64,000 nucleotides of DNA from Escherichia phage vB_EcoM_G2285. The notes under the pieces were generated by a model. It ran no database searches and was not told where the DNA came from. It saw nothing but the letters and a program-made list of their open reading frames with translations. This document shows positions 1-64,000 of the stretch, in pieces. Every line of letters starts with the position of its first letter. Positions within the stretch are counted from its first letter, which is position 1. The DNA lies in the sequence record MK327933.1. One strand, given 5' to 3'. Both the position numbers and the translations under genes were made by a program.

Positions 1-280
1 AAAGAACAATAACTGTTCCACCATCATACAGCCAATTAACAGCAAAATTAGTTACTGCGGTCGATTTACCTGATTGTCTGCCACCGTCTAAACGAAGTGT
101 ACAGTACTGCTTGAGTACGTCTTCAAATGGTGGGACATAACCGTTCTTACAAATTTCTTCTACTCTAGCATCAGAATGGTGTGTAAAAGCATTCATCAGG
201 GATAGATAAGGTCCAGTTAAAAATGTTCTCATTTTGTTCTCTCTAAATTTGGGCCATTCCGTGGCGCATGAATTGTCCAT
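1..280 (-). CDS. partial CDS (N-terminal part, runs off window start), P-loop NTPase-like
   Basis: Minus-strand reading frame open from ATG at 280..278 (second in-frame ATG 232..230) to position 1; translation MDNSCATEWPKFRENKMRTFLTGPY...RLDGGRQSGKSTAV contains a Walker A-like GKST; absent from ORF track because no stop lies inside the window. Confidence 0.45.
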   Translation of the reverse strand, partial: MDNSCATEWPKFRENKMRTFLTGPYLSLMNAFTHHSDARVEEICKNGYVPPFEDVLKQYCTLRLDGGRQSGKSTAVTNFAVNWLYDGGTVIVL

Positions 281-409
281 TTCTGTATTTACCCATTACC
301 GCACTTGGGCTCGACCTTATTACAGGTTGGCGGGAATCCCTCACAGAATCATGAGGTCCAGCTTGTTCCCATGTTATTTGAATGTAAATAGGCCTAAGTA
401 TAGGCCTTA

Positions 410-988
410 TTAATTACCACGGGCTGCATTAGCAACGGCGTAAGCGTACTGAACATTAGCGTCCTTAAACGTACCTTTAGAGGTATCTATTTCTGCCTTA
501 AAGCCGCCTTTAGCCATAACATCTGCAAATTCTTTACGGAAAGCCATTGCATCAAGACCTTTCCATGTTGATTTATGCTTGGCAAATTCAAGACCGGCGT
601 AGTTGACAGCCTTAGCTAATTTATTATCAATAACCCATTTACCTGCTTTAGGCACAAACTTCGGGCCTTTTTGTTTAGAGAACAGTTTTAAATTCCAGCG
701 ACGAAGGTCACTGTCGGCTTTAACAAAAGCTGCATCTAAGTTACTAGCAACAACATCTTCAATATGAGCAAATTTAAGTCCGTCAACTTCAATATTTAGA
801 TCGTTACGCCAGCGAAGTCCTTCCCAAGCGAAGGCTTTAAAATCAGAAGCCTTTGTAGCTAAGTACCGTTCAATAGGAGCAGTTTTAGGGTCAAAGCCGT
901 TTCCGCCACGATAAGTCCACTCGTCCTTATTAATGCCTTGAGCTTTTCCTGCAAAGGCCTCGGCGATAAATTCTTTATATGTTTTCAT
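410..988 (-). CDS. ipIII: internal protein with N-terminal capsid targeting sequence (IPIII-like, 192 aa)
   Basis: ORF track; starts MKTYKEFIAEA (T4 CTS consensus cleaved by gp21 protease); size close to T4 IPIII; SD AAGGAAAC upstream of ATG 988. Confidence 0.65.
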   Translation of the reverse strand: MKTYKEFIAEAFAGKAQGINKDEWTYRGGNGFDPKTAPIERYLATKASDFKAFAWEGLRWRNDLNIEVDGLKFAHIEDVVASNLDAAFVKADSDLRRWNLKLFSKQKGPKFVPKAGKWVIDNKLAKAVNYAGLEFAKHKSTWKGLDAMAFRKEFADVMAKGGFKAEIDTSKGTFKDANVQYAYAVANAARGN

Positions 989-1019
989 TTTTTGTTTCCT
1001 TGTTTGTTTTGATAGAGTA

Positions 1020-1049
1020 ATTATACCATATTAATACTTAAGCGTAAAC
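1020..1049 (-). promoter_or_regulatory. T4 early-type promoter (GTTTAC -35, 18-nt spacer, TATAAT -10) upstream of ipIII-like gene
   Basis: Minus strand reads GTTTACgcttaagtattaatatggTATAAT; plus-strand gtaaac at 1044..1049 and attata at 1020..1025. Confidence 0.5.
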
Positions 1050-1052
1050 AAT

Positions 1053-1313
1053 TTAAGCTTTACCGCCAGAAATAATTCCGAAGTTGTTAAAATCGTATCC
1101 AATATCGTCAACATCTACTTTAGGACTTGCTACAACATAAGCAATTTCACTACGTTTTGCATAGGTGTTGATTTCTTTACCATCGCCACCTAAGAAAGAA
1201 TACCCATTACGCTTTAATGAGCCAAAGTCTTCCGCATCACCAATGAAAGCTTTAACTTTAAATTTGGGGTCTTTGACATCTGCTTCAATGATAAATTCTT
1301 GATACATTTTCAT
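1053..1313 (-). CDS. ipII: internal protein with capsid targeting sequence (IPII-like, 86 aa)
   Basis: ORF track; N-terminus MKMYQEFIIEA matches CTS pattern; ATG confirmed at 1313..1311. Confidence 0.55.
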   Translation of the reverse strand: MKMYQEFIIEADVKDPKFKVKAFIGDAEDFGSLKRNGYSFLGGDGKEINTYAKRSEIAYVVASPKVDVDDIGYDFNNFGIISGGKA

Positions 1314-1321
1314 TTTTTTCC

Positions 1322-1735
1322 TTAGTAAATTGATTTACCATAGTATTTGTACCAAGTCGGACGTTGAGCAATTTTTTCATCTAAGCGTGCTTGACTTATC
1401 GCAATGGACGCTTCGGACGGGACGTAATTATTACGAAATTCTACAGGAATGTCGGAAATATCCTGGACAGTCGTGTCCTTGATTTTGAAACCACGTTTCA
1501 AGCATTCAGCGATTAGCTCGATTTGACGTAAACGTAAAAATTCGAGTTTGTCGTAAAAGAATGTTACGTGACCTGTGCCTAAGATAAATGTTGGAGGGAT
1601 TTTAAAATCCTTTACACGTTTACCGTTTTGAACATGTTTACGGACTGAACCAAATACGCGTGGTAATTCACGATACTCAGCCATAAGATGTTGGTCGGTC
1701 AGTTCAGAAACAAGTGTTAAATTGATACGGGTCAT
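1322..1735 (-). CDS. denV: endonuclease V, pyrimidine dimer DNA glycosylase (DenV)
   Basis: Translation [35 protein letters not shown] nearly identical to T4 endonuclease V; ORF track start at 1747 is a TTG extension, ATG at 1735 with SD GGAGGAAA. Confidence 0.9.
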
Positions 1736-1793
1736 AATTTCCTCCAAGTAGTTGATGAATGTATAGTATCAAAGTCCTTGGAGGAAGTAAACA

Positions 1794-2075
1794 CTATTTT
1801 TCTGAAGCGCCTGAAATATATTTTTCAAGACGTTGTTTCATTAGCGAGCCGTTCTTAGCGATTTCTTCCGGTTTATCGCACATACGCAACAAGGCTTCAA
1901 GCTTAGCGATATTGCTGGTACGTTCAAATTTGCGAGTATCTATCTTACTAGCAAGTTCAGAAATACGTGCTAATAGACTTTCGGCTTCAACCAAAGCTGC
2001 ACCTAGCTTAGTTGCAAATGTGTCAGTAGCTTCGTTAAGAATAGATTCTGATAAAAATTCACTATATGTTTTCAT
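1794..2075 (-). CDS. internal-protein-like protein with CTS ([10 protein letters not shown]), wedged between denV and e
   Basis: ORF track (1794..2090, TTG extension); in-frame ATG at 2075 gives N-terminus [10 protein letters not shown]; ATG overlaps stop of gene e (ATGA). Confidence 0.6.
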
Positions 2076-2560
2076 ATATACGCTTTCCAAGTTCCTGTTT
2101 TAAATGTTGAGATTACGCGTTTCGCGCGATTAGGTGTCTGACGATACCATTTAGATTGGGCTAGATTTACTGCCGCTTCATCCCAACGTTTCTGTTGAAG
2201 AATACGAAGAGAATTAGTAAAACCGGCGACGCCTGCTACACCCATTTGGAAGACCATATTGACCAATGCACATCGACGAACTGCATCTAAAGAATCGTAT
2301 ACCGGTTTAAGTTTAGCATTACCCAAGATTCCGCGAACGGCTTTATCAACGTCTTCATTAAATAGCTTTTCAGCCTCATCAAGGGTAATTGTACCGTTGC
2401 ATTTACGTCCGATCATTCTGTCAAGTTCAGCTTTAGCTACGGCTAAAGACGGGTTCTTTGTTACTAAATGGCCTATGCCAATCGTCCAAAAGCCTTCAGT
2501 GTCTTTGTATAAAGTCGGTCTAAGACCTTCGTCATTACGAAGCATTTCAAATATATTCAT
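2072..2560 (-). CDS. e: endolysin (T4 lysozyme, gene e)
   Basis: Translation [49 protein letters not shown] is clearly T4 lysozyme; ATG at 2560. Confidence 0.95.
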
Positions 2561-2561
2561 A

Positions 2562-2587
2562 ATACCTCCCACGTTTATAGGAGGTAT
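2562..2587 (-). promoter_or_regulatory. hairpin sequestering the SD of gene e with late-promoter-like TATAAACG in the loop
   Basis: Minus strand ATACCTCC-TATAAACGTG-GGAGGTAT then T-ATG; 8-bp perfect stem; the GGAGGT SD sits in the 3' arm. Confidence 0.55.
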
Positions 2588-2594
2588 TTATTAC

Positions 2595-3053
2595 TTATAG
2601 GAGGGTAGTGAGCACCTTATATAATGATTTGCCCATTACATATTCCCATTGAGAAGGTTTAATTAAAGCGAATGCATCAAATTCAGGAATCTGTCGTCCG
2701 TCTGGGAATGTATGATAGGAATTACAAACACTGTTTCTGAATTGCTCGTGCTCTACAGGGATGGTATATAAGAACAGATGAATATTCTTATTGTCTGAGT
2801 AATGATGTTCACCTAGGTCTTTCAGGAAGGCAGGGTCATACTGTGTAAACCCAGTTTCTTCTTCGCATTCACGAATAGCGGCTTCAATAGGAGATTCGCC
2901 AGGTTCGACACGGCCTTTAGGAATATCCCACCGATGAGCTAATGCACCTTTAGGACGAGAACCAGTTACACGGCCCATGAATAATTCTTTATCTTCGGTA
3001 AGGAAAATAATACCGGCTGATAGTTCTTTCACTTTATTTTTCTTACTCATCAT
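2595..3053 (-). CDS. nudE: Nudix hydrolase (NudE, e.1)
   Basis: Nudix box GRVEPGESPIEAAIRECEEETGF in translation; position directly after e as in T4. Confidence 0.85.
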   Translation of the reverse strand: MMSKKNKVKELSAGIIFLTEDKELFMGRVTGSRPKGALAHRWDIPKGRVEPGESPIEAAIRECEEETGFTQYDPAFLKDLGEHHYSDNKNIHLFLYTIPVEHEQFRNSVCNSYHTFPDGRQIPEFDAFALIKPSQWEYVMGKSLYKVLTTLL

Positions 3054-3279
3054 CTCGGTTCCATGATTTGGCCATTAATTCGGACATAAATTCTTCAATG
3101 CGCGTTTCTTTAGATGGACTTTCACTATCAGATATTTGGACCATATAATCAGAAATAGGTCGGAACATATCCAAGTCGCTTTCTAAATCTTCTTTGATTT
3201 TCTCTTCTGACGTTCCTGTATCATAGGAATACAGATAAGAATCACATGATTCTGATTTAATGTAAATTGCTATACTCAT
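3043..3279 (-). CDS. hypothetical small acidic protein
   Basis: ORF track 3043..3294; likely real start ATG 3279 (MSIAIY) preceded by AGGAA. Confidence 0.45.
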   Translation of the reverse strand: MSIAIYIKSESCDSYLYSYDTGTSEEKIKEDLESDLDMFRPISDYMVQISDSESPSKETRIEEFMSELMAKSWNRDDE

Positions 3280-3512
3280 CTCAAATTCCTGCATTCGGTA
3301 ATAAAACGTTCAACTTCATTATTTTTGGCCTTTATCTTGTCTTTACGTTCCTGTAAACTACTTTTAACAAGATTAATAATGATGCCTACAGTACCTCCAC
3401 CAATTATACCGCCAATTATACTTACGATAGTAGATGCTAATAAGATAGCAATAATATCTAGTACGGCAAAGGCACTTACTTTAGTACTAAAAAAACCATA
3501 CCGATGGTACAA
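3276..3512 (-). CDS. small membrane protein with glycine-zipper TM segment and C-terminal ...ERFITECRNLR
   Basis: ORF track; hydrophobic IIGGIIGGGTVGII segment; member of the C-terminal motif family. Confidence 0.5.
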   Translation of the reverse strand: MYHRYGFFSTKVSAFAVLDIIAILLASTIVSIIGGIIGGGTVGIIINLVKSSLQERKDKIKAKNNEVERFITECRNLR

Positions 3513-3675
3513 ATATAATCCATCCTGTTATCCATTGGCACTTATTGAAAAACTTTTCAAGCTCAGCTTGAGTTGTTCGTATTACTTCATCGATAGGTTG
3601 ATATCCATTAATGTATCTGTTCACGATAATACCTGCTGGCTGGTCGATTTTAAATTCTTGGCAAATATGTTTCAC
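3487..3675 (-). CDS. hypothetical protein (62 aa)
   Basis: ORF track only; compact minus-strand gene array. Confidence 0.35.
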   Translation of the reverse strand: MKHICQEFKIDQPAGIIVNRYINGYQPIDEVIRTTQAELEKFFNKCQWITGWIIFVPSVWFF

Positions 3676-3746
3676 TAAGTATGATGGACATCCTGTCCAA
3701 TCTACTGAATAGTATGAAATACCTTCGTTGCCATCAACTATTCATA

Positions 3747-4052
3747 TTATTTTCCTCGACATTCTTTAATGAAATTTTCTAGATTGGTAGATTCAATAGC
3801 TTTTTTACGAGCTTCTGCGTGTTCTTCTTCGGTCAATTTACGTTTATAATTGACCCAGACATTATGGTCGAAACTAGTCGTGGCATATAATAACAAAGCT
3901 CCGACGAATAATAAAAACGGTGATAAGAATACAAAACCAGGAACACCATCCATATCGTAAGCCTTTTGTAATACTGCAACAGAAAGGGCTGCGTAAAAAA
4001 GTGATGCAAATATTGTTAAAAGACCAATTCGGTTGGTTTCGCCTAATTTCAT
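3747..4052 (-). CDS. small membrane protein (2 predicted TM) ending ...NLENFIKECRGK
   Basis: ORF track; SD GAGGAG before ATG 4052; hydrophobic segments; C-terminal motif family. Confidence 0.5.
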   Translation of the reverse strand: MKLGETNRIGLLTIFASLFYAALSVAVLQKAYDMDGVPGFVFLSPFLLFVGALLLYATTSFDHNVWVNYKRKLTEEEHAEARKKAIESTNLENFIKECRGK

Positions 4053-4067
4053 AATATTCTCCTCATG

Positions 4068-4112
4068 TTTAATAGGACTACTATAACATAGTCCTATAAT
4101 TGTGTAAACAGT
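4068..4112 (-). promoter_or_regulatory. PeSL-like cassette: early promoter (GTTTAC -35 / TATAGT -10) with inverted repeat ATAGGACTA..TAGTCCTAT
   Basis: Minus strand GTTTACacaattATAGGACTATGTTATAGTAGTCCTAT, followed by the 18-mer CATGAGGAGAATATTATG also found at 8533..8550. Confidence 0.6.
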
Positions 4113-4121
4113 TTTGTGAAG

Positions 4122-5078
4122 TTATTTGAAAGGTTTTACCATATGGAAATTTTGTTTGAAACGTTTGACGTAATCATCATGTCCTAAACTTTGGTACATA
4201 CTTACTACTTTGCGGTAGTTTTCCCAGGCATACTCACGAAACCAGCCAGAGGTGATGCTTGTACAGACTTTTTCTAATGCCATCATGAAACTGGCTTCAG
4301 GGTTAATTTTAAAGTCATTAGGAATTTGAGAACGTTCTAATGCTAGTACACATGATTCTTCGTATACACCGGCCAATTTGACCATTTCCGGTAATGATTC
4401 GAACTTCTCGCGTGAGGTCATGACTTCAGAACCGTCTTTCATATAAAATGTATACGCTGGACGGTCTGTTAGTGCAATGGCTTCGTGAATAGTATCATGG
4501 TCATATGTATAGATGTCATCTTTAAAGAACGCACTTTTAGAAGTGTCAAGAACCGGGTGAGCATAGTTCAAGGTTTCTTTCTGGCGTTTCAGCATAATTT
4601 CAGTAAGTTCATCGTTCAGTGTAACACCTTTACCACGAAGATACTGAATATGGTTCATAGTCTTTAAAAAGAATGGATTATTTTTCTTGAAACGATGAGA
4701 CATCTTAATTGCAAGGCACATCTCAGGAGTTGCCCAGTAAAACCCGTTCAAACGGTCTTTAGTCAAATTTTTCTTGGCGTATTTTAAAAGGTCATAAGAA
4801 GACGTGAAATCTTCAGGAGTGAGTTCACCGACTAATTCACGGACATTAGTAATTGCCGGAACAATATATGCTTCAAAATGAGTTTCGCGTCCGTTATGGA
4901 AGCATTTGAAAACTTGGACATCAGGGTTATCTTGGTGAACATATACACCCATCATTTGATTTTTGAATGCATTCCAAGAACATTGGTCCGCAATAAAGTC
5001 CCAATCGCTATTTTTGATAGCGCTAGAATCAATAAGACCGTGATAGTGAAGTGCACGAGAACCAATAACTAACATCAT
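4122..5078 (-). CDS. hypothetical protein, 318 aa, possible Pol-beta-superfamily nucleotidyltransferase fold
   Basis: Largest ORF of the hyperplastic region; N-terminus LVIGSRALHYHG...SDWDFIAD resembles the hG[GS]...[DE]h[DE]h NTase motif; not verified by search. Confidence 0.55.
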   Translation of the reverse strand: MMLVIGSRALHYHGLIDSSAIKNSDWDFIADQCSWNAFKNQMMGVYVHQDNPDVQVFKCFHNGRETHFEAYIVPAITNVRELVGELTPEDFTSSYDLLKYAKKNLTKDRLNGFYWATPEMCLAIKMSHRFKKNNPFFLKTMNHIQYLRGKGVTLNDELTEIMLKRQKETLNYAHPVLDTSKSAFFKDDIYTYDHDTIHEAIALTDRPAYTFYMKDGSEVMTSREKFESLPEMVKLAGVYEESCVLALERSQIPNDFKINPEASFMMALEKVCTSITSGWFREYAWENYRKVVSMYQSLGHDDYVKRFKQNFHMVKPFK

Positions 5079-5106
5079 AATATTTTCCTCGGATTAATTC
5101 ATTAAC

Positions 5107-5358
5107 TTAAATTTCACGACATGCGATATTATATTCATCCCAGAGGTCATCATATGAAGCCTCTACCAAAGGAACGATTGTACCGTTTATGTCTTCATTA
5201 TAAGGGCAAATTGTACAGTGCGCATCTTCGAATCGGATGCCTTTGTGTTCAGATTTTTTATAACGCATATCGAATATCTTTGCAAACTTTTCACGAGTAA
5301 TGGTTTTACTAACCAATTTGGTTCCGATACTTTCGTAATAAATCATTGTGGACTCCAT
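5107..5358 (-). CDS. hypothetical protein (83 aa)
   Basis: ORF track; preceded by PeSL-like cassette. Confidence 0.45.
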   Translation of the reverse strand: MESTMIYYESIGTKLVSKTITREKFAKIFDMRYKKSEHKGIRFEDAHCTICPYNEDINGTIVPLVEASYDDLWDEYNIACREI

Positions 5359-5363
5359 TTAAT

Positions 5364-5408
5364 TTGATAGGACTACTATAACATAGCCCTATCTTGTTGT
5401 AAACTGTT
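5364..5408 (-). promoter_or_regulatory. PeSL-like early promoter/stem-loop cassette
   Basis: gataggactactataacatagccctat followed by gtaaac (5399..5404); same architecture as 4068..4112. Confidence 0.55.
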
Positions 5409-5606
5409 TTAGCAAGAATAACTAGATGATACCCAGCCTTGAACAGTGATACTATTGTGGGATAATGAGATCGCGTCCTGGAGATTCAGACCTGCGTTAT
5501 CTTCAATCCATAATGTAACTTCTTCGCGTTCTTCTGTTGCAATTTGGAACAGGTTTTCCAGAGCAGCTACTGCCGTACGTACAGCACAATCTAATTCACG
5601 AGACAT
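5409..5606 (-). CDS. hypothetical protein (65 aa), paralog of 5616..5921 (shared C-terminal WVSSSxxC)
   Basis: ORF track; C-terminus ITVQGWVSSSYSC versus ITEGAWVSSSALC in neighbour. Confidence 0.45.
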   Translation of the reverse strand: MSRELDCAVRTAVAALENLFQIATEEREEVTLWIEDNAGLNLQDAISLSHNSITVQGWVSSSYSC

Positions 5607-5615
5607 ATTGTTTCC

Positions 5616-5921
5616 TTAGCACAACGCAGAAGACGAAACCCAAGCACCTTCAGTAATAACGTAACCATTACCTTCACGCTTAACATCGCCACCATTATTT
5701 TCAATTTCATCTTTCATCCACTGGTATACGATTTCACCCTTAGGATAATAAGTACGACCGCTACCATAATCACCTACAGAAAATGATACGGCATATTGGT
5801 CTGCGATCTTTGTTGCTTCTTCTTCGATACGTTCAGCTTGATTCAGAAGTTTATAAATTGCATCTGAAGCGGATTTGGCATCATTAAACTCTGGTACTTT
5901 AATTTCAATAATCTTACTCAT
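5616..5921 (-). CDS. hypothetical protein (101 aa)
   Basis: ORF track; ATG overlaps stop of upstream gene (AAAATGA). Confidence 0.5.
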   Translation of the reverse strand: MSKIIEIKVPEFNDAKSASDAIYKLLNQAERIEEEATKIADQYAVSFSVGDYGSGRTYYPKGEIVYQWMKDEIENNGGDVKREGNGYVITEGAWVSSSALC

Positions 5922-6277
5922 TTTCTACATTCCTTAATAAAGTTTTCGATTGTTTCATTTTCACGTCTAGCTAAGAGTTCATTATAACTAATCATTTGAG
6001 AAGCGTAAACCTTTTTATTTTTCTTGTTATGGTTTATAAAATCGTAGTAAAAATAGACTACAGTACAAAATGATGCGATGGATGCAAAGGCTTGGGTATA
6101 CCGTAAGTCCTGCCATTGGTCTGTGAATCCACCAGTGTTCCCTATAAATCCTAACACAACGCCATCAATAAGAAATCCAACTAATCCAAAGGCAAATCCC
6201 ATGCCAATACTCATAATAAAAATTAGAATGTTCTCACCAAGAGAAGGCCATATGGTTAAGAGTTGAGGCTTTTGCAT
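5918..6277 (-). CDS. small membrane protein ending ...ETIENFIKECRK
   Basis: ORF track; hydrophobic N-terminal half; SD AAGGAA upstream of ATG 6277. Confidence 0.5.
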   Translation of the reverse strand: MQKPQLLTIWPSLGENILIFIMSIGMGFAFGLVGFLIDGVVLGFIGNTGGFTDQWQDLRYTQAFASIASFCTVVYFYYDFINHNKKNKKVYASQMISYNELLARRENETIENFIKECRK

Positions 6278-6651
6278 CTTATTTCCTTAACGAATTCCAT
6301 AGCTTCTTCATATTCATACTTTTTAACAGCCTCGTCATATTGAGCTCTTGCTTTTGCACATTGAATTTTCCATTCGCGTACTCGAGCTCTATAATGACGT
6401 CCTTGGTACCAATATCCCACCCAGTTAATAGGCATTAATAAAAATGGCACAATAAACGACCCGGCTATAATAAGTAAAAACACTGCATCAGACGATATAA
6501 CTTCACTAGAATCTAAAACAGCTCCTATAATCATAAAGATTAAAAATGCTAAAGCTAAAATAGGGCCAAATAGTACTTCATTTGGGATTAATTTACGCTT
6601 GTATTCATACGCCCAGGGCTTAATTGGCATGTACAGGGTTGGCTTTGACAT
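6256..6651 (-). CDS. small membrane protein ending ...EFVKEIRCKSLNS
   Basis: ORF track 6256..6681 starts at TTG; first ATG at 6651 (MSKPTLY); hydrophobic segments. Confidence 0.45.
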   Translation of the reverse strand: MSKPTLYMPIKPWAYEYKRKLIPNEVLFGPILALAFLIFMIIGAVLDSSEVISSDAVFLLIIAGSFIVPFLLMPINWVGYWYQGRHYRARVREWKIQCAKARAQYDEAVKKYEYEEAMEFVKEIRCKSLNS

Positions 6652-7243
6652 ATTCTCTACATTCCATAATAAATTGCTCAAGGATTAAATTGTTAGTGAA
6701 ATTAGGACTAACAACCATGGTTTCATAAAGCGCATCAATAGCACTTAAAGCATCAACTCTTTTAAGCAAAGGCTTGCCTTCATACATAGTTTCAGAATCG
6801 ATGATTAACGTAAAGTAATATTTTTTATTATCGACTAGAACTTCTGTATCGATATAAAACATATTAGACCTCAGAAGCTTATCTCTAAAACCATAATAAT
6901 CTTCAGAGCGTTCGCTGATATATTCCCATTCAGTGTTTAAACAACAAACAGACCATGTAGGAGCAACGAAATCAGTGAATCTAATATCATGGTCTGCAAC
7001 TAGTTTAGCAATAGCTCCGATATCATGAATCATAATACCTGGGGCTAATAAAGATTTTCTGCTATGGCCGGCCGTTTTCTCGGTGGTCTCATAAGAAGAC
7101 GACCAGTACCATTTACGTCCAGTTGCAACATATCGTAATGAATCAACTAAAGACGTAGGTGGATTTACCTTATCTCGGAACTCTTCGAACATTGAGTCAA
7201 TATCATTATTTTGGTTTCGCATGTTAACTCCTTTATTATCCAA
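6620..7243 (-). CDS. hypothetical protein (207 aa) with ...LEQFIMECRE near C-terminus
   Basis: ORF track; SD AAGGAG before ATG 7243. Confidence 0.5.
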   Translation of the reverse strand: MDNKGVNMRNQNNDIDSMFEEFRDKVNPPTSLVDSLRYVATGRKWYWSSSYETTEKTAGHSRKSLLAPGIMIHDIGAIAKLVADHDIRFTDFVAPTWSVCCLNTEWEYISERSEDYYGFRDKLLRSNMFYIDTEVLVDNKKYYFTLIIDSETMYEGKPLLKRVDALSAIDALYETMVVSPNFTNNLILEQFIMECREYVKANPVHAN

Positions 7244-7263
7244 AAGGAGGACCGGAGTCCTCC
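7241..7263 (-). terminator. rho-independent terminator (GGAGGAC-CGGA-GTCCTCC stem plus U-run on minus strand)
   Basis: Minus strand GGAGGACTCCGGTCCTCCTTTTGG directly downstream of stop of 7272..7880. Confidence 0.55.
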
Positions 7264-7271
7264 GTATTATT

Positions 7272-7880
7272 TTATTTCAAAGAGTTAATATATTCTTGTA
7301 CATCAGCAGAAGTGGTTTCGACACCAGCTGGAGTGCCATTGAACGTTTCAACACGAGTCAGAGTGTCTTCGATATCAACCTTAGTCAGTGCAGCGATTTC
7401 AATTACATCATCGGCCGTAGAGATACCAAGGGCATTGGCTGCTCGAGTTTCACGAATGTATTCGAGTTTGATTGCTAGATTCTGACGAGCATCATCAAGT
7501 TCAACCACCTTACGAGCAATTTCAATTCGCATAGCGGCATACCCGTCAGCTTTTGTATTAAGTTGTTCGGCAGTTCGACGATACAGAAGACCAAGCTTAG
7601 CATGCATGGTAACATCTTGTCCTTCAGCCAAGAGCTTACGAATTTCACGTTCCTTAGAAGCGGCTTGCTTGTTCTTTTCATTAACAAGTTCGCGAATACG
7701 TTTTTCTTCATTAATAGATTTAACAGAAGCCGTTTTTAGTTCTTTGATTTGGGTAATCAACTTATCTGCAGCTGCGTTATACTGTTCTTCGACAGTCAGA
7801 TTTTTAGCCATAGCAGTACCCAGTTTAGTGCGGATGAATTCGACAAGTTTCTTCAGTGTGTTCATATTATTACCTTTCAA
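7272..7880 (-). CDS. coiled-coil protein (202 aa), possibly PspA/IM30-like
   Basis: ORF track; Lys/Glu/Ala-rich heptad-like sequence; PspA resemblance is an unverified impression. Confidence 0.5.
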
Positions 7881-7935
7881 TTGGTGGTTTATTATCCAAC
7901 GAGAGCATTATACTCTGCTCTCAAGAGATTGTAAA

Positions 7936-8163
7936 TTATTTTTTAATCAAATTGACATAAAACTCGGCGTCTTCCGGGTGCATGCCTTCGCAGTATTCTT
8001 CAACCATGAACTTCTTAACAGCTTCATAAGGACCGCTCAGATTAAGCTCAGTTGTCCAGAACTTGGAATCTTGGACCGAATCGATACGAACTTCAGGGTG
8101 ACGGTTGCGAATAACTTCTTCTGTGTATTCATAATCAACGACATCAATACTAACTTTAGCCAT
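7936..8163 (-). CDS. hypothetical protein (75 aa)
   Basis: ORF track; SD GAGAGGAAAA before ATG 8163. Confidence 0.45.
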   Translation of the reverse strand: MAKVSIDVVDYEYTEEVIRNRHPEVRIDSVQDSKFWTTELNLSGPYEAVKKFMVEEYCEGMHPEDAEFYVNLIKK

Positions 8164-8183
8164 TTTATTTTCCTCTCATTTGA

Positions 8184-8228
8184 TTTGATAAGTCTATAGT
8201 ATCACCATCCTTGGTGCTTGTACATCGT
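8184..8228 (-). promoter_or_regulatory. early promoter cassette variant (TACTAT -10, TGTACA -35-like)
   Basis: tttgataagtctatagtatcac nearly identical to element at 43389..43410. Confidence 0.4.
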
Positions 8229-8247
8229 TATTTTTAATTTTTCCAAC

Positions 8248-8535
8248 TTAACAACTTGTAGTGTCCTTCATACGTGGTTTATCCCAAGAAATACTAATAT
8301 ATGATTCACTGTCAATAGAAGTCGCCGGGTTTTTCTCTACCGTAAGACCTTCACTTTCCAGCCATTCAATAGTATTTGCGCATAAATCGGAAGAACACCT
8401 CATCGGGAACCGGCAAGATTTTTCACCTTTAGCTGCAGTGTTATACATCTTTTCTAAAATACGCTTTTGAACGTTTTTAAAAATAGTTTCAGCAGATTCT
8501 TCAGATTTTTTATTCAGTTCAGTGTAAAGACCCAT
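8248..8535 (-). CDS. hypothetical Cys-containing protein (95 aa)
   Basis: ORF track; ATG 8535 preceded by the conserved GAGGAGAATATT RBS block. Confidence 0.45.
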   Translation of the reverse strand: MGLYTELNKKSEESAETIFKNVQKRILEKMYNTAAKGEKSCRFPMRCSSDLCANTIEWLESEGLTVEKNPATSIDSESYISISWDKPRMKDTTSC

Positions 8536-8553
8536 AATATTCTCCTCATGTTT

Positions 8554-8592
8554 TGATAGGTCTATAGTAACACATCTAGGGAAGAAGTAAAC
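8554..8592 (-). promoter_or_regulatory. PeSL-like early promoter (GTTTAC -35, TACTAT -10)
   Basis: Minus strand GTTTACttcttccctagatgtgTTACTATAGAcctatc; gtaaac at 8587..8592. Confidence 0.5.
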
Positions 8593-8621
8593 ATCTTTAT
8601 GAAATATTTTTATGCCCTAGA

Positions 8622-8652
8622 TACCAAAAAACCCCAACCATAAGGAAGGGGC
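8622..8652 (-). terminator. candidate rho-independent terminator closing the RNA gene region
   Basis: Minus strand CCCCTTCC-TTAT-GGTTGGGG (imperfect stem) followed by TTTTTT. Confidence 0.4.
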
Positions 8653-9052
8653 TAAGCCTTGCGGCAACCTTGTCGGGGTTCCACCTGCTAAGGCAAGTGT
8701 TTGTACGAAACGCCGGGATTTGAACCCGGTTATTAAGTAGTTGACGCTACTCAATATTTTTAAAAGGCCATATCTCGACCGTATCCGAACGTTCCGTCAA
8801 AAACGCTACTCGGCTTACGGCAAAGATATTTCCTCGAATCGATAATTCTGTGCGCCGTTTCTGCTGTGATGTAAGGGGATATTAACGAATCATAAAGATT
8901 TATTAAGACCAGTCCTTACTCAGGGAACATCAGTCCGACGACTTACCGGTAGCGACCCGGCTTCTTATTTTGGCATATCATCAATTTGATCCTATAAAAT
9001 ATAGGAGTATTTATTATTTGGATAGAGCACTTAATTTACTTCGTTTAAATTA
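8653..9052 (-). ncRNA. unresolved structured-RNA region with a tRNA-like T-arm (CCGGGTTCAAATCCCGG); possible stable RNAs or non-canonical tRNA
   Basis: About 400 nt without convincing ORF between terminator and tRNA-Asn; T-arm-like motif at 8711..8730; no complete cloverleaf found by hand. Confidence 0.25.
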
Positions 9053-9124
9053 CTGGCGCACTTGGACTCGAACCAAGATAAAGGAGTTAACAGCTCCCCG
9101 TAATAACCTTTATACGATGCACCA
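9053..9124 (-). tRNA. tRNA-Asn (anticodon GTT)
   Basis: Hand-folded cloverleaf on minus strand: acceptor TGGTGCA/TGCGCCA, D-loop with GG, anticodon stem GGGAG/CTCCT, loop CTGTTAA, T-arm CTTGG-TTCGAGT-CCAAG; CCA not encoded; D-stem has one mismatch. Confidence 0.65.
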
Positions 9125-9130
9125 TTTGTT

Positions 9131-9205
9131 TGGTGACCCTGGCTGGTTTCGATCCAGCTACCTATCAGTTATGAGCTGACAGCTCTCCCATTGAGCTACA
9201 GGGCC
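9131..9205 (-). tRNA. tRNA with CAT anticodon (Met, or Ile if lysidine-modified)
   Basis: Hand-folded cloverleaf: acceptor GGCCCTG/CAGGGTC, D-arm GCTC-AATGGGA-GAGC, anticodon loop CTCATAA, T-arm GCTGG-ATCGAAA-CCAGC, encoded CCA. Confidence 0.75.
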
Positions 9206-9267
9206 TAAATAACTTTCTATTATGAAAGGCACTTTAGAGCACCTTTGGTAATAGAGGGTACTTATTA

Positions 9268-9294
9268 ATAATAACACATAATTCTTAAAGCAAA
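9268..9294 (-). promoter_or_regulatory. T4 middle-type promoter (MotA box TTTGCTTTA, 12-nt spacer, TATTAT -10) upstream of tRNA cluster
   Basis: Minus strand aatTTGCTTTAagaattatgtgtTATTATtaa. Confidence 0.45.
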
Positions 9295-9326
9295 TTAATC
9301 ATTTTTACTGTCAGTAAAACAATTTC

Positions 9327-9611
9327 TCACCATATTGTGTATGTGTTCTGAATGCAATCAAGTCCTAAAGGATTCTTGAAGATGTCGTATTCAACTGGGC
9401 CTGATTCAGTTTCAATAAAGAAATCAAAATTAACCGTGTTGAATTTACGGTCTTCCCAAATCAATTTAACTTGTGAAGATGAACGGTCGACATAAACCTT
9501 TTCAACTTCAAAATTAGTCAGAATACCGTAGTCATCGACTAGTGCTTTAGCTGCACGTTGATCGCTTTCATATCCATTCTCAATGGACGATACTTTAGCA
9601 TAAAGAATCAT
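9327..9611 (-). CDS. hypothetical protein (94 aa)
   Basis: ORF track. Confidence 0.45.
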   Translation of the reverse strand: MILYAKVSSIENGYESDQRAAKALVDDYGILTNFEVEKVYVDRSSSQVKLIWEDRKFNTVNFDFFIETESGPVEYDIFKNPLGLDCIQNTYTIW

Positions 9612-9985
9612 GAATGTTCCACCATTTCAAAGGTATGAGCATCAACAATATGATACCAGTCAAAATTTTCTTCTGCGTTTTTATAAATTTCGCGAAGAGC
9701 CTCAACAGTTTTTCCTGTAGCAACAAGGTCGTCAATACCACCAAGAGGATAACAGTCACCAGCAAACAGAAGGAAATTAATAGTTTCTGTAGGTTCTGGA
9801 TGCAGAACACCGTTATCGTCTACCACTTCAAAGAAAGTGTAAGAAGGAGTACAAGTTTTAATCCAAGCCCATGCTTGAGCTACTGAATCAAATGGTCTGC
9901 GTATCAAACGACAATCAGGGTCTTTAGAAGGATTTGCTTCAAAATCAGCATATACGTGGTATTTCATTTTACTCACCTTTTGCAA
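9608..9985 (-). CDS. hypothetical protein (about 120 aa)
   Basis: ORF track; alternative start ATG 9967 (MKYHVY). Confidence 0.5.
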   Translation of the reverse strand: MQKVSKMKYHVYADFEANPSKDPDCRLIRRPFDSVAQAWAWIKTCTPSYTFFEVVDDNGVLHPEPTETINFLLFAGDCYPLGGIDDLVATGKTVEALREIYKNAEENFDWYHIVDAHTFEMVEHS

Positions 9986-10175
9986 TTTTATCCATAACGA
10001 TAGCGATTAAGCTGATTAGAAATGCTACTACCAATGAGATAGAGTTTTCAGTTGTTGTCAGTAGTCCACAAATGAATCCTACAAACATCGAAAAACTAAA
10101 AGCCATTGAAGCAATTACTACAGCAACATTACGAATCAGTTCAGCGCGTTTCATTTTATTTCTCCATTTACTCAT
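9969..10175 (-). CDS. small membrane protein (68 aa)
   Basis: ORF track; two hydrophobic segments. Confidence 0.45.
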   Translation of the reverse strand: MSKWRNKMKRAELIRNVAVVIASMAFSFSMFVGFICGLLTTTENSISLVVAFLISLIAIVMDKIAKGE

Positions 10176-10180
10176 TTGTT

Positions 10181-10222
10181 TTGATAGGACTACTATAACA
10201 TAGTCCTATAGGCTTGTATACC
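10181..10222 (-). promoter_or_regulatory. PeSL-like cassette (inverted repeat ATAGGACTA..TAGTCCTAT, weaker -35)
   Basis: ttgataggactactataacatagtcctat immediately upstream of gene start 10175. Confidence 0.5.
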
Positions 10223-10223
10223 T

Positions 10224-10499
10224 TTATTTCAAATATATTGCGTATTTTTTATAGCCACCAGGCTCGTGTCGAAGACCTTTATCATTCGCAAAACGTTGAA
10301 TGTTATTGAACTGATTTTCATCAAGTTCGGATGTGTCAAATATGAAAAAGTTTCGTTTGTTACCAAGCGTGATATGCGGAGTTAAGTCAATGTTATACAA
10401 ATTAAGAATATCAGCAATAACCTGTTTGGCCGCTTTGTTAATTTTCACACCAGACGATTCTGAGATGAATTCGTTGAAAGTTTTCATTTTAGGTTCCAT
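10224..10499 (-). CDS. internal-protein-like protein with CTS (MKTFNEFISE)
   Basis: ORF track; CTS motif begins at second ATG (10487); hyperplastic position next to 57B. Confidence 0.55.
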   Translation of the reverse strand: MEPKMKTFNEFISESSGVKINKAAKQVIADILNLYNIDLTPHITLGNKRNFFIFDTSELDENQFNNIQRFANDKGLRHEPGGYKKYAIYLK

Positions 10500-10507
10500 T
10501 TGGTTGT

Positions 10508-10550
10508 TTTGATAGGACTACTATAACATAGTCCTATCATGTTGTAAACT
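10508..10550 (-). promoter_or_regulatory. PeSL-like early promoter/stem-loop cassette
   Basis: gataggactactataacatagtcctat plus gtaaac at 10544..10549, overlapping stop of upstream gene. Confidence 0.55.
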
Positions 10551-10857
10551 ATTTTATTCCGCGTGATGCAATTGTGTTCTGTCGTTTAACACCAGTTTGT
10601 TTAAAGTCATGATTGTCGATTTGATCGGTACGAGCAACTCCGAATGATGATTTGATTTTAGCTTTAGATCCTTTAGTTATAGAAATAAACATCTCGGAAG
10701 CCCCTTTCTTAAAGTCCGAAGCGATTACTTCAACACCGTTCTTAGCAAGTGACTTCAGAATTGCATCCGCAAACTCATCGTCAAGACCTACCTGAGTATA
10801 AATAATAAATGTCTTTGGTGCAGCAGCTTCATTGATAAATTCTTTAAATGTTTTCAT
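10549..10857 (-). CDS. internal-protein-like protein with CTS (MKTFKEFINEA)
   Basis: ORF track; ATG 10857; N-terminal CTS motif. Confidence 0.6.
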   Translation of the reverse strand: MKTFKEFINEAAAPKTFIIYTQVGLDDEFADAILKSLAKNGVEVIASDFKKGASEMFISITKGSKAKIKSSFGVARTDQIDNHDFKQTGVKRQNTIASRGIK

Positions 10858-10883
10858 TTTATTTCCTTTAATTTTGTTTTGTT

Positions 10884-10926
10884 TTGATAGGACTACTATA
10901 ACATAGCCCTATAACATTGTAAACTG
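10884..10926 (-). promoter_or_regulatory. PeSL-like early promoter/stem-loop cassette
   Basis: gataggactactataacatagccctat plus gtaaac at 10919..10924. Confidence 0.55.
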
Positions 10927-10937
10927 TTTTGTGAAAA

Positions 10938-11623
<686 letters not shown>

Positions 11624-11627
11624 TTTA

Positions 11628-12362
11628 TTACCTTAAGATTGTTTCAATTTTAGAATAAAGCTCTTCTAAAGAGCCGTCGTTTGTAATAACTAAATCGCCT
11701 TCTTCAATAGGCAACCCAGCTTCTGTAATATGTTTATCAGTGGATTCCGTACCAGAGCGAACCACATGAATAACTGTAGCACCCATCGCTCTAGCGGTTT
11801 CCATTTCATGGACTTGGCGTGTATCTGTTACAACATAGTAATCGAAATCACTTCCAATATAATCCATATAGTTTAATGCAAAAAGCTTAACCCAATACAT
11901 ACGGTCAAATAAATTAACGACAACATCCGTACCGAGGGCTTGCATAAGACGGCGGATTGACCATGTGTCGTTGATATTATTTATAACTTCACGCAGGGCT
12001 TCATATGGTTTAATATCTAGATACGAATATCCACCTTCTAACGATGATAATACTTTAACATTATTAATCGGTAAATATTGACTTTGCAAATAAATTAGCG
12101 CTTCTTCCAATAATTCAATAACATCCAACTTATTGAGATTTAATGGTGTTTCACGGTCGTATCCAATGCCTTCAAAGTATTCGTATTTCAACTCTGTGAA
12201 TACATCAGGATTTTCAGCATGCCTACGTCCCCAGGCTATTGCTAGAGCGTCTTTAATTGGATATGCTAATTGGTATTTTACGGATTTAAAGTTTGAATTG
12301 ATGTAATCAGCAGTAGTGTCTTTACCACTACGTTTGATGCCACTTAAAAAGATTAGCTCCAT
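11628..12362 (-). CDS. 1: deoxynucleoside monophosphate kinase (gp1)
   Basis: P-loop GIKRSGKDT; size and synteny with T4 gene 1. Confidence 0.9.
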   Translation of the reverse strand: MELIFLSGIKRSGKDTTADYINSNFKSVKYQLAYPIKDALAIAWGRRHAENPDVFTELKYEYFEGIGYDRETPLNLNKLDVIELLEEALIYLQSQYLPINNVKVLSSLEGGYSYLDIKPYEALREVINNINDTWSIRRLMQALGTDVVVNLFDRMYWVKLFALNYMDYIGSDFDYYVVTDTRQVHEMETARAMGATVIHVVRSGTESTDKHITEAGLPIEEGDLVITNDGSLEELYSKIETILR

Positions 12363-12415
12363 AGGTTTTCCTCGTATAATTTATGAGTGATTATAACATA
12401 CGGAGCTAGAAGCGA

Positions 12416-13000
12416 TTAACGCAAGGAAGGGTGTCTAGAAATGGATTTAGATTCGACCGCTTGACGTGGTTGTTGAGATACAATGACTTCACCATCCTTT
12501 TCTATCGTCATGTACGCATAGTGAATAGTTGCTACGCACGTAACGGCAGGGTCAGAATCTTCAGTGTAACTAAATTCAATTTCACTCAAATCAGAAATCC
12601 ATGGTTTATAGAAATTCGCCGTCAAAACTACTTCAGTCTTATTGTTGTTTAAAATGTGCAAAGTAACAAACTCAGGACCATCGGAGTGGGCCGTATTATG
12701 TCCGGTTATATAGTTATTAGTGCTGAGCATCCATTTATACATGTTCATCCAGGACGTCATGTCTTCATCAACTATAAATCGTACAACAAAAGGGTCATAT
12801 TCAAATGTGGTGCCTGCACGCATTGCACGTCCTAACCCCATTGTGCCTGTCACAGTTTCAACAACAGGAATTCTCACACCTGGCAATGGAGCCGTTTGGG
12901 CATTGAGCACAAAACCTGAAGTTCGTGTACTATCCGGGATATCCACAACAAAGTTTGTTATATTTGTTTGGTTAAAAATCTGTCTCGCTGGACGAGTCAT
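12416..13000 (-). CDS. 3: tail completion and sheath stabilizer protein gp3
   Basis: Synteny 1-3-2-4; ATG at 13000 (MTRPARQ), ORF track start 13006 is GTG extension. Confidence 0.8.
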   Translation of the reverse strand: MTRPARQIFNQTNITNFVVDIPDSTRTSGFVLNAQTAPLPGVRIPVVETVTGTMGLGRAMRAGTTFEYDPFVVRFIVDEDMTSWMNMYKWMLSTNNYITGHNTAHSDGPEFVTLHILNNNKTEVVLTANFYKPWISDLSEIEFSYTEDSDPAVTCVATIHYAYMTIEKDGEVIVSQQPRQAVESKSISRHPSLR

Positions 13001-13102
13001 AAGCACCTCAAAAACGCTTTAATAAAAATGCAGTATAATGGTTTTAGGTCTCTTCCATTAATCCGGTTCAACAGAATATCAGAAGAACGGAAGAGAATAG
13101 AA

Positions 13103-13924
13103 TTAAGATTTCCAAACAGTATTCGCAGAGAAACGTTTTCCTTTTGACATAAACTGCTGAGTAGGTAACATGATTATGTTAGCCCAGTCTTTAGGAGCTA
13201 TTTCTGTTATTGTTCCTCTAATGTGGCCTGGCAGGTATGCTTTAATCATTTTGTCAGCACCTTGAAATCCTTTCACCTTGCTCCAGTCTATCTTCAACTT
13301 TGTGTTATTAGTAATAGTAGTTGTGCTAGCATATTGCTTCAGCAATTCTTCAAGAAACTGTTGACGTGCTTTAGGTGGGATATAGTGCAAGTTTAACCCA
13401 TACATCAAATTATGTTTACCTAATCCTAAATAAATAATCAAAGGATATCGGTCCCAGTATGGCAGAGTATCTTTATGTTTAGCATCATACACGTAAGTAT
13501 AAATTTTGCCTGGCGTAGGCTTGACTACTTTATGACCTTTTACACTTTTCTTAATTGTTTCAATAAACCACTTAGATGATTTGTTGTTTACTGCTGCGCC
13601 TTCATTTCTAATCTTTTCTCGTATTGAACTGCGAAACGAGTTTATCATCAGAAGTTGACGTTCTTGCTTATTGAGTTTATTTTTAGGTTTAGATTCAAGC
13701 GTTTCAATTTTCTGTGCAGTCTTAATAGATGATGCATATCTAGACATTGCAGATGTAAACGACGAGTATTTTATTCCTTTTGATTCTGCAAATGCTTTTG
13801 CAGTGATTCCTTTCTCTTTAGCTTTCTTGTATTCTAATCCTATCTCAATCCATTTTCTTTCATTCATAGACTGAGCAATCTTAGGGGCTTGTACGCCTTC
13901 AGATATAATTTGGAATATGCTCAT
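13103..13924 (-). CDS. 2: DNA end protector protein gp2
   Basis: 273 aa, synteny and size match T4 gp2. Confidence 0.85.
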
Positions 13925-13926
13925 AA

Positions 13927-14376
13927 TTACCCCTTGTATCCGAGTTTCCTAAGTCCATCTTCGGTTAGAACTCGAAATTTTATATTTCTCTTTTCAGCAA
14001 CAGCTGAGGCAGCTTTCCATTTGTCACAGTTCACAGACCACGTGTAGATTTCATTCATATAACGTTTCTTAGCCGCAGTTGTAAGATTCACCGGTTTAAT
14101 AGGTGGCTGAGTTTCTTTCTTTGGTTTTATTTCTACAAAGAACTCTTGACCTGATGCATCTTTCATCCATATGTCCATATAGTATCGACGTTTCTTACCT
14201 TCAGCATTACAAAAATATGGAATTACTGCTGTTTCACTACCCCATGCAATAATTTCTGGATTTTTATCCAACCATTCGAAAAAGAATTTTTCCCAGTTTG
14301 AACGATACGTTATTTTGGTATGGTCTCCACGGTATTTTTTTAAATTTTTTGGGACCCATTTACCAGAGTAGGCCAT
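13927..14376 (-). CDS. 4: head completion protein gp4
   Basis: Translation from ATG 14376: [19 protein letters not shown]...[22 protein letters not shown]; SD AAGGAGG; ORF track 5' extension discarded. Confidence 0.85.
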
Positions 14377-14387
14377 GTTGTCCTCCT

Positions 14388-14395
14388 TATAAATA
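14388..14395 (+). promoter_or_regulatory. late promoter TATAAATA for gene 53
   Basis: Exact TATAAATA 43 nt upstream of gene 53 start; divergent with gene 4 promoter. Confidence 0.6.
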
Positions 14396-14402
14396 GTATT
14401 AT

Positions 14403-14410
14403 TATTTATA
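14403..14410 (-). promoter_or_regulatory. late promoter TATAAATA for gene 4
   Basis: Plus-strand tatttata = minus TATAAATA about 27 nt upstream of gene 4 ATG. Confidence 0.6.
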
Positions 14411-14437
14411 CCAATTTCATATTGGAAGGAGACTATC

Positions 14438-15013
14438 TTGTTATTTACATTCTTCGACCCAATAGGATATAGTGCTAAAACAGTTAATAAGAACGCACCT
14501 ACTATTCCTATGACAGACATATTTCGTAACTATAAAGAATACTTTAAGCGTGTTGCTGCCAATTATAGATTACGTTCTTATTATATTAAAGGCTCTCCGC
14601 GTCCTGAAGAACTAGCGAATATCATTTATGGCAACCCTCAATTATACTGGGTCCTTTTGATGTGTAATGACAACTATGATCCGTATTATGGTTGGATTAC
14701 ATCTCAGGAAGCAGCGTATCAAGCTTCTATTCAGAAATATGCTAATGCTGGCGGAGACCAAGTTCTTTATCATATTAATGAAAATCGTGAGAAATTTTAC
14801 AATTTAGTTTCATATCCGGACGAGCCTTTAGTGTGGTACGATAAAGGTGATGAAGCTCGTAAGTATCCGCAATATAAAGGACCTTTAGCTGCAGTAGATA
14901 CTTATGAAGCGGCAGTATTAGATAATGAAAAACTTCGTAAAATAAAAATTGTTGCAAAAGAAGATATAAACTCGTTTATCACAGATTTGATTCGTGAGAT
15001 GGAGATTGCATAA
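14438..15013 (+). CDS. 53: baseplate wedge subunit gp53
   Basis: Translation MLFTFFDPIGYSAKTVNKNAPTIPMTDIF... T4 gp53-like; apparent TTG start with SD GAAGGAG 6 nt upstream. Confidence 0.85.
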   Translation: MLFTFFDPIGYSAKTVNKNAPTIPMTDIFRNYKEYFKRVAANYRLRSYYIKGSPRPEELANIIYGNPQLYWVLLMCNDNYDPYYGWITSQEAAYQASIQKYANAGGDQVLYHINENREKFYNLVSYPDEPLVWYDKGDEARKYPQYKGPLAAVDTYEAAVLDNEKLRKIKIVAKEDINSFITDLIREMEIA

Positions 15014-16746
15014 TGGAAATGATTAGCAGTAGCCTTAATTGGTTCGTTGGTGTTGTCGAGGACAGAATGGACCCATTAAAACAAGGGCGAGTTCGAGTTC
15101 GAGTCGTTGGTCTTCATCCGGCACAGAGAGCACAAGGTGATGTACAAGGTATTCCTACAGAAAAACTTCCATGGATGACTGTTATTCAACCTATTACGTC
15201 TGCGTCAATGTCAGGTATTGGTGGTTCTGTTACAGGTCCTGTTGAAGGAACTCGAGTATATGGTCATTTCTTAGACAAATGGAAAACAAACGGGATTGTA
15301 CTTGGTACATACGGTGGAATCGTACGTGAAAAGCCTAATAGACTTGAAGGTTTTTCAGACCCGACGGGCCAGTATCCACGACGTTTAGGTAATGATACGA
15401 ACGTATTAAACCAAGGTGGTGAAGCTGGTTATTATTCAAACTCTAACGTAATTCAAGATAACAACTTGGATTATGGTATAAACCCAGATGATACAGATTT
15501 AGCAAATATTCCAGAAGATGATGACCCTAATTTTACAATAACAGAAATGTTACGTCGTGACGAAGGTCTTCGTGATAAAGTGTATTGGGACCATCTCGGG
15601 TATCCTACAGTAGGTATTGGACACCTTATCGTAATGGAAAAGACCCGAGATATGTCTCGAATTAATAAATTGTTATCTGATCAAGTAGGGCGTGAAGTAA
15701 CAGGAAATCCCGGGACTATTACATTAGAAGAAGCAACAGCGTTATTTGAGAAAGACCTTGCTAAGATACAGAAAGACATTCGTTCTAATTCTAAAGTAGG
15801 TCCTGTTTATGCTAAAATGAACAGATCTCGTCAAATGGCATTAGAAAACATGTGCTTCCAAATGGGTGTTGGTGGTGTAGCAAAATTCAATACTATGCTT
15901 AAAGCAATGGCCGAAGGCGATTGGAAAACTGCATACAAATCTGGACGTGATTCATTATGGTTCCAACAGACTAAAGGACGCGCTTCACGTGTAACAACAA
16001 TTATTTTAACCGGTAACATGGAATCATACGGTGTTCCTGTTAAAACACCACCTTCACCAGGAGTTGGTGCTGATTTAGTTACTAGAAATACCGATCCAGA
16101 AGACCCGGCTGGTCCTCCTGTTCCATTAGATTCACGCATCCTTTTTAAAGAACCGGAATCAAGTTATCGTGGTGAGTACCCATATGTTCATGCTATGGAA
16201 ACAGAAAGTGGTCATATCCAAGAATTTGACGATACTCCAGGTAATGAACGTTATCGCTTAGTTCATCCAACAGGGTCATATGAGGAAGTTTCTCCGTCTG
16301 GGCGTCGTACTCGTAAAACTGTAGAAGACCTTTTTGACATCACTAATGGCGATGGGAACTTTTTGATTTCTGGCGATAAGCTTGTTAACGTTGGTGCTAA
16401 TGAAATATACTATAACATGGCAGACCGCCTCCATCAAATAGACGGCAATGACACAATCTTTATTCGTGGTAACCAAACTAAAACTGTTGAAGGCGATGGA
16501 ACTCTTTACGTTAAGGGTAATATCAAAATAGTTGTTGATGGAAATGCAGATATTCTTGTTAAAGGCGATGCTAAAACTCAGGTCGAAGGGAATCATGATT
16601 ACACCGTCAACGGAAACGTTAAATGGACTGTTAACGGTAATGTTGATATGACTGTTGCCGGGGATTGGGCAGAAACAATGTCTACAATGAGCTCAGTAGC
16701 TTCAGGACAATACACTGTTGACGGATCTCGTATTGATATTGGGTAA
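15013..16746 (+). CDS. 5: baseplate hub subunit and tail lysozyme gp5
   Basis: 577 aa; lysozyme domain ITEMLRRDEGLR..TVGIGHL and C-terminal beta-helix repeats VxGNxKxxVxGN. Confidence 0.95.
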   Translation: MEMISSSLNWFVGVVEDRMDPLKQGRVRVRVVGLHPAQRAQGDVQGIPTEKLPWMTVIQPITSASMSGIGGSVTGPVEGTRVYGHFLDKWKTNGIVLGTYGGIVREKPNRLEGFSDPTGQYPRRLGNDTNVLNQGGEAGYYSNSNVIQDNNLDYGINPDDTDLANIPEDDDPNFTITEMLRRDEGLRDKVYWDHLGYPTVGIGHLIVMEKTRDMSRINKLLSDQVGREVTGNPGTITLEEATALFEKDLAKIQKDIRSNSKVGPVYAKMNRSRQMALENMCFQMGVGGVAKFNTMLKAMAEGDWKTAYKSGRDSLWFQQTKGRASRVTTIILTGNMESYGVPVKTPPSPGVGADLVTRNTDPEDPAGPPVPLDSRILFKEPESSYRGEYPYVHAMETESGHIQEFDDTPGNERYRLVHPTGSYEEVSPSGRRTRKTVEDLFDITNGDGNFLISGDKLVNVGANEIYYNMADRLHQIDGNDTIFIRGNQTKTVEGDGTLYVKGNIKIVVDGNADILVKGDAKTQVEGNHDYTVNGNVKWTVNGNVDMTVAGDWAETMSTMSSVASGQYTVDGSRIDIG

Positions 16747-16749
16747 TAT

Positions 16750-17265
16750 ATGGCACAAATACTTCCTTTAAATACCGACTTAGGAGAAGACATGGAAGGG
16801 GCGTCTATTGAGGTCCTTTTTACTCCACAGTTAGAAACAACCGAAACTTTAGTGTCAATAAATATAACAGATTATGAACCGACACAAGGCATTACGGTAG
16901 ATGGTAATCGTTTATATGGAACATATGAAAGTGTGTTTAGCTTTTCTTCGGACGCATTGAAATACCGATTAAATGATGATTTTGAAACCGCATCTTCATG
17001 GGATGATTTACCAAAAGATGAGTCCACACAGTTATATTTGTGGAGAGCTCCTCAGAATCTTCGTAAAGTGTTTAGTTATACGGTTGAAATGATTTATAAC
17101 CACCAAGAAGAAAGTTCATCAGGCGGTTCTAGAAGTGACTCTGGTACAGAACCTCCACCGGCTCCAGTACAAAAAACTCTTACTAAGGTTTATACAAAAA
17201 CTATAGTAGGAAATTGGAGCAAATGGGCTCATCAATTACGAAACTATGTTTATGTGAGGCCGTGA
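16750..17265 (+). CDS. 5.1: gp5.1 conserved hypothetical protein
   Basis: Synteny between 5 and 5.4. Confidence 0.75.
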
Positions 17266-17267
17266 AA

Positions 17268-17561
17268 ATGTCTGGCTTAAGTTACGACAAGTGCGTTACA
17301 GCAGGTCATGAAGCATGGCCTCCTACTGTAATAAATGCTTCCCAATCTAAAGTGTTCACCGGCGGTATTCCTGTTCTTGTGGCAGGAGACCAAATAACAC
17401 CTCATACAGAAATTAAAAAACCATACGAGACTCATGGAGGTGTTACTGAACCTCGTACATCTAAAGTATACGTCACCGGTAAAAAGGCCGTTCAAATGGC
17501 TGACCCAATTTCATGCGGGGATACTGTTTCTCAGGCCTCGTCAAAAGTCTTTATAAAATAG
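17268..17561 (+). CDS. 5.4: gp5.4 PAAR-repeat baseplate spike tip protein
   Basis: From ATG 17268: [21 protein letters not shown]...PISCGDTV, T4 gp5.4-like. Confidence 0.85.
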
Positions 17562-17569
17562 GAATTAAA

Positions 17570-19543
17570 ATGGCAAACACTCCTGTAAATTATCAATTAA
17601 CCAGAACAGCGAATGCTATTCCCGAGATTTTTATCGGGGGCACATTTGCCGAAATCAAACAAAACATTATCGAATGGCTTAATGGGCAGAATGAATTTCT
17701 TGATTATGATTTTGAAGGTTCACGCTTAAACGTATTGTGTGACCTTTTAGCATATAACACTCTTTACATCCAACAGTTCAGTAATAGTGCAGTGTATGAA
17801 AGTTTTATGCGCACTGCAAACTTGCGTAGCTCTGTTGTACAAGCGGCTCAAGATAACGGATATCTGCCTTCATCTAAATCAGCAGCACAAACAGAAATTA
17901 TGCTCACATGTACGGATGCATTAAATAGAAACTATATCACCATTCCACGTGGCACTCGTTTCTTAGCATACGCTAAAGATACTTCTGTTAACCCGTATAA
18001 CTTTGTTTCTACTGAAGATGTCATTGTAGTTAAAGACAAAAATAACCAATATTTTCCACGTCTTCGATTAGCTCAAGGACGTATTGTTCGTACTGAATTA
18101 ACATTTGATAGATTAAAACCTATCATTATTCGTGATAAGAATATTGACCGTAATTTGGTTAAGTTGTATGTTGACGGAGCAGAATGGATTAACTGGACTC
18201 GTAAGTCGATGGTTCACGCTGGTTCTACGTCAACAATCTATTATATGCGTGAAACAGTTGACGGGAACACCGAATTTTATTTTGGTGAAGGCGAAATCTC
18301 TATTAACACGTCAGAAGGTGCGTTAACGTCTAACTATATTGGTGGCCTTAAACCTGTTCAGGGTTCTAAAATCGTAATTGAGTATATTTCTACTAACGGC
18401 GCAGATGCTAACGGTGCTGTAGGATTTTCTTATGCTGATACATTAGCTAATATCACGGTAATCGATATTAACGAGAACCCTAGCAATAACCCAGACTTTG
18501 TCGGGGCCGACGGTGGTGGTGACCCTGAAGATATTGAACGTATTCGAGAATTAGGCACAATTAAACGCGAAACTCAACAACGTTGTGTAACCGCTTCCGA
18601 CTATGACACATTCGTCTCTGAACGGTTTGGTTCTATTATTCAAGCGGTTCAAACATTCACAGATTCATCTAAACCCGGGTACGCATATATTGCTGCTAAG
18701 CCTAAATCTGGATTGTATTTGACTTCTGTTCAACGTGATGATATCAAAAACTATTTGAATGATTATAACTTAGGGACTATTACACCTGTTGTTATTTCGC
18801 CTGATTATTTGTTTATCAAAATGAATATCAAAGTTACATACGCGTTGAATAAACTCCAAGAATCAGAACAATATCTTGAAGGGCAGATTATTAATAAAAT
18901 CGACCGTTATTATATTGAAGATGTAGAAATTTTTAACTCATCGTTTGCAAAATCTAAAATGCTAACTTATGTCGATGATGCAGATATTTCTATTATTGGT
19001 TCTTCAGCTACTATTCAAATGGTTCGCGAAGTACAAAACTTCTATAAAACGCCTGAGGCCGGTATTAAATACAATAATCAGATTAAAGATAGATCGATGG
19101 AATCTAATATATTCTCGTTTGATTCGCACAGACCTAATCCAGAAAATGCAAACGAAACTATTAAATATGGTGTTCGCATAGTATCTTCTGACCGTAATGA
19201 CCGTGGCATAGGTCAAGTTATTATTGGTCCATTTGCAGATGGCGATGTTGTTGAAAACGAAAATATACAACCTTATACAGGTAATGATTTTAATAAACTT
19301 ACTGTTACTGACGGACGAAACAAATACTATTCAATTGGTGAAGTGAATTATCCTGCCGATTCGATTTATTGGAACATTGCTAAAATTGACCTCACTTCAG
19401 ACCGTTTTGAAGTTCAAACAATTGAACTTTATTCCGACCCTGCAGATGATATTATTTTTACAAAGGATGGTTCTTTAATCGTATTCGAAAATGACTTACG
19501 TCCTCAGTACTTAACTATAGATTTGGAGCCTATTTCACAATGA
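17570..19543 (+). CDS. 6: baseplate wedge subunit gp6
   Basis: From ATG 17570: MANTPVNYQLTRTANAIPEIF...; ORF track start 17513 is an extension. Confidence 0.9.
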   Translation: MANTPVNYQLTRTANAIPEIFIGGTFAEIKQNIIEWLNGQNEFLDYDFEGSRLNVLCDLLAYNTLYIQQFSNSAVYESFMRTANLRSSVVQAAQDNGYLPSSKSAAQTEIMLTCTDALNRNYITIPRGTRFLAYAKDTSVNPYNFVSTEDVIVVKDKNNQYFPRLRLAQGRIVRTELTFDRLKPIIIRDKNIDRNLVKLYVDGAEWINWTRKSMVHAGSTSTIYYMRETVDGNTEFYFGEGEISINTSEGALTSNYIGGLKPVQGSKIVIEYISTNGADANGAVGFSYADTLANITVIDINENPSNNPDFVGADGGGDPEDIERIRELGTIKRETQQRCVTASDYDTFVSERFGSIIQAVQTFTDSSKPGYAYIAAKPKSGLYLTSVQRDDIKNYLNDYNLGTITPVVISPDYLFIKMNIKVTYALNKLQESEQYLEGQIINKIDRYYIEDVEIFNSSFAKSKMLTYVDDADISIIGSSATIQMVREVQNFYKTPEAGIKYNNQIKDRSMESNIFSFDSHRPNPENANETIKYGVRIVSSDRNDRGIGQVIIGPFADGDVVENENIQPYTGNDFNKLTVTDGRNKYYSIGEVNYPADSIYWNIAKIDLTSDRFEVQTIELYSDPADDIIFTKDGSLIVFENDLRPQYLTIDLEPISQ

Positions 19544-22500
19544 CAGTAAAAGCGCCAGCAGTCACAAGTCTCAGAATATCCAAGTTGTCCGCTAACCAAG
19601 TTCAAATACGCTGGGATGACGTTGGTGCTAATTTCTACTATTTCGTAGAAATCGCTGAGACTAAAACGGCCGACGGGGAAATAATTCCCCCTGCCGGCTA
19701 CAGATGGGTAAATTTAGGATATACTCCTAATAGCAACTGGTTCGAAAGTAGCTTAGACCCATTAACTTCTTATATTATTCGTGTATCAACTGCAGCCGAA
19801 GGCTTCGAGAGATCTGATTGGGTATATACCGAAATATTTGAATCATTTCAGACTAACGCGTATACATTTCAACATATGATTGAAATGCAATTGGCTAACA
19901 CTTTTATTAGAGAAAAATTTACAAATAACAACATGGCTTATGTCGATTTTAATAACGACACTATAATGGCAGCTCTAATGAATGAATCGTTCCAATTTAG
20001 CCCAGCTTATGCGGATATTTCATCTATTAAAAATTTCATTATTGGCGAAAATGAGTATCATGAAATTCAAGGTTCGATTCAACAGGTGTGTCATGATATA
20101 AACCGTGTTTATTTGATGGAATCCGAAGGAATTCTTTATTTGTTTGAACGATATCAGCCTGTGGTTAAAGTCTCTAATGATAAGGGACAAACCTGGAAAT
20201 CGGTTAAATTGTTTAATGACCGTGTAGGGTACCCTGTATCAAGAACAGTGTATTACCAGACAGGTTATACCACGTATGTTCTTGGGTATGATAAATTATT
20301 TTACGGCCGTAAATCAACTGACGTTCGTTGGTCTGCTGATGATGTGAGATTTAGTTCTCAAGATATAACATTTGCTAAAATTGGTGACCAGTTAAATTTA
20401 GGATTTGATGTAGAAATATTTGGTAACTACGCATCATTACCTGCTAACGTATCACGTATTGCAGAAGCTATCGTTTGCAACGACGATTATGTATACGTTG
20501 CTGCTCGAGATAAAGTTCGTTTTATTAAAACTAGTAATGCCCCTATTGATTCAGACCCGTTATCTCCGACATATTCCGAACGTTTGTTTGAACAAGAAAC
20601 ATTTAACATCACAGGTAACCCTAAGGCAGTTTGCTATAAAATGGATTCTGTTGGCGGTAAAATATTTGCACTGATTATCGGTGAAGTTGTTAATCTTAAT
20701 GACGACCCGAGGACCACTCCTATTGTTGATTCTGCTGATAAGGGCGTTTACGTTCTAGACCATGATGCTGGCACATTTAAACGTGTGTTTGGTAATACTG
20801 AAGAAGAACGCCGTCGTATTGAACCTGGGTACACCAGTATGTCTACTGATGGTGTTGAGTTATCTATTTCATCTAGTAATTTTAAATTTCTAGAATCGGA
20901 TATTGTTGATGACCCAAAAACACAAATCAAGTACGGTTTAATCGGTGCTGTTAAATATGAGTATCCTCGCGAATGGTTGGCTGATAAACATTATCATATG
21001 ATGGCATTTATTTCAACTGAAGACTCTCAATGGGAATCGTTCACTCCTCAACCGATGGAATACTATGCTGAGCCATTCTTTAGTTATTCTAGAAAGTCCG
21101 GTACTCGATGTTGGATTAATAACTCAGACAAGGCTGTTGTAATTTATTCTGATTTACTTTACACTAAGGTTATTGAGAATCATCCACTTAGTTCTTCAGA
21201 CCGTGAAGTTCATGAATATTGGAAGGACGGTGACTGTACAATAGTGATGCCTAACGTAGATTTCACCGGATTTAAAAAATATGCATCCGGCATGATTTTC
21301 TATAAATCATCAGGTGAGATTATTTCTTATTATGATTTTAGTTATCGTGTTAGAGATAATGTTTCTATAATTTGGAAGCCTACTAATATATTCTTAACAG
21401 CATCGTTACAAAACCAAGAAAAAGATACCACATGGACTCCTGTAGAAGAGAACGGTATTGCAGACCCAGATTTACGACCATTGCTCACTACAATGATGCC
21501 GGAGTCTTATCTTTTAGATAATACAAACTTCGAAGCATTCTGCGAGGCTTATATTCAGTATCTTTCTGATGGTTATGGGACCCATTATAACAACCTTTTA
21601 AATCTTATTAAAAATCAATATCCGCGCGAAGAACATGCGTGGGAATATTTATGGTCTGAGATTTATAAACGAAACATTTACTTAAACGCCGAAAAACGCG
21701 ATTTAGTGTCTCGTTTCTTTGAATCAAGAAGTTATGACTTCTATTCAACTAAAGGAACTGAAGCGTCATATAAATTCTTGTTTAAAGTGCTTTATAACGA
21801 AGATGTTGAAATTGAAATTGAATCTAGTTCCGGGACCGAATATGATATCATCATTGAATCTGATTCGTTGACAGAAGATTTGGTCGGGCAAACCATATAC
21901 ACCGCTACAGGACGTTGTAATGTGACGTATATCGAGAGAAGTTACTCTAAAGGTAAATTACAATGGACTGTAACAATTCACAACCTCTTAGGTCGTTTAA
22001 TCCAAGGACAGGAAGTTAAAGCTGAAAGACTTCCTGGTTTTGAAGGTGAAATTGTTCGTGGTATTAAAGGTAAAGAGCTTTCTCAGAACAACATCGATTA
22101 CATAAATCGTGGTAGAGCATACTACGTAATGAAGATTAAATCTAAACTTCCATCATCTCGTTGGAAATCAGACGTATTACGTTTTGTTCATCCGGTTGGA
22201 TTTGGATTTATCGCAATTACCCTTCTCACAATGTTTATTAACACCGGATTAACACTTAAACATGTTGAAACCATTATTAATAAATACAAAAACTATAAGT
22301 GGGATTCTGGATTACCGACTAAATATGCAGACCGAGTGGCTAAATTAGACCCACAAGGAAATGTTGAGTTTGACCCTATTACAGGTAAAGCGATATATGA
22401 AATAGGCCCTATGGCTGGTCAAGATTATCCATTACCTGAAGATTATAACGCTGAAAACAATAACTCCATATTTCAAGGTCAACTTCCATCGGAACGACGT

Positions 22501-22638
22501 AAACTGATGAGCCCATTATTTGATGCGTCCGGAACAACATTCTCTAGATTTAGAGATTTGGTTGAACAACGGTTAATCGATAATGTAGGAAATCCAAGAG
22601 ACCCCGTGAATCCACCACAGGTTAAATTAGATGAATGA
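19540..22638 (+). CDS. 7: baseplate wedge initiator gp7
   Basis: 1032 aa, same size as T4 gp7; synteny. Confidence 0.9.
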   Translation: MTVKAPAVTSLRISKLSANQVQIRWDDVGANFYYFVEIAETKTADGEIIPPAGYRWVNLGYTPNSNWFESSLDPLTSYIIRVSTAAEGFERSDWVYTEIFESFQTNAYTFQHMIEMQLANTFIREKFTNNNMAYVDFNNDTIMAALMNESFQFSPAYADISSIKNFIIGENEYHEIQGSIQQVCHDINRVYLMESEGILYLFERYQPVVKVSNDKGQTWKSVKLFNDRVGYPVSRTVYYQTGYTTYVLGYDKLFYGRKSTDVRWSADDVRFSSQDITFAKIGDQLNLGFDVEIFGNYASLPANVSRIAEAIVCNDDYVYVAARDKVRFIKTSNAPIDSDPLSPTYSERLFEQETFNITGNPKAVCYKMDSVGGKIFALIIGEVVNLNDDPRTTPIVDSADKGVYVLDHDAGTFKRVFGNTEEERRRIEPGYTSMSTDGVELSISSSNFKFLESDIVDDPKTQIKYGLIGAVKYEYPREWLADKHYHMMAFISTEDSQWESFTPQPMEYYAEPFFSYSRKSGTRCWINNSDKAVVIYSDLLYTKVIENHPLSSSDREVHEYWKDGDCTIVMPNVDFTGFKKYASGMIFYKSSGEIISYYDFSYRVRDNVSIIWKPTNIFLTASLQNQEKDTTWTPVEENGIADPDLRPLLTTMMPESYLLDNTNFEAFCEAYIQYLSDGYGTHYNNLLNLIKNQYPREEHAWEYLWSEIYKRNIYLNAEKRDLVSRFFESRSYDFYSTKGTEASYKFLFKVLYNEDVEIEIESSSGTEYDIIIESDSLTEDLVGQTIYTATGRCNVTYIERSYSKGKLQWTVTIHNLLGRLIQGQEVKAERLPGFEGEIVRGIKGKELSQNNIDYINRGRAYYVMKIKSKLPSSRWKSDVLRFVHPVGFGFIAITLLTMFINTGLTLKHVETIINKYKNYKWDSGLPTKYADRVAKLDPQGNVEFDPITGKAIYEIGPMAGQDYPLPEDYNAENNNSIFQGQLPSERRKLMSPLFDASGTTFSRFRDLVEQRLIDNVGNPRDPVNPPQVKLDE

Positions 22639-23635
22639 TTCAAGTGTTATCTATCGTGCAATAGTTACATCAAAATTTAGAACAGAGAAAATGCTGAATT
22701 TTTATAATTCAGTTGGGGATGGAGATGATAAGAACTCCATTTATATTACGTTTGGACGTTCAGAGCCTTGGGCGTCAAATGAAAATGAGGTGGGCTTCGC
22801 CCCACCTTATCCTACAGATTCTGTTCTTGGTGTTACTGATATGTGGACCCACATGATGGGTACCGTTAAAGTTTTACCTTCAATGTTAGATTCTGTTATT
22901 CCTAGACGTGATTGGGGAGATGTGCGATATCCAGACCCTTACACGTTTAGAATTAACGATATAGTCGCATGTAATACTGCTCCGTACAACGCGACAGAAG
23001 TTGGAGCCGGTTGGTTAATTTACCGTTGTTTAGACGTCCCTGACGTAGGGCTCTGTTCAATAGAATCTTTAGATAATAAAGATGAATGTCTTAAATTAGG
23101 TGGTAAATGGACTCCGTCTGTTCGTTCTATGTCTCCTCCTGAAGGCAGAGGCGATGCTAATGGGGTTATCGAAACCGGTGATGGATATATTTGGGAATAC
23201 CTTTATGAGATTCCTGCCGATGTGTCAATTAACCGTTGCACTAACGAATATCTTGTAGTTCCATGGCCGGAAGAAATTAAAGAAGACCCTACGCGTTGGG
23301 GATACGAAAATAACTTAACTTGGCAACAAGACGACTATGGCTTGATTTACCGTGTTAAAGCCAATACGATGCGGTTTAAAGCATATTTTGATTCGGTTTA
23401 TTTCCCTGAGGCAGCTTTGCCTGGTAACAAGGGTTTTAGACAGATATCAATTATCGCAAACCCGTTAGAAGCTAAGAAAAATCCAAATGACCCTAATGTT
23501 AAAGCAGAAAAGGATTATTACGACCCTAGAGACCTGCAGCGTCATTCCGGTGAAATGATTTATATGGAAAACCGACCACCTGTTATTATGGCAATGGACC
23601 AAACAGAAGAAATTAACATTTTGTTTATGTTTTAA
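22631..23635 (+). CDS. 8: baseplate wedge subunit gp8
   Basis: 334 aa; MNDSSVIYRAIVTSKFRTEKMLNFYNS matches T4 gp8. Confidence 0.9.
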   Translation: MNDSSVIYRAIVTSKFRTEKMLNFYNSVGDGDDKNSIYITFGRSEPWASNENEVGFAPPYPTDSVLGVTDMWTHMMGTVKVLPSMLDSVIPRRDWGDVRYPDPYTFRINDIVACNTAPYNATEVGAGWLIYRCLDVPDVGLCSIESLDNKDECLKLGGKWTPSVRSMSPPEGRGDANGVIETGDGYIWEYLYEIPADVSINRCTNEYLVVPWPEEIKEDPTRWGYENNLTWQQDDYGLIYRVKANTMRFKAYFDSVYFPEAALPGNKGFRQISIIANPLEAKKNPNDPNVKAEKDYYDPRDLQRHSGEMIYMENRPPVIMAMDQTEEINILFMF

Positions 23636-23638
23636 TTA

Positions 23639-23662
23639 GGGAGCCTTCGGGCTCCCATTTTT
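23639..23662 (+). terminator. rho-independent terminator after gene 8
   Basis: GGGAGCC-TTCG-GGCTCCC hairpin followed by ATTTTTG. Confidence 0.7.
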
Positions 23663-23667
23663 GTATC

Positions 23668-23675
23668 TATAAATA
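23668..23675 (+). promoter_or_regulatory. late promoter TATAAATA for gene 9
   Basis: Exact TATAAATA 33 nt upstream of gene 9 ATG. Confidence 0.65.
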
Positions 23676-23707
23676 GAATATAATATCGGACAACAAAAGG
23701 CAGAATT

Positions 23708-24580
23708 ATGGCATTTTTTAAGCAAACTCCTAAACAATTAATCGATACCGGCGAAATTGGTAATGCCTCAACAGGTGATATCTTATTCGACGGTGGTAAT
23801 AAAATAAATGACGATATCAACGCTATTTACAATGCATTTGGCGATCAACGTAAAATGGCCGTAGCAGATGGAACCGGACCTACAGGTCAAACTATTCATG
23901 CCACAGGTTATTATCAAAAAGGAAAGGCGGTTGATTATCAAACTCCTATTAAACCAGGCACCATGCATGATATTGATGCTTCTGATGGTGGCGTGATTGT
24001 TATTATCGACCGTCCTGAATTAGGTGACTCTGTAGAATTCATAAACTCTAATGGGTCTATTTCTGTTAACAATCCTTTAAGTATCCAAGTAACAGATGGT
24101 TCGATTAAAGGTGTTCTTAATAATCTTGTTATTTCCACCCCTTATACCCATGTTGTTCTTCGTTGTATTGAACTTAATGGGCCAACTTCAGTATGGAATT
24201 ATTCTACTGATAGCATGTTTGGGCAGAAAGAATCTCCTGTCGATGGGACTTGGAGTCTTACAGGAAACACAGTTTCTATTCCTCTGTTTTATCGCACAGA
24301 TTATAACATGGCTAAATTGCTTGTTACATGCCAATCCGCCGACGGTAGAAAAATAAAAACATGCGAAATAAATATTCTAATAGATACAATTAACTCAGAA
24401 GTTCTTTCTACCGAATTTGCAGTAATGCGAGTTGGTAATGTAGATGAAACCGACGAGATTGCTAATATTAGCTTTAGTATTATTAACAACTTTGTTACTA
24501 TGACGATTACATCTGATATTATTGGATTACGTTCAGCAGTTAAAATTATCTCAACTCAGAAAATTGGGGTCGCTCAATAA
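23708..24580 (+). CDS. 9: baseplate wedge tail fiber connector gp9
   Basis: 290 aa; synteny. Confidence 0.9.
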   Translation: MAFFKQTPKQLIDTGEIGNASTGDILFDGGNKINDDINAIYNAFGDQRKMAVADGTGPTGQTIHATGYYQKGKAVDYQTPIKPGTMHDIDASDGGVIVIIDRPELGDSVEFINSNGSISVNNPLSIQVTDGSIKGVLNNLVISTPYTHVVLRCIELNGPTSVWNYSTDSMFGQKESPVDGTWSLTGNTVSIPLFYRTDYNMAKLLVTCQSADGRKIKTCEINILIDTINSEVLSTEFAVMRVGNVDETDEIANISFSIINNFVTMTITSDIIGLRSAVKIISTQKIGVAQ

Positions 24581-26385
24581 TGAAACAAAATATTAAAATT
24601 GGTAACGTCGTTGATGACGGACAAGGCGATTACCTTCGTCGAGGTGGTGAAAAAATAAATGAGAACTTTGACGAAATCTATTATGAATTAGGTGATGGTG
24701 AAGTTCCTTATGCCGCTGGCGCATGGAAGACTTATGATGCGGCTGACGGTCTTAATCTTAAGGCTGCTTGGGGTAAATCTTATGCAATTAATACTACTTC
24801 TGGACGAGTTTCGGTAAATCTTCCTAAAGGGACAATTGCAGACTATAATAAAGTTATTCGTGCTCGTGACGTATTTGCAACTTGGAACATTAACCCTGTT
24901 ACTTTAATTCCGGCAAATGGGGACACGATTAAAGGTTCTTCATCTCCGGTAGAAATTAACGTTCAGTTCTCTGATTTAGAATTAGTTTATTGTGCTCCTG
25001 GACGTTGGGAATACATCAAGAACAAACAAATTGATAAAATAGTTAGCTCTGACATTAGTAATGTTGCTCGTAGAGAATATCTGGTTGAAACCCAAGGTCA
25101 GACCGATTTCATGGATGTTTTTAACGGGACCTCTTATAACGTTAACAACATTCGCGTAAAACATCGTGGCAACGAATTGTATTATGGTGATGTATTCAGT
25201 GATAATAGTGATTTTGGTTCTCCAGGCGCTAATCCTGGTGAACTGGTTGCACTTGATGGATTTAATATTAGATTACGCCAACCATGTAATGTTGGGGACA
25301 CTGTACAAATTGAGACATTCCTAGATGGTGTTTCTCAGTGGCGTAGTTCATATACTCGTCGCCAAGTTCGCATTTTAGATAGTAAATTGACTGCTAAAAA
25401 GTCTATTGACGGAAGTATTTACGTCACTGATTTGAGTACATTCAGGTCTATTCCATTTACAGCATTTGGTATTAATCCTACAGAACCACCTAACCCGAAT
25501 TCATTAGAAGTTCGCTTCAATGGTATTCTCCAAGAATTAGCGGGTACTGTTGGAACTCCTATTTTCCGTTGTGAAGGTGTGGATGCTGATTCTGAAGAGT
25601 CATGCGCTAATCTCGGTGGGACATGGACTCAATCATATACAGATTATGCGATTGAATATACTGATAATATCCCTAGCGCAATTCTGTTTGACCGTCAATT
25701 TGAAGACCAAGACATTATTACCATCACATGGTTTAATAACGATTTAGGAACTCTTCTTGAAATGGAAGAAATTCTTGATGTCGCTGATGAGAAATATGTT
25801 TCTCAAGGGTCTAACATTGAAATTACTGGTGACGTTGCATTAACCGATTTCGATAAAATTGGATGGCCTAATGTAGAACCTGTTCCTAAGTATGAACGTG
25901 AATTCTCGACTATCTCAGCAATATTTGACACAATTTATCCTGTCGGGACTATTTACGAAAATGCGGTTAACCCTAATAATCCGGCCACTTATTTAGGTTT
26001 TGGTTCGTGGAAAATTTGGGGACAAGGCAAAGTATTAGCAGGTTGGAATGACGACGCGTCGGATCCTAATTTTGCATTAAATAATAATGACCTCGACGTC
26101 AATAATAACCCTACTCATACCGCAGGTGGTACCGTTGGTGTAACATCCATCACATTAGAAAATGCTGATTTACCAGCTACACAAACCGATGAAAAGGTTC
26201 TTATTTCTGATGATAATGGTACAGTAATTATAGGCGGTTGCCAATACGACCCGGATGAAGAAGGTCCTATTTACACTAAATATCGTGAAGACTATGCAAA
26301 GACTAACGGATCTCATGTTCCAGCACGTTCTATAACTAATATTCAGCCATCTATAACTGTATACCGTTGGGTAAGGATTGCATAA
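24580..26385 (+). CDS. 10: baseplate wedge subunit and tail pin gp10
   Basis: 601 aa; synteny; TAATG overlap with gene 9. Confidence 0.9.
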
Positions 26386-27044
26386 TGACTGTACTTAATA
26401 CAAAGGCGGGAGTTATTTCCCGCCATGCTGATTTTTTGAATTACAGAAAAAATCCAGCTCAAATTGATGTTTTAAACAACCAAGCTGTAGGTTCCGTGAC
26501 TATTTCTCAGTTAGCTCGCGGTTTTTATGATGCTAACGTAGAATCTGCAATAAATGATGTCCATAATATGGCACGAGCCGATATTGGTACTGTTGTCACA
26601 AACACTTCAGGCATATCGCCTGAAGGTACAGCACAAGTTGATTATTGGACTTTTTCCGGTGATGTTCTCGACGATACTTTGGACACTGGAACGCCAGTCG
26701 TTATTAACGTATTTGGACTTGCTGTTAAAGCAACAATCGGTATGACTGATAACGAATTAACGGCACAAGTTCGTATAGCTTTACAAGAAGCCATTGCTAA
26801 TCAAATCGCTATTTCTTCTTATAAAGACCATCCGTCTGAAGGTAATAAACTTCAGGTGACATATTTAGATAACCAACGTCATGTGTTGCCAACATATGCT
26901 TCGTTTGGTGTAACAATTTCGCAAGAAATTTTGTCTGAAGCAAAATCCGGATACGGAACATGGAATTTATTGGGTGCCCAAACGGTTACTCTTGATAACC
27001 ATGATACTCCTACCGTTTTCTACCACTTTGTGAGAGCCTCATGA
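26385..27044 (+). CDS. 11: baseplate wedge subunit and tail pin gp11
   Basis: From ATG 26385: [18 protein letters not shown]...; TAATG overlap with gene 10. Confidence 0.85.
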
Positions 27045-28624
27045 GTAATAACAATACATACCAACACGTTTCAAACGAATCCATTTACGTTGAATTCGAC
27101 CCTACGGGGTCGAATTTTCCAGATACAGTCACTAATGTCCAAGCCGCATTAGCTGCTATTTCTCCTTCAGGTGTTAATGGTGTACCGGAAGCAACAACTA
27201 CTACACCAGGAATTATTCAAATAGCTACTCCACAAGAAGTTATTGATGGATTAGATAATAATAAAGCTGTTACTCCGGCAACACTGAATGCTCGTCTACA
27301 ATATCCTAATGCAACCGAAACTCAATATGGCTTAACTCGATATGCTACTGAAGATGAAGCGGTAACCGGAGCTATTGACGATGCATCAATTACTCCGCTT
27401 AAATTGAATCAAAAAATAGACAATGTATTTCAGACAAAAGTGTCAACAGAAGCAACAAATGGTGTAATTAAAATTTCAACTTCTGCCGCGGCATTAGCTG
27501 GTTCTGACGATACAACGGCAATGACTCCGTTAAAAACGCAACAATTAGCAATTAAACTTATTTCGCAAATTGCTCCAAATAATAGTGACGCCACCGAATC
27601 TATTACAGGTGTTGTTCGTTTGGCTACAGTTGCTCAAGCACAACAAGGCACCCTGCGTGAAGGCTATGCAATTTCACCTTATACCTTTATGAATTCGGTA
27701 GCATCAGAAACTAATAAAGGTGTCGTTAAACTAGGGACACAGACTGAAGTAAATAGTAACAACTCTTCAGTTGTAGTGACCGGCGCAACATTAAATGGAC
27801 GTGGGGCTACAACTTCTTTACGTGGAGTTGTTCGTTTAACTACACAAGCAGGTAGCCAATCAGGCGGTGATGGTTCTTCTGCCCTTGCTTGGAATGCTGA
27901 TGTTATCCACCAACGAGGCGGACAAACTATTAATGGCACGCTTCGCATTAATAATACGTTGACGGTTGGTTCTGGTGGAGCTAATATAACCGGTAATGTC
28001 AATATGACTGGTGGTTATATTCAAGGCAATCGTATTGTGACTCAAAATGAATTAGACCGAATTCTTCCAGTTGGCGCTATTACAATGTGGGCTGCAGATA
28101 GTTTACCGAGTTCTGACTGGCGTTTCTGTCACGGTGGGACTGTTTCTGCTTCAGAATGTCCGGTATATGCTTCCAGAATTGGGACCCGATATGGTGGTAG
28201 TTCTTCTAACCCGGGCTTGCCTGATATGCGTGGATTATTTGTTCGCGGCGCAGGTCGTGGTAACCATTTAACTAACCCTAATGTTAATGGTAATGACCAA
28301 TTCGGTAAGCCTCGTCTGGCGGTAGGTTGTACCGGTGGATATGTCGGTGAAGTGCAAAAACAACAGATGTCATATCATAAGCATGCTGGCGGTTTTGGTG
28401 AACATGACGATTCCGGTGCATTTGGTAATACTCGTCGTTCAAACTTTGTTGGTACTCGTAAAGGACTTGACTGGGATAACCGTTCATATTTTACTAACGA
28501 AGGATATGAAATTGATCCAGCGTCTCAGCGTAACTCTAAATATACCATGAATCGTCCAGAATTAATTGGAAATGAAACTCGTCCATGGAATATTTCTTTA
28601 AACTATATCATTAAGGTAAAATAA
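27041..28624 (+). CDS. 12: short tail fiber protein gp12
   Basis: 527 aa, identical length to T4 gp12. Confidence 0.9.
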
Positions 28625-30072
28625 TGGCTGATATAACTCTGGTAGATTTACCATATGTTGACGGCCCGCCAGACGCGGGTCAGAGTCGTATTGAATGGAT
28701 TAAAAACGATGAAGAAATAACAGGTGCTGACACAAAATATGGTTCTGAAGGTGTAATGAACCGTCCTATTGTTGAAGTTCAACGTAACGTAGAAGCGTTA
28801 GATGTTAATATTAAAACTATAGCATCTTCTTTGAATACGGCCAATGAAGATATCAAAGTTATTCAAGGTATTTTAGATGTTTCTGGGGATGTTGATGCTC
28901 TTGCACAGATAGGCCAGAACACCCAAGATATTGATGTCATTAAAGTCACAGTTCAAACCCATGCTAGTGAATTGAATGATTTGAATGAACATATTGATGC
29001 GAATACTGATGATATTGGTGTTTATAATCAGGAAACAGATTCAGTTTATAGAACGGTTCGTAATGACCTGCTTTGGATTAAAAATGAATTAGGACAATAT
29101 ACTGGTCAAGATATTAATGGGGTTCCTACTCCAGGAAATGATAGCACTGGTATGAAACGCCGTATTATGACTAATAGCTCCGTAATTGTTGACCACGGTG
29201 TTCGATTAACTGATTTAGAAACTAAATTTGCTGATTCTGACGTCGGCTCTTTAACTATTGAAGTCGAACACTTGCGCGAAGAAATGGGGCCTCGTACTTC
29301 TTTCACTACTCCAGTGTTTAGTCGTCTTTCCGGTATTGATTTAACTTTGTCGCGTCAAAATGCTGACTTGGATGGCATTAAACAGTCTATTGGGTATCCT
29401 AATACGACTTCTATTATTACTACAACTAATGCGAATAGTTCAGCAATAAACGACATTAATCTTGAGCTCAATCAATCGGGTGGTATTAAACCTCGTTTGA
29501 CTACAGTAGAAACTGCCATTGGCGCTGATGATTTGCCTACTACAATCCAAGGACGTATTAAACTCAATACTGATGCTATCGGAGCATTGAACACTGTTGT
29601 CGGCTCTGATTCTTCGTCAGGATTGCGTTTTAATGTGTCATGGTTAAATAACGTAGTCGGTGTTGACGCTTCAGGTGGGAAACCGGAACCAGAAGGCTCT
29701 TTGCTTTATCGTACTAGAGCGCTTGAAGGATCTATCGGTGAGATGAGTAATGACATTCAGAACATTCAAACTGATGTTGGGACTAATACCACAGGGGTTA
29801 AGGGTTCTGTAAACACATTAAATACTCTTATAAACGGCACCAACCCAAATGGTTCGACTGTTGAAGAACGTGGTATATTGCCTACAGTTAAAAGTCATGA
29901 TACGACAATTAATGGTTTAACTTCTAGAATTGCTACTCTTGAAACTGATTTGGCCGCTGCAGAAGCTGAAATCCAAACTCTTAAGGACGCTGGATATATT
30001 GAAGATGCTCCTTCAGACGGTAAATTCTATGTTCGCAAAGATGGTGCATGGGTTGAACTTCCTACAGCTTAA
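28624..30072 (+). CDS. wac: fibritin (whisker antigen control, Wac)
   Basis: 482 aa; C-terminal foldon GYIEDAPSDGKFYVRKDGAWVELPTA. Confidence 0.9.
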   Translation: MADITLVDLPYVDGPPDAGQSRIEWIKNDEEITGADTKYGSEGVMNRPIVEVQRNVEALDVNIKTIASSLNTANEDIKVIQGILDVSGDVDALAQIGQNTQDIDVIKVTVQTHASELNDLNEHIDANTDDIGVYNQETDSVYRTVRNDLLWIKNELGQYTGQDINGVPTPGNDSTGMKRRIMTNSSVIVDHGVRLTDLETKFADSDVGSLTIEVEHLREEMGPRTSFTTPVFSRLSGIDLTLSRQNADLDGIKQSIGYPNTTSIITTTNANSSAINDINLELNQSGGIKPRLTTVETAIGADDLPTTIQGRIKLNTDAIGALNTVVGSDSSSGLRFNVSWLNNVVGVDASGGKPEPEGSLLYRTRALEGSIGEMSNDIQNIQTDVGTNTTGVKGSVNTLNTLINGTNPNGSTVEERGILPTVKSHDTTINGLTSRIATLETDLAAAEAEIQTLKDAGYIEDAPSDGKFYVRKDGAWVELPTA

Positions 30073-30104
30073 TGAAAAGGGCCTTCGGGCCCTAAAGGAT
30101 TTAT

Positions 30105-31031
30105 ATGTCAGGTTATAATGCACAAAACCCTAAAGAATTAAAGGATGTAATATTACGTCGTTTAGGCGCTCCTATTGTAAATGTTGAATTAACTACAGAC
30201 CAAATTTATGATTGTATTTCACGAGCGTTAGAACTTTATGGCGAATACCATTTTGACGGGTTGAATAAAGGTTTCCATGTATTTTTTGTTGATGACGAAG
30301 AAAAATACCGTCACGGCGTATTTGATATGAGTGGTTCTAACGTATTTGCTGTAACAAGAATTATAAGAACAAACGTTGGCTCTATTACTTCAATGGATGG
30401 TAATGCAACGTATCCATGGTTCACTGATTTCCTTTTAGGAATGGCCGGTGTTTCAGGTGGTATGGGTAGTAATTGTGGTAAATTCTATGGCCCGAACGCT
30501 TTTGGCGCTGATCTCGGGTATTATTCTCAATTAGTATCTTATATGGGTATGCTTCAAGATATGATTGCTCCTCTTCCAGATTTTTGGTTTAACTCTGCAA
30601 ACGAGCAATTAAAAGTAATGGGTAACTTTAGACAGAAAGATGTCATTATCGTTGAATCGTACGTTCGCTCTTATATCGAGACCCATAAGATGGTAGGAAA
30701 TACAGTAGGGTACGGTCAGGTTGGTCCTCGTGATTCATGGTCTATTTCTGAACGTTATGATAATCCAGACCATAATTTGGTCGGACGTCGAGTTGGTGAA
30801 GATCCTGCAACTAAACAAGGTGCATATAACAACCGCTGGGTTAAAGATTATGCAACTGCATTAGCTAAAGAGCTTAATGGACAAATTCTTGCTAAACATC
30901 AAGGTATGATGTTACCGGGTGGCGTCACTGTTGATGGTGTTCGATTAATTGAAGAAGCTCGTTTAGAGAAAGAAGCTTTACGAGAAGAGTTATATTTACT
31001 GGACCCTCCTGCAGGTATTTTGGTAGGTTAA
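30105..31031 (+). CDS. 13: neck protein gp13
   Basis: 308 aa; [31 protein letters not shown]4 gp13-like. Confidence 0.9.
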
Positions 31032-31032
31032 T

Positions 31033-31797
31033 ATGGCAACTTATGATAAAAATCTTTTCGCCAAACTAGAAAATCGTGGTGGGTATTCTCAGACAAATGA
31101 GACTGAGATTTTAAACAAATACGTGAACTTCAACAAATACGAAAATAGTCAAACCCTAGCTGATGTGTTAGTGGCAGAAAGCATACAGATGCGCGGTATT
31201 GAATGTTTTTATGTTCCACGTGAATATGTTGCCGTGGACCTTATCTTTGGTGAGGACCTTAAAAATAAATTTACTAAAGCATGGAAATTTGCTGCATATC
31301 TGAACTCTTTTGAAGGTTATGAAGGAGCGAAATCGTTCTTCAGCAACTTCGGAATGCAAGTTCAAGACGAAGTTACATTATCTATTAACCCGGGTCTTTT
31401 CAAACACCAGGTCAACAATCAGGAGCCCAAGGAAGGTGATTTAATATACTTCCCAATGGACAATAGTTTGTTTGAGATTAACTGGGTTGAACCATATGAC
31501 CCATTCTATCAAGTAGGTAAAAATGCGATTCGTAAAATTACTGCAGGCAAGTTTATTTACTCTGGCGAAGAAATCAATCCGGTGCTTCAGAAAAATGAAG
31601 GTATCAATATACCTGAATTTAGTGACTTGGAACTTAACCCTGTTAGAAATCTTGACGGTATCCATGACATTAATATCGATGAATATTCTGAAGTTGAGCA
31701 AATCAATTCAGAGGCAAGTGAATATGTTGAGCCGTATGTAGTAGTTAACAACCGTGGTAGACAAAATTCACCATTTGACGATGGGTTTATGAATTAA
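31033..31797 (+). CDS. 14: neck protein gp14
   Basis: 254 aa; synteny. Confidence 0.9.
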
Positions 31798-31849
31798 TAA
31801 ATAGATAAGATAAAGCAAACACCGGTCGAAAGGCCGGTTAGGAGAAATG

Positions 31850-32671
31850 ATGTTTGGTTATTTTTACAACTCGTCGTTCAGGCGATATATCACAATGATG
31901 GGCGATTTGTTTTCAAATATCCAAGTTAACCGTCAATTGTCTACAGGCAATAAATTAATTAGAGTTCCTATTACGTATGCATCTAAAGAGCACTTTATGA
32001 TGAAACTTAATAAATGGACCTCTATAAACTCACAAGAAGATGTGGCTAAAGTCGAAACTATTCTACCACGTATAAATCTCCAAATGGTAGATTTCGTTTA
32101 TAACCCAACGTTTAAAACGAATATATTGAATAACTCTCTTTTGAGTAAATCGACTAAGGATATTGTAGACCAATACAACCCATCACCAATTAAAATGATT
32201 TTTGAACTGAGCATCTTTACTCGTTATGAAGATGATATGTTCCAAATCGTTGAGCAAATTATTCCATATTTTCAGCCGCATTTTAATACGACTATGATTG
32301 AGCAATATGGGCAGGATATTCCATTTGAAAGGGATATTAAAGTCGTATGGATGGCAGCAGCAATGGATGAACAAATAGACGGTGATAATTTATCTCGTCG
32401 ACGTTTAGAGTGGTCATTAACATTTGAAGTAAATGGATGGATGTATCCTCCGGTAGGCGCAGCAGAAGGCCTTATTAAAACGACTTATCTTGATTTTCAT
32501 GCTAATGAACGAGACCTTCAATCAGCCGCCAGCGTTTTTGAATCAGTTGATACAGAAATTAAACCGAGAGACGTTGAAGCACAAGATTGGAATGGTGAAG
32601 TTGAACAAACTTATACTCATGATATTCCAATCCCGACTCCACCAACCCCTCCTGGTCCTAGAAAACAATAA
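31850..32671 (+). CDS. 15: tail sheath stabilizer and completion protein gp15
   Basis: MFGYFYNSSFRRY... from ATG 31850, SD GGAG 5 nt upstream. Confidence 0.9.
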   Translation: MFGYFYNSSFRRYITMMGDLFSNIQVNRQLSTGNKLIRVPITYASKEHFMMKLNKWTSINSQEDVAKVETILPRINLQMVDFVYNPTFKTNILNNSLLSKSTKDIVDQYNPSPIKMIFELSIFTRYEDDMFQIVEQIIPYFQPHFNTTMIEQYGQDIPFERDIKVVWMAAAMDEQIDGDNLSRRRLEWSLTFEVNGWMYPPVGAAEGLIKTTYLDFHANERDLQSAASVFESVDTEIKPRDVEAQDWNGEVEQTYTHDIPIPTPPTPPGPRKQ

Positions 32672-34997
<2,326 letters not shown>

Positions 34998-35024
34998 AAA
35001 TAAAGCAAATTAAGAGGAATTAAA

Positions 35025-37007
35025 ATGGCACTTCTCTCTCCGGGCGTTGAGCTCAAAGAAACTACCGTACAGAGTACTGTAGTTAATAACTCCACTGGTA
35101 CTGCTGCCCTGGCTGGAAAATTCCAATGGGGACCTGCATTCCAGATTAAACAAATCACTGATGAAGTTGCATTAGTTGATATGTTTGGTACTCCTAATAC
35201 GGATACAGCAGATTATTTCATGTCTGCTATGAACTTCCTTCAATATGGTAATGACCTTCGTGTTGTACGTGCAGTTGATCGTGATACTGCTAAGAACTCA
35301 TCTCCTGTAGCAGGCAATATTGAATTCACAATCTCTGCCGCTGGTAGTAACTATGCGGTTGGTGATAAAATTATCGTTAAGTATTTGACCGAAACTGTTG
35401 AAGCAGATGGTTATGTCACTTCAGTTGATGTCGATGGTAAAATTCTTAACATTTATATCCCAACCGGTAAAATTATTGCTCGTGCAAAAGAAATTAATGA
35501 ATATCCGGCATTGGGTTCTAACTGGACCGCCGAAGTTGCCAGTTCTTCTTCTGGACTCTCTGGCGTTATTACAATTGGTTCTATCGTAACCGATTCTGGT
35601 ATTCTGTTAACTGAAGTTGAAACTTCTGAAGAAGCTATTACTTCTCTAACTTTCCAAGAATCTATTAAAAAATATGGTGTCCCAGGCGTAGTTGCTCTTT
35701 ATCCTGGTGAACTTGGCGACCAGCTCGAAATTGAAATCGTATCTAAAGCAGACTATGACAAAGGTGCTTCAGCCCAGTTAAAAATTTATCCTGATGGTGG
35801 TACTCGTGCATCTACGGCTAAAGCAATCTTTGGGTATGGCCCACAAACTGATGACCAATATGCAATTATCGTTCGTCGTAACGATGCTGTAGTCCAGAGT
35901 GTAGTTCTTTCTACTAAACGCGGTGAACGCGATATTTATGGTAGTAATATCTTTATTGATGATTTCTTTGCTAAAGGCGCAAGCAATTATATTTTCGCTA
36001 CTGCACAAGGTTGGCCAAAAGGTTTCTCTGGCGTAATCAAACTGGGTGGCGGCTTATCATCTAATGAAACGGTTGACGCCGGCGATTTAATGGAAGCTTG
36101 GGATTTGTTTGCTGACCGCGAATCTGTTAATGCGCAGTTGTTTATTGCTGGTTCTTGTGCAGGTGAATCTTTAGAAGTTGCTTCTACAGTTCAGAAACAT
36201 GTTGTAGCAATTGGTGATTCTCGCCAAGATTGCTTGGTTCTTTGCTCACCTCCACGTTCAACTATAGTCGGTATTCCTGTTAATCGTGCAGTTGATAATC
36301 TGGTTGATTGGCGTACTGCGTCAGGAACTTACACTGATAATAACTTTAATGTAAGTTCTACTTATGCCGCTATTGATGGTAACTATAAATATCAATATGA
36401 TAAATATAATGATGTGAATCGTTGGGTTCCATTAGCTGCTGATATTGCTGGTCTTTGTGCTCGCACAGACAATATTTCTCAGCCTTGGATGTCTCCTGCT
36501 GGTTATAACCGTGGACAAATTCTTAACGTTATTAAGCTTGCAATTGAAACTCGTCAACCACAGCGTGATCGTTTGTATCAGGAAGCTATTAACCCTGTTA
36601 CTGGTACCGGTGGTGATGGGTATGTTCTGTACGGTGATAAAACTGCCACTTCTGTTCCTTCACCATTTGACCGTATTAACGTTCGTCGTTTGTTCAATAT
36701 GGTTAAAACGAACATTGGTTCAGCATCTAAATATCGCCTGTTTGAATTGAACAACGCATTTACCCGTTCTTCTTTCCGTACAGAGACTTCTCAATATCTA
36801 CAGGGTATTAAAGCTCTCGGTGGTGTATATAACTTTAAAGTTGTTTGTGATACTACCAATAACACACCAGCAGTTATCGACCGTAATGAATTTGTAGCTA
36901 CTTTCTACTTACAACCTGCCCGCTCGATAAATTATATTACGTTGAACTTTGTAGCAACAGCAACTGGTGCCGATTTCGACGAACTGATTGGTGCTGTAGG
37001 TAGTTAA
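35025..37007 (+). CDS. 18: tail sheath protein gp18
   Basis: 660 aa; MALLSPGVELKETTVQSTVVNNSTG... T4 gp18-like. Confidence 0.95.
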   Translation: MALLSPGVELKETTVQSTVVNNSTGTAALAGKFQWGPAFQIKQITDEVALVDMFGTPNTDTADYFMSAMNFLQYGNDLRVVRAVDRDTAKNSSPVAGNIEFTISAAGSNYAVGDKIIVKYLTETVEADGYVTSVDVDGKILNIYIPTGKIIARAKEINEYPALGSNWTAEVASSSSGLSGVITIGSIVTDSGILLTEVETSEEAITSLTFQESIKKYGVPGVVALYPGELGDQLEIEIVSKADYDKGASAQLKIYPDGGTRASTAKAIFGYGPQTDDQYAIIVRRNDAVVQSVVLSTKRGERDIYGSNIFIDDFFAKGASNYIFATAQGWPKGFSGVIKLGGGLSSNETVDAGDLMEAWDLFADRESVNAQLFIAGSCAGESLEVASTVQKHVVAIGDSRQDCLVLCSPPRSTIVGIPVNRAVDNLVDWRTASGTYTDNNFNVSSTYAAIDGNYKYQYDKYNDVNRWVPLAADIAGLCARTDNISQPWMSPAGYNRGQILNVIKLAIETRQPQRDRLYQEAINPVTGTGGDGYVLYGDKTATSVPSPFDRINVRRLFNMVKTNIGSASKYRLFELNNAFTRSSFRTETSQYLQGIKALGGVYNFKVVCDTTNNTPAVIDRNEFVATFYLQPARSINYITLNFVATATGADFDELIGAVGS

Positions 37008-37039
37008 TAAGACGCCTGATGGGCTATTTCGGTAGCCCA

Positions 37040-37047
37040 TATAAATA
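37040..37047 (+). promoter_or_regulatory. late promoter TATAAATA for gene 19, abutting hairpin 37019..37040
   Basis: Exact TATAAATA; preceded by ATGGGCTA-TTTCGG-TAGCCCAT hairpin. Confidence 0.6.
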
Positions 37048-37119
37048 TACTATATCGTTTAAAAATTAATTCTATGGGCCTCCGGTTAATCCTAAGCCCA
37101 TATTACTACAGAGGCTAAT

Positions 37120-37611
37120 ATGTTTGTAGATGACGTAACTCGCGCCTTCGAATCAGGTGATTTCGCTCGCCCTAACCTGTTCGAAGTAGAAATCTCTTAT
37201 CTTGGGCAAAACTTTAGCTTCCAGTGTCGTGCTACGGCTCTTCCAGCTGCAATCGTTGAAAAGGTTCCTGTTTCTTATATGAACCGTAAAATTAACGTGG
37301 CTGGTGATCGTACATTCGATGATTGGACTATTACAGTAATGAACGATGATGCTCATAGCATTCGTCAGAAATTTGTTGATTGGCAAGGTATTGCAGCAGG
37401 ACAAGGTAATGAAATTACCGGTGGTAAACCTGCTGAATATAAAAAGTCTGCTATCGTTCGTCAATTTGCCCGTGATGCTAAAACGGTCACTAAAGAAGTT
37501 GAAATTGTCGGCTTGTGGCCTACTAACGTTGGCGAAGTATCTCTTGACTGGGACAGCAATAACGAGATTGAAACGTTCGAAGTAACTCTTGCTCTTGATT
37601 GGTGGGAATAA
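37120..37611 (+). CDS. 19: tail tube protein gp19
   Basis: 163 aa, same length as T4 gp19. Confidence 0.95.
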   Translation: MFVDDVTRAFESGDFARPNLFEVEISYLGQNFSFQCRATALPAAIVEKVPVSYMNRKINVAGDRTFDDWTITVMNDDAHSIRQKFVDWQGIAAGQGNEITGGKPAEYKKSAIVRQFARDAKTVTKEVEIVGLWPTNVGEVSLDWDSNNEIETFEVTLALDWWE

Positions 37612-37659
37612 TCTGGTTGGGGAGAAATCCCCAGCTTCCCGTGATGACGGAGAAGTCCA

Positions 37660-37667
37660 TATAAATA
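37660..37667 (+). promoter_or_regulatory. late promoter TATAAATA for gene 20
   Basis: Exact TATAAATA 28 nt upstream of gene 20 ATG, after GGGGAGAAATCCCC hairpin. Confidence 0.65.
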
Positions 37668-37695
37668 TAACTATAATTCCCATTCGGAGAATACA

Positions 37696-39319
<1,624 letters not shown>

Positions 39320-39321
39320 TA

Positions 39322-39549
39322 ATGGACGATTTAATTCAAGCTATTAAATCAAACGACCTCGTTGCTACTCGAAAGTTTTTTGAAAGTGCAATGGCAGAAA
39401 AAACGGTTCGTTTGATTGAAGCACGCAAAGCAGAAATCGCTTCTCAATTTTTGATTGAAGGCGAAGAACCTGAAGAAGAAGAGAAAGCTTCGGAAGACGA
39501 CGAAGATGATGACGATGAAGACGAATATGATGATGAGGACGATGAATAA
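39322..39549 (+). CDS. 67: prohead core protein gp67
   Basis: 75 aa with acidic C-terminal tail; synteny. Confidence 0.85.
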
Positions 39550-39974
39550 TGTATCTTATCCCTGAATCTTATGAATTGGTACTCGAAAATGTCGAAGCAC
39601 TTATTCCTGAAGCACAGGGCCGAATCGATGCATTGTCTTCTGCTCTCGATATTGACGATATAAATACTATTATCGAGAACATGCTTGAAACTGAAACGGA
39701 TTTAGCTGTTGCAATGGCTTCCATTATTAATGAAGAACAGTTAAATGAGTTTATCGTTAAACATGTTTCTTCTCGCGGTGAAGTCACTCGCACTAAAGAC
39801 CGTAAAACTCGTGAACGTAACGCGTTCCAAACCACTGGTCTTTCTAAAGCAAAACGTAGACAAATCGCTCGTAAGGTCGTTAAAGCTAAAAAAGCTAACC
39901 CTTCAGGCCAAGTTAAAGGCTTGCGTAAGCGTAAAAAAGCTCTTAAACGTCGTAAAGCATTAGGATTAAGCTAA
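39549..39974 (+). CDS. 68: prohead core protein gp68
   Basis: 141 aa; synteny. Confidence 0.85.
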
Positions 39975-40615
39975 TGAATAAACCCGAGTTACTTATTGAA
40001 ACTTGGGGTCAACCCGGTGAGATTATTGATGGCGTTCCAATGTTGGAATCTCATGATGGAAAAGATTCTGGCTTAAAACCAGGGCTTTATATAGAAGGTA
40101 TTTTTCTTCAGGCAGAGGTTGTTAACCGAAATAAGCGTTTATATCCTAAACGCGTTTTGGAAAAAGCAGTAAGTGACTATATTAAAGAACAAGTCGCAAC
40201 CAAACAAGCCCTTGGAGAATTAAACCATCCACCTCGTGCAAATGTTGACCCCATGCAAGCCGCTATCATTATTGAAGATATGTGGTGGAAAGGAAACGAT
40301 GTATATGGACGTGCTAGAATTATTGAAGGCGACCATGGTCCCGGCGATAAATTAGCTGCTAATATACGAGCTGGTTGGATTCCAGGTGTTTCCTCTCGTG
40401 GTCTTGGTTCTTTAACCGACACCAATAAAGGGTACCGTATCGTGAACGAAGGATTTAAATTAACCGTCGGCGTAGATGCCGTATGGGGACCTTCTGCTCC
40501 AGATGCTTGGGTTACTCCTAAACAAATATCAGAATCAGAGAATTCGGTGGAAATCACCAAAAACAGTGCTGATGAAGCATTTAAAGCTCTCGCAGAGAGT
40601 TTAAAAGCATTATAA
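39974..40615 (+). CDS. 21: prohead core scaffold protein and protease gp21
   Basis: 213 aa; synteny. Confidence 0.9.
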   Translation: MNKPELLIETWGQPGEIIDGVPMLESHDGKDSGLKPGLYIEGIFLQAEVVNRNKRLYPKRVLEKAVSDYIKEQVATKQALGELNHPPRANVDPMQAAIIIEDMWWKGNDVYGRARIIEGDHGPGDKLAANIRAGWIPGVSSRGLGSLTDTNKGYRIVNEGFKLTVGVDAVWGPSAPDAWVTPKQISESENSVEITKNSADEAFKALAESLKAL

Positions 40616-40618
40616 ATA
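40611..40618 (+). promoter_or_regulatory. late promoter TATAAATA for gene 22
   Basis: Exact TATAAATA overlapping gene 21 stop. Confidence 0.6.
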
Positions 40619-40648
40619 ATAATGTAATCTAAACCACAGGACACTAAA

Positions 40649-41461
40649 ATGATCAAAGAACAACTTTTGAAAGAAGCTCAGAACATCGAGACTTCAGTTG
40701 CTCTTAATAGTGTTTTCGAATCAGTAGAACTGTCTCCGGACGTTAAAGCTAATTTCAGCACTGTATTCGAAGCCACCGTTAAGCAGGAAGCAGTCAAACT
40801 GGCTGAATCTCATATCAAAGCCATCGCCGAAAAAGCCGAAGAAGAAGTTGAAAAGGCTAAAGAAGATGCTGAAGAGAAAGCTGATAAAAAATTGGCTGAA
40901 CAAGCTTCTAAATTCCTAGACCATCTTGCAAAAGAATGGCTCGCAGAAAACCAAATCGCAGTTGATAAAGGCATTAAAGCTGATTTGTTCGAATCCATGC
41001 TTGGTGGTCTGAAAGAACTGTTTGTTGAACATAACGTTGTTGTTCCAGAAGAATCTGTAGATGTTGTAGCAGAAATGGAAGAAGAGCTGGCCGAACATAA
41101 AGAAGAAACCGCTCGTTTGTTCGAAGAAGTTACCAAACGTGATGCATATATCAATTACGTTCAGCGTGAAACCGCTATTAATGAAAGCGTAAAAGACCTG
41201 ACTGAATCTCAGAAAGAAAAAGTTATTGGCCTGGTTGAAGGTATGGATTATTCTGACGCATTTGGTACTAAGTTAACTGCTATTGTAGAAATGGTTAAAG
41301 GTTCTACTAAAGAAGAAGCCGCTATTACCGAAAGTATAAATACAGTTGACAATGACGCTGCCGGTCTTAATTTTGTTGCCGAAGCAGTTGACACTACCAC
41401 AACTCAGGTAGAACAGAATTCTAATGTAAGTTTATATGCGAAAGTCGCATCTCGTTTCTAA
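40649..41461 (+). CDS. 22: prohead core scaffold protein gp22
   Basis: 270 aa acidic coiled-coil protein; synteny. Confidence 0.9.
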   Translation: MIKEQLLKEAQNIETSVALNSVFESVELSPDVKANFSTVFEATVKQEAVKLAESHIKAIAEKAEEEVEKAKEDAEEKADKKLAEQASKFLDHLAKEWLAENQIAVDKGIKADLFESMLGGLKELFVEHNVVVPEESVDVVAEMEEELAEHKEETARLFEEVTKRDAYINYVQRETAINESVKDLTESQKEKVIGLVEGMDYSDAFGTKLTAIVEMVKGSTKEEAAITESINTVDNDAAGLNFVAEAVDTTTTQVEQNSNVSLYAKVASRF

Positions 41462-41478
41462 TTTAAAGGTTAACACAA

Positions 41479-43047
41479 ATGACTACTATCAAAACTAAAG
41501 CTCAGCTCGTAGACAAATGGAAAGAACTGCTGGAAGGTGAAGGCCTGCCGGAAATCGCTAATAGCAAGCAGGCTATTATCGCTAAAATCTTCGAAAACCA
41601 GGAAAAAGATTTCGAAGTATCCCCTGAATATAAAGACGAGAAAATCGCTCAGGCATTTGGTTCTTTCTTGACCGAAGCTGAAATTGGTGGTGACCATGGT
41701 TATAATGCTCAGAACATCGCAGCGGGTCAAACCTCTGGTGCAGTAACCCAAATTGGGCCGGCAGTTATGGGTATGGTTCGTCGTGCTATTCCTAATCTGA
41801 TCGCTTTTGATATTTGTGGTGTTCAGCCTATGAACAGCCCTACCGGTCAGGTATTTGCTCTCCGTGCAGTATATGGTAAAGACCCTATCGCTGCCGGCGC
41901 TAAAGAAGCTTTCCATCCGATGTATGCTCCAGACGCGATGTTCTCTGGTCAGGGTGCTGCTAAGAAATTCCCAGCTCTGGCTGCTAGCACACAAACCACT
42001 GTAGGTGATATCTATACTCACTTCTTCCAGGAAACTGGTACTGTATATCTGCAAGCTTCTGTTCAAGTAACAATCGATGCTGGTGCGACTGATGCTGCTA
42101 AATTAGATGCCGAAGTTAAGAAACAAATGGAAGCTGGTGCACTGGTAGAAATCGCTGAAGGTATGGCTACTTCTATCGCTGAACTCCAGGAAGGTTTCAA
42201 CGGTTCTACCGATAACCCATGGAATGAAATGGGCTTCCGTATCGATAAACAAGTTATCGAAGCTAAATCTCGCCAGCTGAAAGCTGCTTACTCTATCGAA
42301 TTAGCACAAGACCTCCGTGCAGTACACGGTATGGATGCTGACGCTGAACTGAGCGGTATTCTGGCTACAGAAATTATGCTAGAAATCAACCGTGAAGTTG
42401 TTGATTGGATTAACTACTCGGCACAGGTTGGTAAATCTGGTATGACCCTGACTCCGGGTTCTAAAGCTGGTGTATTTGACTTCCAGGACCCGATTGATAT
42501 CCGTGGTGCTCGTTGGGCCGGTGAAAGCTTTAAATCTCTGTTGTTCCAGATTGATAAAGAAGCAGTTGAAATTGCTCGTCAAACCGGTCGTGGTGAAGGT
42601 AACTTCATTATCGCTTCCCGTAACGTAGTTAACGTACTGGCTTCAGTTGATACTGGTATTTCTTACGCTGCACAGGGTCTGGCTTCTGGTTTTAATACCG
42701 ACACTACTAAGTCTGTATTTGCCGGTGTACTTGGTGGTAAATACCGCGTATACATCGACCAGTATGCTAAACAGGATTACTTCACCGTTGGTTACAAAGG
42801 CGCTAACGAAATGGATGCAGGTATTTACTATGCTCCTTACGTTGCACTTACCCCACTGCGTGGTTCCGATCCTAAGAACTTCCAGCCGGTAATGGGCTTT
42901 AAAACTCGTTACGGTATCGGTGTTAACCCGTTTGCTGAAAGTTCCCTGCAGGCTCCAGGTGCTCGCATCCAGTCCGGTATGCCGTCTATCCTGAACAGCC
43001 TTGGTAAGAACGCTTACTTTAGACGTGTATATGTAAAAGGCATCTAA
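41479..43047 (+). CDS. 23: major capsid protein gp23
   Basis: 522 aa; near-identical to T4 gp23. Confidence 0.97.
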   Translation: MTTIKTKAQLVDKWKELLEGEGLPEIANSKQAIIAKIFENQEKDFEVSPEYKDEKIAQAFGSFLTEAEIGGDHGYNAQNIAAGQTSGAVTQIGPAVMGMVRRAIPNLIAFDICGVQPMNSPTGQVFALRAVYGKDPIAAGAKEAFHPMYAPDAMFSGQGAAKKFPALAASTQTTVGDIYTHFFQETGTVYLQASVQVTIDAGATDAAKLDAEVKKQMEAGALVEIAEGMATSIAELQEGFNGSTDNPWNEMGFRIDKQVIEAKSRQLKAAYSIELAQDLRAVHGMDADAELSGILATEIMLEINREVVDWINYSAQVGKSGMTLTPGSKAGVFDFQDPIDIRGARWAGESFKSLLFQIDKEAVEIARQTGRGEGNFIIASRNVVNVLASVDTGISYAAQGLASGFNTDTTKSVFAGVLGGKYRVYIDQYAKQDYFTVGYKGANEMDAGIYYAPYVALTPLRGSDPKNFQPVMGFKTRYGIGVNPFAESSLQAPGARIQSGMPSILNSLGKNAYFRRVYVKGI

Positions 43048-43071
43048 TCTTAATTGATTAAATCTTATTTT

Positions 43072-43098
43072 GGGAGACTTCGGTCTCCCATTTTTGGT
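43072..43098 (+). terminator. rho-independent terminator after gene 23
   Basis: GGGAGAC-TTCG-GTCTCCC hairpin followed by ATTTTTGGTTTTATTT. Confidence 0.75.
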
Positions 43099-43099
43099 T

Positions 43100-43369
43100 T
43101 TATTTCTGTGCAATTTCGATGTAAGTTTTCAAAATATTTTGCCAATTAGGCATACCTTCTTGGACATATGCTGGAGAACAGTCTTTGTTTTTGAATGATG
43201 CAAGTTTATCAGTGGCCCAATAACCTTTAGCTCGAGCTTCAGAATCAACTTTCATCCATACTTTGTTGAAGGCGTTACCATTAACTTTTGCACCATATTT
43301 TTCTACTAACTTAACCGCTTCAGCTTCCAGAACTTTTAAAGTATCTCTTAAGAAACGTGCTTTAGTCAT
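43100..43369 (-). CDS. hypothetical protein (89 aa), early-type gene inserted between 23 and 24
   Basis: ORF track; opposite orientation to capsid genes; SD GAGGAG and own early promoter cassette. Confidence 0.55.
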   Translation of the reverse strand: MTKARFLRDTLKVLEAEAVKLVEKYGAKVNGNAFNKVWMKVDSEARAKGYWATDKLASFKNKDCSPAYVQEGMPNWQNILKTYIEIAQK

Positions 43370-43394
43370 TTTGTTTACTCCTCTGTAGTTGATA

Positions 43395-43429
43395 AGTCTA
43401 TAGTATCACATACCAAATACGTTGTAAAC
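43395..43429 (-). promoter_or_regulatory. early promoter cassette (GTTTAC -35, TACTAT -10) for 43100..43369
   Basis: Minus strand GTTTACaacgtatttggtatgtgaTACTATagacttatcaac; element shared with 8184..8205. Confidence 0.55.
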
Positions 43430-43435
43430 AATCTT

Positions 43436-43443
43436 TATAAATA
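43436..43443 (+). promoter_or_regulatory. late promoter TATAAATA for gene 24
   Basis: Exact TATAAATA 27 nt upstream of gene 24 ATG. Confidence 0.65.
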
Positions 43444-43470
43444 ATCTATATCACATAAGGAAAAAATGCA

Positions 43471-44754
43471 ATGAGTAAAATCCAAAAATTATTGCGTGAA
43501 TCTACAACGTCTACTAGCAACTCAATTGGTCGCCCAAATCTCGTTGCTTTGACTCGCGCTACGACTAAATTAATATATTCTGACATTGTAGCAACACAAA
43601 GAACTAATCAACCTGTTGCTGCTTTTTATGGTATCAAATATCTTAACCCAGACAATGAATTTACATTTAAAACTGGTGCTACTTATGCTGGCGAAGTTGG
43701 ATATGTAGACCGAGAAAAAATTACTGAACTCACAGAAGAATCAAAAGTCACACTAAATAAAGGTGATTTTTTCAAATATAATAATATCGTTTATAAGGTG
43801 TTAGAAGATACACCATTTGCAGATATTCGAGAAAGTGATCTAGAATTAGCTCTTCAGATTGCAGTCGTTCATTTAAAGGTACGGTTATTTTCAGATGCAG
43901 CGGTAACAAGCAAATTTGAAAGCTCTGATAGCGAAATTTCTGATGCAAGATTCCAGATTAATAAATGGCAAACTTCAGTCAAATCTCGTAAACTTAAAAC
44001 CGGCCTCACGGTTGAATTAGCGCAAGATTTGGAAGCGAATGGATTTGATGCCCCTAACTTCTTAGAGGATTTGCTTGCTACTGAAATGGCTGATGAAATT
44101 AATAAAGATATTCTTCAGTCTTTAATTACTGTATCGAAACGTTATAAAGTTACTGGAATTACTGACACCGGATTTATTGACTTGAGCTATGCATCCGCTC
44201 CAGAAGCAGGTCGTTCATTATATCGAATGGTGTGTGAAATGGTATCACACATTCAAAAAGAGACAACTTATACTGCAACGTTTTGTGTAGCCTCAGCTCG
44301 TGCAGCTGCTATTCTTGCTGCTTCTGGTTGGTTAAAACATAAGCCAGAAGATGACAAGTATCTTTCACAAAATGCTTATGGATTCTTGGCAAATGGATTA
44401 CCTCTTTACTGCGATACCAACAGTCCATTAGATTATGTTATTGTGGGTGTTGTAGAAAATATCGGCGAAAAAGAAATTGTAGGGTCCATCTTTTATGCTC
44501 CATACACTGAAGGAGTAGATTTAGATGACCCGGAACATGTCGGTGCTTTTAAAGTTGTAGTTGATCCAGAAAGCTTGCAACCGTCTATCGGATTATTGGT
44601 TAGATATGCTTTATCAGCAAATCCTTACACAGTAGCAAAAGATGAAAAAGAAGCGAGAATAATTGATGGCGGGGACATGGATAAAATGGCAGGACGTTCA
44701 GACTTGTCTGTTTTACTCGGTGTTAAGCTACCAAAAATTATCATTGATGAATAA
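43471..44754 (+). CDS. 24: capsid vertex protein gp24
   Basis: 427 aa, same length as T4 gp24; gp23 paralog. Confidence 0.95.
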   Translation: MSKIQKLLRESTTSTSNSIGRPNLVALTRATTKLIYSDIVATQRTNQPVAAFYGIKYLNPDNEFTFKTGATYAGEVGYVDREKITELTEESKVTLNKGDFFKYNNIVYKVLEDTPFADIRESDLELALQIAVVHLKVRLFSDAAVTSKFESSDSEISDARFQINKWQTSVKSRKLKTGLTVELAQDLEANGFDAPNFLEDLLATEMADEINKDILQSLITVSKRYKVTGITDTGFIDLSYASAPEAGRSLYRMVCEMVSHIQKETTYTATFCVASARAAAILAASGWLKHKPEDDKYLSQNAYGFLANGLPLYCDTNSPLDYVIVGVVENIGEKEIVGSIFYAPYTEGVDLDDPEHVGAFKVVVDPESLQPSIGLLVRYALSANPYTVAKDEKEARIIDGGDMDKMAGRSDLSVLLGVKLPKIIIDE

Positions 44755-44781
44755 AACAAAGGGACCTTACGGTCCCTTTTT
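44753..44781. terminator. bidirectional rho-independent terminator between gene 24 and rnlB
   Basis: GGGACC-TTAC-GGTCCC hairpin flanked by A-run upstream and TTTTT downstream. Confidence 0.7.
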
Positions 44782-44783
44782 CG

Positions 44784-45782
44784 TTATGATACTAATTCAA
44801 TCCATGCAGGACGCAGAACATCTTGCACCATTCGGACTAATTCTTTCTTAACAAGATTCGGATTATCAGATGATGTTAATACAATACCTTCGCGAGAAGT
44901 TTCTTCCAGAATATCTTGAACAGTCAATCCCATCACTTTGCCAAAATCTTTTGGCGTTACATCCCCAATCTTAGAAATCACATTATTAACACGATTTAAT
45001 GTAACATAGCAAGCTAGAACATCAAGCAAGTTTTTGTCAATTTCGGTTAATGGAACCTGAGTTTTAATAGGCTTATCAGACTTTTTCTTTTCACTGAATT
45101 TAGAGTTCTTGCACTTAATAGCTACACGAGTACCGTTTGGCAGCCATTTAGGGAAACAAGGCTTCAGAACATAACCTTCTGCTGTATTATTGCCAATAAC
45201 ATTAGCATCAAATACGCAATTATTTGCTTCGACAAGGTCTTCTGACGCAGTAGCATTATAAGCGGCTAAGACGGAATCAAGGTCGTTTGGAATCGTGATA
45301 AGAGAATCAAATGTTCCACGTCCAAGCATTGGTGCCATTTTAAAACCGAATTCATTACAGAAATCTTGCATTTCGTAATCGGTCAAATACGTATTATCAC
45401 CACTTTCTGTATTGATAAGGATATCGAACACATAAAAATCTTTTTCACCGTAGTCAACACCTTTCTGGATTCCACCACCAGCGAATTCACCAAAGACCTG
45501 ATATGATACAGCTCGAGAACTACCCATTACTTCTTGAACGTTTTTAATAGCCTTATCATACTTCTTGAGTACAATTTCATAACCATAAAAATCTTCTGCT
45601 GGAAGAATAGGGCCTGTGCGCTTGGCGCATGTGACGTTGTCACGTTCAATTATTAACGAGAAGTTGGTCCCATGGATTTTCTCACGTGCTACCCAAACAC
45701 CAGTAGACAAACCATTAGTGTAGAGTTTTTCAATAAACTTAGAGTTATAGTGGTTTTCAAGACTGCTGTATTTCTTAAACAT
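44784..45782 (-). CDS. rnlB: RNA ligase 2 (RnlB)
   Basis: 332 aa; nucleotidyltransferase motif KIHGTN; synteny after gene 24. Confidence 0.9.
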
Positions 45783-45873
45783 AAATCACCATTATAAATA
45801 ATAATATCAAAATAATTAGCAGAGACTCTATCTCTGGCCCAATGTTTAATTTGAATGGATAGAACCTAGATTC

Positions 45874-45899
45874 ATTATACCATCAAAAAATGTAAAGCA
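45874..45899 (-). promoter_or_regulatory. candidate T4 middle promoter (MotA box TGCTTTA plus TATAAT) upstream of rnlB
   Basis: Minus strand atatGCTTTAcattttttgatggTATAATgaa. Confidence 0.4.
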
Positions 45900-45901
45900 T
45901 A

Positions 45902-46153
45902 TTAGAACTTGATTTCTATCCAGCGCCCATCACGCTGGTCGTGATTAATTTTGTACTGAAAGCCATTATCACGTAACCACTGCCCGACTTGCTCGGTGAT
46001 AGTTAAATCATTCTTTGACGGGTAGTACGTGAATTGTGTCTGGCCTTTGTCAGCGGCTTTCTCTGCCATCGCAGAGAAGTTAGTAATAAAATCACTCAAC
46101 AAATTAGCTTTAGTGGCCAGAGCCCTTTCTCTTAATTCCTGTGCAAAACTCAT
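45902..46153 (-). CDS. hypothetical protein (83 aa)
   Basis: ORF track; position equivalent to T4 24.2/24.3. Confidence 0.5.
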   Translation of the reverse strand: MSFAQELRERALATKANLLSDFITNFSAMAEKAADKGQTQFTYYPSKNDLTITEQVGQWLRDNGFQYKINHDQRDGRWIEIKF

Positions 46154-46350
46154 TTCTTCACCTTTTTGTTAATCAAACGTTTACGGTATACAACTTTTTC
46201 TTTTGCTTTAAACTTTGACCGAGCTATCTCGGCTTTAGTCCATAGTAATCCAACTTCTTTAGGTTGTAAACCAATTTTTTGAGCAATTTCTACGAATGAA
46301 AATCCCGCCTCATGTAATGTATAAACTTCAACTTCAGCTCTCATAATCAA
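46150..46350 (-). CDS. hypothetical basic protein (66 aa), possible helix-turn-helix
   Basis: ORF track; Lys/Arg-rich C-terminus. Confidence 0.45.
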   Translation of the reverse strand: MIMRAEVEVYTLHEAGFSFVEIAQKIGLQPKEVGLLWTKAEIARSKFKAKEKVVYRKRLINKKVKK

Positions 46351-46413
46351 TCCCGTACTATTTGGTTTGTGCCATTATATACATTAATCTCAAGTTGTGT
46401 TTTGTATGCTTTA

Positions 46414-46439
46414 AAAACGAAGAAAGGGGCCGAAGCCCC
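46414..46439 (-). terminator. rho-independent terminator downstream of hoc
   Basis: Minus strand GGGGC-TTCG-GCCCC followed by TTTCTTCGTTTTT. Confidence 0.65.
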
Positions 46440-46445
46440 TTACGA

Positions 46446-47576
46446 TTATGGATATGTATAGATGATACCAGTTTCCAAAGCAGTTTTATGGATGATGTAT
46501 CCATTACGTGATTCTTGAACATCAACTTCTGGATAGTCTTTCAACATCTTCTGAAGAGTGTAACGATGCAGGTAGTATTTACTATCCGGATCTTCAGTTT
46601 TCCAATCTTTACCTTCTTCAGTCATTTTTTGTATTTCATCCATAACCCACCAACCGCACCAGATGTAAGCTGAAGTACGATGTGGAAGAGGATGAACATA
46701 AGGTAATTCACCTTCTGGTTCTGGAGCAACTTTATCAGTTACCTGAACTTGACCTTCCGCTGTAATAGTTTTGCTATCATAATCAGTAGCAGTAACAGTA
46801 GCAGTAACTTCAATAGTTTGACTTCCAATAGATGAGGTATCAACGGTATATACATTAGTTGACCCTTCTACAGGAGAAGAATCTTTCTTCCATGAATACG
46901 TAATTTGCGCTTCTTCTGGAGCATCCGTAACATTAGCCGTAAATGTAGCTGAAGCATCTTGCTGAACGTTAATAGAAGGAGGAGTCAATGTAACCTGTGG
47001 ATTCATTGTCTTCTTATTAACCGTTAATGATACTTCATTCGAAGTAACTTCCTTTGCATCATAATCTGTCGCGGTTACTTGGGCTACACATTTAATTCTT
47101 TTTACTCCACTTGTAGTTGGAGTATAGCTAAATGTAGAGTTAGTTTCTCCACCAACCTGTGAATCATCTACATACCATTGATAAGTAGCGTTTGCGCCCG
47201 ATGGCTGCGAAGCTAAAGCGGCAGTAAATTCAATAGCTGTTCCGATTACTCCAGCTGAAGGGCTATTAGGAGTTACGGCTAAGGTAGTCGACTGTGTCTT
47301 ATTTTTAACTGTGATAGTTGTTGTCGCTTCAGCCGTTTCCGGGCCTCCTTCAGAAAGTGTATTTGTTGCAACAACTTTAATTGTTTTTGTTCCAGCAGGT
47401 CCTTTTAACACATAATCAAAAGTTTCTGCCGATCCTACTTGAGGAGCATCGTCTACACTCCATGCATAGGTAATAGTTCCGCCTCCAGTTTCACCACTGG
47501 GTGTAGCAGTAAACTGCTGAGTCTGATCTATAACTCCGGTAGGTGTTTTAGGAGTTATATCAACTGTAAAAGCCAT
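46446..47576 (-). CDS. hoc: head outer capsid protein Hoc (Ig-like domains)
   Basis: 376 aa, same as T4 Hoc; repeated Thr/Val-rich Ig-like segments. Confidence 0.9.
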   Translation of the reverse strand: MAFTVDITPKTPTGVIDQTQQFTATPSGETGGGTITYAWSVDDAPQVGSAETFDYVLKGPAGTKTIKVVATNTLSEGGPETAEATTTITVKNKTQSTTLAVTPNSPSAGVIGTAIEFTAALASQPSGANATYQWYVDDSQVGGETNSTFSYTPTTSGVKRIKCVAQVTATDYDAKEVTSNEVSLTVNKKTMNPQVTLTPPSINVQQDASATFTANVTDAPEEAQITYSWKKDSSPVEGSTNVYTVDTSSIGSQTIEVTATVTATDYDSKTITAEGQVQVTDKVAPEPEGELPYVHPLPHRTSAYIWCGWWVMDEIQKMTEEGKDWKTEDPDSKYYLHRYTLQKMLKDYPEVDVQESRNGYIIHKTALETGIIYTYP

Positions 47577-47585
47577 AAGTTATCC

Positions 47586-48254
47586 TTATTTTAATGTTAC
47601 GAAAGAAGAATTGCGTGTTTCACGAATTAAAACTGATCCATCGCGATTAATATAATAAATTAAGCTAAATAATGTTTGGTGAGCAGAAGCGTGCACAAAA
47701 CTAGTTGGGCGAGATTTCCAATCTGGGGTTTCGGCTATCCATTGATAAATCCACCAAGGAACAGTAACATATCCTGGGCCTTTGCCTAATTTAATGAGTG
47801 TAGGACTAAAATTTTCAGGCAGAACAAATTTTACTTCTTTATTTACCTCTGTCTCAGGCTCTTTTTCAGATTCAATAACCTGAGTAATTGCTTCTTCGAA
47901 TTTATCATGGTCGAATTCTTTTTCTTGTTCGACAACTTCTAATACTTCAACTTGTTCTGTTGGAGAATCAAACAACAGAATAGCTTCTTCTTTAACTTCT
48001 TCGTTGGTGAAATTAACACCGTCCACATCATCTGCGGCAGTAATTAAATCGGTGATAGATAATCCATCAGTTTCAGGTAATGGTTCATCAGCCAGTGCGT
48101 TAAGAGCTTCTTCGATATCAATAACAATATTATCGAATGATTTTGTTTTCTTAACACTAATGCCAAATTGTTTCGCATATTCGAACAGTTTAGCTTTGGC
48201 TTCCTTTTTATCAGAAAGAGCACGTAACTCTTCAATATAGTCTTTATCGATCAT
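47586..48254 (-). CDS. inh: inhibitor of prohead protease Inh
   Basis: 222 aa acidic protein; synteny hoc-inh-uvsW. Confidence 0.8.
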   Translation of the reverse strand: MIDKDYIEELRALSDKKEAKAKLFEYAKQFGISVKKTKSFDNIVIDIEEALNALADEPLPETDGLSITDLITAADDVDGVNFTNEEVKEEAILLFDSPTEQVEVLEVVEQEKEFDHDKFEEAITQVIESEKEPETEVNKEVKFVLPENFSPTLIKLGKGPGYVTVPWWIYQWIAETPDWKSRPTSFVHASAHQTLFSLIYYINRDGSVLIRETRNSSFVTLK

Positions 48255-48304
48255 GATATTTCCTCATTATAAATATAACTATATTTATTACATGGTAATT
48301 TGAC

Positions 48305-49819
48305 ATGACTGACATTAAAGTACATTTTTATGATTTTAGTCACGTGCGCATTGAATGCGACGAAAGTACGTTTTACGAACTTCGTGACTTTTTTAGCTTT
48401 GAAGCTGACGGGTATAAATTTAACCCAAAATATCGCTATGGGAACTGGGATGGTAGAATTCGACTTTTAGATTACAATCGTTTGTTACCATATGGACTTG
48501 TAGGACAAATAAAAAAGTTCTGTAACAATATGAGTTATTCTGTATGGATTGACCCTAAAATCTTTGAGACCGAAGACCTTACCAGGGAAGATTTTGACGC
48601 ATGGCTTTCTAAACAAGAAATTTATTCAGGCAACGCCAAAATCGAACCGCATTGGTATCAAAAAGATGCAGTATATGAAGGACTAGTTAATCGTCGTCGA
48701 ATTTTAAACCTTCCGACATCAGCAGGTAAATCACTAATCCAAGCACTTTTAGCTCGGTATTATCTAGAGAACTATGAAGGTAAAATTCTCATTATCGTCC
48801 CTACAACAGCATTGACAACCCAGATGGCTAATGATTTTGTTGATTATCGCTTGTTTAGTCATTCGATGATTAAGAAAATTGGCGGTGGTGCTGATAAAGC
48901 GGACAGAGCTAAAAACGACGCTCCAATTATTGTTGGCACATGGCAAACAGTAGTTAAGCAGCCTAAAGAATGGTTCTCTCAGTTCGGTATGATGATGAAC
49001 GATGAATGCCACTTAGCAACAGGCAAAAGTATTTCTTCAATCATCTCAGGATTAAATAATTGCATGTTTAAATTCGGTTTATCCGGCTCATTAAGAGACG
49101 GAAAAGCCAATGTAATGCAGTACGTAGGTATGTTCGGTGAAATCTTCCGTCCTGTTAGCACGTCTAAATTAATGGAAGATGGACAGGTAACTGAGCTTAA
49201 GATTAATAGTATTTTCCTTCGTTATCCGGACGAATTCACCATTAAATTAAAAGGTAAAACATACCAAGAAGAAGTTAAAATTATTACCGGACTAAAACGA
49301 CGTACAAAGTGGATTGCTCAACTTTCAGTCAAATTGGCTAAGAAAGACGAGAACGCCTTTGTAATGTTTAAACACGTTACACACGGTAAAGAAATATTTG
49401 AAGCTATTAAAGAGCTTGGATACGAAAAAGTTTATTACGTATCAGGTGAAGTTGATACCGAAACACGTAACGCGCTTAAAGTCATGGCAGAAAATGGTAA
49501 AGGCATTATTATTGTCGCATCATATGGAGTATTCTCTACTGGTATTTCAGTCAAGAATCTTCATCATGTTATTTTTGCCCATGGTGTTAAATCAAAAATT
49601 ATCGTACTTCAAACCGTAGGTCGCGTGCTTCGTAAGCATGGTTCTAAAGCTGTTGCTACAGTTTGGGATCTCATCGATGACGCAGGTGTAAAACCTAAAT
49701 CATTAAATACTAAAAAGAAGTATACTCATCTTAATTACTTGTTAAAACACGGTATTGATCGTATCCAACGTTACGCTGATGAGAAATTTAACTATGTAAT
49801 GAAAACAATTAATTTATAA
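48305..49819 (+). CDS. uvsW: UvsW ATP-dependent DNA/RNA helicase
   Basis: 504 aa; Walker A LPTSAGKS, DECH box; synteny. Confidence 0.95.
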   Translation: MTDIKVHFYDFSHVRIECDESTFYELRDFFSFEADGYKFNPKYRYGNWDGRIRLLDYNRLLPYGLVGQIKKFCNNMSYSVWIDPKIFETEDLTREDFDAWLSKQEIYSGNAKIEPHWYQKDAVYEGLVNRRRILNLPTSAGKSLIQALLARYYLENYEGKILIIVPTTALTTQMANDFVDYRLFSHSMIKKIGGGADKADRAKNDAPIIVGTWQTVVKQPKEWFSQFGMMMNDECHLATGKSISSIISGLNNCMFKFGLSGSLRDGKANVMQYVGMFGEIFRPVSTSKLMEDGQVTELKINSIFLRYPDEFTIKLKGKTYQEEVKIITGLKRRTKWIAQLSVKLAKKDENAFVMFKHVTHGKEIFEAIKELGYEKVYYVSGEVDTETRNALKVMAENGKGIIIVASYGVFSTGISVKNLHHVIFAHGVKSKIIVLQTVGRVLRKHGSKAVATVWDLIDDAGVKPKSLNTKKKYTHLNYLLKHGIDRIQRYADEKFNYVMKTINL

Positions 49820-49844
49820 GGGCTTCGGCCCTTAGGAGATAAAA

Positions 49845-50075
49845 ATGGTACTTGAATTTAAACAATTTTTATACGAAGCATCTATTGACGAATTCATGGG
49901 TAAAATTGCTAGTTGTCATACCCTAGAAGGGCTTGAAGAATTGGAAGCTTATTATAAGAAACGTATAAAAGAAACGGAATTAAAAGATACAGATGATATT
50001 TCTGTCAGGGATGCCTTAGCAGGTAAGCGTGCCGAACTTGAAGGCGATGATGAGGATGAGGAAGAAGACTTCTAA
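49845..50075 (+). CDS. uvsW.1: UvsW.1 small acidic protein
   Basis: 76 aa; separated from uvsW by stop, GGGCTTCGGCCC hairpin and SD AGGAG. Confidence 0.8.
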   Translation: MVLEFKQFLYEASIDEFMGKIASCHTLEGLEELEAYYKKRIKETELKDTDDISVRDALAGKRAELEGDDEDEEEDF

Positions 50076-50078
50076 TTA

Positions 50079-50107
50079 AAAAAAGGCCCGACCTTTTTGG
50101 AAGGGCC
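50079..50107. terminator. terminator hairpin (mainly minus-strand: stem plus 7 U) between uvsW.1 and uvsY.-2
   Basis: Minus strand GGCCCttccaaaaaggtcGGGCC followed by TTTTTTT. Confidence 0.55.
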
Positions 50108-50132
50108 AAAAACCATAGGCAAAAAGGTAACA

Positions 50133-50300
50133 CTATAGTAAAAGTTGGGTTTCGTTCAATTGCTCTTCTGAACTTTCTGAAACCGGCAATTGTTGGACAT
50201 AATTATAACAAGGACCAGGATGTGCTGGGCCTTTGTCTGTTTCAACAACCAATGCAGAATCGATTGGAGTTTTACAGACAACACAAATCTTATCTGACAT
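50133..50300 (-). CDS. UvsY.-2-like small Cys-rich protein (55 aa)
   Basis: Hand translation MSDKICVVCKTPIDSALVVETDKGPAHPGPCYNY...; below ORF-track length cutoff. Confidence 0.6.
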   Translation of the reverse strand: MSDKICVVCKTPIDSALVVETDKGPAHPGPCYNYVQQLPVSESSEEQLNETQLLL

Positions 50301-50332
50301 GATTGCCTCCTAAGTTGAAATTACATATCTAT

Positions 50333-50557
50333 TTATACAACTCTCATATGCATATCAATGCCCATATCTTTAGAATAAAAATATTCATCAAGATATCCGG
50401 CAAATTTTCCTTTAATATAAAGGACGTCTTCACCACACGGGTGGTTCGCCAGAATACGAATATCCTGACGACGTAGACGATACTTTTCCATTAAGAATTT
50501 AATTTCAGTTTCAAATTCTTCGTCATTATTAAAGGCATCTTCAATTGAATAACGCAT
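50333..50557 (-). CDS. UvsY.-1-like protein (74 aa)
   Basis: ORF track; synteny. Confidence 0.6.
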   Translation of the reverse strand: MRYSIEDAFNNDEEFETEIKFLMEKYRLRRQDIRILANHPCGEDVLYIKGKFAGYLDEYFYSKDMGIDMHMRVV

Positions 50558-50970
50558 TATTGCCCCGCTTCAAATTCTCGCATATCCTGGATATGTTTAA
50601 GTGCAAAACTACGAGACTTAACTGCGTCAAGTGCACCACTACAGAACTCAAGTAAAATTCCCCAGTATTGTAAAGTAGTCTCTATTTTAAGCACATCTTT
50701 ATCTGCAGCCAGGACAGTTTTCATTTCAGATTTCTCATATCGGTCCATACTGAATTCATCACCATCACCTCGTCCCGAGTAGTAGTCTAATCTTGCTTTT
50801 AGAGCAGTTTTCTTCTGAGTCTCTACACGCAACATTTCTTTACGAATAAATGAGTGCTTACGTAGCCATTTGCTGTATAACTTAACATTATTCGCCGTCT
50901 CATATTGCAACTTTGTCGTATCAATAGCTAAGTCTGCGTCTAACTCTTCCTGTAAATCTTCCAGCTTCAT
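50557..50970 (-). CDS. uvsY: UvsY recombination mediator protein
   Basis: 137 aa as in T4 UvsY; synteny. Confidence 0.9.
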   Translation of the reverse strand: MKLEDLQEELDADLAIDTTKLQYETANNVKLYSKWLRKHSFIRKEMLRVETQKKTALKARLDYYSGRGDGDEFSMDRYEKSEMKTVLAADKDVLKIETTLQYWGILLEFCSGALDAVKSRSFALKHIQDMREFEAGQ

Positions 50971-51049
50971 AATATTCTCTCTTTAACTAATAATCTCCCG
51001 GCTGTATCGGAAGGACCTAAAACCATTATACATAGGTTGCCTTGAAGCA

Positions 51050-51448
51050 TTACACTCTATTGCTTGACGCTAACTGAAGTTTAATTTGTTCAATATCGTC
51101 AGGGTTGTCTACGACTGAAAATCTAATCTCTACTATAACAGTATAGTCATCATATACTGGCGTTACACTTACAGAAAGTTTGTCGATGCGTGGCTCATAG
51201 TTACGAACAGCCGCCTGGATATTACGCTCAATCGTATCGGCTGTAAGTGGTGTCATGTTCTCGAAAAGTTCGTCGACCAAATCGCATCCAAATTCAGGGT
51301 CGAAGGGGCGTGAGCCTTTTCTAGTTGTCACTATACCAAGAAGACTATTTTTAATAGAACGAAGTCCTACAGAACGAGCAACGTCCTTGTTCCAATCCAT
51401 ACGCATTTCTGGGTCGATATCTGAATAAAGTTTATTGATATTAGACAT
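51050..51448 (-). CDS. 25: baseplate wedge subunit gp25
   Basis: 132 aa as in T4 gp25; synteny. Confidence 0.9.
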   Translation of the reverse strand: MSNINKLYSDIDPEMRMDWNKDVARSVGLRSIKNSLLGIVTTRKGSRPFDPEFGCDLVDELFENMTPLTADTIERNIQAAVRNYEPRIDKLSVSVTPVYDDYTVIVEIRFSVVDNPDDIEQIKLQLASSNRV

Positions 51449-52074
51449 TATAGTAACTCAAAGAATTCTTTGAGGCCTCGTATTGTGTGAACGTGTGACG
51501 CCCCACATTTGGGACATTTAATAGGGGTTGCTAGATAAATTGATGGTGATACTAAAAGATTTTTAATATTGATCATGTCATCTTCTGTTATAAGGCCGTA
51601 AAGGTCGTTTATTTCTGCTTCAGTTAAATCTTCAACAGGGATGGACTCTCCATTGACAAAAACGGCCTCAATACATGAAGCAATCATTAATGCGATATTT
51701 TTATCGTCAAATAATTTAGGTTGTCGGAACTTAATTTTAATACCGCTGAACGAATACCAGGGATCGGCCTGTTCATCTAATTGAGTGTGCAATAAATTCA
51801 TATAGACTTGAAATGAATGCCCACAGGAACAATTCCAGGTGTGTTCTTGATTCACTTCACCTAATGAATGTGCCCACAGATTTACCAACAATAGCTCTGC
51901 TTCTTGTTTAGTCAAGTTTTTAGCATTAGAGCAATTAGTGATAATATTGTTCACTGCGGATTCAATAGTACCGGTAGCCCGCGCACCTATGAGTCCTAAA
52001 TATTCTTTTAAAGTAAAGGCTCTACAATTCACTTCTTTATCGCCTAAACGTACGGTAAACGTATATTTGTACAT
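51448..52074 (-). CDS. 26: baseplate hub subunit gp26
   Basis: 208 aa; synteny. Confidence 0.85.
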   Translation of the reverse strand: MYKYTFTVRLGDKEVNCRAFTLKEYLGLIGARATGTIESAVNNIITNCSNAKNLTKQEAELLLVNLWAHSLGEVNQEHTWNCSCGHSFQVYMNLLHTQLDEQADPWYSFSGIKIKFRQPKLFDDKNIALMIASCIEAVFVNGESIPVEDLTEAEINDLYGLITEDDMINIKNLLVSPSIYLATPIKCPKCGASHVHTIRGLKEFFELL

Positions 52075-52121
52075 GTTAACTCCTTTATTGTGTATTTATA
52101 AATAATAGAAAAGGAGTAATT

Positions 52122-52874
52122 ATGGCTAATATAATTCGTTGTAAATTACCGGATGGTGTTCATCGTTTTAAGCCGTTCACCGTGGCGGATTATAGAGACT
52201 TTTTACTAGTTAGAAATGATATCGAACATCGTTCGCCACAAGAACAAAAAGAAATAATTGCCGATCTGATTGATGATTATTTTAACGAATACCCTAAAAC
52301 ATGGCAACCATTTATATTCCTGCAAGTTTTTGCAGGCTCTATAGGCAAAACAAAAGTTCCCGTTATTTTCACTTGCCCTAAATGCTCTAAAGAAAAAACT
52401 GCACCATTTGAGATATATCAAAAAGAACTAGTCGAACCTGAACTTGATGTTGCTGGTATAAAAATACGTTTTTCTTTCCCTGAAAAGTTTTATGACAACA
52501 AAGCATTAATGATAAGTGAAAACATAAAAGAAATATATTATAATGATGAATGGTATCCATGGAATGATTTGACTGAAGAGAACCAAATCCAAGTAATAGA
52601 AGCAATAGACATTGACTCGCTCGAGAAGGTTATTGCTTCTATGAACCCTATTAATTTGACCCTTAGATTAGGTTGTTGTGAACATCATGTTAAAACATAT
52701 ACTGACATCTTAGAGGTTTTTAAATTGTTAGTTAACCCTGATGAGATTTTTACATTCTATCAGATAAACCATTCACTAGTAAAGAGTCAATACACATTGG
52801 ATTCTATTATGCAAATGATTCCTGTTGAACGTGGTATTGCTTTAACATTAGTAGAAAAGGACCATAAAAAATGA
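52122..52874 (+). CDS. 51: baseplate hub assembly catalyst gp51
   Basis: 250 aa; synteny. Confidence 0.85.
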
Positions 52875-54043
52875 CAGTATTCCAACGTCCAGGATATCCT
52901 AACTTAAGCGTTAAATTATACCAAGATTATTCGGCTTGGCAAGAAAATAGATACGTTGAACTCGCGGCAACAATAACAACTTTAACCATGCGAGATTCAC
53001 TATATGGAAGAAATGAAGGGATTCTTCAATTTTATGACACTAAAAACATCCACACTAAAATGGATGGTAGACAGATAGTTCAAATCTCTGTTTCAAATTC
53101 AAACACGCCTCTCCAAGTTAGAACTCGAATTTATGGATGTAGACATTATTCTGTGTCTGTGGACTCAAAAGGCGACAATATTATTGCAATTGAGCTTGGA
53201 ACAATACATTCTATAGAGAACCTTAAATTTGGGCGTCCATTCTTCCCAGACGCAGGCGAATCTATACGTGAAATGTTAGGTGTCATATACAAAGATCGTG
53301 CGTTAATTACTCCGCCAATAAACACTATTAATGCTTATGTTCCTGATATCCCTTGGACAAGCACATTTGATGATTATTTGGCATATGTCAGAGAATTAGG
53401 ACTTGCTACAGCGAGTGATAAGTTCGTATTCGTATGGCAAGATATTTTAGGCGTAAACATGATTGACTACGATACTCTTATTGGTCAGGAAGGCATTAAG
53501 ATGGTTGTAGGTGAGCCAAATACCGTAGGTCAGTATATTCAAGAGCTTGAGTATCCATTAGTATGGGATTTCACCTGGATGACTAAAGCCAACCAATTTA
53601 CAAGAGACCCTATTAAAAACGCCACAATATTTGCCCATTCATTTTTAGATACATCTATTCCGGTTATTGTTACAGGCGATGGTGATAATGCTATTCTTGT
53701 GTCAAGATCCGGTGGATATTCCGAAATGACCTATCGTAATGGATTTGAAGAAGCAAGTCGTCTTCAGACAATGGCTCAATATGACGGATATGCTAAATGC
53801 ACTACTACAGGTAATTTTAACATAACGCCTGCTACTAAAATTATATTTGTTGACCAAAAGAACCAATTCAAATCCGAATTTTACGTCGATGAAGTTATTC
53901 ATGAGTTATCAAATAACAACTCACAAACTCATCTGTACATGTTTACCAACTCAATGGTGTTAGAACCTGTTAACCCAGTTAAGGTTAAAAATGAACTTAA
54001 ATCTGATTCTACCTCTAAAGAAAATAATTCTACCACAGTCTAA
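52871..54043 (+). CDS. 27: baseplate hub subunit gp27
   Basis: 390 aa; synteny. Confidence 0.9.
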
Positions 54044-54524
54044 TAAAAAGGTAATGATTCCCAAATTAGGGCTCAAACATTATAATCTTTTAAAGGACGT
54101 TAAAGGCCCTGATGAAAACATGAAAATCTTAGCTGATTCTATTTGTAAAAATATGAGTCCCGCCGATTTTGATTTTGCATGTCTACACATATTGGAATTT
54201 AATAACAAACTTAAGTCTGAAGTTGAAAAAGATGGATTCACTTATAAACTAGATGACGTCTATGTATGCCAACGAACAGAATTCCAATTCCAAGGTAATA
54301 CTTTTTATTTTAGACCCCCAGGCAAATTTGAACAATTCGCTACAATCAGTGAAATGCTATCAAATTGCTTAATAAAAGTTAATGACGAAGAGAAAGAAAT
54401 TTCTTTCCTTGAGATGCCTGCTTTTGTAATCAAATGGGCAGAAGACCTTTCGACAACTATTGCTATTCCAGGCCCTAATGGCCCTATTAAGGGTATAGCA
54501 GAAATTATTGGATTGCTTGAATGA
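53991..54524 (+). CDS. 28: baseplate hub distal subunit gp28
   Basis: 177 aa from ATG 53991 (SD AAGG); overlaps gene 27 end; alternative start 54054. Confidence 0.8.
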
Positions 54525-56293
54525 AACCTGAAGAAATGAAATCCATGCGTAGAAATAAGGTCATTGCCGATAATAAACCACAAAAAGTAGCTGCAACAGC
54601 AGCTACCGATTCATTAGAAGCATTGAATGACATTTCATCAAAACTAGACGATGTCCAAGCCGCGTCTGAACTCACATCACAAAGTGTAGAAGATAAAGGC
54701 AATGGAATTATTGAATCAATTGGAGACTTAAAGAATTCGACAGATAATACTGCTGAAGGCACAGAGCTTATCGCAGAAGTTATTGAAAAACAAACTGAAG
54801 TCACTAAAAGTATAAACGAAGTTTCTAGTGCAATAAGCTCTAAGTTAGACCGATTAGCTACATTATTAGAGCAAAAATTACAAACATCTACCGCTATTCA
54901 AAATACAGGAGGCACCTCTCTTGAAGTAATTGAGAACGCAATACCTGTTAAAGTGGTTGAGAATGAAACTTCTGATGAGCTGTTTAAAGCATTCCCTACA
55001 CCTGAAAAGATTGATAATAAGCCAGACGAAGATTTCTTCCCGGCCCCGGTTCAAGAAAGTGCTAATTCTACTTCCGATTCTAAAGGCGGAATTAGCTTTA
55101 AATTGAGCGATAAAATTGCAATGCTCACCAAAACAGTTCAAGCAGGGTTTAATAAATCAATATCAATTTCAGACAGAATTGCTGGAATGCTTTTCAAATA
55201 CACTATAACGGCTGCTATTGAAGCAGCAAAAATGGCCGCACTTATTCTTGGTATTGTTATCGGTATTGATTTATTGATAGTCCATTTCAAATATTGGACA
55301 GACAAGTTCACTTCTGCCTGGGATTTATTTGATGAAAACTTTACTAAATTCTCCGATGAAGCTAAAGAGTGGGGTAAATTCTTAAGTGATATATTCACTT
55401 CTATTGACTCGATAAAACAATTGTGGGAAGCTGGGGACTGGAGTGGTTTAACCGTTGCTATTGTCAAAGGTGTAGGAACAGCATTAATGAACTTAGGTGA
55501 ACTAATTCAATTAGGAATGGCTAAACTCTCTGCGTCTATATTGCGTGCTATAGGTTTTGGCGATACAGCGGACGAAATAGAAGGACGCGCTTTGGAAGGA
55601 TTCCAAGAAACTACTGGGAACACATTAAAGAAAGAAGACCAAGAGAAAGTCGCTAAATATCAAATGAAGCGTGACGATGGGGAATTAGGAACCGTTTCTA
55701 AAGGTCTTGATATGTTACAACGCGGCAAAACATTCGTTACTAACTGGGTTCGTGGTAATGACAATAAAGAAGAGTTTAGTACAAGCGATGAGCGTGCTGC
55801 GGAATCGGCAAAATTAAAAGAGTTACCTGAAGAGGAGCGTAAAGAGGCGTATATAAAAGCTAATGAAACTCGTGCGGCACTAGTTAGATTTGAGGATTAT
55901 ATCGATAAAATCGATATGACTAATCCGGAAAATGCTAAAAACGTCGAGAAGTCTTATGCTGATTTAAGTAAACTTATTAAAGACCCTGAACTTAATAAAA
56001 CTCCTGTTGTTAAAAAGGAATTAGATGCTAGATTTGAAAAGCTAAATAATAAAATGGCTGAAGCCAAAAAGGCTCAGACAACAGTTAAGCCTGAATCTTC
56101 GTCTAAATCTCCGGAAGCAAAACAAGTTCAGTCAATAGAGAAAGGACGTGCTTCTGAATCTAAACAACAGCAACCGGTAGCGGCTATTAGTAACACAAAT
56201 AATGTCGTCAAAAAGAATACCGTAGTCCAGAATATGACCCCTGTAACAAGTACAACGGCTCCTGGAATTTTCCATGCCACCGGTGTTAATTAA
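54521..56293 (+). CDS. 29: baseplate hub subunit / tail length determinator gp29
   Basis: 590 aa; synteny. Confidence 0.9.
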   Translation: MKPEEMKSMRRNKVIADNKPQKVAATAATDSLEALNDISSKLDDVQAASELTSQSVEDKGNGIIESIGDLKNSTDNTAEGTELIAEVIEKQTEVTKSINEVSSAISSKLDRLATLLEQKLQTSTAIQNTGGTSLEVIENAIPVKVVENETSDELFKAFPTPEKIDNKPDEDFFPAPVQESANSTSDSKGGISFKLSDKIAMLTKTVQAGFNKSISISDRIAGMLFKYTITAAIEAAKMAALILGIVIGIDLLIVHFKYWTDKFTSAWDLFDENFTKFSDEAKEWGKFLSDIFTSIDSIKQLWEAGDWSGLTVAIVKGVGTALMNLGELIQLGMAKLSASILRAIGFGDTADEIEGRALEGFQETTGNTLKKEDQEKVAKYQMKRDDGELGTVSKGLDMLQRGKTFVTNWVRGNDNKEEFSTSDERAAESAKLKELPEEERKEAYIKANETRAALVRFEDYIDKIDMTNPENAKNVEKSYADLSKLIKDPELNKTPVVKKELDARFEKLNNKMAEAKKAQTTVKPESSSKSPEAKQVQSIEKGRASESKQQQPVAAISNTNNVVKKNTVVQNMTPVTSTTAPGIFHATGVN

Positions 56294-56301
56294 GGATTAT
56301 T

Positions 56302-57411
56302 ATGATTAGTGTAAAAGAAATAGTAGTAGATGCAAAGGATTTAAATAAAGCAATCCCAGTCTCAGAAAGTGCTGGGCAAAGCACTAAAACCGAAACAACT
56401 ACTAAAACTTATGTTGCTCAATTTCCTACAGGAAGAGCAGCCGGAAATGACTCCACAGGAGACTTCCAGGTAACAGACCTTTATAAGAATGGATTATTAT
56501 TTACCGCGTACAATATGTCTGCACGCGATTCAGGATCCCTCAGGAATTTACGTCCGGCATATGCCGGTACTTCATCTAATGGTATCATATCAGATTTAAC
56601 TGATAATGTGAAAGATGCAGTGACTAAATTCTCAAATGGCTTGCTTCCTGCCGGAGCTAATAAGTCTACTATAAACAAAACTCCTGTTGCTAATATACTT
56701 TTGCCACGTTCCAAATCTGATGTTGATACAACTTCACATCGTTTTAATGATATCGGTGATAGCCTTATTACTAAAGGTGGAGGTACTGCTACAGGTGTTT
56801 TAAGTAACATTGCTTCTACTGCAGTTTTTGGTGCATTAGATTCTATTACTCAAGGGCTTATGGCTGATAATAACGAGCAGATTTATACGACTTCTCGTAG
56901 TATGTATGGCGGTGCTGAGAACCGTACTAAAGTCTTTACATGGGATTTAACTCCTCGTTCAACTGAAGACCTTATGGCTATTATAAACATTTACCAGTAT
57001 TTTAACTATTTCTCATATGGTGAGACCGGTAAATCACAGTACGCCCAAGAGATTAAAAGTTATTTAGACGAATGGTACCGTTCAACGTTTATTGAGCCTA
57101 TGACACCAGAAGATGCAGTAAAAAATAAGACATTGTTTGAAAAGATTACTGCGTCATTAACAAATGTATTAGTTGTAAGCAACCCTACAATTTGGATGGT
57201 TAAAAACTTTGGACACACGTCTAAATTTGACGGGTTAACCGATGTATTTGGCCCATGTCAAATTCAAAGCGTACGTTTTGATAAAACTCCAAATGGACAA
57301 TTTAATGGTCTTGCTGTTGCTCCTAACTTACCATCAACATTTACGTTAGAGATAACAATGCGAGAAATTATTACATTAAACCGTTCTTCACTTTATGCGG
57401 GGACTTTCTAA
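56302..57411 (+). CDS. 48: baseplate tail tube cap gp48
   Basis: 369 aa; synteny. Confidence 0.9.
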   Translation: MISVKEIVVDAKDLNKAIPVSESAGQSTKTETTTKTYVAQFPTGRAAGNDSTGDFQVTDLYKNGLLFTAYNMSARDSGSLRNLRPAYAGTSSNGIISDLTDNVKDAVTKFSNGLLPAGANKSTINKTPVANILLPRSKSDVDTTSHRFNDIGDSLITKGGGTATGVLSNIASTAVFGALDSITQGLMADNNEQIYTTSRSMYGGAENRTKVFTWDLTPRSTEDLMAIINIYQYFNYFSYGETGKSQYAQEIKSYLDEWYRSTFIEPMTPEDAVKNKTLFEKITASLTNVLVVSNPTIWMVKNFGHTSKFDGLTDVFGPCQIQSVRFDKTPNGQFNGLAVAPNLPSTFTLEITMREIITLNRSSLYAGTF

Positions 57412-58373
57412 TGTACTCTTTAGAAGAATTTAATAACCAAGCTATAAATGCAGATTTCCAACGAAACAATATGTTTAGTTGTGTATTTGCTACTACACCA
57501 TCAACCAAATCGTCTTCACTAATTTCGTCAATTGGTAGTTTTGCTTATAATAACTTAGGGTTGGATTCCGATTGGCTAGGATTGACTCAAGGTGATATCA
57601 ATCAGGGCGTAACAACCCTGATTACAGCAGGAACACAGAAATTAATTCGAAAATCAGGTATAAGTAAATATTTGATTGGAGCAATGAGTCAACGTACGGT
57701 ACAAAGCTTGTTAGGTGAGTTCACAGTAGGATCTTATCTGATAGACTTCTTCAATATGGCATATAATAATACAGGTTTAATGATTTATTCTGTAAAAATG
57801 CCTGAGAACCGATTATCTTATGAAACGGATTTCAACTATAACTCACCGAACATCCGAATTACCGGCCGTGAAATGGACCCATTAGTAATAAGCTTTAGAA
57901 TGGATTCCGAAGCATCTAACTTTAGAGCAATGCAAGACTGGGTAAACTCGGTCCAAGACCCTGTAACAGGTCTTCGTGCTTTACCACAAGACGTCGAAGC
58001 AGATATTCAGGTTAATTTACATGCACGAAATGGTTTACCACATACCGCTGTCATGTTCACCGGATGTATTCCTGTTAGTGTCTCTTCTCCTGAGTTAACG
58101 TATGATGGTGATAATCAGATAACAGTTTTTGATGTAACATTTGCTTATCGCGTTATGCAATCAGGTGCTGTAAATAGACAGGCTGCTTTAGAATGGCTTG
58201 AATCAGGACTTATTAGTAGTGTTTCAGGAATGTTTGGAAATAATCAGAATGATTCTGGTCTAGGAAGTGCAGTATCAAGACTTTCTAGATTAGGTGGGAC
58301 TGCTGGAGGTGTGTCTAATATAAACACATTGACAGGTGTGGTGAATTCTGCGTCAAGAGTTTTAGGACTATAA
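57411..58373 (+). CDS. 54: baseplate tail tube initiator gp54
   Basis: 320 aa; synteny. Confidence 0.9.
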   Translation: MYSLEEFNNQAINADFQRNNMFSCVFATTPSTKSSSLISSIGSFAYNNLGLDSDWLGLTQGDINQGVTTLITAGTQKLIRKSGISKYLIGAMSQRTVQSLLGEFTVGSYLIDFFNMAYNNTGLMIYSVKMPENRLSYETDFNYNSPNIRITGREMDPLVISFRMDSEASNFRAMQDWVNSVQDPVTGLRALPQDVEADIQVNLHARNGLPHTAVMFTGCIPVSVSSPELTYDGDNQITVFDVTFAYRVMQSGAVNRQAALEWLESGLISSVSGMFGNNQNDSGLGSAVSRLSRLGGTAGGVSNINTLTGVVNSASRVLGL

Positions 58374-58411
58374 GAAAAAGGGAGACAACGTCTCCCTTTA
58401 GGGGTTTATTT
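58374..58411. terminator. bidirectional rho-independent terminator between gene 54 and alt-region
   Basis: GGGAGAC-AAC-GTCTCCC hairpin flanked by A-run and TTTAGGGGTTTATTT. Confidence 0.65.
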
Positions 58412-58771
58412 ACGGAATGAAAGGAATGCTGGTGCTCGGAATGGAGTATCATCTTTAGAGTATTTAACTAATACGACCATTGGTACCTCTGTTTCTAAAT
58501 GACCCGTCACTACACCCATAAAAATTTGATCGGTGTGTTCAGGGTCACGAAAGTTTTTAAGAGGTTCCATAGCAATATGGAATGCACCTGGGAATACTCG
58601 ATTCAATTCGTCAATCACAGCTTCGTTAAAAACATCATCCGCTGGGATAGCATCTTCAACTACTAGTTCTTGACCATTAAAGCGAAGCATAGATTTCATA
58701 ACGTTTTCCTCATGTTGTTGATGGGATGATAGTATCACACATCCATGTGTTTGTAAACTATCCTTGGACAA
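58406..58771 (-). CDS. hypothetical protein (121 aa, alt.-1 position)
   Basis: ORF track; synteny downstream of alt. Confidence 0.55.
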   Translation of the reverse strand: MSKDSLQTHGCVILSSHQQHEENVMKSMLRFNGQELVVEDAIPADDVFNEAVIDELNRVFPGAFHIAMEPLKNFRDPEHTDQIFMGVVTGHLETEVPMVVLVKYSKDDTPFRAPAFLSFRK

Positions 58772-60845
58772 ATTTAAACGGAACCGATTCTAAATCCATT
58801 AAAGATGCTAACAGTTTCAATCCTTTAGGTGCACTAGTTTTTTCTATAAATGAGGAGAACGATACCGGCTCATCTGATTCGATTTCACCCGTCATAGCAA
58901 CTACCTCGCCTGTTTCCATGAGAACATCACCATCGTAAATGACAGCTTCGTCCAACTGGTCCGAGGACATGACTTCAGCTTGAATAAATTTAAGGTTGGA
59001 TTCTAAACCTGCACCAGTGTCAGATGACGCATCTGTAATTTTATTTATCTGCAAGAGAATGCCTCTAGGCAAAATAATTTCTTGCTCATTAGGGTGATTA
59101 CTCAACTGTCCTGGATAAATCACGTTAACTTTATGGGCGCCATCAATAGCCCATCCAACATTAACACGAATTTGTTCTGGCGCATGCATAGCGGTACGCA
59201 CCAGACTAGGAGAAATAGTAACACCTTCGTCATTATTGTCAATGTTAAGCTCTTTGCGAACTTCTTCAGGAGCAAGTCCAAGGGCAACGTTCTCTTTAAA
59301 CCCACCGAAAATAATAGGAGCTAGTGAAGTGGAAACATAGTTTCTGAAATAGAATACCTTATTTTTAACCATTGCTTCATAAATAGGCATTCTGATAGAC
59401 TGAGCTCTATATAACGTTAGTCCTTCAGGTAAACGGTCTCCATTTAAAAACGCCGAATCAAGACCATCAATAGCGCGTTTAACTTCATCTTCATCTGCAA
59501 CATCGTAAAAATCTGGTTTATAACGACCTAACAACATATTATTGATATCGGTATACGCGGAAGAGGCATATTCGCGAATAGCTCGTTTTTCAGCAACAGA
59601 GTATTGTTTAGGGTCCCGATTCATTGTTATATTAAAGGTGCCTCTAGCCGATTCTCGTGCATAAGTATACATCACATTAGACAAGAACGCTGATTTACGT
59701 TGTTTCCAAGTTTTTTCAGATACTTCAGCTAAAACATCGTCGGCCAGTTGGAAATTATCCCGTCTAAAATCTTCAAACCATTCGTCTTTAATAGAGTCTG
59801 CAATTTCATTTGCAGCTTCAACAAAAGCAGTTAATGCTTTAACAGATGTTGTTTTTCCAGTTTTAATTTTCTTAGCAAACTTTTCTAAAGTTGGCTTAAT
59901 AACACTACCATAAGAAACTTCATCAGCAAATCTAAAGGATTCATCAATATGATTATAAATCTTATTTTCGATATCAGCAACTAAAGTGCCTTTTGCTGTG
60001 GATGATGCTTGGGCTAGTACGATTTCATATGCTTCAGGAAGTAATTCGGCTGTAGCCGGGCCACTAACTTCTTTAGCAGAATTTTCGTATTTCTGGAATA
60101 ACTCACCTTCTTGGCGGTCAGCTTCTAAAGATTGGCTTGCGGCAATAGCGCGCCGAGAAATTTTAGTACGAGCAATAACAGGCTTATCTTTACGTTTTTC
60201 TTCTACAGCAGCAATAGAACCAGCGATAGCCGTTTCTTTGGTGACCTTTTCACCAGTCTTTTTACTCACATAAACTTCGCCAACATCAGAATCTACTTTC
60301 GTGTATAACTCTGTGTTAATGTTAGGGATGCCTTTAATATCTTCAATGTTGGCATTTTTACGAACCATCATCACATAGGTGTGTTTACCTGTGAATTGAT
60401 ACATTGCCGACAATACTTTAAAACGACCACCGGTTTTAGTAGAAACTAAACGAGCAAGAAGAGTTTGAAGCTGTTGTCCACGTCCTTTCAATTTCTTGGT
60501 AGGGAATCGGAACAGAACTGCATCCATACGAAGAGCTTTAACTTGTTCATATACTGTATTGAAAATGGTGTTGATTGCATCAATAGGAGCAGGACCAAGG
60601 CCATTTTTCAATTCGGCGAGATTACCCTTTTCAGACAGACTCATAATAACAACATGAGCGTATTTGTCGCCAAGTTTAACTTGTTTTACAGCGTCGCCTT
60701 CGGAAAGGTAAGAGAATAAACGAACTACAATATTTGTATCGATATCACCAATTTTCCAGACTTGTGGAACTTTAGCTTTAGGGTTCAAATTGACGACAGG
60801 AAGACTGCCTTCAGATTCAAACACTTCATTTAATTGTTCAGACAT
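58758..60845 (-). CDS. alt: Alt ADP-ribosyltransferase (packaged, injected with DNA)
   Basis: 695 aa; similarity to T4 Alt over several segments; synteny between 30 and 54. Confidence 0.85.
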   Translation of the reverse strand: MSEQLNEVFESEGSLPVVNLNPKAKVPQVWKIGDIDTNIVVRLFSYLSEGDAVKQVKLGDKYAHVVIMSLSEKGNLAELKNGLGPAPIDAINTIFNTVYEQVKALRMDAVLFRFPTKKLKGRGQQLQTLLARLVSTKTGGRFKVLSAMYQFTGKHTYVMMVRKNANIEDIKGIPNINTELYTKVDSDVGEVYVSKKTGEKVTKETAIAGSIAAVEEKRKDKPVIARTKISRRAIAASQSLEADRQEGELFQKYENSAKEVSGPATAELLPEAYEIVLAQASSTAKGTLVADIENKIYNHIDESFRFADEVSYGSVIKPTLEKFAKKIKTGKTTSVKALTAFVEAANEIADSIKDEWFEDFRRDNFQLADDVLAEVSEKTWKQRKSAFLSNVMYTYARESARGTFNITMNRDPKQYSVAEKRAIREYASSAYTDINNMLLGRYKPDFYDVADEDEVKRAIDGLDSAFLNGDRLPEGLTLYRAQSIRMPIYEAMVKNKVFYFRNYVSTSLAPIIFGGFKENVALGLAPEEVRKELNIDNNDEGVTISPSLVRTAMHAPEQIRVNVGWAIDGAHKVNVIYPGQLSNHPNEQEIILPRGILLQINKITDASSDTGAGLESNLKFIQAEVMSSDQLDEAVIYDGDVLMETGEVVAMTGEIESDEPVSFSSFIEKTSAPKGLKLLASLMDLESVPFKFVQG

Positions 60846-60880
60846 AGTGTTTTCCTTTTAGTAATAATTTATATTTATGC

Positions 60881-60901
60881 CAAAAAGAGCCCGAAGGCTC
60901 T
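60881..60901 (-). terminator. rho-independent terminator hairpin upstream of alt
   Basis: Minus strand AGAGCC-TTCG-GGCTCT followed by TTTTTGG. Confidence 0.55.
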
Positions 60902-61110
60902 TAATCCACAATCGGAAGCAAAGTACGATAAACTTCAAAATTAGGGCCTTTTTCGTACCCATTAACGTTATCTACGAAAACCCGATACGAATTTTCATTA
61001 GGAAAATCTAATATAATCTGAGAGCAAGAGGTGGAAACATCTCCACCATCCTTCTTAGCTACAATAACTGTTTCTAAATAAGCTTTCATTATAAACCTGT
61101 CTGGGACCAC
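60901..61110 (-). CDS. hypothetical protein (69 aa)
   Basis: ORF track. Confidence 0.45.
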   Translation of the reverse strand: MVPDRFIMKAYLETVIVAKKDGGDVSTSCSQIILDFPNENSYRVFVDNVNGYEKGPNFEVYRTLLPIVD

Positions 61111-62582
61111 GGTCCAAATACGTCTTCAAACGAATCCGCTTCTGTTTTATCAAAACGGAACCCTTTAATAATTGGAAGGAAAATACCTACAGTACCTTCA
61201 CGGCCTTTAGAATGAACCCAACCATTACATTCACAATCAGCGATACGTCCAATTAATTTACCTTCACGAGCTTCGGTCATTAATCGTTCACGGTCTAAAT
61301 CATGACGCTCGTCTAAAGGAATAAGAACCTTTACACCGTCAACTGTTTTATGAGTTGTATCTTTAAAACCTGAACCACAATCGGTTGTAATACGACGACA
61401 ACGTGATACGAGTTCGACACCACCTAATTTGTTAGGGTCTTTAGAGTGTTCATAGTATCCTACAACTTCTAAAGCGATATCAATAACTTCTTTAAATTTA
61501 ATTAGGTTCTTAGAGCGTTTGTTTTCCCAGTATGAATCACGGTTTTTAAGGATAATACCTTCAAGACCTTGGTCAACATATTTTTTATAAACCACTTTAG
61601 CTTCATCAAGATTACGAACTAACTGGTTTTCGATAGGTTCAATTCGTTTAAAGCCTTCAGCCATATTTTCAAGAGCAGCAAAACGAACATCGTATTTCTG
61701 ACCTTTAATTTTGCCATCAGAATAGACTTCATCTAAAGGAACATAGTCCCAGGCTTGAAGAACCATACCTTCCGCTTCTTTAGGAGAAATAGTCCCTTGA
61801 AGAGATTTATTTGCTAAACCATTTGAAGTGCTACGGTCTGCAACTTGCACTTCTTCGGATTCTTCATTATCACCAAATAAGAACGACAGGTCATTTCCTG
61901 AGCTCACAGCCTTTTTAATATCGAATGAATGATAAACTAATTCACCGTCGATTAAAACCCCATTAGGGTGTCTTTCACGAGCTTCTTTAGTCATTTCCAT
62001 TAGTTCATCCGCTAATAGAGTAAGACCATGATATTCGTTGCCGGCACGAGAAAAGAATTGAACACCATCATCGCGAACTTCAGCGAAACAACGAGCACCA
62101 TCTGCTTTTAATTGGGCAAATGCAGGCCATTTAATATTTTTAGTAATCAATTTCTCATCATATGCAGATGCTAACATCTGTGGTTGCAATTGAATAAGTC
62201 CAGGCCACACCTTATTCGCTATAGACACTGAAGCACCTACTTCAAGGTCGCGCATCATTACACGACGAAGGACTTCTACATCATCAGGTTTACCATCAGC
62301 GATATAACCCATGAGCTCTTTAATTGCAGCATTACCAGTGAGTTTACGAGTGGCTAATGTGAACTCAATAAAATCCAACATGGCATCTAATTCAAGAAGA
62401 CCATACGCTTGAGACCTTTCACCTGGTCCTGGCCATTTCTTAATATAATACTGGATACCACGTGCATATGTTAAACGATACACACGTTCAAGTAATTTGT
62501 TGTCCTTATTTTTCTTAAGGATTTCCTGTTTTGTTTTAGTAGAACCGATCGCAGCTATTTGGTTTAAAATATCTAAAATCAT
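61089..62582 (-). CDS. 30: ATP-dependent DNA ligase gp30
   Basis: 497 aa; ligase adenylation motif KADGARC. Confidence 0.95.
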   Translation of the reverse strand: MILDILNQIAAIGSTKTKQEILKKNKDNKLLERVYRLTYARGIQYYIKKWPGPGERSQAYGLLELDAMLDFIEFTLATRKLTGNAAIKELMGYIADGKPDDVEVLRRVMMRDLEVGASVSIANKVWPGLIQLQPQMLASAYDEKLITKNIKWPAFAQLKADGARCFAEVRDDGVQFFSRAGNEYHGLTLLADELMEMTKEARERHPNGVLIDGELVYHSFDIKKAVSSGNDLSFLFGDNEESEEVQVADRSTSNGLANKSLQGTISPKEAEGMVLQAWDYVPLDEVYSDGKIKGQKYDVRFAALENMAEGFKRIEPIENQLVRNLDEAKVVYKKYVDQGLEGIILKNRDSYWENKRSKNLIKFKEVIDIALEVVGYYEHSKDPNKLGGVELVSRCRRITTDCGSGFKDTTHKTVDGVKVLIPLDERHDLDRERLMTEAREGKLIGRIADCECNGWVHSKGREGTVGIFLPIIKGFRFDKTEADSFEDVFGPWSQTGL

Positions 62583-62848
62583 TTGATGTCCTCGATTTTG
62601 GTTACGGTTCTATTATAAGCCACTTCATCTAGAAGCGATTTCAGCGTTTTCTGATAAGTGGTAATCCATTTACCGAGACCTTCAACATAGTATTCTGAAA
62701 TGTAGATGAACCCTTGTTCAACACACTCTTTAAATATTTCTGCGTCTTTTACTGAACGAAACAATGGCCGGTCTCGAAAGAACATGTTAACGTGACCGTA
62801 GTCACGCGTTGTGTTTTTGCCATCTGTAATATCATGAACTACAAACAT
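62579..62848 (-). CDS. hypothetical protein (30.1 position)
   Basis: ORF track; synteny. Confidence 0.55.
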   Translation of the reverse strand: MFVVHDITDGKNTTRDYGHVNMFFRDRPLFRSVKDAEIFKECVEQGFIYISEYYVEGLGKWITTYQKTLKSLLDEVAYNRTVTKIEDIK

Positions 62849-62857
62849 AATTAACCC

Positions 62858-63046
62858 TTAACAATTTATAGACCAAGTCCATTTAGACGAATCTAAAGGA
62901 AAGTTTTGAATCGTCCACCACGGCTGCATATCAGTTGGTCCTGGGGTTCGCCAGGTATATGGAGTACGTGTTGTCGAGGGGCCACCAATTTGATTAGGCC
63001 ATGCACCTGGACTTGTTGCACCAGATTCTTTAAGCAAATCCGCCAA
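62858..63046 (-). CDS. doubtful small ORF (Pro/Trp/Thr-rich, 62 aa)
   Basis: ORF track only; low-complexity composition, may be non-coding spacer. Confidence 0.2.
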   Translation of the reverse strand: MADLLKESGATSPGAWPNQIGGPSTTRTPYTWRTPGPTDMQPWWTIQNFPLDSSKWTWSINC

Positions 63047-63682
63047 TCATTTTAAAAGGTCTTCACGATCTGAATCTGAATTATGCTCAGGTGGAACCAA
63101 ACGAGATTCAATATCATCCCACGTGTGTACACGTTGTGCAGTACGAGGAATGGCATCACGTTCACCACGGGCCAACCAATAAATCGGTACATTGAGAATT
63201 TCTGCCGCATGGTCACAGTGATGAGCTAAATCGTCAACGTAACAAATTACGTTATATTTTGTTTTAGCTAGTTCGAATAATTGTTCCTTTGACGAATCAT
63301 GACCACACATCATTACTTCAGAAAAGGCACCTGGGAACAAAGCATTCAAATTAAATTGTCTATTCAATCGAGCATCAATTGAATCACCTAGCGCCGTCAC
63401 GGCTACAAAATTATAGTCTTCTTTTAGTTTATTGATAACTCGAAGAGCATCTGAATAAGGCGCTAAGTAACGAATAAAATCAGAGCGATTATATTTTTCT
63501 ATTAATTGTTTACCAAGGTTATCGTCGGTATTGAATAGTTTACCAGGAGAAATAAATTTTTCATCCTGAATCATTTTTAAAATATGTTCTAATGGAAGAT
63601 TATATTTTTGGGCAAAATAAGGAAGTCCAGATTGCCAGCTTAAACATACACCATCAATATCAGTCAAAATAGTAGGCTTCAT
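63047..63682 (-). CDS. 30.2-like protein, possible HAD-family hydrolase
   Basis: 211 aa; N-terminal DIDGV motif resembles HAD motif I. Confidence 0.6.
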   Translation of the reverse strand: MKPTILTDIDGVCLSWQSGLPYFAQKYNLPLEHILKMIQDEKFISPGKLFNTDDNLGKQLIEKYNRSDFIRYLAPYSDALRVINKLKEDYNFVAVTALGDSIDARLNRQFNLNALFPGAFSEVMMCGHDSSKEQLFELAKTKYNVICYVDDLAHHCDHAAEILNVPIYWLARGERDAIPRTAQRVHTWDDIESRLVPPEHNSDSDREDLLK

Positions 63683-64000
63683 AAAGAGTCTCTTAATAGG
63701 TTTAACACATCAATAAATTCAGCTTCGGTTAGTATTGTATCATCTTTTGTTAGACCACTGGCCATGCTGTGCTTCAAAATTTTTCCTTTAGAGGCTTGTA
63801 AGGCATCACGAAACCCCTTGTTTTGGATCGCGGCTTCAAAATACGCATTTGTGTATAATTCTTTCCACGCTTCGGAGTATCTTGAAAACGGAACTCCTAA
63901 CCAGAAGAGAGTCCCACGGTCCTGAGCTCTTGCATAAGACCTTCCAGCTTGCTGTGCGGCCAGTCCTGACAGCCCAAATATACGTCTTTGTTGTTCAACA
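63679..64000 (-). CDS. partial CDS (C-terminal part, 5' end beyond window), 30.3 position
   Basis: Hand translation of minus strand open from 64000 to stop overlapping ATG of 63047..63682 gene (TTATGA). Confidence 0.45.
   Translation of the reverse strand, partial: VEQQRRIFGLSGLAAQQAGRSYARAQDRGTLFWLGVPFSRYSEAWKELYTNAYFEAAIQNKGFRDALQASKGKILKHSMASGLTKDDTILTEAEFIDVLNLLRDSL

Follow-up and report, generated by a model that had tools for sequence, protein, structure and literature searches.

Probable internal-protein cassettes around denV in a known variable locus of a Mosigvirus genome

Results

Genes of the e...vs.8 locus

The window (the whole 64,000-nt stretch of DNA that was analysed) belonged to a Mosigvirus (RB69 group) and shared 97.7% identity with phage moha. 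Three ORFs starting with a T4-type capsid targeting sequence (CTS), which an initial annotation had reported around denV, were confirmed on the minus strand (coordinates include the stop codon): Ip3 (410-988; 192 aa, start MKTYKEFIAEA), ipY (1053-1313; 86 aa, start MKMYQEFIIEA), and ipX (1794-2075; 93 aa, Ip5 family by similarity). They share the strand with denV (1322-1735; 137 aa), which encodes endonuclease V, a pyrimidine-dimer glycosylase (Pfam PF03013; 90% identity to T4 DenV), and with the lysozyme gene e (2072-2560; 162 aa; Pfam PF00959; 81% identity to T4 e). The vs.8 gene (1-232, minus strand), which starts at 232 and runs off the window, is the conserved right-hand border of this variable locus. 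The order ip-ip-denV-ip-e is correct as read on the plus strand, and the order of transcription is e, ip, denV, ip, ip. Several GenBank/RefSeq records have the same order with these genes annotated as internal head/virion proteins; this arrangement is standard among Mosigvirus phages and not peculiar to the one studied here.

The count of five CTS proteins in the window was borne out by two scans. A six-frame scan with the motif M[KR]x[YF]x[ED][FYL][ILVM] gave exactly 5 matches, each at an ORF start (988, 1313, 2075, 10857, and 10487), compared with a mean of 0.095 and a maximum of 1 in 200 mononucleotide shuffles. The looser scan (MK[TMSA][YFW], ORF ≥50 aa) added one ORF, at 61089, that was not a CTS ORF. 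All five CTS ORFs fell into PHROG families named internal head/virion protein; none matched Pfam or NCBIfam, and a PDB sequence search gave nothing significant for Ip3, ipX, or ipY. The three ORFs of the denV locus were intact and 88-99% conserved over hundreds of phage records.

The other two CTS genes form a second locus on the minus strand, next to 57B. The first is an Ip7 ortholog (10549-10857; 102 aa) that adjoins 57B, with 93% identity to T2 Ip7 and a match to phrog_2667 (E 3.3e-39); the other (10224-10487; 87 aa) matched phrog_7673, "internal head protein" (E 2e-48). Both are bracketed by three promoter/stem-loop copies (AGGACTATGTTATAGTAGTCCTATCAAAACAA; 10858-10937, 10488-10548, and 10176-10223 on the minus strand, spanning 10176-10937), with folds of -15 to -17.8 kcal/mol (z -3.6 to -5.5). 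The three denV-locus genes and both 57B-locus genes all lie in variable IP loci, where IP genes are expected.

Relationships of the three proteins

Ip3 was a full-length ortholog of T4 IPIII (92% identity over 192 aa, E 2e-135) and matched phrog_5341 (E 1e-117). DNA homology of its cassette to T4 extended over window 393-1001 at 90.7% identity, compared with 71% in nudE-e and 78% in denV, the flanking genes; this difference indicates lateral exchange of the cassette.

ipX was 90% identical to RB69 ORF127 and matched phrog_3499 (E 1.5e-45). Its identity to T2 Ip5 was 46% over residues 1-84 (E 1e-21), so that the likeness reaches the mature domain. At <60% identity, 258 phage records matched ipX; among the matches listed, Ip5 genes lay at 42-51%, and several of the matching genes listed were annotated ip5 or ipV. 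Judged by these similarities, ipX is an Ip5-family member. An AF2 model of ipX showed three helices (pLDDT 70.6), with no Foldseek match in the PDB.

ipY was 96.5% identical to RB69 ORF125 and matched phrog_2667 over residues 1-84 (E 3.7e-21), a family shared with the Ip7 ORF at 10549-10857. Because pairwise identity to the window Ip7 was only ~30%, membership in the Ip7 family holds at the family level only, and by this profile match ipY is a remote paralog of Ip7. An AlphaFold2 model of ipY (pLDDT 48.6) was discarded.

The protein alignment with T4 IPs that had been proposed as a check showed ipX and ipY matching over the leader only: BLASTP hits to T4 IPI and IPII covered the first 11-23 residues, with E ≥0.009 (18-sequence database). 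No homolog of known function was found for either protein. A search of 5.8 billion proteins returned close phage relatives only (5 clusters for ipX and 12 for ipY), and no deeper profiles could therefore be built for the two.

Overlaps, promoters, and stem-loops

The ATGA overlap between e and ipX was present as claimed: the stop of e and the start of ipX share 2075-2072 on the minus strand, where e ends ...TGG AAA GCG TAT ATA TGA and the ip gene starts ATG AAA ACA TAT. In the annotations of RB69, phiE142, phi25-307, ESh15, moskry, and PHB12, the two genes overlap by the same 4 nt. No promoter of its own was seen for ipX, and its translation is probably coupled to that of e. A stem-loop that sequesters the e ribosome-binding site (2561-2588, minus strand; dG -15.6 kcal/mol, z -4.9) has its homolog in the leader of T4 e; the octamers in it that resemble late promoters (AATAAATA and TATAAACG) were imperfect. 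Behind denV, ipY starts 8 nt past the denV stop, and its SD overlaps that stop.

A PeSL-like (promoter-early/stem-loop) element lies directly upstream of denV (1736-1793, minus strand), with a T4-early-type promoter (GTTTAC ... TACTAT) in a 10-bp stem-loop (dG -17.8 kcal/mol, z -3.8), and T4 denV is preceded by a homologous element. Upstream of Ip3 (989-1052, minus strand), an early-type promoter (GTTTAC-N17-TATAAT with TG) was combined with a CTATCAAAACAA leader; this promoter was clear (10/12 match, TG), and its stem was AT-rich and weak (fold z -1.25). The combination of early promoter and stem-loop between cassettes was found before denV and in the three 57B-locus copies, and no PeSL-like element was found ahead of ipX or ipY. 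The CTATCAAAACAA 12-mer had 4 exact copies, all on the minus strand and directly upstream of gene starts in the two IP loci. Three precede CTS ip ORFs (988, 10857, and 10487), and the fourth (10176-10187) precedes the gene downstream of the fifth IP. With ≤1 mismatch there were 6 matches, against 0.74 expected.

The recognisable promoters of the e...vs.8 locus were early-type; no perfect late promoter (TATAAATA) occurred on the minus strand of 1-3200, and an Rfam search of 1-3200 found nothing. A terminator-like hairpin (390-407, minus strand; dG -11.6 kcal/mol, z -3.6) ends the e-to-Ip3 transcription unit. It is followed by a junction region (233-389, minus strand) that holds an ip-leader fragment (about 377-390, TATTTACATTCAAA) and then an N-terminal remnant of vs.8 (344-246; GTG start, broken frame). 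A candidate small RNA in 225-415 was rejected, its fold being no better than that of shuffles (z -0.35).

Targeting and processing signals

In T4, CTS residues 4 and 7 matter for targeting and residues 8 and 10 for processing (PMC9026906). All three leaders of the denV locus carry Y4, F7, I or L at position 8, and E10, with aromatic residues at both 4 and 7. A gp21 propeptide is expected to comprise 10-19 residues and to end in (I/L)-x-E, and such a motif was present in each sequence: I-A-E10 in Ip3, I-I-E10 in ipY, and L-N-E15 in ipX. The ipX leader also carries L-S-E10; E10 is not conserved across the ipX family, whereas L13-N14-E15 is invariant, and T2 Ip5 has I-T-E there. The predicted propeptides are MKTYKEFIAE for Ip3 (predicted mature form 182 aa, pI 9.6), MKMYQEFIIE for ipY (76 aa, pI 5.2), and residues 1-15 for ipX, cut after L13-N14-E15 (78 aa, pI 8.8, all-helical).

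The head-processing machinery lies at 39322-41458. It includes gene 21 (39974-40606, plus strand; 88% identity to T4 gp21), the prohead protease that would remove CTS propeptides, and gene 22 (40649-41458, plus strand; 77% identity to T4 gp22), the scaffolding core protein. By tblastn, gp67 was 62% identical to T4 (N-terminal 48/80 residues only) and gp68 was 81% identical. gp20 was also present, and the window encodes both protease and scaffolding core. T4 IPs co-purify with gp22 (PMC9026906). Virion proteomics had been suggested as a further check; no published proteome covering the three proteins was found in the literature.

Gene order among relatives

The initial annotation had noted that the gene order departs from T4 and had proposed rearrangement or replacement of internal-protein cassettes. 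The T4 order is e-ipIII-ipII-denV-vs.8, that of RB69 is e-127-denV-125-124c-123c-vs.8, and that of T2 is e-ipIV-vs.8, without denV. Only Ip3 has a T4 ortholog, and it lies on the other side of denV. Orthology of each gene to T4 IPI, IPII, or IPIII in conserved order, which would have contradicted the proposal, was not found, and the proposal therefore survives. The genes lie in e...vs.8, one of two IP loci known to be variable, and this accounts for the departure from the T4 order.

Replacement and rearrangement were directly visible among relatives. In a survey of the denV neighbourhood in 41 IMG/VR loci (L005-L045), 27 had at least one CTS ORF adjoining denV between e and vs.8. The 31 loci with an e...denV...vs.8 frame carried 0-2 CTS ORFs ahead of denV and 0-3 behind, and Ip3 was found on either side of denV. 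Close relatives showed ipY-[124c]-[Ip3]-[Ip2]-[123c] in six presence/absence combinations. Identity between the window and RB69 (97.9%) breaks off with the last CTS codon, at window 960, and the end of the Ip3 cassette lies at 377-393; both boundaries recur in the relatives compared. The recurring breakpoint at 960 may represent a single ancestral event in four genomes and not four independent ones.

The order could also have changed because denV moved and the ip genes did not, denV being a cassette with its own promoter/stem-loop that was inserted elsewhere in the ip array. The PeSL-like element ahead of denV in both the window and T4 agrees with this, as do the lack of denV at the T2 e...vs.8 locus and the position of denV, always inside the ip array in the IMG/VR loci examined. 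However, it is the Ip3 cassette (90.7%) and not denV (78%) that has an anomalous DNA identity to T4, and Ip5- and Ip7-family genes also occur at the 57B locus, so that ip cassettes demonstrably move. We therefore regard a move of denV in place of the ip genes as unlikely. Movement of denV and movement of ip cassettes are not mutually exclusive.

Discussion

The three ORFs are very likely IP cassettes in a known variable locus. Cassettes would be gained, lost, and moved via recombination at short shared sequences, the proposed exchange sites being the early promoter/stem-loop elements, the 5′ leader, and the very DNA that encodes the CTS. According to the citations of Repoila 1994 in PMC2839356 and PMC3012670, the shuffling of cassettes at both IP loci was described long ago. 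The biology has already been described (Repoila 1994; Arbiol 2010; Silas 2025), and the window holds no new family or architecture.

From the leaders and the processing genes, we infer the following course. Each IP would be made with an N-terminal CTS of 10-15 residues, which would direct it to the scaffolding core (gp22/gp67/gp68) of the prohead. There gp21 would cut after (I/L)-x-E, at E10 in Ip3 and ipY and most likely at E15 in ipX. The mature IP would remain in the head, enter the host with the DNA, and most likely neutralise a first-line nuclease with which the host attacks hypermodified phage DNA (type IV restriction). The IP products are thus probably packed in the capsid and injected with the DNA, their role probably being to block host restriction enzymes.

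The strength of this reading differs among the proteins. T4 Ip3 blocks the two-gene GmrS1/GmrSD2 type IV restriction enzyme of E. coli ECOR17 (PMC12373910; PMC9391042), and ipIII is required on ECOR17 and, when its product is made inside the cell, needs no CTS for activity (PMC9391042). By analogy, an anti-restriction role is likely for the window Ip3; for ipX and ipY the same role is conceivable at somewhat less than even chance. Ip1, Ip2, and Ip3 are inhibitors of GmrSD enzymes, a different one for each protein (PMC12373910), and the CTS protein Bas37_0260 inhibits McrBC (bioRxiv 10.1101/2025.11.20.689424). All four function-assigned IPs inhibit type IV restriction enzymes, which makes each uncharacterised family a candidate for a new inhibitor/nuclease pair. 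On comparison, Bas37_0260 showed no homology to any window IP. The GmrSD variants tested with ip4-ip10 of T4-like phages were not reproducibly inhibited (PMC12373910, section 10, supplementary figure 9). The only Ip5 traced in a functional screen was bas37_0261, for which no phenotype was reported, and a name-based literature search for Ip5/Ip7 returned inositol-phosphate papers only. Mosigvirus DNA carries arabinosylated 5-hydroxycytosine and not glucosyl-hmC (PMC13326640), and targets derived from T4 may therefore not transfer.

The small proteins might instead be structural or DNA-associated head components that neutralise charge or aid core assembly, without a part in anti-defence. T4 IPs are abundant (~360 copies each), and in IPIII mutants head assembly slows to about half and polyheads build up, but on laboratory hosts T4 can do without its IPs (PMC9026906). 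The predicted charge is divided: a basic pI (8.8-9.7) is predicted for mature Ip3, ipX, and Ip7 and for the 87-aa protein, whereas that of ipY is acidic by prediction (5.2). Moreover, the four IPs with an assigned function are all type IV restriction inhibitors (PMC12373910; 10.1101/2025.11.20.689424), and the presence or absence of ip genes varies even between near-identical phages, which argues against a needed structural role. A purely structural function is therefore rather improbable. It is still less probable that any of the ORFs has ceased to encode a packaged protein, having a CTS-like N-terminus by descent and acting as an early cytoplasmic protein only, or decaying: the early-type promoters of the locus, the activity of Ip3 without CTS in the host (PMC9391042), the degenerate leader of the RB69 copy of ipX (MKTYMNFYQNLSLNE), and the annotation of ipY from Met3 in several relatives (owing to a shorter A-tract ahead of the first ATG there) would fit, but all three window leaders keep the targeting and cleavage residues, the ORFs are intact and conserved in hundreds of phage records, and the conserved L-N-E of ipX suggests that processing is maintained.

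Internal proteins are the first phage proteins in the host cytoplasm. The window illustrates clearly the array of Mosigvirus in its minimal form (Ip5-like, Ip7-like, and Ip3). It carries an Ip3 cassette nearly identical to that of T4 in a genus with a chemically different DNA modification, which raises the question of whether GmrSD-type enzymes also attack arabinosylated DNA. Tentatively, ipX and ipY might be injected inhibitors of further type IV enzymes (GmrSD, McrBC, or other) that recognise Mosigvirus DNA with its arabinosylated 5-hydroxycytosine; the conserved e-ipX fusion might then be the core counter-defence of the genus and the variable array after denV its adaptive part.

Comparison with known systems

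The window Ip3 resembles T4 IPIII in sequence (92% identity), in its equal length, and in the 10-residue CTS pattern. T4 IPIII sits between e and ipII, whereas the window Ip3 lies downstream of denV and ipY and adjoins vs.8; the phage carrying T4 IPIII has glucosyl-hmC DNA, and the Mosigvirus genus has arabinosylated 5-hydroxycytosine DNA (PMC13326640). With T4 IPI* (an inhibitor of GmrSD-CT596) and IPII (an inhibitor of GmrSD/BrxU-ECOR21), the window IPs have the leader in common, and presumably also the delivery route; the similarity of the three denV-locus ORFs to them ends within the first ~11-17 residues. The window lacks T4 IPI and IPII genes, whereas its close relatives PHB12 and phi25-307 carry Ip2 after Ip3.

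ipX agrees with Ip5 of T2, RB32, and Bas37 in length class and in predicted cleavage after residue 15. The ip5 genes of T2 and Bas37 lie in the other IP locus, adjoining 57B, with their own promoter element, whereas ipX lies directly behind e with an ATGA overlap and without its own promoter. ipY shares the phrog_2667 profile with Ip7 (the T2/RB69 ORF156 family), with ~30% identity to the window Ip7, but at 86 aa it is shorter than that protein (102 aa), has an acidic rather than a basic predicted pI, and lies in the denV locus.

As in the two hyperplastic T-even IP loci described previously (Repoila et al. 1994; Comeau et al. 2007; Arbiol et al. 2010, PMC2839356), the CTS arrays of the window are confined to e...vs.8 and 57B...tRNA.4. 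Early-type promoters and AT-rich stem-loops between cassettes, with exchange at conserved short sequences, are likewise shared with PeSL-like T-even loci (PMC2839356). Nothing essential differs from the PeSL-bearing T-even loci; in the window, ipX and ipY are without an element and are transcriptionally fused to e and denV, respectively.

Gene order and identity of the internal protein genes

Positions 1-3100 formed one run of genes, all on the minus strand: nudE (2595-3053), lysozyme e (2072-2560), a 93-aa ORF (ipX, 1794-2075), denV (1322-1735), an 86-aa ORF (ipY, 1053-1313), a 192-aa ORF (Ip3, 410-988; MKTYKEFIAE) and vs.8 (from 232 downward). The N-termini of ipX, ipY and Ip3 carried the capsid targeting sequence (CTS) that the initial annotation had read there, and the end of e overlapped the beginning of ipX in the ATGA (stop and start codon) that it had described, an overlap annotated in all Mosigvirus relatives compared. 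The total of five CTS proteins that it had proposed was also recovered: a six-frame motif scan of the 64 kb returned five CTS-like ORF starts (shuffled sequence: mean 0.095, never more than one), the other two being 10549-10857 and 10224-10487 (both minus strand).

Along its full extent, the region shared 97.7% identity with Escherichia phage moha (Mosigvirus), and many other RB69-group phages reached 96-97%; 68 records covered at least 80% of it. Identical genes in identical order were annotated in moha and in RefSeq phiE142, where they appear as glycoside hydrolase (e), internal head protein, endonuclease V, internal head protein and internal virion protein.

All five CTS ORFs (5/5) fell in PHROG families of internal head or internal virion proteins. 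In pairwise comparisons with the T4 internal proteins (IPs), only 410-988 matched at full length, as the ortholog of IPIII (92% over 192 aa); the likeness of ipX and ipY to IPI and IPII was confined to the leader. These two corresponded instead to RB69 ORF127 (ipX, 90%) and ORF125 (ipY, 96.5%). A tblastn search of all phage records placed ipX in the Ip5 family (46% to T2 Ip5, E = 1e-21), which carries the ip5 annotation in T2, RB32 and VR26. ORF 10549-10857 was Ip7 (93% to T2 Ip7), and ipY was a remote Ip7 paralog (common PHROG, approximately 30% pairwise identity). Copies of ipX with 95-99% identity occurred in 232 phage records, and copies of ipY with at least 90% in 153. For the IPs, sequence searches of Pfam, NCBIfam and the PDB gave no matches. 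AlphaFold-type models were poor for ipY (pLDDT 48.6) and ipX (pLDDT 70.6; no Foldseek match among structures), because the protein families are too shallow.

Cassette exchange at the e...vs.8 locus

The order differed from that of T4 (e-ipIII-ipII-denV-vs.8, with ipI adjoining 57B), as had been suspected. In 41 IMG/VR contigs (L005-L045), we assigned labels to the ORFs surrounding denV. The frame nudE-e-[0-2 CTS ORFs]-denV-[0-3 CTS ORFs]-vs.8 was found in 31 of the 41, and at least one CTS ORF adjoined denV in 27 of these 31. Depending on the lineage, Ip3 lay upstream or downstream of denV, and Ip7-like genes were likewise found on either side. Among very close relatives, the e-denV slot was occupied by an Ip5-like gene in every phage compared, and the slot after denV held present/absent combinations of ipY-[124c]-[Ip3]-[Ip2]-[123c] (124c and 123c being RB69 ORFs): ipY-Ip3 in the window, moha and phiE142; ipY-Ip3-Ip2 in PHB12; ipY-124c-Ip3-123c in ESh15; ipY-Ip3-123c in Av-05; ipY-124c-123c in moskry and RB69 (e-127-denV-125-124c-123c-vs.8); and all five cassettes in phi25-307. 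T2 (LC348380.1, 60500-65500) had ipIV alone between e and vs.8, with ip5-ip7 adjoining 57B; since denV is absent there, it behaves as a dispensable cassette of the ip array. In the T2 record, e also lies within an unusual 972-bp CDS labelled "nudE."

This varying content, together with discrete breakpoints, supported the rearrangement or replacement of ip cassettes that had been suggested. Identity to RB69 was 97.9% from 3100 down to 960 and resumed at 330. Position 960 is the tenth codon of Ip3/124c, the exact end of the CTS-coding DNA. The boundary at 960 recurred in phi25-307, ESh15 and moskry, that at 377 in phi25-307, ESh15 and PHB12, that at 330 in phi25-307, ESh15 and moskry, and that at 390 in PHB12. 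As they may go back to shared ancestry, we count these recurrences as one well-resolved event rather than four. In PHB12, a repeated leader fragment, TATTTACATTCAAA, flanked the 425-bp Ip2 cassette, and the window kept one copy of it after the Ip3 terminator; in phi25-307, the 123c cassette lay between two copies of the vs.8 5′ region that had diverged from each other. The Ip3 cassette (393-1001) was 90.7% identical to T4 DNA, above the identity of its flanks (nudE-e, 71%; denV, 78%), a signature that points to lateral exchange between genera.

The first 33 codons of T4 vs.8 were kept at approximately 97% DNA identity (344-246, minus strand), exceeding the 88% of the surrounding segment. This remnant had a GTG start and a frame broken by a deletion of approximately 8 nt; the start of Mosigvirus vs.8 is therefore the equivalent of T4 Met41 (position 232). 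The remnant region (233-370) matched nothing in Rfam and did not fold unusually; it represents either a conserved noncoding element or a gene truncated recently.

Regulatory elements

Upstream of denV we observed a T4-early-type promoter (GTTTAC...TACTAT) within a 10-bp stem-loop (-17.8 kcal/mol, z = -3.8), a design shared with the homologous position before denV in T4. Ip3 was preceded by a strong early-type promoter (GTTTAC-N17-TATAAT with TG) and then by the leader CTATCAAAACAA. This 12-mer had four exact copies in the window, each immediately 5′ of an IP-locus gene start (three before CTS-bearing ip ORFs, the fourth before the gene following the fifth IP), and six matches at one mismatch or fewer, vs. 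0.74 expected. The 57B locus contained three promoter/stem-loop copies (z = -3.6 to -5.5). These nearly identical elements (AGGACTATGTTATAGTAGTCCTATCAAAACAA), in which a stem-loop of 10-12 bp overlaps an early-promoter -10 region, bracketed both ip genes there (10176-10223, 10488-10548 and 10858-10937, minus strand), the third preceding a tRNA.4-like membrane-protein gene. These are the PeSL-like elements (promoter plus stem-loop) that Arbiol et al. (PMC2839356) credited to Repoila et al. 1994 and proposed to drive plasticity in "the two small IP loci."

No PeSL-like element was found upstream of ipX or ipY. The ipY start lies 8 nt past denV, and its Shine-Dalgarno sequence (SD) overlaps the denV stop. 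As both genes lack an element of their own, and as ipX overlaps e and ipY abuts denV, their expression must presumably come from the transcripts of e and denV. On the minus strand of the locus there was a single terminator-like hairpin (390-407), just past Ip3, and in the e leader a hairpin like that of T4 still covered the ribosome-binding site. No perfect late promoter was found on that strand, so expression timing is not readable from the sequence. An Rfam search of the locus gave no match, and the RNA fold of the intergenic 225-415 was no better than chance.

The A-tract between the SD (AAGGA) and the ATG of ipY (1314-1321, minus strand) was 7 nt long in the window and PHB12, and 5 nt in moha, RB69, phi25-307 and moskry, where the SD spacing was only 3 nt. 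Several annotations take Met3 as the start of ipY, probably because of the shorter A-tract and changed spacing; that choice would cost the protein its first two CTS residues.

Targeting and cleavage

For packaging of T4 IPIII, its ten N-terminal residues are sufficient; CTS residues 4 and 7 serve targeting and 8 and 10 cleavage by gp21 (the prohead protease), and IP propeptides are 10-19 residues long (PMC9026906, which attributes the CTS to Mullaney and Black 1996). Y4, F7, I/L8 and E10 were present in Ip3, ipX and ipY. Within the Ip5-like family, E10 was missing in RB69 and one metagenomic variant, but L13-N14-E15 was invariant (I-T-E at 13-15 in T2); from this pattern we infer that gp21 would cleave ipX after E15. 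The leader of the RB69 ipX copy (6923-7204) was degenerate (MKTYMNFYQNLSLNE), with E6, I/L8 and E10 lost and L-N-E 13-15 retained, which suggests that gp21 really cuts proteins of this family after residue 15 and that they can dispense with the first motif of cleavage type. Predicted mature products were 182 aa (20.2 kDa, pI 9.6) for Ip3, 78 aa (8.6 kDa, pI 8.8) for ipX and 76 aa (8.2 kDa, pI 5.2) for ipY.

The window also encoded gp21 (88% to T4), gp22, gp67, gp68 and gp20. Portal gene 20 (37696-39231, plus strand) contained, near its 3′ end, a 55-bp tandem duplication (39152-39261, two copies, 98% identical). As its length is not divisible by 3, it shifted the frame and gp20 ended early, with the conserved acidic C-terminus replaced by GYSSDV; the T4-like end was still readable in another frame (39185-39322). 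The duplication, which the nearest phages in the database (99.7% identical) do not have, could have arisen by mutation or in the assembly.

Comparison with known systems

Each of the T4 proteins Ip1, Ip2 and Ip3 inhibits its own GmrSD type IV restriction enzyme and does not cross-protect; for Ip3 the enzyme is the two-gene GmrS1/GmrSD2 system of ECOR17 (PMC12373910; PMC9391042). ip4-ip10 showed no reproducible inhibition of the GmrSD panel used there (PMC12373910). A fourth CTS protein, Bas37_0260, inhibits McrBC (bioRxiv 10.1101/2025.11.20.689424); compared with all window IPs, it was rejected as a homolog, and its neighbour bas37_0261 was Ip5. By analogy, ipX and ipY would most likely be injected inhibitors of other modification-dependent nucleases. 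The DNA of RB69, the type phage of Mosigvirus, contains arabinosylated 5-hydroxycytosine, not glucosyl-hmC (PMC13326640); the window, which belongs to this genus, keeps a near-T4 Ip3.

All features map onto biology already described: the CTS, the two variable IP loci with promoter/stem-loop elements and "more than 30 known variants" (Repoila 1994, as cited in PMC2839356 and PMC3012670), and the action of IPs in anti-restriction (PMC12373910). The exact architecture is also public and annotated.

Follow-up and report, generated by a model that had tools for sequence, protein, structure and literature searches.

The lysozyme gene e of bacteriophage T4 has been a standard example of translational control by RNA structure since 1986, and the device that precedes it times the endolysin by allowing no lysozyme to be made from early read-through RNA. 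As recounted in the relevant section of a review (PMC3014915), long early T4 transcripts that run into e form an inhibitory structure, and late transcripts relieve the occlusion (McPheeters et al., 1986, Nucleic Acids Res 14:5813). Fig. 5A of that review predicts comparable leaders for near relatives among the T4-type phages, every one having a T4-type late promoter where the 5′ strand is encoded, and the legend of the figure names RB69 neither in its exclusion lists nor in its list of phages with a T4-identical leader (Uzan and Miller, 2010, Virol J 7:360; PMC3014915). Hairpins that sequester the ribosome binding site (RBS) and are tied to late promoters are also described in the same section for soc, gene 49, I-TevI and mobE of Aeh1 (PMC3014915). 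These share the logic of the e leader, in which the Shine-Dalgarno (SD) and/or the AUG is hidden in upstream-initiated RNA and freed in RNA that begins at a late promoter within the structure, but they are analogs with unrelated sequences and not orthologs.

The window analysed here is a stretch of 64,000 nucleotides from Escherichia phage vB_EcoM_G2285 (MK327933.1), and all positions given below count from its first letter unless another record is named. It is a Mosigvirus (RB69-like) genome, and many genomes of that genus (RB69, JS09, ATK47, moskry and others) match its DNA at 97-99% identity. The junction between nudE and e in this window is very probably the RB69-group ortholog of the translational-occlusion leader of T4 gene e, with the late start most likely made from an abutting box, AATAAATA. 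The mechanism and its conservation in relatives are already published; the feature is a known T4-type device and matters little beyond annotation, in a type of genome that has been sequenced more than 100 times. What is added here is that, across T4-like phages, the hairpin is conserved together with the late box that abuts the anti-SD, and that the loop box of T4 is not conserved. The elements of the locus are as follows.

2072-2560, minus strand: gene e, the soluble lysozyme (endolysin) of 162 aa, with its ATG at 2560-2558.
2561-2588, minus strand: RBS-sequestering hairpin, as in RNA begun upstream, indicated by a 9-nt perfect inverted repeat, by the fold and by conservation.
2565-2569, minus strand: Shine-Dalgarno GGAGG of e, wholly paired as part of the 3′ arm, with 4 nt between it and the ATG.
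2572-2579, minus strand: loop 8-mer TATAAACG, at the site of the second late promoter of T4, with two mismatches.
2580-2584, minus strand: anti-Shine-Dalgarno CCUCC, exactly at −5 to −1 of the predicted late promoter at 2592-2585.
2585-2592, minus strand: candidate late (gp55-type) promoter box AATAAATA, an A(−13) variant of TATAAATA, with its predicted +1 at U2579 (or A2578).
2595-3053, minus strand: nudE (e.1, Nudix hydrolase), co-directional with e and upstream of it, from which read-through RNA would enter e.

The product of the e ORF is 81% identical to that of T4 gene e and matches the PHROG endolysin family (E = 1e-27), and the nudE product matches the PHROG nudix hydrolase family (E = 4e-74). 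The nudE-e order is that of T4, the nudE stop codon TAA (2597-2595) lies 6 nt ahead of the stem, and all ORFs called around e, from 410 to 6277, share its strand. A 50-nt query that spans the leader (2602-2553) is matched at ≥99% identity by 133 deposited phage records.

A mechanical ORF call would start e at the GTG at 2572 (MGGIMNIF...), which lies inside the hairpin loop; this start was rejected, the T4 protein beginning MNIFEML. In the RB69 record AY303349, the e CDS begins 15 nt downstream of the ATG used here, at the second ATG (Met6, MLRNDEG...; RB69 516 versus ATK47 501, and in the window 2545 versus 2560). The start given in AY303349 is probably an annotation error, since ATK47, T4 and the position of the SD all indicate the first ATG (MNIFEML...). 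At the other end of the gene, the e stop TGA (2074-2072) shares bases with the ATG (2075-2073) of the ORF that follows (2075-1794, minus strand, 93 aa), whose product matches the PHROG family of internal head proteins (E = 1.5e-45). As an arrangement of codons, this ATGA overlap suggests that the internal head protein is translationally coupled to the lysozyme.

On the minus strand, the sequence from 2600 to 2551 is ctataagtaa taaatacctc ctataaacgt gggaggtatt atgaatatat, and the part from 2590 to 2558 is TAAATACCTCCTATAAACGTGGGAGGTATTATG. The 5′ arm AAUACCUCC (2588-2580) pairs perfectly with the 3′ arm GGAGGUAUU (2569-2561), one base ahead of the e ATG, and a repeat search returned the two arms as a perfect inverted repeat of 9 nt (2561-2569 and 2580-2588) with the arms 10 nt apart (loop 2579-2570). 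RNAfold adds the pairs U2579-G2570, A2578-U2571 and U2577-G2572, which lengthens the stem to 12 bp and leaves the tetraloop AAAC (2576-2573). The 33-mer has a dG of −16.3 kcal/mol, against a mean of −4.2 for its dinucleotide shuffles (z = −5.7), none of 200 shuffles is as stable, and the hairpin still forms in 81-nt and 150-nt contexts. When the stretch from −40 to +6 was folded at 56 candidate gene starts of the window, the e start region was the most structured of all (−16.3; median −3.8, sd 3.3); each of the three hairpins that follow it in strength is situated upstream of the SD without covering it. A search of 2300-2900 on both strands with the Rfam 15 covariance models gave no match at E ≤ 1.

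The first-pass annotation of this DNA had claimed a hairpin with an 8-bp stem here; the hairpin is present and the string quoted for it is exact, but the stem has 9 perfect base pairs, or 12 according to RNAfold. The same annotation had placed the SD of e in the 3′ arm, and GGAGG (2569-2565) does lie wholly within it. The comparison that it had proposed, of RNAs with early and with late 5′ ends, likewise speaks for its reading of the fold: the long RNA folds at −16.3 kcal/mol, whereas 5′-truncated RNAs that begin at 2575 or 2572 reach −2.6 kcal/mol and leave the SD unpaired. A model late RNA from the +1 predicted here folds at −1.6 kcal/mol.

In T4 the corresponding junction is TATAAATA-CCTTC-TATAAATA-CTTA-GGAGGTATT-ATG. 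The locus in the window is like it in the orthologous nudE-e junction, in the arms (AAUACCU(C/U)C and GGAGGUAUU) and in the spacing between SD and AUG, and, as predicted here, in a late box that abuts the anti-SD and a late +1 just 3′ of the anti-SD. A candidate late promoter in the 5′-strand region, together with a hairpin over the SD, is also what Uzan and Miller (2010) describe for the relatives (PMC3014915). Unlike in T4, the upstream box is AATAAATA and not the consensus TATAAATA, and the loop box is degenerate (TATAAACG) and 2 nt closer to the SD, whereas the second box of T4 is consensus. The stem is also stronger than that of T4 (−16.3 versus −13.3 kcal/mol), because a C-G pair stands in place of U-G and the loop is closed to a tetraloop. 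The T4 feature of a second consensus late promoter in the loop was not found in this locus; a consensus loop box is absent from most relatives as well, so it does not define the wider family.

Since a late box spans −13 to −6 (Nolan et al.), the +1 is the sixth base past it. The candidate box AATAAATA (2592-2585) extends two bases past the upstream limit (2590) of the earlier annotation and directly adjoins the anti-SD, with CCTCC (2584-2580) as its spacer. With the anti-SD at −5 to −1 of the predicted promoter, CCUCC would be part of early read-through RNA and would be missing from late RNA. The A at −13 is the commonest deviation from the consensus, found in 9 of 50 T4 late promoters, of which only 2 have more than one deviation (Geiduschek and Kassavetis), and position −13 is poorly conserved, being A or T, in most of five T4-like phages that include RB69 (Nolan et al.). 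Elsewhere in the window, AATAAATA also precedes the orthologs of two genes that are late in T4: it is found 43 nt upstream of the start of the gp15 ortholog (tail sheath stabilizer, ATG 31847, plus strand) and 27 nt upstream of the start of the inh ortholog (prohead protease inhibitor, ATG 48254, minus strand). It has nine copies in the window, and six of these are away from gene starts, so the 8-mer alone is weak evidence.

Late promoters are usually A+T-rich at −5 to −1 (Geiduschek and Kassavetis), and the G+C-rich spacer CCTCC counts against the box at e, although the active upstream e promoter of T4 has a similar one, CCTTC. A published HMM scan of RB69 lists 31 late promoters, none of them near e (about 65.2-65.7 kb), so by that model the box at e, with its G+C-rich spacer, is not high-scoring. 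For T4 itself, the 5′ ends covered in a dRNA-seq preprint (10.1101/2024.04.04.588121) and its supplement include none at gene e. Judged by sequence and position, the working late promoter is probably AATAAATA at 2592-2585 and not the loop box.

The comparison with relatives bears on both boxes. Loci of e were taken from IMG/VR, anchored on the protein, and from GenBank phages. Their upstream 70 nt comprised 26 distinct leaders, which come from several genera of T4-like phages. Searching IMG/VR for exact matches to the arms yielded 7 loci, which were too few for a census of loops, and the protein-anchored loci were used. In a MAFFT alignment the CCTCC and the CTCC subgroup were offset by one base relative to the structure, so pairs were tallied from the minimum free energy (MFE) fold of each leader, anchored on the SD. 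A hairpin that contains the SD is found in all 26 leaders, with dG values from −8.5 to −16.6 kcal/mol and z from −2.9 to −8.0 against shuffles, and GG[AG]G is paired in every one. The sequence ATAAATA, adjoining the anti-SD, is also invariant in 26 of 26, and ATAAATAC is invariant throughout the alignment. The base before ATAAATA is A in 14 leaders, G in 7 and T in 5; functional data on the G(−13) variant of those 7 leaders were not found. Loop length and loop sequence vary across the set.

In all 26 leaders the SD core pairs with bases located after the box and before the predicted +1, so that the anti-SD would always be in the untranscribed −5 to −1 spacer. Among the changes in the stem are compensatory ones from U-A to C-G in two distinct leaders, and wobbles from C-G to U-G in T4-type leaders and in L026. 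In the subgroup with a GGTCCT 3′ flank, the AAUA of the box is outside the stem and ATAAATA is still invariant, which argues for a constraint on ATAAATA as promoter rather than as stem.

Taken together with the T4 system, these results suggest the following course of events. Read-through into e may be inferred from the co-directional block, from a sigma-70-like promoter on the minus strand (4108-4080) and from the lack of a convincing terminator before e, the latter two being results of a simple consensus-pattern scan. Early and middle transcripts would begin upstream, in the co-directional nudE/e.2 block, and run into e. Such read-through RNA would carry both arms, and the hairpin of 9-12 bp (2588-2561) that is computed for it would bury GGAGG, so that, by analogy with T4, no early lysozyme would be made. 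After replication, gp55-RNA polymerase would use AATAAATA (2592-2585), which abuts the hairpin. As the anti-SD CCUCC (2584-2580) fills −5 to −1, the late RNA would start at about U2579/A2578, just 3′ of the anti-SD, would be unable to form the hairpin (computed dG about −2 kcal/mol) and would be translated. If this reading of the upstream box is true, changing AATAAATA to AACAAATA would abolish late e RNA, and changing TATAAACG to TACAAACG, with the stem extension kept, would have little effect.

The T4-like occlusion mechanism had already been put forward in the first-pass annotation, and its core is backed by the orthology with the T4 locus, by the folding of long and truncated RNAs and by the hairpin in the 26 leaders; the late start from the loop box, which was part of that proposal, is probably wrong. 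The 8-mer TATAAACG is in the loop at 2579-2572, as was claimed, and its place is where T4 has its second consensus late promoter. That it works as a late promoter, either by itself or jointly with the upstream box, in the way of the loop TATAAATA of T4, could be argued from near-boxes that some of the relatives have (TATAAACA in L037, TATAAATC in Klebsiella phage 17-11 and, in four leaders, TATCAATA), and variant late promoters are usable in vitro and in vivo (Geiduschek and Kassavetis). It is nevertheless unlikely, because TATAAACG deviates at both −7 and −6, a double deviation of the kind seen in only 2 of the 50 listed T4 late promoters, and because its +1 would be G2566, inside the SD, which would leave a 6-nt leader, GGUAUU, without a usable SD; the T4 loop is 2 nt longer, so that the T4 spacing retains GAGG. 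The loop is also the least conserved part of the leader, with a second box that is perfect in 2 of the 26 (T4-type only), has one mismatch in 6 and has at least two in 18, and eight of the nine copies of TATAAACG in the window are away from gene starts. Degenerate in the clade, the loop 8-mer is probably non-functional or at best a weak remnant. Another reading dispenses with a promoter inside the hairpin altogether and has late lysozyme made from read-through RNA on which the SD is unmasked otherwise, and it may be entertained because neither of the RB69-group boxes is consensus and the scan of RB69 has no late promoter for e. The unmasking may then come from an endonucleolytic cut between the arms, or from ribosomes that terminate at the nudE stop 6 nt upstream, but this reading is quite improbable.

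Several GenBank records label the hairpin as a terminator, and it could be understood as mainly the intrinsic terminator of the nudE early transcription unit. In ATK47, whose 50-nt leader is identical, the stretch that corresponds to window ~2586-2550 (L085 475-511) is labelled ‘putative terminator determined with ARNold’, a terminator feature lies under the match in three other records (WFK, WFbE185 and G2469), and the stem is followed by U-rich sequence, UAUUAUGAAUAUAUUU. The tail of the stem, UAUUAUGAAU, is however without an uninterrupted U tract, so that the G+C-rich stem with a U run directly after it that marks a Rho-independent terminator is not found at this site, and a consensus terminator scan of 1700-4200 did not call the hairpin. 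In the GGTCCT-subgroup leaders the sequence after the stem, GUCCUAUGGAC, is not U-rich, and for T4 the section of the review cited above documents long early transcripts into e (PMC3014915). A terminator would also leave unexplained the invariant ATAAATA that abuts the stem and the SD that is always its 3′ arm. Termination as the main role of the hairpin is thus very improbable, and the automated ‘terminator’ labels are probably wrong. That the inverted repeat arose by chance, in intergenic DNA that is rich in A+T and carries a strong SD, and plays no part in regulation, is hardly credible. The complementarity may be partly incidental, as a GGAGG SD is needed anyway and the late box overlaps four bases of the stem; against chance stand the stability relative to the 200 shuffles, the first rank among the 56 gene starts, the retention of the hairpin in 26 distinct leaders despite variable loops and with compensatory changes, and the T4 structure, which according to the review was shown experimentally (PMC3014915).

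A third near-box, TATAAGTA, lies at 2599-2592 on the minus strand, with one mismatch, and overlaps the nudE stop. It was considered as a promoter and rejected: its +1 at about 2586 keeps the anti-SD, and an RNA begun at 2585 still folds, at −12.7 kcal/mol. Among the relatives compared, this near-box is found only in Mosigvirus leaders.

Outside the e locus, the same cassette is found in the metagenomic viral contig IMGVR_UViG_3300030060_007788 (L089 1813-1841, minus strand), where AATAAATA-CCTCC-GATAA-GGAGG-TATT-ATG precedes an unrelated gene. This gene encodes a product of 98 aa with a hydrophobic segment, for which the only match is a PHROG of unknown function, so the design of box plus anti-SD is reused on another gene.

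Elsewhere in the window, at 52090-52125, a consensus TATAAATA box on one strand (+52097) overlaps another on the opposite strand (−52100), and each is placed 17-18 nt upstream of the SD and ATG of one of two divergent genes (ATG 52122, plus strand, and 52074, minus strand). By its layout this looks like a back-to-back bidirectional pair of late promoters. At ~7262-7220 on the minus strand, upstream of a 200-aa gene that starts at 7222, a G+C-rich terminator-like hairpin, GAGGACUCCGGUCCUC, is directly followed by a second hairpin, CUUUUGGAUAAUAAAGGAG, which pairs part of the SD region; the total dG of −12.8 kcal/mol ranks third among the 56 gene starts.

Follow-up and report, generated by a model that had tools for sequence, protein, structure and literature searches.

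Genes and motif copies in the e.6 to e.2 region

The window, the whole 64,000-nt stretch of DNA analysed here, is from Escherichia phage vB_EcoM_G2285 (accession no. MK327933.1), a Mosigvirus that is RB69-like and 96% identical to RB69. The genes of the e.6 to e.2 region and the copies of a short motif encoded near their 3' ends are as follows; the five motif genes are early genes.

7272..7865, minus strand: e.6 homologue, 197 aa, a predicted long helical hairpin; directly upstream of the first motif gene
6620..7222, minus strand: e.5 homologue, 200 aa; phrog_2607, E 5.7e-95; 99% identical to RB69 e.5; ends in LEQFIMECREYVKANPVHAN, stop
6656..6682, minus strand: motif copy in e.5, L-E-Q-F-I-M-E-C-R, 11 codons before the stop
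6256..6651, minus strand: e.4 homologue, 131 aa, two transmembrane (TM) segments; phrog_2604, E 1.7e-61 from the MSKPTLY methionine; ends in AMEFVKEIRCKSLNS, stop
6277..6303, minus strand: variant motif in e.4, A-M-E-F-V-K-E-I-R, with Ile replacing Cys
5918..6277, minus strand: e.3 homologue, a 119-aa membrane protein; phrog_2330, E 1.4e-49; ends in IENFIKECRK, stop
5924..5950, minus strand: motif copy in e.3, I-E-N-F-I-K-E-C-R, then K, stop
3747..4052, minus strand: RB69-ORF133c homologue, 101 aa; phrog_9798, E 8e-67, and phrog_2203, E 0.0012; ends in LENFIKECRGK, stop
3756..3782, minus strand: motif copy in the ORF133c homologue, L-E-N-F-I-K-E-C-R, then G-K, stop
3276..3675, minus strand: broken e.2, two ORFs (3487-3675 and 3276-3512) matching phrog_2203 positions 33-97 and 93-166; the remnant at 3276-3512 ends in VERFITECRNLR, stop
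3288..3314, minus strand: motif copy in the e.2 remnant, V-E-R-F-I-T-E-C-R, then N-L-R, stop

The PHROG profile matches of e.3, e.4, e.5 and the ORF133c homologue were significant and full-length (E 1e-49 to 6e-95), and the window genes are ordinary members of PHROG 2203 (e.2), 9798 (ORF133c), 2330 (e.3), 2604 (e.4) and 2607 (e.5). The five families are catalogued separately, phrog_2203 as 'membrane protein' and the other four as being of unknown function, and none of their names or descriptions ties them together through a common tail.

A preliminary description of this region had reported similar peptide endings on five small membrane proteins. All five endings are present on the minus strand at the positions listed above. 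The designation as membrane proteins holds for e.4, e.3 and the ORF133c homologue, but not for e.5, in which a crude hydropathy scan found no TM-like hydrophobic segment and whose product is therefore probably soluble. Hydropathy and charge (positive-inside rule) predict an N-in/C-in topology for e.4, and the ORF133c homologue consists of two TM segments and a 46-aa basic/acidic tail. The 78-aa ORF at 3276-3512, likewise taken for a small membrane protein, is actually the C-terminal fragment of the broken e.2. Relative to RB69, a 709-bp deletion takes out ORF132c and the first 11 codons of e.2, and e.2 is also +1 frameshifted by an extra T that turns a T6 run near 3495 into T7. C-terminal e.2 mini-ORFs are also present in other phages (P0009, P0010, P0012).

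In the six-frame translation of the whole 64-kb window, the pattern E-x-F-I-x-E-C-R had exactly four matches, all on the minus strand and confined to 3288-6679, where they lie in frame near the ends of e.5, e.3, the RB69-ORF133c homologue and the broken e.2, within 3.4 kb. As the looser pattern E.F[IV].ECR yielded a mean of 0.005 matches per shuffle in 200 block shuffles of the window, chance is no explanation for the four copies. The e.4 gene contributes the variant F-V-K-E-I-R, and in the five window genes the motif lies 1-11 codons from the stop.

The motif among T4-type phages

In a hand-picked sample of 19 T4-type phages, about 55 motif copies were found across about 17 genera (Tequatrovirus, Mosigvirus, Gaprivervirus, Dhakavirus, Kanagawavirus, Marfavirus, Winklervirus, Tegunavirus, Jiaodavirus, Moonvirus, Karamvirus, Biquartavirus, Ishigurovirus, Bragavirus, Pseudotevenvirus, and also Providencia phage PSTCR6). 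The consensus reads hydrophobic(-3)-x-x-[F/W](0)-[I/V](+1)-x-x-C(+4)-R(+5), and basic residues usually come after it. Of the 38 aligned copies, 31 have Cys at +4, with Arg or Lys always next; the Glu at +3 varies, and other genera have G, Q, M, Y, H or N there. The tag itself also varies, since the e.4 lineage has I, S, V or M in place of the Cys and the Bragavirus and Providencia copies read Y-I-x-x-K-R. Most copies end 0-4 residues from the C-terminus; those of e.5-type proteins lie 5-30 residues from it.

The preservation of this motif across T4-type genera, on proteins that are otherwise unrelated, indicates a selected protein tag rather than a DNA junction element, and we consider it very probable that the recurring block is a tag selected at the peptide level.

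Scaffolds that carry the motif

The motif is found on at least three scaffolds that are unrelated elsewhere, namely two-TM membrane proteins, e.5-type soluble proteins and a soluble family of 92-113 aa. Alignments of the e.5-type or the 92-113-aa family with the membrane families span only 9-12 residues, and after removal of the motif hhalign returned a probability of 6% or less for every pair that included either soluble family. By profile comparison, the motif appears to be a portable peptide, one short sequence on non-homologous scaffolds in multiple lineages, and its presence on unrelated scaffolds may possibly have originated by transfer of gene 3' ends.

The membrane families provide the case for plain paralogy, in which the genes would have arisen by tandem duplication of a single gene for a small membrane protein, with the ending left as an ancestral remnant that has no role of its own. 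The e.3 and e.4 proteins align collinearly over their N-terminal M-[SQ]-K-P-x-L, both TM segments and the tail (hhalign probability 88.9% with the motif and 21% without it), the e2, e3, e4, e3K and ORF133c groups match one another at 52-95% over the TM segments plus tail, and the match of e2 to the ORF133c group, 95% with the motif, was still 68% (E 5e-5) after the motif had been cut. The ORF133c homologue, which also matches the e.2 PHROG profile, is by these comparisons a paralogue of the C-terminal half of e.2. The membrane families may thus simply have kept an ancestral end. A single family of paralogous small membrane proteins, as initially suggested, is nevertheless too narrow, because only e.2, ORF133c, e.3 and e.4 appear related over TM segments and tail. 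TM segments are absent from the e.5-type proteins and the 92-113-aa family, and beyond the motif no similarity could be detected between these two groups or between either of them and the membrane proteins. The motif residues are fixed over about 17 genera, in proteins whose remaining sequence has fallen to 25-50% identity or become undetectable, and a phmmer search of 1.84 billion proteins matched only Mosigvirus-type and T4-type e.5 plus, weakly, one protein of 1,644 aa (E 1.4e-4). Paralogy without a role for the ending is therefore unlikely.

Cysteine chemistry and turnover as alternative readings

If the Cys-Arg pair were a reactive site that the preceding helix only presents, it might form an inter-subunit metal site, a redox switch, a mixed disulfide with phage thioredoxin or glutaredoxin, or a site of covalent modification. 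The prevalence of Cys at +4, always followed by Arg or Lys, fits such chemistry, as do the several tagged proteins of each phage, whose thiols could meet at a single site, and a second family encoded in the cluster, with members that end in a C-terminal Cys. However, the whole e.4 lineage and some other copies have I, V, M, S or K at +4 in an otherwise intact motif, a pattern more in keeping with a small hydrophobic residue on a helix face than with an indispensable nucleophile or ligand. A second ligand residue is also absent, and Pfam and NCBIfam searches gave no match to known metal- or redox-motif families. We regard Cys chemistry as quite unlikely.

ClpX recognizes basic, hydrophobic C-terminal tails, such as the MuA tail, as signals. 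A C-terminal degron (for ClpXP, FtsH or Lon), or a nascent pause peptide that aids re-initiation downstream, would agree with the usual position of the motif 0-4 residues from the C-terminus, with the basic residues after it and with the stop/start overlap in most copies, but not with the e.5-type proteins, where a motif 5-30 residues inside is at odds with a terminal degron and with a termination-pause peptide alike. With no similarity to known arrest peptides either, a turnover or translation signal is very unlikely.

Selection on the peptide and overlap with ribosome-binding sites

The preliminary description had left undecided whether the block is a functional C-terminal motif or a duplicated translational-coupling junction. 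The latter would be a DNA-level cassette for initiation and coupling (A/U-rich stretch, Shine-Dalgarno sequence, spacer and ATG) spread by recombination, with the peptide incidental. An independent repeat search did identify a 22-nt direct repeat, D3, common to window copies (3284-3305, 5920-5941 and 6652-6673; 77-91% identity), and the gene layout agrees with translational coupling at the motif junctions: ATGA overlaps join e.3 to the next gene and e.2 to ORF130c, while e.4 contains the start codon of e.3, and e.5 that of e.4. In the sample, stop and start codons overlap in most copies, frequently as ATGA, and 20 of 36 copies have the next ATG no more than 5 nt from the Arg codon. A known counterpart of such a junction element, likewise consisting of short repeats at gene boundaries, is the promoter-early stem-loop (PeSL) cassette of T4-type hyperplastic regions (Arbiol et al. 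2010, PMC2839356; Comeau et al. 2014, PMC4122927). PeSLs are intergenic and combine an early promoter (TTTACW-N17-TAYWAT in the T4/PST group) with a stem-loop (PMC4122927), and modules in the variable regions of these phage genomes are proposed to be shuffled through such repeats (PMC2839356, PMC4122927).

The codons of the motif argue against such an element. Over the 38 copies, Phe is encoded by TTT (23) or TTC (13), Cys by TGT (20) or TGC (11), and Arg by AGA (15), CGT (8), CGA (5), AGG (4) or CGC (4), thus moving between the AGR and CGN boxes. The third codon positions of the four conserved residues hold 0.4-0.8 bit of information, compared with 1.0-2.0 bit at positions 1 and 2. The purine run is not among the invariant positions, which are Phe, Ile/Val, Cys and Arg; these residues are kept through synonymous and even two-base codon changes over about 17 genera, as a functional C-terminal motif would be. 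The third-position comparison proposed at the outset thus points to peptide-level selection, the block not being nucleotide-identical. The motif also persists with the next ATG 20-37 nt away; it is intact in the e.5-type genes of SP18, QL01, Q7622, PEi20 and Virsaitis27 and in Vir_109, where this ATG is 22-37 nt downstream or past the stop codon.

Unlike a PeSL, the F-I-x-x-C-R block is coding, varies at synonymous sites and has neither early promoter nor stem-loop. All five window blocks lie inside reading frames, no promoter-like or terminator-like site on the same (minus) strand overlaps them, RNA folding of the five junctions gave nothing significant (z -1.4 to +1.6 relative to shuffles), and an Rfam search of the block gave no match; the true PeSL-like repeats of the region are elsewhere, at 4068-4115 and 5363-5410. 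The block was accordingly rejected as a PeSL cassette. Since the copies differ in nucleotides and the motif is kept far from the next ATG, a junction element does not explain the conservation, is largely refuted as its cause, and is extremely unlikely to be what the block is.

The overlap of ribosome-binding sites with the motif is real, as a second coding layer on two variable positions. An SD-like purine run occupies codons +2/+3 in 17 of the 20 copies whose next ATG is within 5 nt of the Arg codon, but in only 1 of the 16 with a more distant ATG (Fisher 4e-6, shared ancestry ignored), showing that these variable codons serve as the putative Shine-Dalgarno sequence of the next gene only where its ATG abuts the motif. 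This role is secondary to peptide conservation. The AAGGAA-type sequence that had been described inside the motif is confined to e.3 and e.4. In e.4, the K-E codons (AAGGAA) form the Shine-Dalgarno sequence for e.3, whose ATG (6275-6277) overlaps the e.4 Arg codon; in e.3, AAGGAA lies 9 nt upstream of the next gene's ATGA-overlapped start (5919-5921). The 3' end of e.5 overlaps the start of e.4, with the e.4 ATG (6649-6651) beginning 5 nt past the motif Arg codon, but the e.5 motif reads ATGGAA. Shine-Dalgarno sequences are present in e.2 and ORF133c as well, built from the Arg and following codon instead of K-E: the e.2 Arg-Asn codons give AGGAA, followed 7 nt later by the start codon of the ORF130c homologue (3277-3279), itself part of an ATGA overlap, and the ORF133c Arg-Gly codons give GAGGA, serving an ATG (3743-3745) that starts ORF132c in RB69 and only a 3-codon remnant here. 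The block is thus a clean example of dual coding, in which four positions are fixed by protein selection and two free ones supply the ribosome-binding site of the overlapping gene.

Comparison with other terminal peptides

The T4 capsid-targeting sequence (CTS), M-K-T-Y-Q-E-F-I-A-E..., is an address tag on IPI, IPII and IPIII; it is N-terminal, is cut by the prohead protease after (L/I)-x-E and sends proteins to the capsid. Like the present motif, it is a terminal peptide of roughly 10 residues, with an E-F-I-like core, on otherwise unrelated, fast-diversifying T-even cassette genes. CTS-type N-termini occur in the window at 410-988, 1053-1313, 1794-2090, 10224-10499 and 10549-10857. The motif differs in being C-terminal, in being defined by Cys-Arg, in lacking a conserved +3 Glu and in having mostly inner-membrane proteins as carriers; having neither the N-terminal position nor the (L/I)-x-E site, it was rejected as a CTS. 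T4 gp43, gp33 and gp55 have a common C-terminal clamp-binding peptide that docks on the hub gp45. These peptides resemble the motif in principle only, as short C-terminal peptides on unrelated phage proteins that share one hub; sequence, hub, compartment and function all differ, and no relation is implied.

Possible function of the tag and the e.6 protein

The motif tail is probably helical. In four of the five window copies the hydrophobic moment is larger for a helix than for a beta-strand, in e.5 the two are about equal (0.81 versus 0.80), and a low-confidence AF2 model of e.5 (pLDDT 37) places the motif within a helix (179-194). By the positive-inside rule only, K/R-rich segments after the last TM of the membrane motif proteins indicate that the tail is probably cytoplasmic. 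Residues -3, 0, +1 and +4 would share one helix face, which may be the hydrophobic seam by which an amphipathic helix docks or assembles. Through such a helix, membrane and soluble proteins that diverge fast would meet a common partner, or one another, at the cytoplasmic face of the inner membrane. Docking or assembly is a plausible function of the tag, held with a little less than even confidence.

Of the 18 phages that carry e.6, 17 have a motif gene right after it, and on this basis e.6 is a candidate partner. The exception is Aeromonas phage AP1, in which e.6 is present and the 7.6 kb examined contain no motif gene; in Aeromonas phage Aes508, the syntenic region has neither e.6 nor the motif gene found there in phage 31. 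The e.6 protein is also better conserved, with 88% identity between T4 and the window compared with 47% for e.5, 53% for e.4 and 35% for e.3. Encoded immediately upstream in nearly all cases, it would be the leading candidate for the common partner, an assignment that we regard as doubtful. Taken as a whole, a selected C-terminal tag that forms a docking or assembly helix, with e.6 as candidate partner, is the best explanation and a reasonably likely one.

The AF2 model of e.6 (pLDDT 76.8) is a hairpin of helices 2-81 and 87-162, and Foldseek gave Vipp1 as its best matches. One depositor's HHsearch note labels an e.6 homologue 'shock protein'. At the profile level, a Pfam scan gave no PspA_IM30 match at E up to 0.1, Vipp1 matches of the e.6 profile to the PDB were collinear and non-significant (E 0.14-0.6), and hhalign against an approximate E. 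coli PspA sequence gave a probability of 0.8%. On sequence profiles, e.6 does not appear to qualify as a PspA/IM30/Vipp1 family member. In the PspA-PspB/PspC and LiaI-LiaH systems, cytoplasmic tails of small inner-membrane proteins recruit a helical-hairpin protein encoded by a neighbouring gene (PMC7619361). The e.6 block would resemble these systems in gene layout, the predicted long helical hairpin of e.6 being encoded beside several small membrane proteins; the C-terminal MIM helices of ESCRT-III systems offer a looser comparison. Conceivably, the e.6-to-e.2 block could be a phage module for membrane remodelling or protection. In it, e.6 would be a polymer of the ESCRT-III superfamily, PspA/Vipp1-like but divergent, and the docking helices would be the F-[IV]-x-x-C-R tails. 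With these tails, adaptors that evolve fast and vary in their make-up (e.2, ORF133c, e.3, e.4, e.5 and others, both membrane and soluble) would recruit or regulate e.6 at the host inner membrane. We consider this an improbable, speculative extension of the docking-helix model.

T4 is the best-studied phage. The tag on at least five products of the e.2-e.6 block, in about 17 genera and on proteins diverging nearly beyond recognition, points to one common contact, and it opens these hypothetical proteins to testing, with a 10-residue bait, four mutable residues and e.6 as the first partner to test.

Gene organization of the e.6-nudE region

Positions 3000-7400 of the window showed 96% identity to Escherichia phage RB69 (Mosigvirus). 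Genes were named after the RB69 and T4 annotations together with PHROG matches, and all genes of the e.6-nudE region are located on the minus strand.

Genes of the e.6-nudE region
7272-7865, minus strand, e.6
6620-7222, minus strand, e.5
6256-6651, minus strand, e.4
5918-6277, minus strand, e.3
5616-5921, minus strand, fusion of RB69 ORF139c and ORF138c
5409-5606, minus strand, ORF136c
5107-5358, minus strand, ORF135c
4122-5078, minus strand, ORF134c (DUF7277 and DUF7275)
3747-4052, minus strand, ORF133c
3276-3675, minus strand, broken e.2
3043-3279, minus strand, ORF130c
2595-3053, minus strand, nudE

The ORF at 5616-5921 is an in-frame fusion with ORF139c as its N-terminal part and ORF138c as its C-terminal part (...GAWVSSSALC), and RB69 ORF137c is missing from the window. 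As the 101-aa fused form is also present in some relatives (L004 among the compared loci, and F27), the split genes of RB69 may be a derived or mis-sequenced state. Between e.6 and e.5, directly ahead of the e.5 ribosome-binding site, lies a strong hairpin rich in G+C with TTTT after it (7246-7263, GGAGGACTCCGGTCCTCC); it is a possible terminator or attenuator that would set e.6 apart from the genes downstream. Five ORFs with N-termini of the T4 capsid-targeting sequence (CTS) type (410-988, 1053-1313, 1794-2090, 10224-10499 and 10549-10857, all minus strand) form internal-protein-like cassettes flanking the region on both sides.

A C-terminal motif in five genes

The five peptide endings quoted in the preliminary description were all recovered, each at exactly the position assigned to it; they belong to e.5, e.4, e.3, ORF133c and the broken e.2. 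In the six-frame translation of the 64 kb, E.FI.ECR generated four matches, all in these genes and 1-11 codons upstream of the stop, while the slightly looser E.F[IV].ECR gave a mean of 0.005 matches in block shuffles. A repeat finder independently returned a repeat of 22 nt, with copies at 3284-3305, 5920-5941 and 6652-6673.

Two gene assignments required correction. The 78-aa ORF at 3276-3512 is what is left of the C-terminal end of e.2, which is disrupted here. Relative to RB69, 709 bp are missing from the window: the whole of ORF132c together with e.2 codons 1-11. In addition, an extra T in a run at about 3495 (T7 in the window, T6 in RB69) breaks the e.2 frame. The 709-bp deletion was seen in none of the best 30 matching phage records. 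As C-terminal e.2 mini-ORFs (63-81 aa) are also predicted in other Mosigvirus sequences (P0008, P0009, P0010 and P0012), the transmembrane (TM)-plus-tail piece of e.2 may be expressed on its own. For the e.5 product, taken earlier for a membrane protein, a crude hydropathy scan gave no hydrophobic stretch of TM type, and it is therefore probably soluble. ORF135c (5107-5358, minus strand; tail ...YNIACREI, LWDEYNIACREI before the stop) was rejected by hhalign both as a sixth copy and as a member of a small soluble family that carries the motif. Its tail has a superficial likeness to the motif (A-C-R) and a misfitting spacing; its counterpart in Q7622 ends in ...YCYEI.

Conservation of the motif at the peptide level

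Corresponding genes were gathered from 19 T4-type phages, and 38 motif copies were codon-aligned. The conserved positions are a hydrophobic residue at -3, Phe or Trp at 0, Ile or Val at +1, Cys at +4 and Arg at +5. Codon choice for these residues is free: TTT (23) and TTC (13) for Phe, TGT (20) and TGC (11) for Cys, and AGA (15), CGT (8), CGA (5), AGG (4) and CGC (4) for Arg, the last with changes at two codon positions. Third positions carried 0.4-0.8 bit, against 1.0-2.0 bit at the first and second positions of the conserved residues. An RNA element was discarded, as the blocks matched no Rfam family and none of the five window junctions folded more stably than shuffled sequence; no promoter-like or terminator-like site was found on the same strand at any block. 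Given the variable codons, the information-poor third positions and the lack of a fold, Rfam match or promoter or terminator site, conservation acts at the peptide level.

The other explanation put forward for the shared endings, a translational-coupling junction duplicated between cassettes, is thus rejected as what keeps the block conserved. In the variable regions of T4-type phages, the recombination junctions known so far are the promoter-early stem-loops (PeSLs), intergenic cassettes of a promoter plus a hairpin (PMC2839356, PMC4122927), and the F-I-x-x-C-R block, unlike these, has none of the features that define a PeSL. A repeat with PeSL-like make-up is found elsewhere in the region, where 48-nt intergenic sequences at 4068-4115 and 5363-5410 (85% identical), each with a putative minus-strand early-type promoter (TTTACA-17-TATAGT) overlapping a palindrome (ATAGGACTA...TAGTCCTAT), bracket the ORF135c-ORF134c pair. 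A 17-nt translation-initiation repeat (minus strand CGAGGAAAATAATATGA and variants) was also observed at 3742-3758, 4049-4065, 5075-5091 and 8160-8176, where the ORF132c remnant, ORF133c, ORF134c and frd.3, respectively, begin.

The ribosome-binding-site overlap pointed out in the preliminary description is real, but it falls on the two variable positions of the motif, and AAGGAA itself occurs inside the motif in e.3 and e.4 and in none of the other window copies. With the next ATG no more than 5 nt from the Arg codon, codons +2 and +3 contain a purine run (AAGGA, AAAGGA or GAGGA) in 17 of 20 copies and encode K-E, K-G or E-E, whereas with a more distant ATG the run is present in 1 of 16 copies and the two positions read, for example, T-E, Q-M, D-Q, K-H or T-Y (Fisher's exact test, 4e-6, uncorrected for shared ancestry). 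Lys or Asn often follows the Arg, because the next start codon is contained in AAATGA or AATG. As the purine runs track the closeness of the next ATG, the block is dual-coding, with four positions fixed for the protein and the free ones serving downstream initiation where the geometry requires it.

Scaffolds carrying the motif

Family relations were examined by local profile-profile comparisons with the motif kept or cut. An alignment of TM segment plus tail joins e.2, e.3, e.4, the ORF133c group and the equivalent proteins of other genera. Pairs of these membrane proteins scored probabilities of 52-95% when the motif was kept. After its removal, e.2 and the ORF133c group still matched at 68% (E 5e-5), e.3 and e.4 dropped to 21%, and the remaining membrane pairs scored lower. 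The products of e.3 and e.4 share an N-terminal M-[SQ]-K-P-x-L, and the membrane proteins with the motif are plausibly old paralogues. The e.5-type proteins, encoded after e.6, are 154-315 aa long and loosely related between genera; these and a soluble family of 92-113 aa, missing from the window, aligned with the others over 9-12 motif residues only, and with the motif cut they gave no match at all to the other families. As both match through the motif alone, the motif sits on at least three scaffolds unrelated outside it. The functional-peptide alternative is supported in an amended form, as a portable tag that goes beyond a paralogue signature.

Several GenBank records label e.4 a sulfurtransferase (e.g. 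L022, Escherichia phage vB_Eco_F27, 5445-5840). This label was set aside because e.4 has a two-TM hydropathy score and no Pfam or NCBIfam match; it looks like a propagated mis-annotation.

Distribution and database searches

The Tevenvirinae genera examined carry 3-5 tag copies per phage. One or two copies, some degenerate (Y-I-x-x-K-R), were found in Aeromonas phages 31 and 65, Bragavirus, Pseudotevenvirus and Providencia phage PSTCR6. The e.2 of laboratory T4 is cut short and has lost the tag, whereas other Tequatroviruses have a full-length e.2 ending in NNFITECRKLK. Scanning IMG/VR with e.4 returned only six loci. Word-indexed protein searches yielded near-identical sequences or fragments only, and a 37-sequence tail profile used in this way retrieved truncated e.2 and ORF133c fragments and nothing else. 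Exhaustive phmmer with e.5 against 1.84 billion representatives retrieved nothing beyond e.5 of the Mosigvirus and T4 types and a single weak match of 1,644 aa (E 1.4e-4), with no lead to function. Neither e.2-e.6 nor ORF132c had a hit in Pfam, NCBIfam and PDB sequence searches, and the five families are not connected by any name in Pfam, NCBIfam or PHROGs. The C-terminal motif was not described in the literature searched, which also contained no relevant account of the e.x genes or a phage-encoded PspA.

A second C-terminal family and ORF134c

A separate C-terminal motif was observed in small ORFs of 65-120 aa, which stand in tandem with 2-6 members per phage and end exactly in W-[VIL]-S-S-S-x-x-C before the stop, with the variants WYPSSC, WQPSSC, WYSSSMQNC and WMESNC.

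Stretches with ORFs of the second C-terminal family (L numbers are compared phage loci)
5409-5606 and 5616-5921, minus strand, window
4658-5926, L009
5034-6073, L011
4970-6574, L010
1464-3034, L012
6087-7701, L014
7200-7941, L015
7372-7961, L016
3960-4514, L018

These ORFs lie upstream of an ORF134c homologue, directly or a few genes away, and the link is kept in Aeromonas phages Aes508 and 31, neither of which has an F-I-x-x-C-R gene beside ORF134c. The ORF134c homologue of the window (318 aa; Pfam DUF7277 and DUF7275, E 1e-27 and 7e-79) has counterparts in 733 phage records, including phages of Acinetobacter, Pseudomonas, Vibrio, Gordonia and Streptomyces. At its N-terminus, VIGSRAL...DWDF resembles the GS/DxD signature of the nucleotidyltransferase fold, and some records name the protein a putative nucleotidyltransferase. 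The S-x-x-C-COOH ending of the small ORFs recalls the ends of aminovinyl-cysteine-forming peptides; the small ORFs and ORF134c are a possible substrate/enzyme pair.

e.6 as a candidate partner

The e.6 gene was the immediate upstream neighbour of the first tagged gene in every case, and 17 of the 18 e.6-bearing phages examined have an adjacent tagged gene, the exception being Aeromonas phage AP1. At the site where phage 31 carries e.6 and the tagged gene, Aes508 has neither. Between T4 and the window, e.6 is much more strongly conserved than the tagged proteins, with identities of 88% and 35-53%, respectively. AF2 modelled e.6 as a long helical hairpin (pLDDT 76.8 overall, > 90 in the core), for which the two best Foldseek matches in the PDB were Vipp1 (E 2.5e-3 and 3.5e-3). 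Vipp1 matches in an e.6 profile search were collinear but non-significant, and sequence-profile tests against PspA/IM30 were negative or non-significant. A depositor's HHsearch note calls the e.6 homologue of Citrobacter phage NM4.3 a shock protein, and some GenBank records label e.6 a host specificity protein. A PspA/Vipp1-like e.6 linked to the tagged genes is attractive because the recruitment of PspA-type proteins typically falls to small membrane partners, e.g. PspB/PspC and LiaI (PMC7619361); on this mixed evidence, it is a lead.

Possible role of the tag

K/R-rich stretches follow the last TM segment of the tagged membrane proteins, and the positive-inside rule therefore predicts a cytoplasmic location for their tails. 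With the -3, 0, +1, +4 spacing, the conserved hydrophobic residues share one helix face, and the hydrophobic moment was higher for a helix than for a beta-strand in four of the five window copies, e.5 being about equal (0.81 and 0.80). A low-confidence AF2 model of e.5 (four-sequence alignment, pLDDT 36.8) placed the motif within the terminal helix. The e.4 lineage has I, S, V or M in place of Cys with the rest of the motif intact, which argues for a packing role at +4 over obligatory thiol chemistry. Reading F-I-K-E as a gp21 protease site (I-x-E) was ruled out, as the Glu at +3 varies.

An N-terminal CTS is common to the diversifying internal-protein genes of T-even phages. The CTS is the nearest conceptual relative of the tag, although the two differ in where they sit, in their carriers and in the cleavage site. 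Most simply, the tag would be a docking or assembly helix common to its carriers; what we infer is a shared terminal docking peptide in a still uncharacterised block of genes in a model phage.

Follow-up and report, generated by a model that had tools for sequence, protein, structure and literature searches.

Probable PeSL-type early-gene expression modules, five with a hairpin around the -10 box, in the e-tRNA-internal protein region of an RB69-like phage

The window, a 64,000-nucleotide stretch of Escherichia phage vB_EcoM_G2285 (MK327933.1), comes from a T4-like phage closely related to RB69 (Mosigvirus). It covers the region e - tRNA - internal proteins (IP) - 57B - gene 1, in which a near-identical early-promoter module of ~65 bp precedes many small unrelated genes. 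The initial annotation listed eight such sites, and all eight were found at their positions, intergenic, on the minus strand and upstream of small genes. However, it described all of them as near-identical hairpin elements. This description held for five sites, which carry the palindrome, but the other three are related early promoters without a significant hairpin. We consider the observation partly confirmed, real yet overstated. The features are as follows (z compares folding with shuffles).

4050..4067, minus strand: shared RBS/start block CATGAGGAGAATATTATG, copy 1, containing GGAG
4069..4109, minus strand: canonical module 1; -35 GTTTAC at 4109-4104, palindrome 4072-4097, -10 TATAGT, z -3.2; target gene 3747-4052 (phrog_9798, RB69ORF133c-like); RB69 orthologue published as Pe:67959
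5364..5404, minus strand: canonical module 2; palindrome 5367-5392, including a sense-RNA G·U pair, z -6.0; target gene 5107-5358 (phrog_3723, RB69ORF135c-like); RB69 orthologue Pe:69254
7896..7936, minus strand: early promoter ATTTAC-N18-TATAAT, match 11/12, upstream of an e.6-like gene; palindrome GAGAGCA/TGCTCTC (7901-7922) brackets the -10, z -4.4; RB69 orthologue Pe:72069
8185..8225, minus strand: plain early-promoter module (TGTACA-N17-TACTAT) upstream of frd.3; no significant hairpin, z -0.6
8533..8550, minus strand: shared RBS/start block, copy 2
8552..8592, minus strand: plain early-promoter module (GTTTAC-N17-TACTAT) upstream of gene 8248-8535; no significant hairpin, z +0.5
10181..10221, minus strand: canonical module 3; -35 GTATAC, palindrome 10184-10209, z -4.6; target tRNA.4-like gene 9969-10175
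10509..10549, minus strand: canonical module 4; palindrome 10512-10537 within a 12-bp stem (10510-10539), z -6.1; target internal head protein gene 10224-10499 (phrog_7673)
10821..10880, minus strand: conserved 5'UTR plus internal-protein leader (MKTFKEFINEAA)
10884..10924, minus strand: canonical module 5; palindrome 10887-10912, including a sense-RNA G·U pair, z -4.1; target internal head protein gene 10549-10857 (phrog_2667)
43389..43429, minus strand: plain early-promoter module upstream of an 89-aa gene, 43100-43369; z +0.4

At five sites, a 26-nt palindrome, ATAGGACTA-N8-TAGTCCTAT, lies inside a T4-type early promoter. The five cores match ATAGGACTACTATAACATAGTCCTAT with at most one mismatch, and the number of matches expected from shuffles of the window was 0.00. 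Read on the minus strand, the canonical module consists of G-TTTACA, a 17-nt spacer (18 when counted from GTTTAC), TGn-TATAGT, and a start at ATCAAAAC. The canonical copies form one direct-repeat family of ~65 nt, and three direct copies of the module are spaced 328 and 375 bp apart, which would suit them as substrates for mini-circle formation between neighboring modules. All five are confined to 4-11 kb, where the e-tRNA-IP region holds many small unknown ORFs, a hyperplastic location of the kind preferred by PeSLs; the structural block (14-58 kb) contains plain promoters only.

Upon RNA folding, the five canonical copies formed stable structures of -14 to -17.5 kcal/mol (z -3.2 to -6.1), and a PeSL-type stem-loop was found, within the same z range, in these copies and at the 7936 site. 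The palindrome at 7901-7922, overlooked by the initial annotation, occupies the same position as the canonical one with an unrelated sequence. At 8184-8228, 8554-8592, and 43395-43429, folding was no better than in shuffles (z -0.57, +0.47, and +0.40, respectively), and the variant inverted repeat previously ascribed to these sites was not supported. Their common part is limited to the -10, start, and 5'UTR (TACTATAGACyTATCAA...). Additional plain early promoters, not listed before, are located at 1049, 1792, and 58758.

Downstream of the promoter, the 18-mer reported as identical at two sites was indeed recovered at both and belongs to a longer common 5'UTR. The leader block at 10821..10880 carries the module 5 homology on into the coding region and has paralogous copies at 952-1011 and 1277-1336. 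A Shine-Dalgarno motif (GAGG, GGAG, or AAGGA) followed by ATG was found 20 to 40 nt past the -10 at 8/8 sites, and the A/T-rich sequence upstream of the -35 runs into AAAAC(N)GTTTAC; both are PeSL features. A further PeSL feature is that the upstream gene ends with a stop codon that adjoins or overlaps the -35, as for the gene ending at 10549, where the -35 occupies 10549-10544.

The -35 and -10 hexamers, with their ~17-nt spacer, correspond to a sigma70-like early promoter. With TTTACA-N17-TATAGT and a TG extension, the canonical sites scored 10/12 at 4108, 5403, 10548, and 10923 and 9/12 at 10220. The GTTTAC -35 attributed to all sites was exact at six of the eight, but reads GTATAC at 10221 and ATGTAC at 8225. 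The RB69 orthologues appear in a list of predicted early promoters as Pe:67959, 69254, 72069, 72354, 73274, 76459, 76812, and 77187 (PMC1524935). In that list (Nolan et al. 2006, Additional file 3), the RB69 sites are predictions, and a literature search for RB69 transcript mapping found none. We infer that each module would act as a strong T4 "early" promoter for host sigma70, in which an A-rich UP region is followed by the -35 (G-TTTACA), a spacer of 17 nt, TGn-TATAGT as extended -10, and a start at the A of ATCAAAAC, leading through a short 5'UTR and a Shine-Dalgarno sequence to the ATG of a small gene.

These properties support the proposal that the elements are PeSL-like. PeSLs (promoter-early stem-loops; Arbiol et al. 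2010) are described as an AT-rich upstream sequence, a strong sigma70-type early promoter, and the Shine-Dalgarno sequence and start codon of a small gene, with a stem-loop that in most cases overlaps the -10 or is found between it and the -35, and they cluster in hyperplastic regions (PMC2839356). The layout seen here is that of the published subclass with a -10-overlapping stem-loop, and the RB69 orthologues are listed as early promoters. The modules share with the PeSLs of RB49 and phi1 the AT-rich upstream sequence, early promoter, Shine-Dalgarno/ATG of a small ORF, stem-loop position, and hyperplastic clustering; PeSLs also flank indels and replacements between close relatives, of which individual cases were seen here. 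They differ in that RB49 promoters are near-perfect TTGACA-N17-TATAAT rather than TTTACA-N17-TATAGT and that RB49 stems are polyG/polyC, whereas those described here are rich in A/U and one arm sequence, almost invariant, predominates (PMC2839356). Moreover, terminator activity, promoter activity, and mini-circles were demonstrated for RB49/phi1 (PMC2839356), whereas the present modules are known from sequence alone.

The PeSLs of T4/PST have the same promoter consensus as that found here, TTTACW-N17-TAYWAT (Comeau et al. 2014, PMC4122927), and those of T4/PST and KVP40/nt-1 share the same neighborhoods, including the internal-protein locus, and the same proposed role in modular shuffling (PMC4122927). 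However, in PST/T4 the promoter is closely preceded by the stem-loops (AGNA-loop-TCNT) (PMC4122927), whereas the arms described here are inside the promoter, bracketing the -10. The consensus of Nolan et al. 2006 also agrees (GTTTAC at -36 to -31, A-rich -40s, C preference at -3 to -1), but the text mentions neither stem-loop, palindrome, or hairpin nor a repeat-family or mosaic structure (PMC1524935). As cited in PMC4122927, Repoila et al. 1994 reported that the variable IP genes of T-even phages carry a conserved leader, MKT(F/Y)(K/Q/N)EFI..., and a conserved upstream sequence, and that phages differ in how many of these genes they have, which ones, and in what order; according to PMC4122927, the mechanism was not detailed. 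In comparison with this shuffling at the IP locus, the present modules also occur outside IP loci. We consider it probable that, as a whole, they represent early-gene expression modules of the PeSL type in an RB69-like phage, which makes this local variant of the known cassettes a solid but largely expected finding.

The initial annotation also marked the region as a hotspot of cassette exchange, and we compared the synteny of the window with that of five relatives. At the internal-protein locus, a module borders every gene. VIPECOMC06 has a swapped gene order there, RB69 has a replacement of one gene, and the same gene body occurs with differing promoter-plus-leader sequences. Upstream of frd.3, a chimeric module (8135-8250) joins the two RB69 modules flanking ORF145c, its parts being the ORF145c-upstream module and the frd.3 5'UTR, and it appears to mark the gain or loss of ORF145c. 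The 3' half of the 43.4-kb module (46 nt through ATGACT) is identical to the module of another RB69 gene, ORF145c, while its -35 and spacer differ. The module at 8552..8592 has a synteny break on both sides, and the canonical module precedes six unrelated gene families, also in Tequatrovirus phiD1. From these comparisons, the ~45- to 90-nt near-identical module, together with the IP leader at internal-protein loci, would provide the homology for recombination that swaps, deletes, or inserts gene cassettes and yields mosaic modules. Clear cases of exchange are the swap and replacement at the IP locus and the chimera at the ORF145c indel, but breaks were not significantly enriched at modules (8/11 module junctions versus 8/17 other junctions, p = 0.25). 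The canonical copies at 4109 and 5404 showed no rearrangement in the five relatives. With this nonsignificant enrichment and two unbroken copies, the link to recombination is not specific. In addition, the modules that took part in the clearest and best-documented exchange have no hairpin, so shuffling can proceed without one.

The hairpin is dispensable, since it is absent from many early promoters of the same region and the 5' arm of the module 3 orthologue (site 10221) has decayed in RB69, F27, ESh27, and 348Ecol098PP. Nevertheless, Watson-Crick stems bracketing the -10 (p<0.05) were detected at 21 of 57 unique promoter-like sites. They fall into five or more arm families of unrelated sequence (ATAGGACTA/TAGTCCTAT, GAGAGCA/TGCTCTC, GATAGGGTA/TACCCTATC, AGGATGAT/ATCATCCT, and TATGATA/TATCATA), all with one layout, which is new. 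Also new is that the arms fill the two sequence-free segments of the promoter, the spacer and the discriminator. Paired cells represented 79.3%, compared with 75.9% in shuffles (0/500 reached the observed value) and 34 to 58% when the partner was slid. A compensatory series, A-T > G·T > G-C, was seen at two positions, with a triple change in L127, but the covariation score was marginal, being equalled by 31/500 shuffles. Among 17 unique well-formed members, G·U cells outnumbered A·C cells (11 versus 2, p = 0.011, one-sided), a bias that fell to 3 versus 2 (p = 0.5) when counted by position, reflecting few independent events. The G-variant is predicted to fold at -12.1 kcal/mol in sense RNA, -5.9 in antisense RNA, and -3.8/-2.1 in DNA. 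Collectively, the hairpin seems real and selected, with modest support from covariation, and it is suggested, also modestly, that compensatory changes pass via G·U pairs functional only in the sense RNA, a further new aspect.

Several other explanations of the palindrome were weighed. It might be the operator of a dimeric phage or host DNA-binding protein that represses or times early promoters over the -10, and a perfect 9- to 12-bp inverted repeat centered on the -10, with an arm nearly identical in the five copies and in about 200 phage records, has the classic operator geometry. This is nonetheless highly improbable: unrelated arm sequences occupy the same position, so what is conserved is the pairing and not the half-site sequence, the arms show compensatory changes, and the commonest variants (GGGCT/AGTCC) lose the DNA symmetry but retain RNA pairing. 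An action on DNA, whereby hairpin or cruciform extrusion would pre-open the -10 or stall replication and lead to template switching and recombination, would fit the constant location of the -10 in the loop, an inverted-loop variant found in 4 genomes that is the signature of a flip between arms, and the blocking of sequencing polymerases by PeSL stem-loops (PMC2839356). We find it quite improbable, as the DNA hairpin is weak (-8.3 kcal/mol if perfect, -2 to -4 for the common G-variants), the wobble bias favors sense RNA, and hairpin-less modules also recombine.

The palindrome could instead be a functionless accident of one ancestral promoter, spread by duplication or gene conversion among paralogous promoters; near-identical copies, mosaic modules exchanging segments, common hairpin-less promoters, and arm decay at orthologous sites would all be expected. 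Independent arm families with the same layout, compensatory double changes with G·U intermediates, and pairing above shuffled and slid controls make it unlikely. Somewhat less doubtful, but still rather unlikely, is a rho-independent terminator of the upstream gene, as proposed for RB49/phi1 PeSLs. Such terminators likewise have a stable RNA hairpin directly after a gene, sense RNA is also what the wobble bias indicates, one GenBank record (H31) annotates the element as "terminator," and the stem-loop of RB49 PeSL211/210 cut lacZ read-through as strongly as rrnB T1 (PMC2839356). However, the hairpin described here is in a promoter, and its stem is A/U-rich (G-C pairs 3/9). The sequence after the stem is AUCAAAAC in every case and never a U-tract, so the element does not qualify as a classical terminator, another new aspect. 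Our terminator scan did not call the element but listed a canonical terminator with a T-run nearby (7246-7263). With neither a U-tract nor a call, any effect on read-through is speculative.

Returning to the PeSL-type modules, in a subset of them the spacer and discriminator, whose sequence sigma does not read, are complementary, placing the -10 hexamer in the loop of a 9- to 12-bp hairpin. As the module's own transcript would start just 3' of the stem, the hairpin would be present only in read-through RNA of the upstream gene. We infer that its role is at the RNA level, most likely as an insulator between cassettes on the sense read-through RNA, possibly through attenuation of read-through or as a 3'-end barrier or stabilizer. 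A sigma70 promoter has only two segments free of sequence demands, and since the arms sit in these, the promoter DNA would also encode an RNA hairpin. We tentatively propose, at somewhat less than even chances, a dual-coded element in which the promoter arms encode a hairpin restricted to read-through RNA, selected in the sense RNA via G·U pairs and insulating cassettes, through attenuation or the setting of a 3' end, without a U-tract. If true, promoter and insulator would be combined in one compact design, and each small gene would thereby form a self-contained unit open to exchange.

The segment from 3000 to 12000 of the window aligned with RB69-like phages (Mosigvirus) at 94-96% identity, with numerous indels. 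According to the RB69 annotation, the stretch reads e - nudE - e.2...e.8 - tRNA - tRNA.2/3/4 - ipI - 57B - 57A - gene 1, entirely on the minus strand, and large structural genes occupy the plus strand from ~14.4 kb on. The interval from e to gene 1 is a classical hyperplastic region in T4-type genomes. Eight sites with a near-identical inverted repeat had been proposed in the initial annotation. We found an element at each of the eight annotated positions, all of them intergenic, but only five proved to be true hairpin modules, the other three being plain relatives. A 26-mer, ATAGGACTACTATAACATAGTCCTAT, occurred in 5 copies with at most 1 mismatch in the window, against 0.00 expected from shuffles, and its matches define the canonical palindrome cores:

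4072-4097, minus strand, canonical palindrome core
5367-5392, minus strand, canonical palindrome core
10184-10209, minus strand, canonical palindrome core
10512-10537, minus strand, canonical palindrome core
10887-10912, minus strand, canonical palindrome core

A repeat finder recovered the five canonical copies as a single family of ~65 nt with 71-80% identity and a nearly invariant core. On the minus strand, they consist of an A-rich region, G-TTTACA, 17 nt, TGn-TATAGT, AGTCCT, ATCAAAAC, a 5'UTR, a Shine-Dalgarno (SD) sequence, and ATG. As predicted promoters, they match the sigma70 consensus at 9-10 of 12 positions and have a TG extension in addition. All five folded well (-14 to -17.5 kcal/mol; z, -3.2 to -6.1). 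In contrast, the variant inverted repeat proposed for 8184-8228, 8554-8592, and 43395-43429 did not hold up, as folding of these sites was no better than that of shuffles (z = -0.57, +0.47, and +0.40, respectively). These three sites contain the -10/start/5'UTR part common to the canonical copies and are predicted to be plain early promoters with no inverted repeats. Additional plain promoters, overlooked initially, are located at 1049, 1792, and 58758, and a further palindrome, GAGAGCA-N8-TGCTCTC (7901-7922; z, -4.4), has unrelated arms at the equivalent position. The late promoter motif TATAAATA was not found on the minus strand within modules. The 18-mer ribosome-binding-site (RBS) block reported at 4050-4067 and 8533-8550 was confirmed and belongs to a longer common 5'UTR. 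This block (GGAGAATATTA, minus strand) agrees with 9 of 11 positions of the strong consensus for RegB endoribonuclease sites, GG*AGRAYARAA (PMC3014915), and because of this match, the early mRNAs carrying it are plausible RegB targets.

Early-promoter-like sites were collected in the window, in five relatives belonging to Mosigvirus (L001 to L005), and in one Tequatrovirus locus (L006). With the -35 and -10 held fixed during shuffling, Watson-Crick stems bracketing the -10 were significant at p<0.05 in 21 of 57 unique sites and at p<0.01 in 18 of 57, and the significant stems fall into at least 5 independent arm families. One architecture accommodates unrelated arms: ATAGGACTA/TAGTCCTAT, AGGATGA/TCATCCT, GGGCTCA/TGAGCCC, GATAGGGTA/TACCCTATC, and GAGAGCA/TGCTCTC. 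In all families, the 5' arm lies within the spacer, the 3' arm is the discriminator, the stem runs up to the predicted start, and the -10 hexamer is located in the loop or at the boundary between the loop and the 3' arm. A simple explanation of this layout would be genome compaction: because intergenic gaps are only ~60-70 nt, a hairpin can be written only in the spacer and discriminator without touching the UP element, -35, -10, or 5'UTR.

Pairing of the canonical 11-pair helix was evaluated in 33 unique promoters chosen by loop similarity alone. In this set, 79.3% of the cells were paired, versus 75.9% in column shuffles (0/500 reached 79.3%), and sliding the partner gave 34-58%. The covariation score was marginal (31/500). 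Formal covariation was positive by percent paired and marginal by score, and we do not claim it by itself as proof of structure. An arm-free extraction, anchored on the -35, loop/-10, and start only, yielded 54 unique elements from the window, relatives, IMG/VR, and metagenomes. Its pattern matched 12 IMG/VR stretches and 45 metagenome stretches, the latter being mostly unrelated promoters and taken as background. Well-formed members of the canonical family accounted for 17 of the 54 elements; the other 37, from unrelated contigs, had 2-9 compatible pairs of 10 (mostly 2-7) and were also considered background. Of the cells in the 17 canonical members, 156 were Watson-Crick and 11 were G·U in the sense RNA; 2 were A·C, equivalent to G·U on the antisense strand, and 1 had a different mismatch. 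The bias of G·U over A·C reached p = 0.011 by cells, with few independent events (3 positions versus 2). At three stem positions, a sense-compatible G·U was the sole intermediate found between two Watson-Crick states. The compensatory series ran from GGACT/AGTCC through GGGCT/AGTCC to GGGCT/AGCCC, from GATAGG/CCTATC through GGTAGG/CCTATC to GGTAGG/CCTACC, and from C-G to U·G in three contexts. The common G variant folded at -12.1 kcal/mol as sense RNA and -5.9 as antisense RNA, compared to -3.8 and -2.1 as DNA. Together, these results are moderate evidence for selection on the hairpin in the sense transcript, and the stem is probably kept by selection, likely at the sense-RNA level.

A role of the palindrome at the DNA level is disfavored by the weak DNA hairpin energies and by the wobble bias toward sense RNA, although a loop inversion (CTATATCA for TGTTATAG), seen as a rare variant in 4 genomes, hints at such a role. 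The variant module, found by megablast in only 4 records (348Ecol098PP [L004], 13150-13107, and three other phage records), has canonical 12-bp arms. Its loop is the reverse complement of the usual one with one change, which creates a TATCAT -10; the segment between the arms appears to have flipped, with promoter function predicted to be retained. That the palindrome serves as a protein operator is also disfavored, since the families have different arm sequences and the symmetry of the DNA is lost in the G·U variants. The independence of the arm families, together with the compensatory changes, likewise argues against a functionless hitchhiker.

Returning to a role in sense RNA, transcription from the module itself would begin immediately 3' of the stem, and the hairpin would consequently be present solely in read-through RNA from the upstream gene. 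Instead of acting there as a classical intrinsic terminator, it would likely cause attenuation or form a 3'-end barrier or stabilizer between cassettes, because the stem is followed by no U-tract (the tail is invariably AUCAAAAC) and a terminator scan gave no call on the promoter hairpins while calling 7246-7263. The missing U-tract disfavors a classical terminator, yet a result with RB49 reporters keeps the terminator reading alive in its attenuation version (PMC2839356). The element at 7246-7263, between the e.6-like and e.5-like genes, is a symmetric G+C-rich hairpin (GGAGGACTCCGGTCCTCC) and, unlike the promoter hairpins, has T-runs, on both strands; it is predicted to be a canonical intrinsic terminator, possibly bidirectional. 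A literature search found no transcript mapping for RB69.

The hairpin appears not to be essential. It is absent from many early promoters of the same region, the orthologue of the canonical module 10181-10221 has a decayed 5' arm in RB69, F27, ESh27, and 348Ecol098PP, and the RB69 promoter L001:7713 has the 3' half only. Positions 1-14000 of the window were compared by BLAST with the five relatives, which gave 7-12 blocks per genome. The internal protein (IP) locus was organized as 57B - P - IP - P - IP - P - tRNA.4 (P, promoter module) in 6/6 genomes; the two IP genes are in reversed order in VIPECOMC06, one is exchanged for a different IP in RB69, and the promoter plus leader before the same gene body varies among genomes. 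Upstream of frd.3, the module is chimeric: the module upstream of RB69 ORF145c (UP region to ATCAA) is joined to frd.3 in the 5'UTR. ORF145c itself is absent from the window. This event corresponds to the excision/insertion scenario drawn for RB49 ORF192, except that here the modules are hairpin-less. The module at 43.4 kb shares 100% identity over 46 nt (-10 through ATGACT) with the RB69 ORF145c module but differs in its -35 and spacer, and it precedes an unrelated 89-aa gene. Module 8552-8592 has a synteny break on both sides and shares its 5'UTR with module 4069-4109, the upstream parts of the two being different. The modules are mosaic. The canonical module precedes at least 6 unrelated gene families (phrog_9798, 3723, 1692, 7673, 2667, and 1250). 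In the phrog_1250 case, in the nrdC/mobD region of Tequatrovirus phiD1, we rejected the possibility that the copy had moved together with a homologous gene, as the flanking genes are unrelated.

The modules had been proposed to mark a cassette-exchange hotspot. The region is indeed plastic, with module-linked swaps, but breaks were not significantly enriched at modules: in a manual tally, they occurred at 8/11 gene junctions with a module versus 8/17 without (Fisher's exact p = 0.25), and a concentration of breaks at modules lacks statistical support. Breaks away from modules were seen at 3735/3736, at a 21-nt junction of tandem paralogues (5601-5621), at 9327/9367, and at a tRNA swap, and the canonical copies ending at 4109 and 5404 showed no break in 5/5 relatives. 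The region is plastic throughout, with modules as one substrate of its plasticity; homology, not the hairpin, seems to matter for exchange, and the evidence suggests that the recombination shuffling cassettes does not require the stem.

At 3735/3736, the window lacks the 687-bp RB69ORF132c, which is present in 4/5 relatives (VIPECOMC06 also lacks it); this junction is a gene boundary without a promoter module, and the first codons of e.2 are removed. The nearby e.2-like membrane protein gene (3276-3675, minus strand) has a 1-nt insertion near 3495 relative to VIPECOMC06 and is thereby divided between two overlapping ORFs (3487-3675 and 3276-3512); either a frameshift has made it a pseudogene, or the extra nucleotide is a sequencing error within a T-run. 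The 21-nt block at 5601-5621 aligns on both sides of a ~280-bp segment that is missing from the window and present in relatives, in which two tandem paralogues (both phrog_899) take the place of the single copy of the window. A deletion or duplication via recombination between tandem gene copies, unrelated to promoter modules, accounts for this difference. The IP leader (MKT(F/Y)KEFI...) and its 5'UTR occur in three copies (952-1011, 1277-1336, and 10821-10880), which place a second IP locus at ~400-1340, adjoining e/denV, where relatives show synteny breaks at 294-1064.

The tRNA region also varies. At 9053-9205 (minus strand), tRNA-Asn(GTT) adjoins tRNA-Met(CAT); RB69 and 348Ecol098PP have tRNA-Arg(UCU) there, and in other relatives, tRNA-Met stands alone or has a homing endonuclease as its neighbor. 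Synteny is broken at 8988-9160, and the pattern resembles the exchange of a tRNA cassette. Rfam detected two tRNAs only in 1-13 kb and nothing credible in 8590-9060. An ORF-free stretch of ~370 nt (8623-8988, within 8600-9050) is 94-98% conserved in the five relatives. Near 8700-8730, it resembles the T-arm and acceptor of a tRNA (GGGTTCAAATCCCGGCG, minus strand). Neither ARAGORN nor Rfam made a call in this stretch, which could represent the remnant of a tRNA or an equivalent of the small stable RNAs of T4.

Promoter-early stem-loops (PeSLs) were defined in RB49/phi1 by Arbiol et al. (2010), who did not mention RB69, as an AT-rich region, a sigma70-like early promoter, a stem-loop, an SD, and an ATG, the stem-loop having five possible positions, mostly between -35 and -10 or over -10; reporter assays in that study revealed promoter as well as terminator-like activity, and mini-circles were detected (PMC2839356). 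PeSLs were later described for T4/PST and KVP40/nt-1 by Comeau et al. (2014), who connected them with the IP-locus shuffling noted in 1994; the T4/PST stem-loop immediately precedes the promoter, TTTACW-N17-TAYWAT (PMC4122927). Nolan et al. (2006) predicted 57-58 early promoters in RB69, and their coordinate file lists the orthologues Pe:67959, 69254, 72069, 72354, 73274, 76459, 76812, and 77187, with stem-loop, hairpin, or palindrome nowhere mentioned (PMC1524935). No description of PeSLs in RB69-type phages was found in the literature searched. The PeSL-like interpretation is thus supported; the RB69 promoters had been predicted and the PeSL concept published before. From sequence comparison, our analysis contributes the rule that the arms bracket the -10, the existence of multiple arm families, the compensatory pattern on the sense strand, and evidence that the hairpin is not needed for recombination.

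PeSL-type cassettes now extend from RB49/phi1, T4/PST, and KVP40/nt-1 to the RB69 group (Mosigvirus), a much-used model and a common phage therapy isolate, and come with a sharper anatomical rule, with arms in the spacer and discriminator and the -10 in the loop. The ~45-nt core is a marker of early-gene cassette boundaries for annotating RB69-like genomes and a candidate compact promoter/insulator part. Finally, the modules explain the mosaic 5' ends of the internal-protein genes, themselves linked to evasion of host defense.
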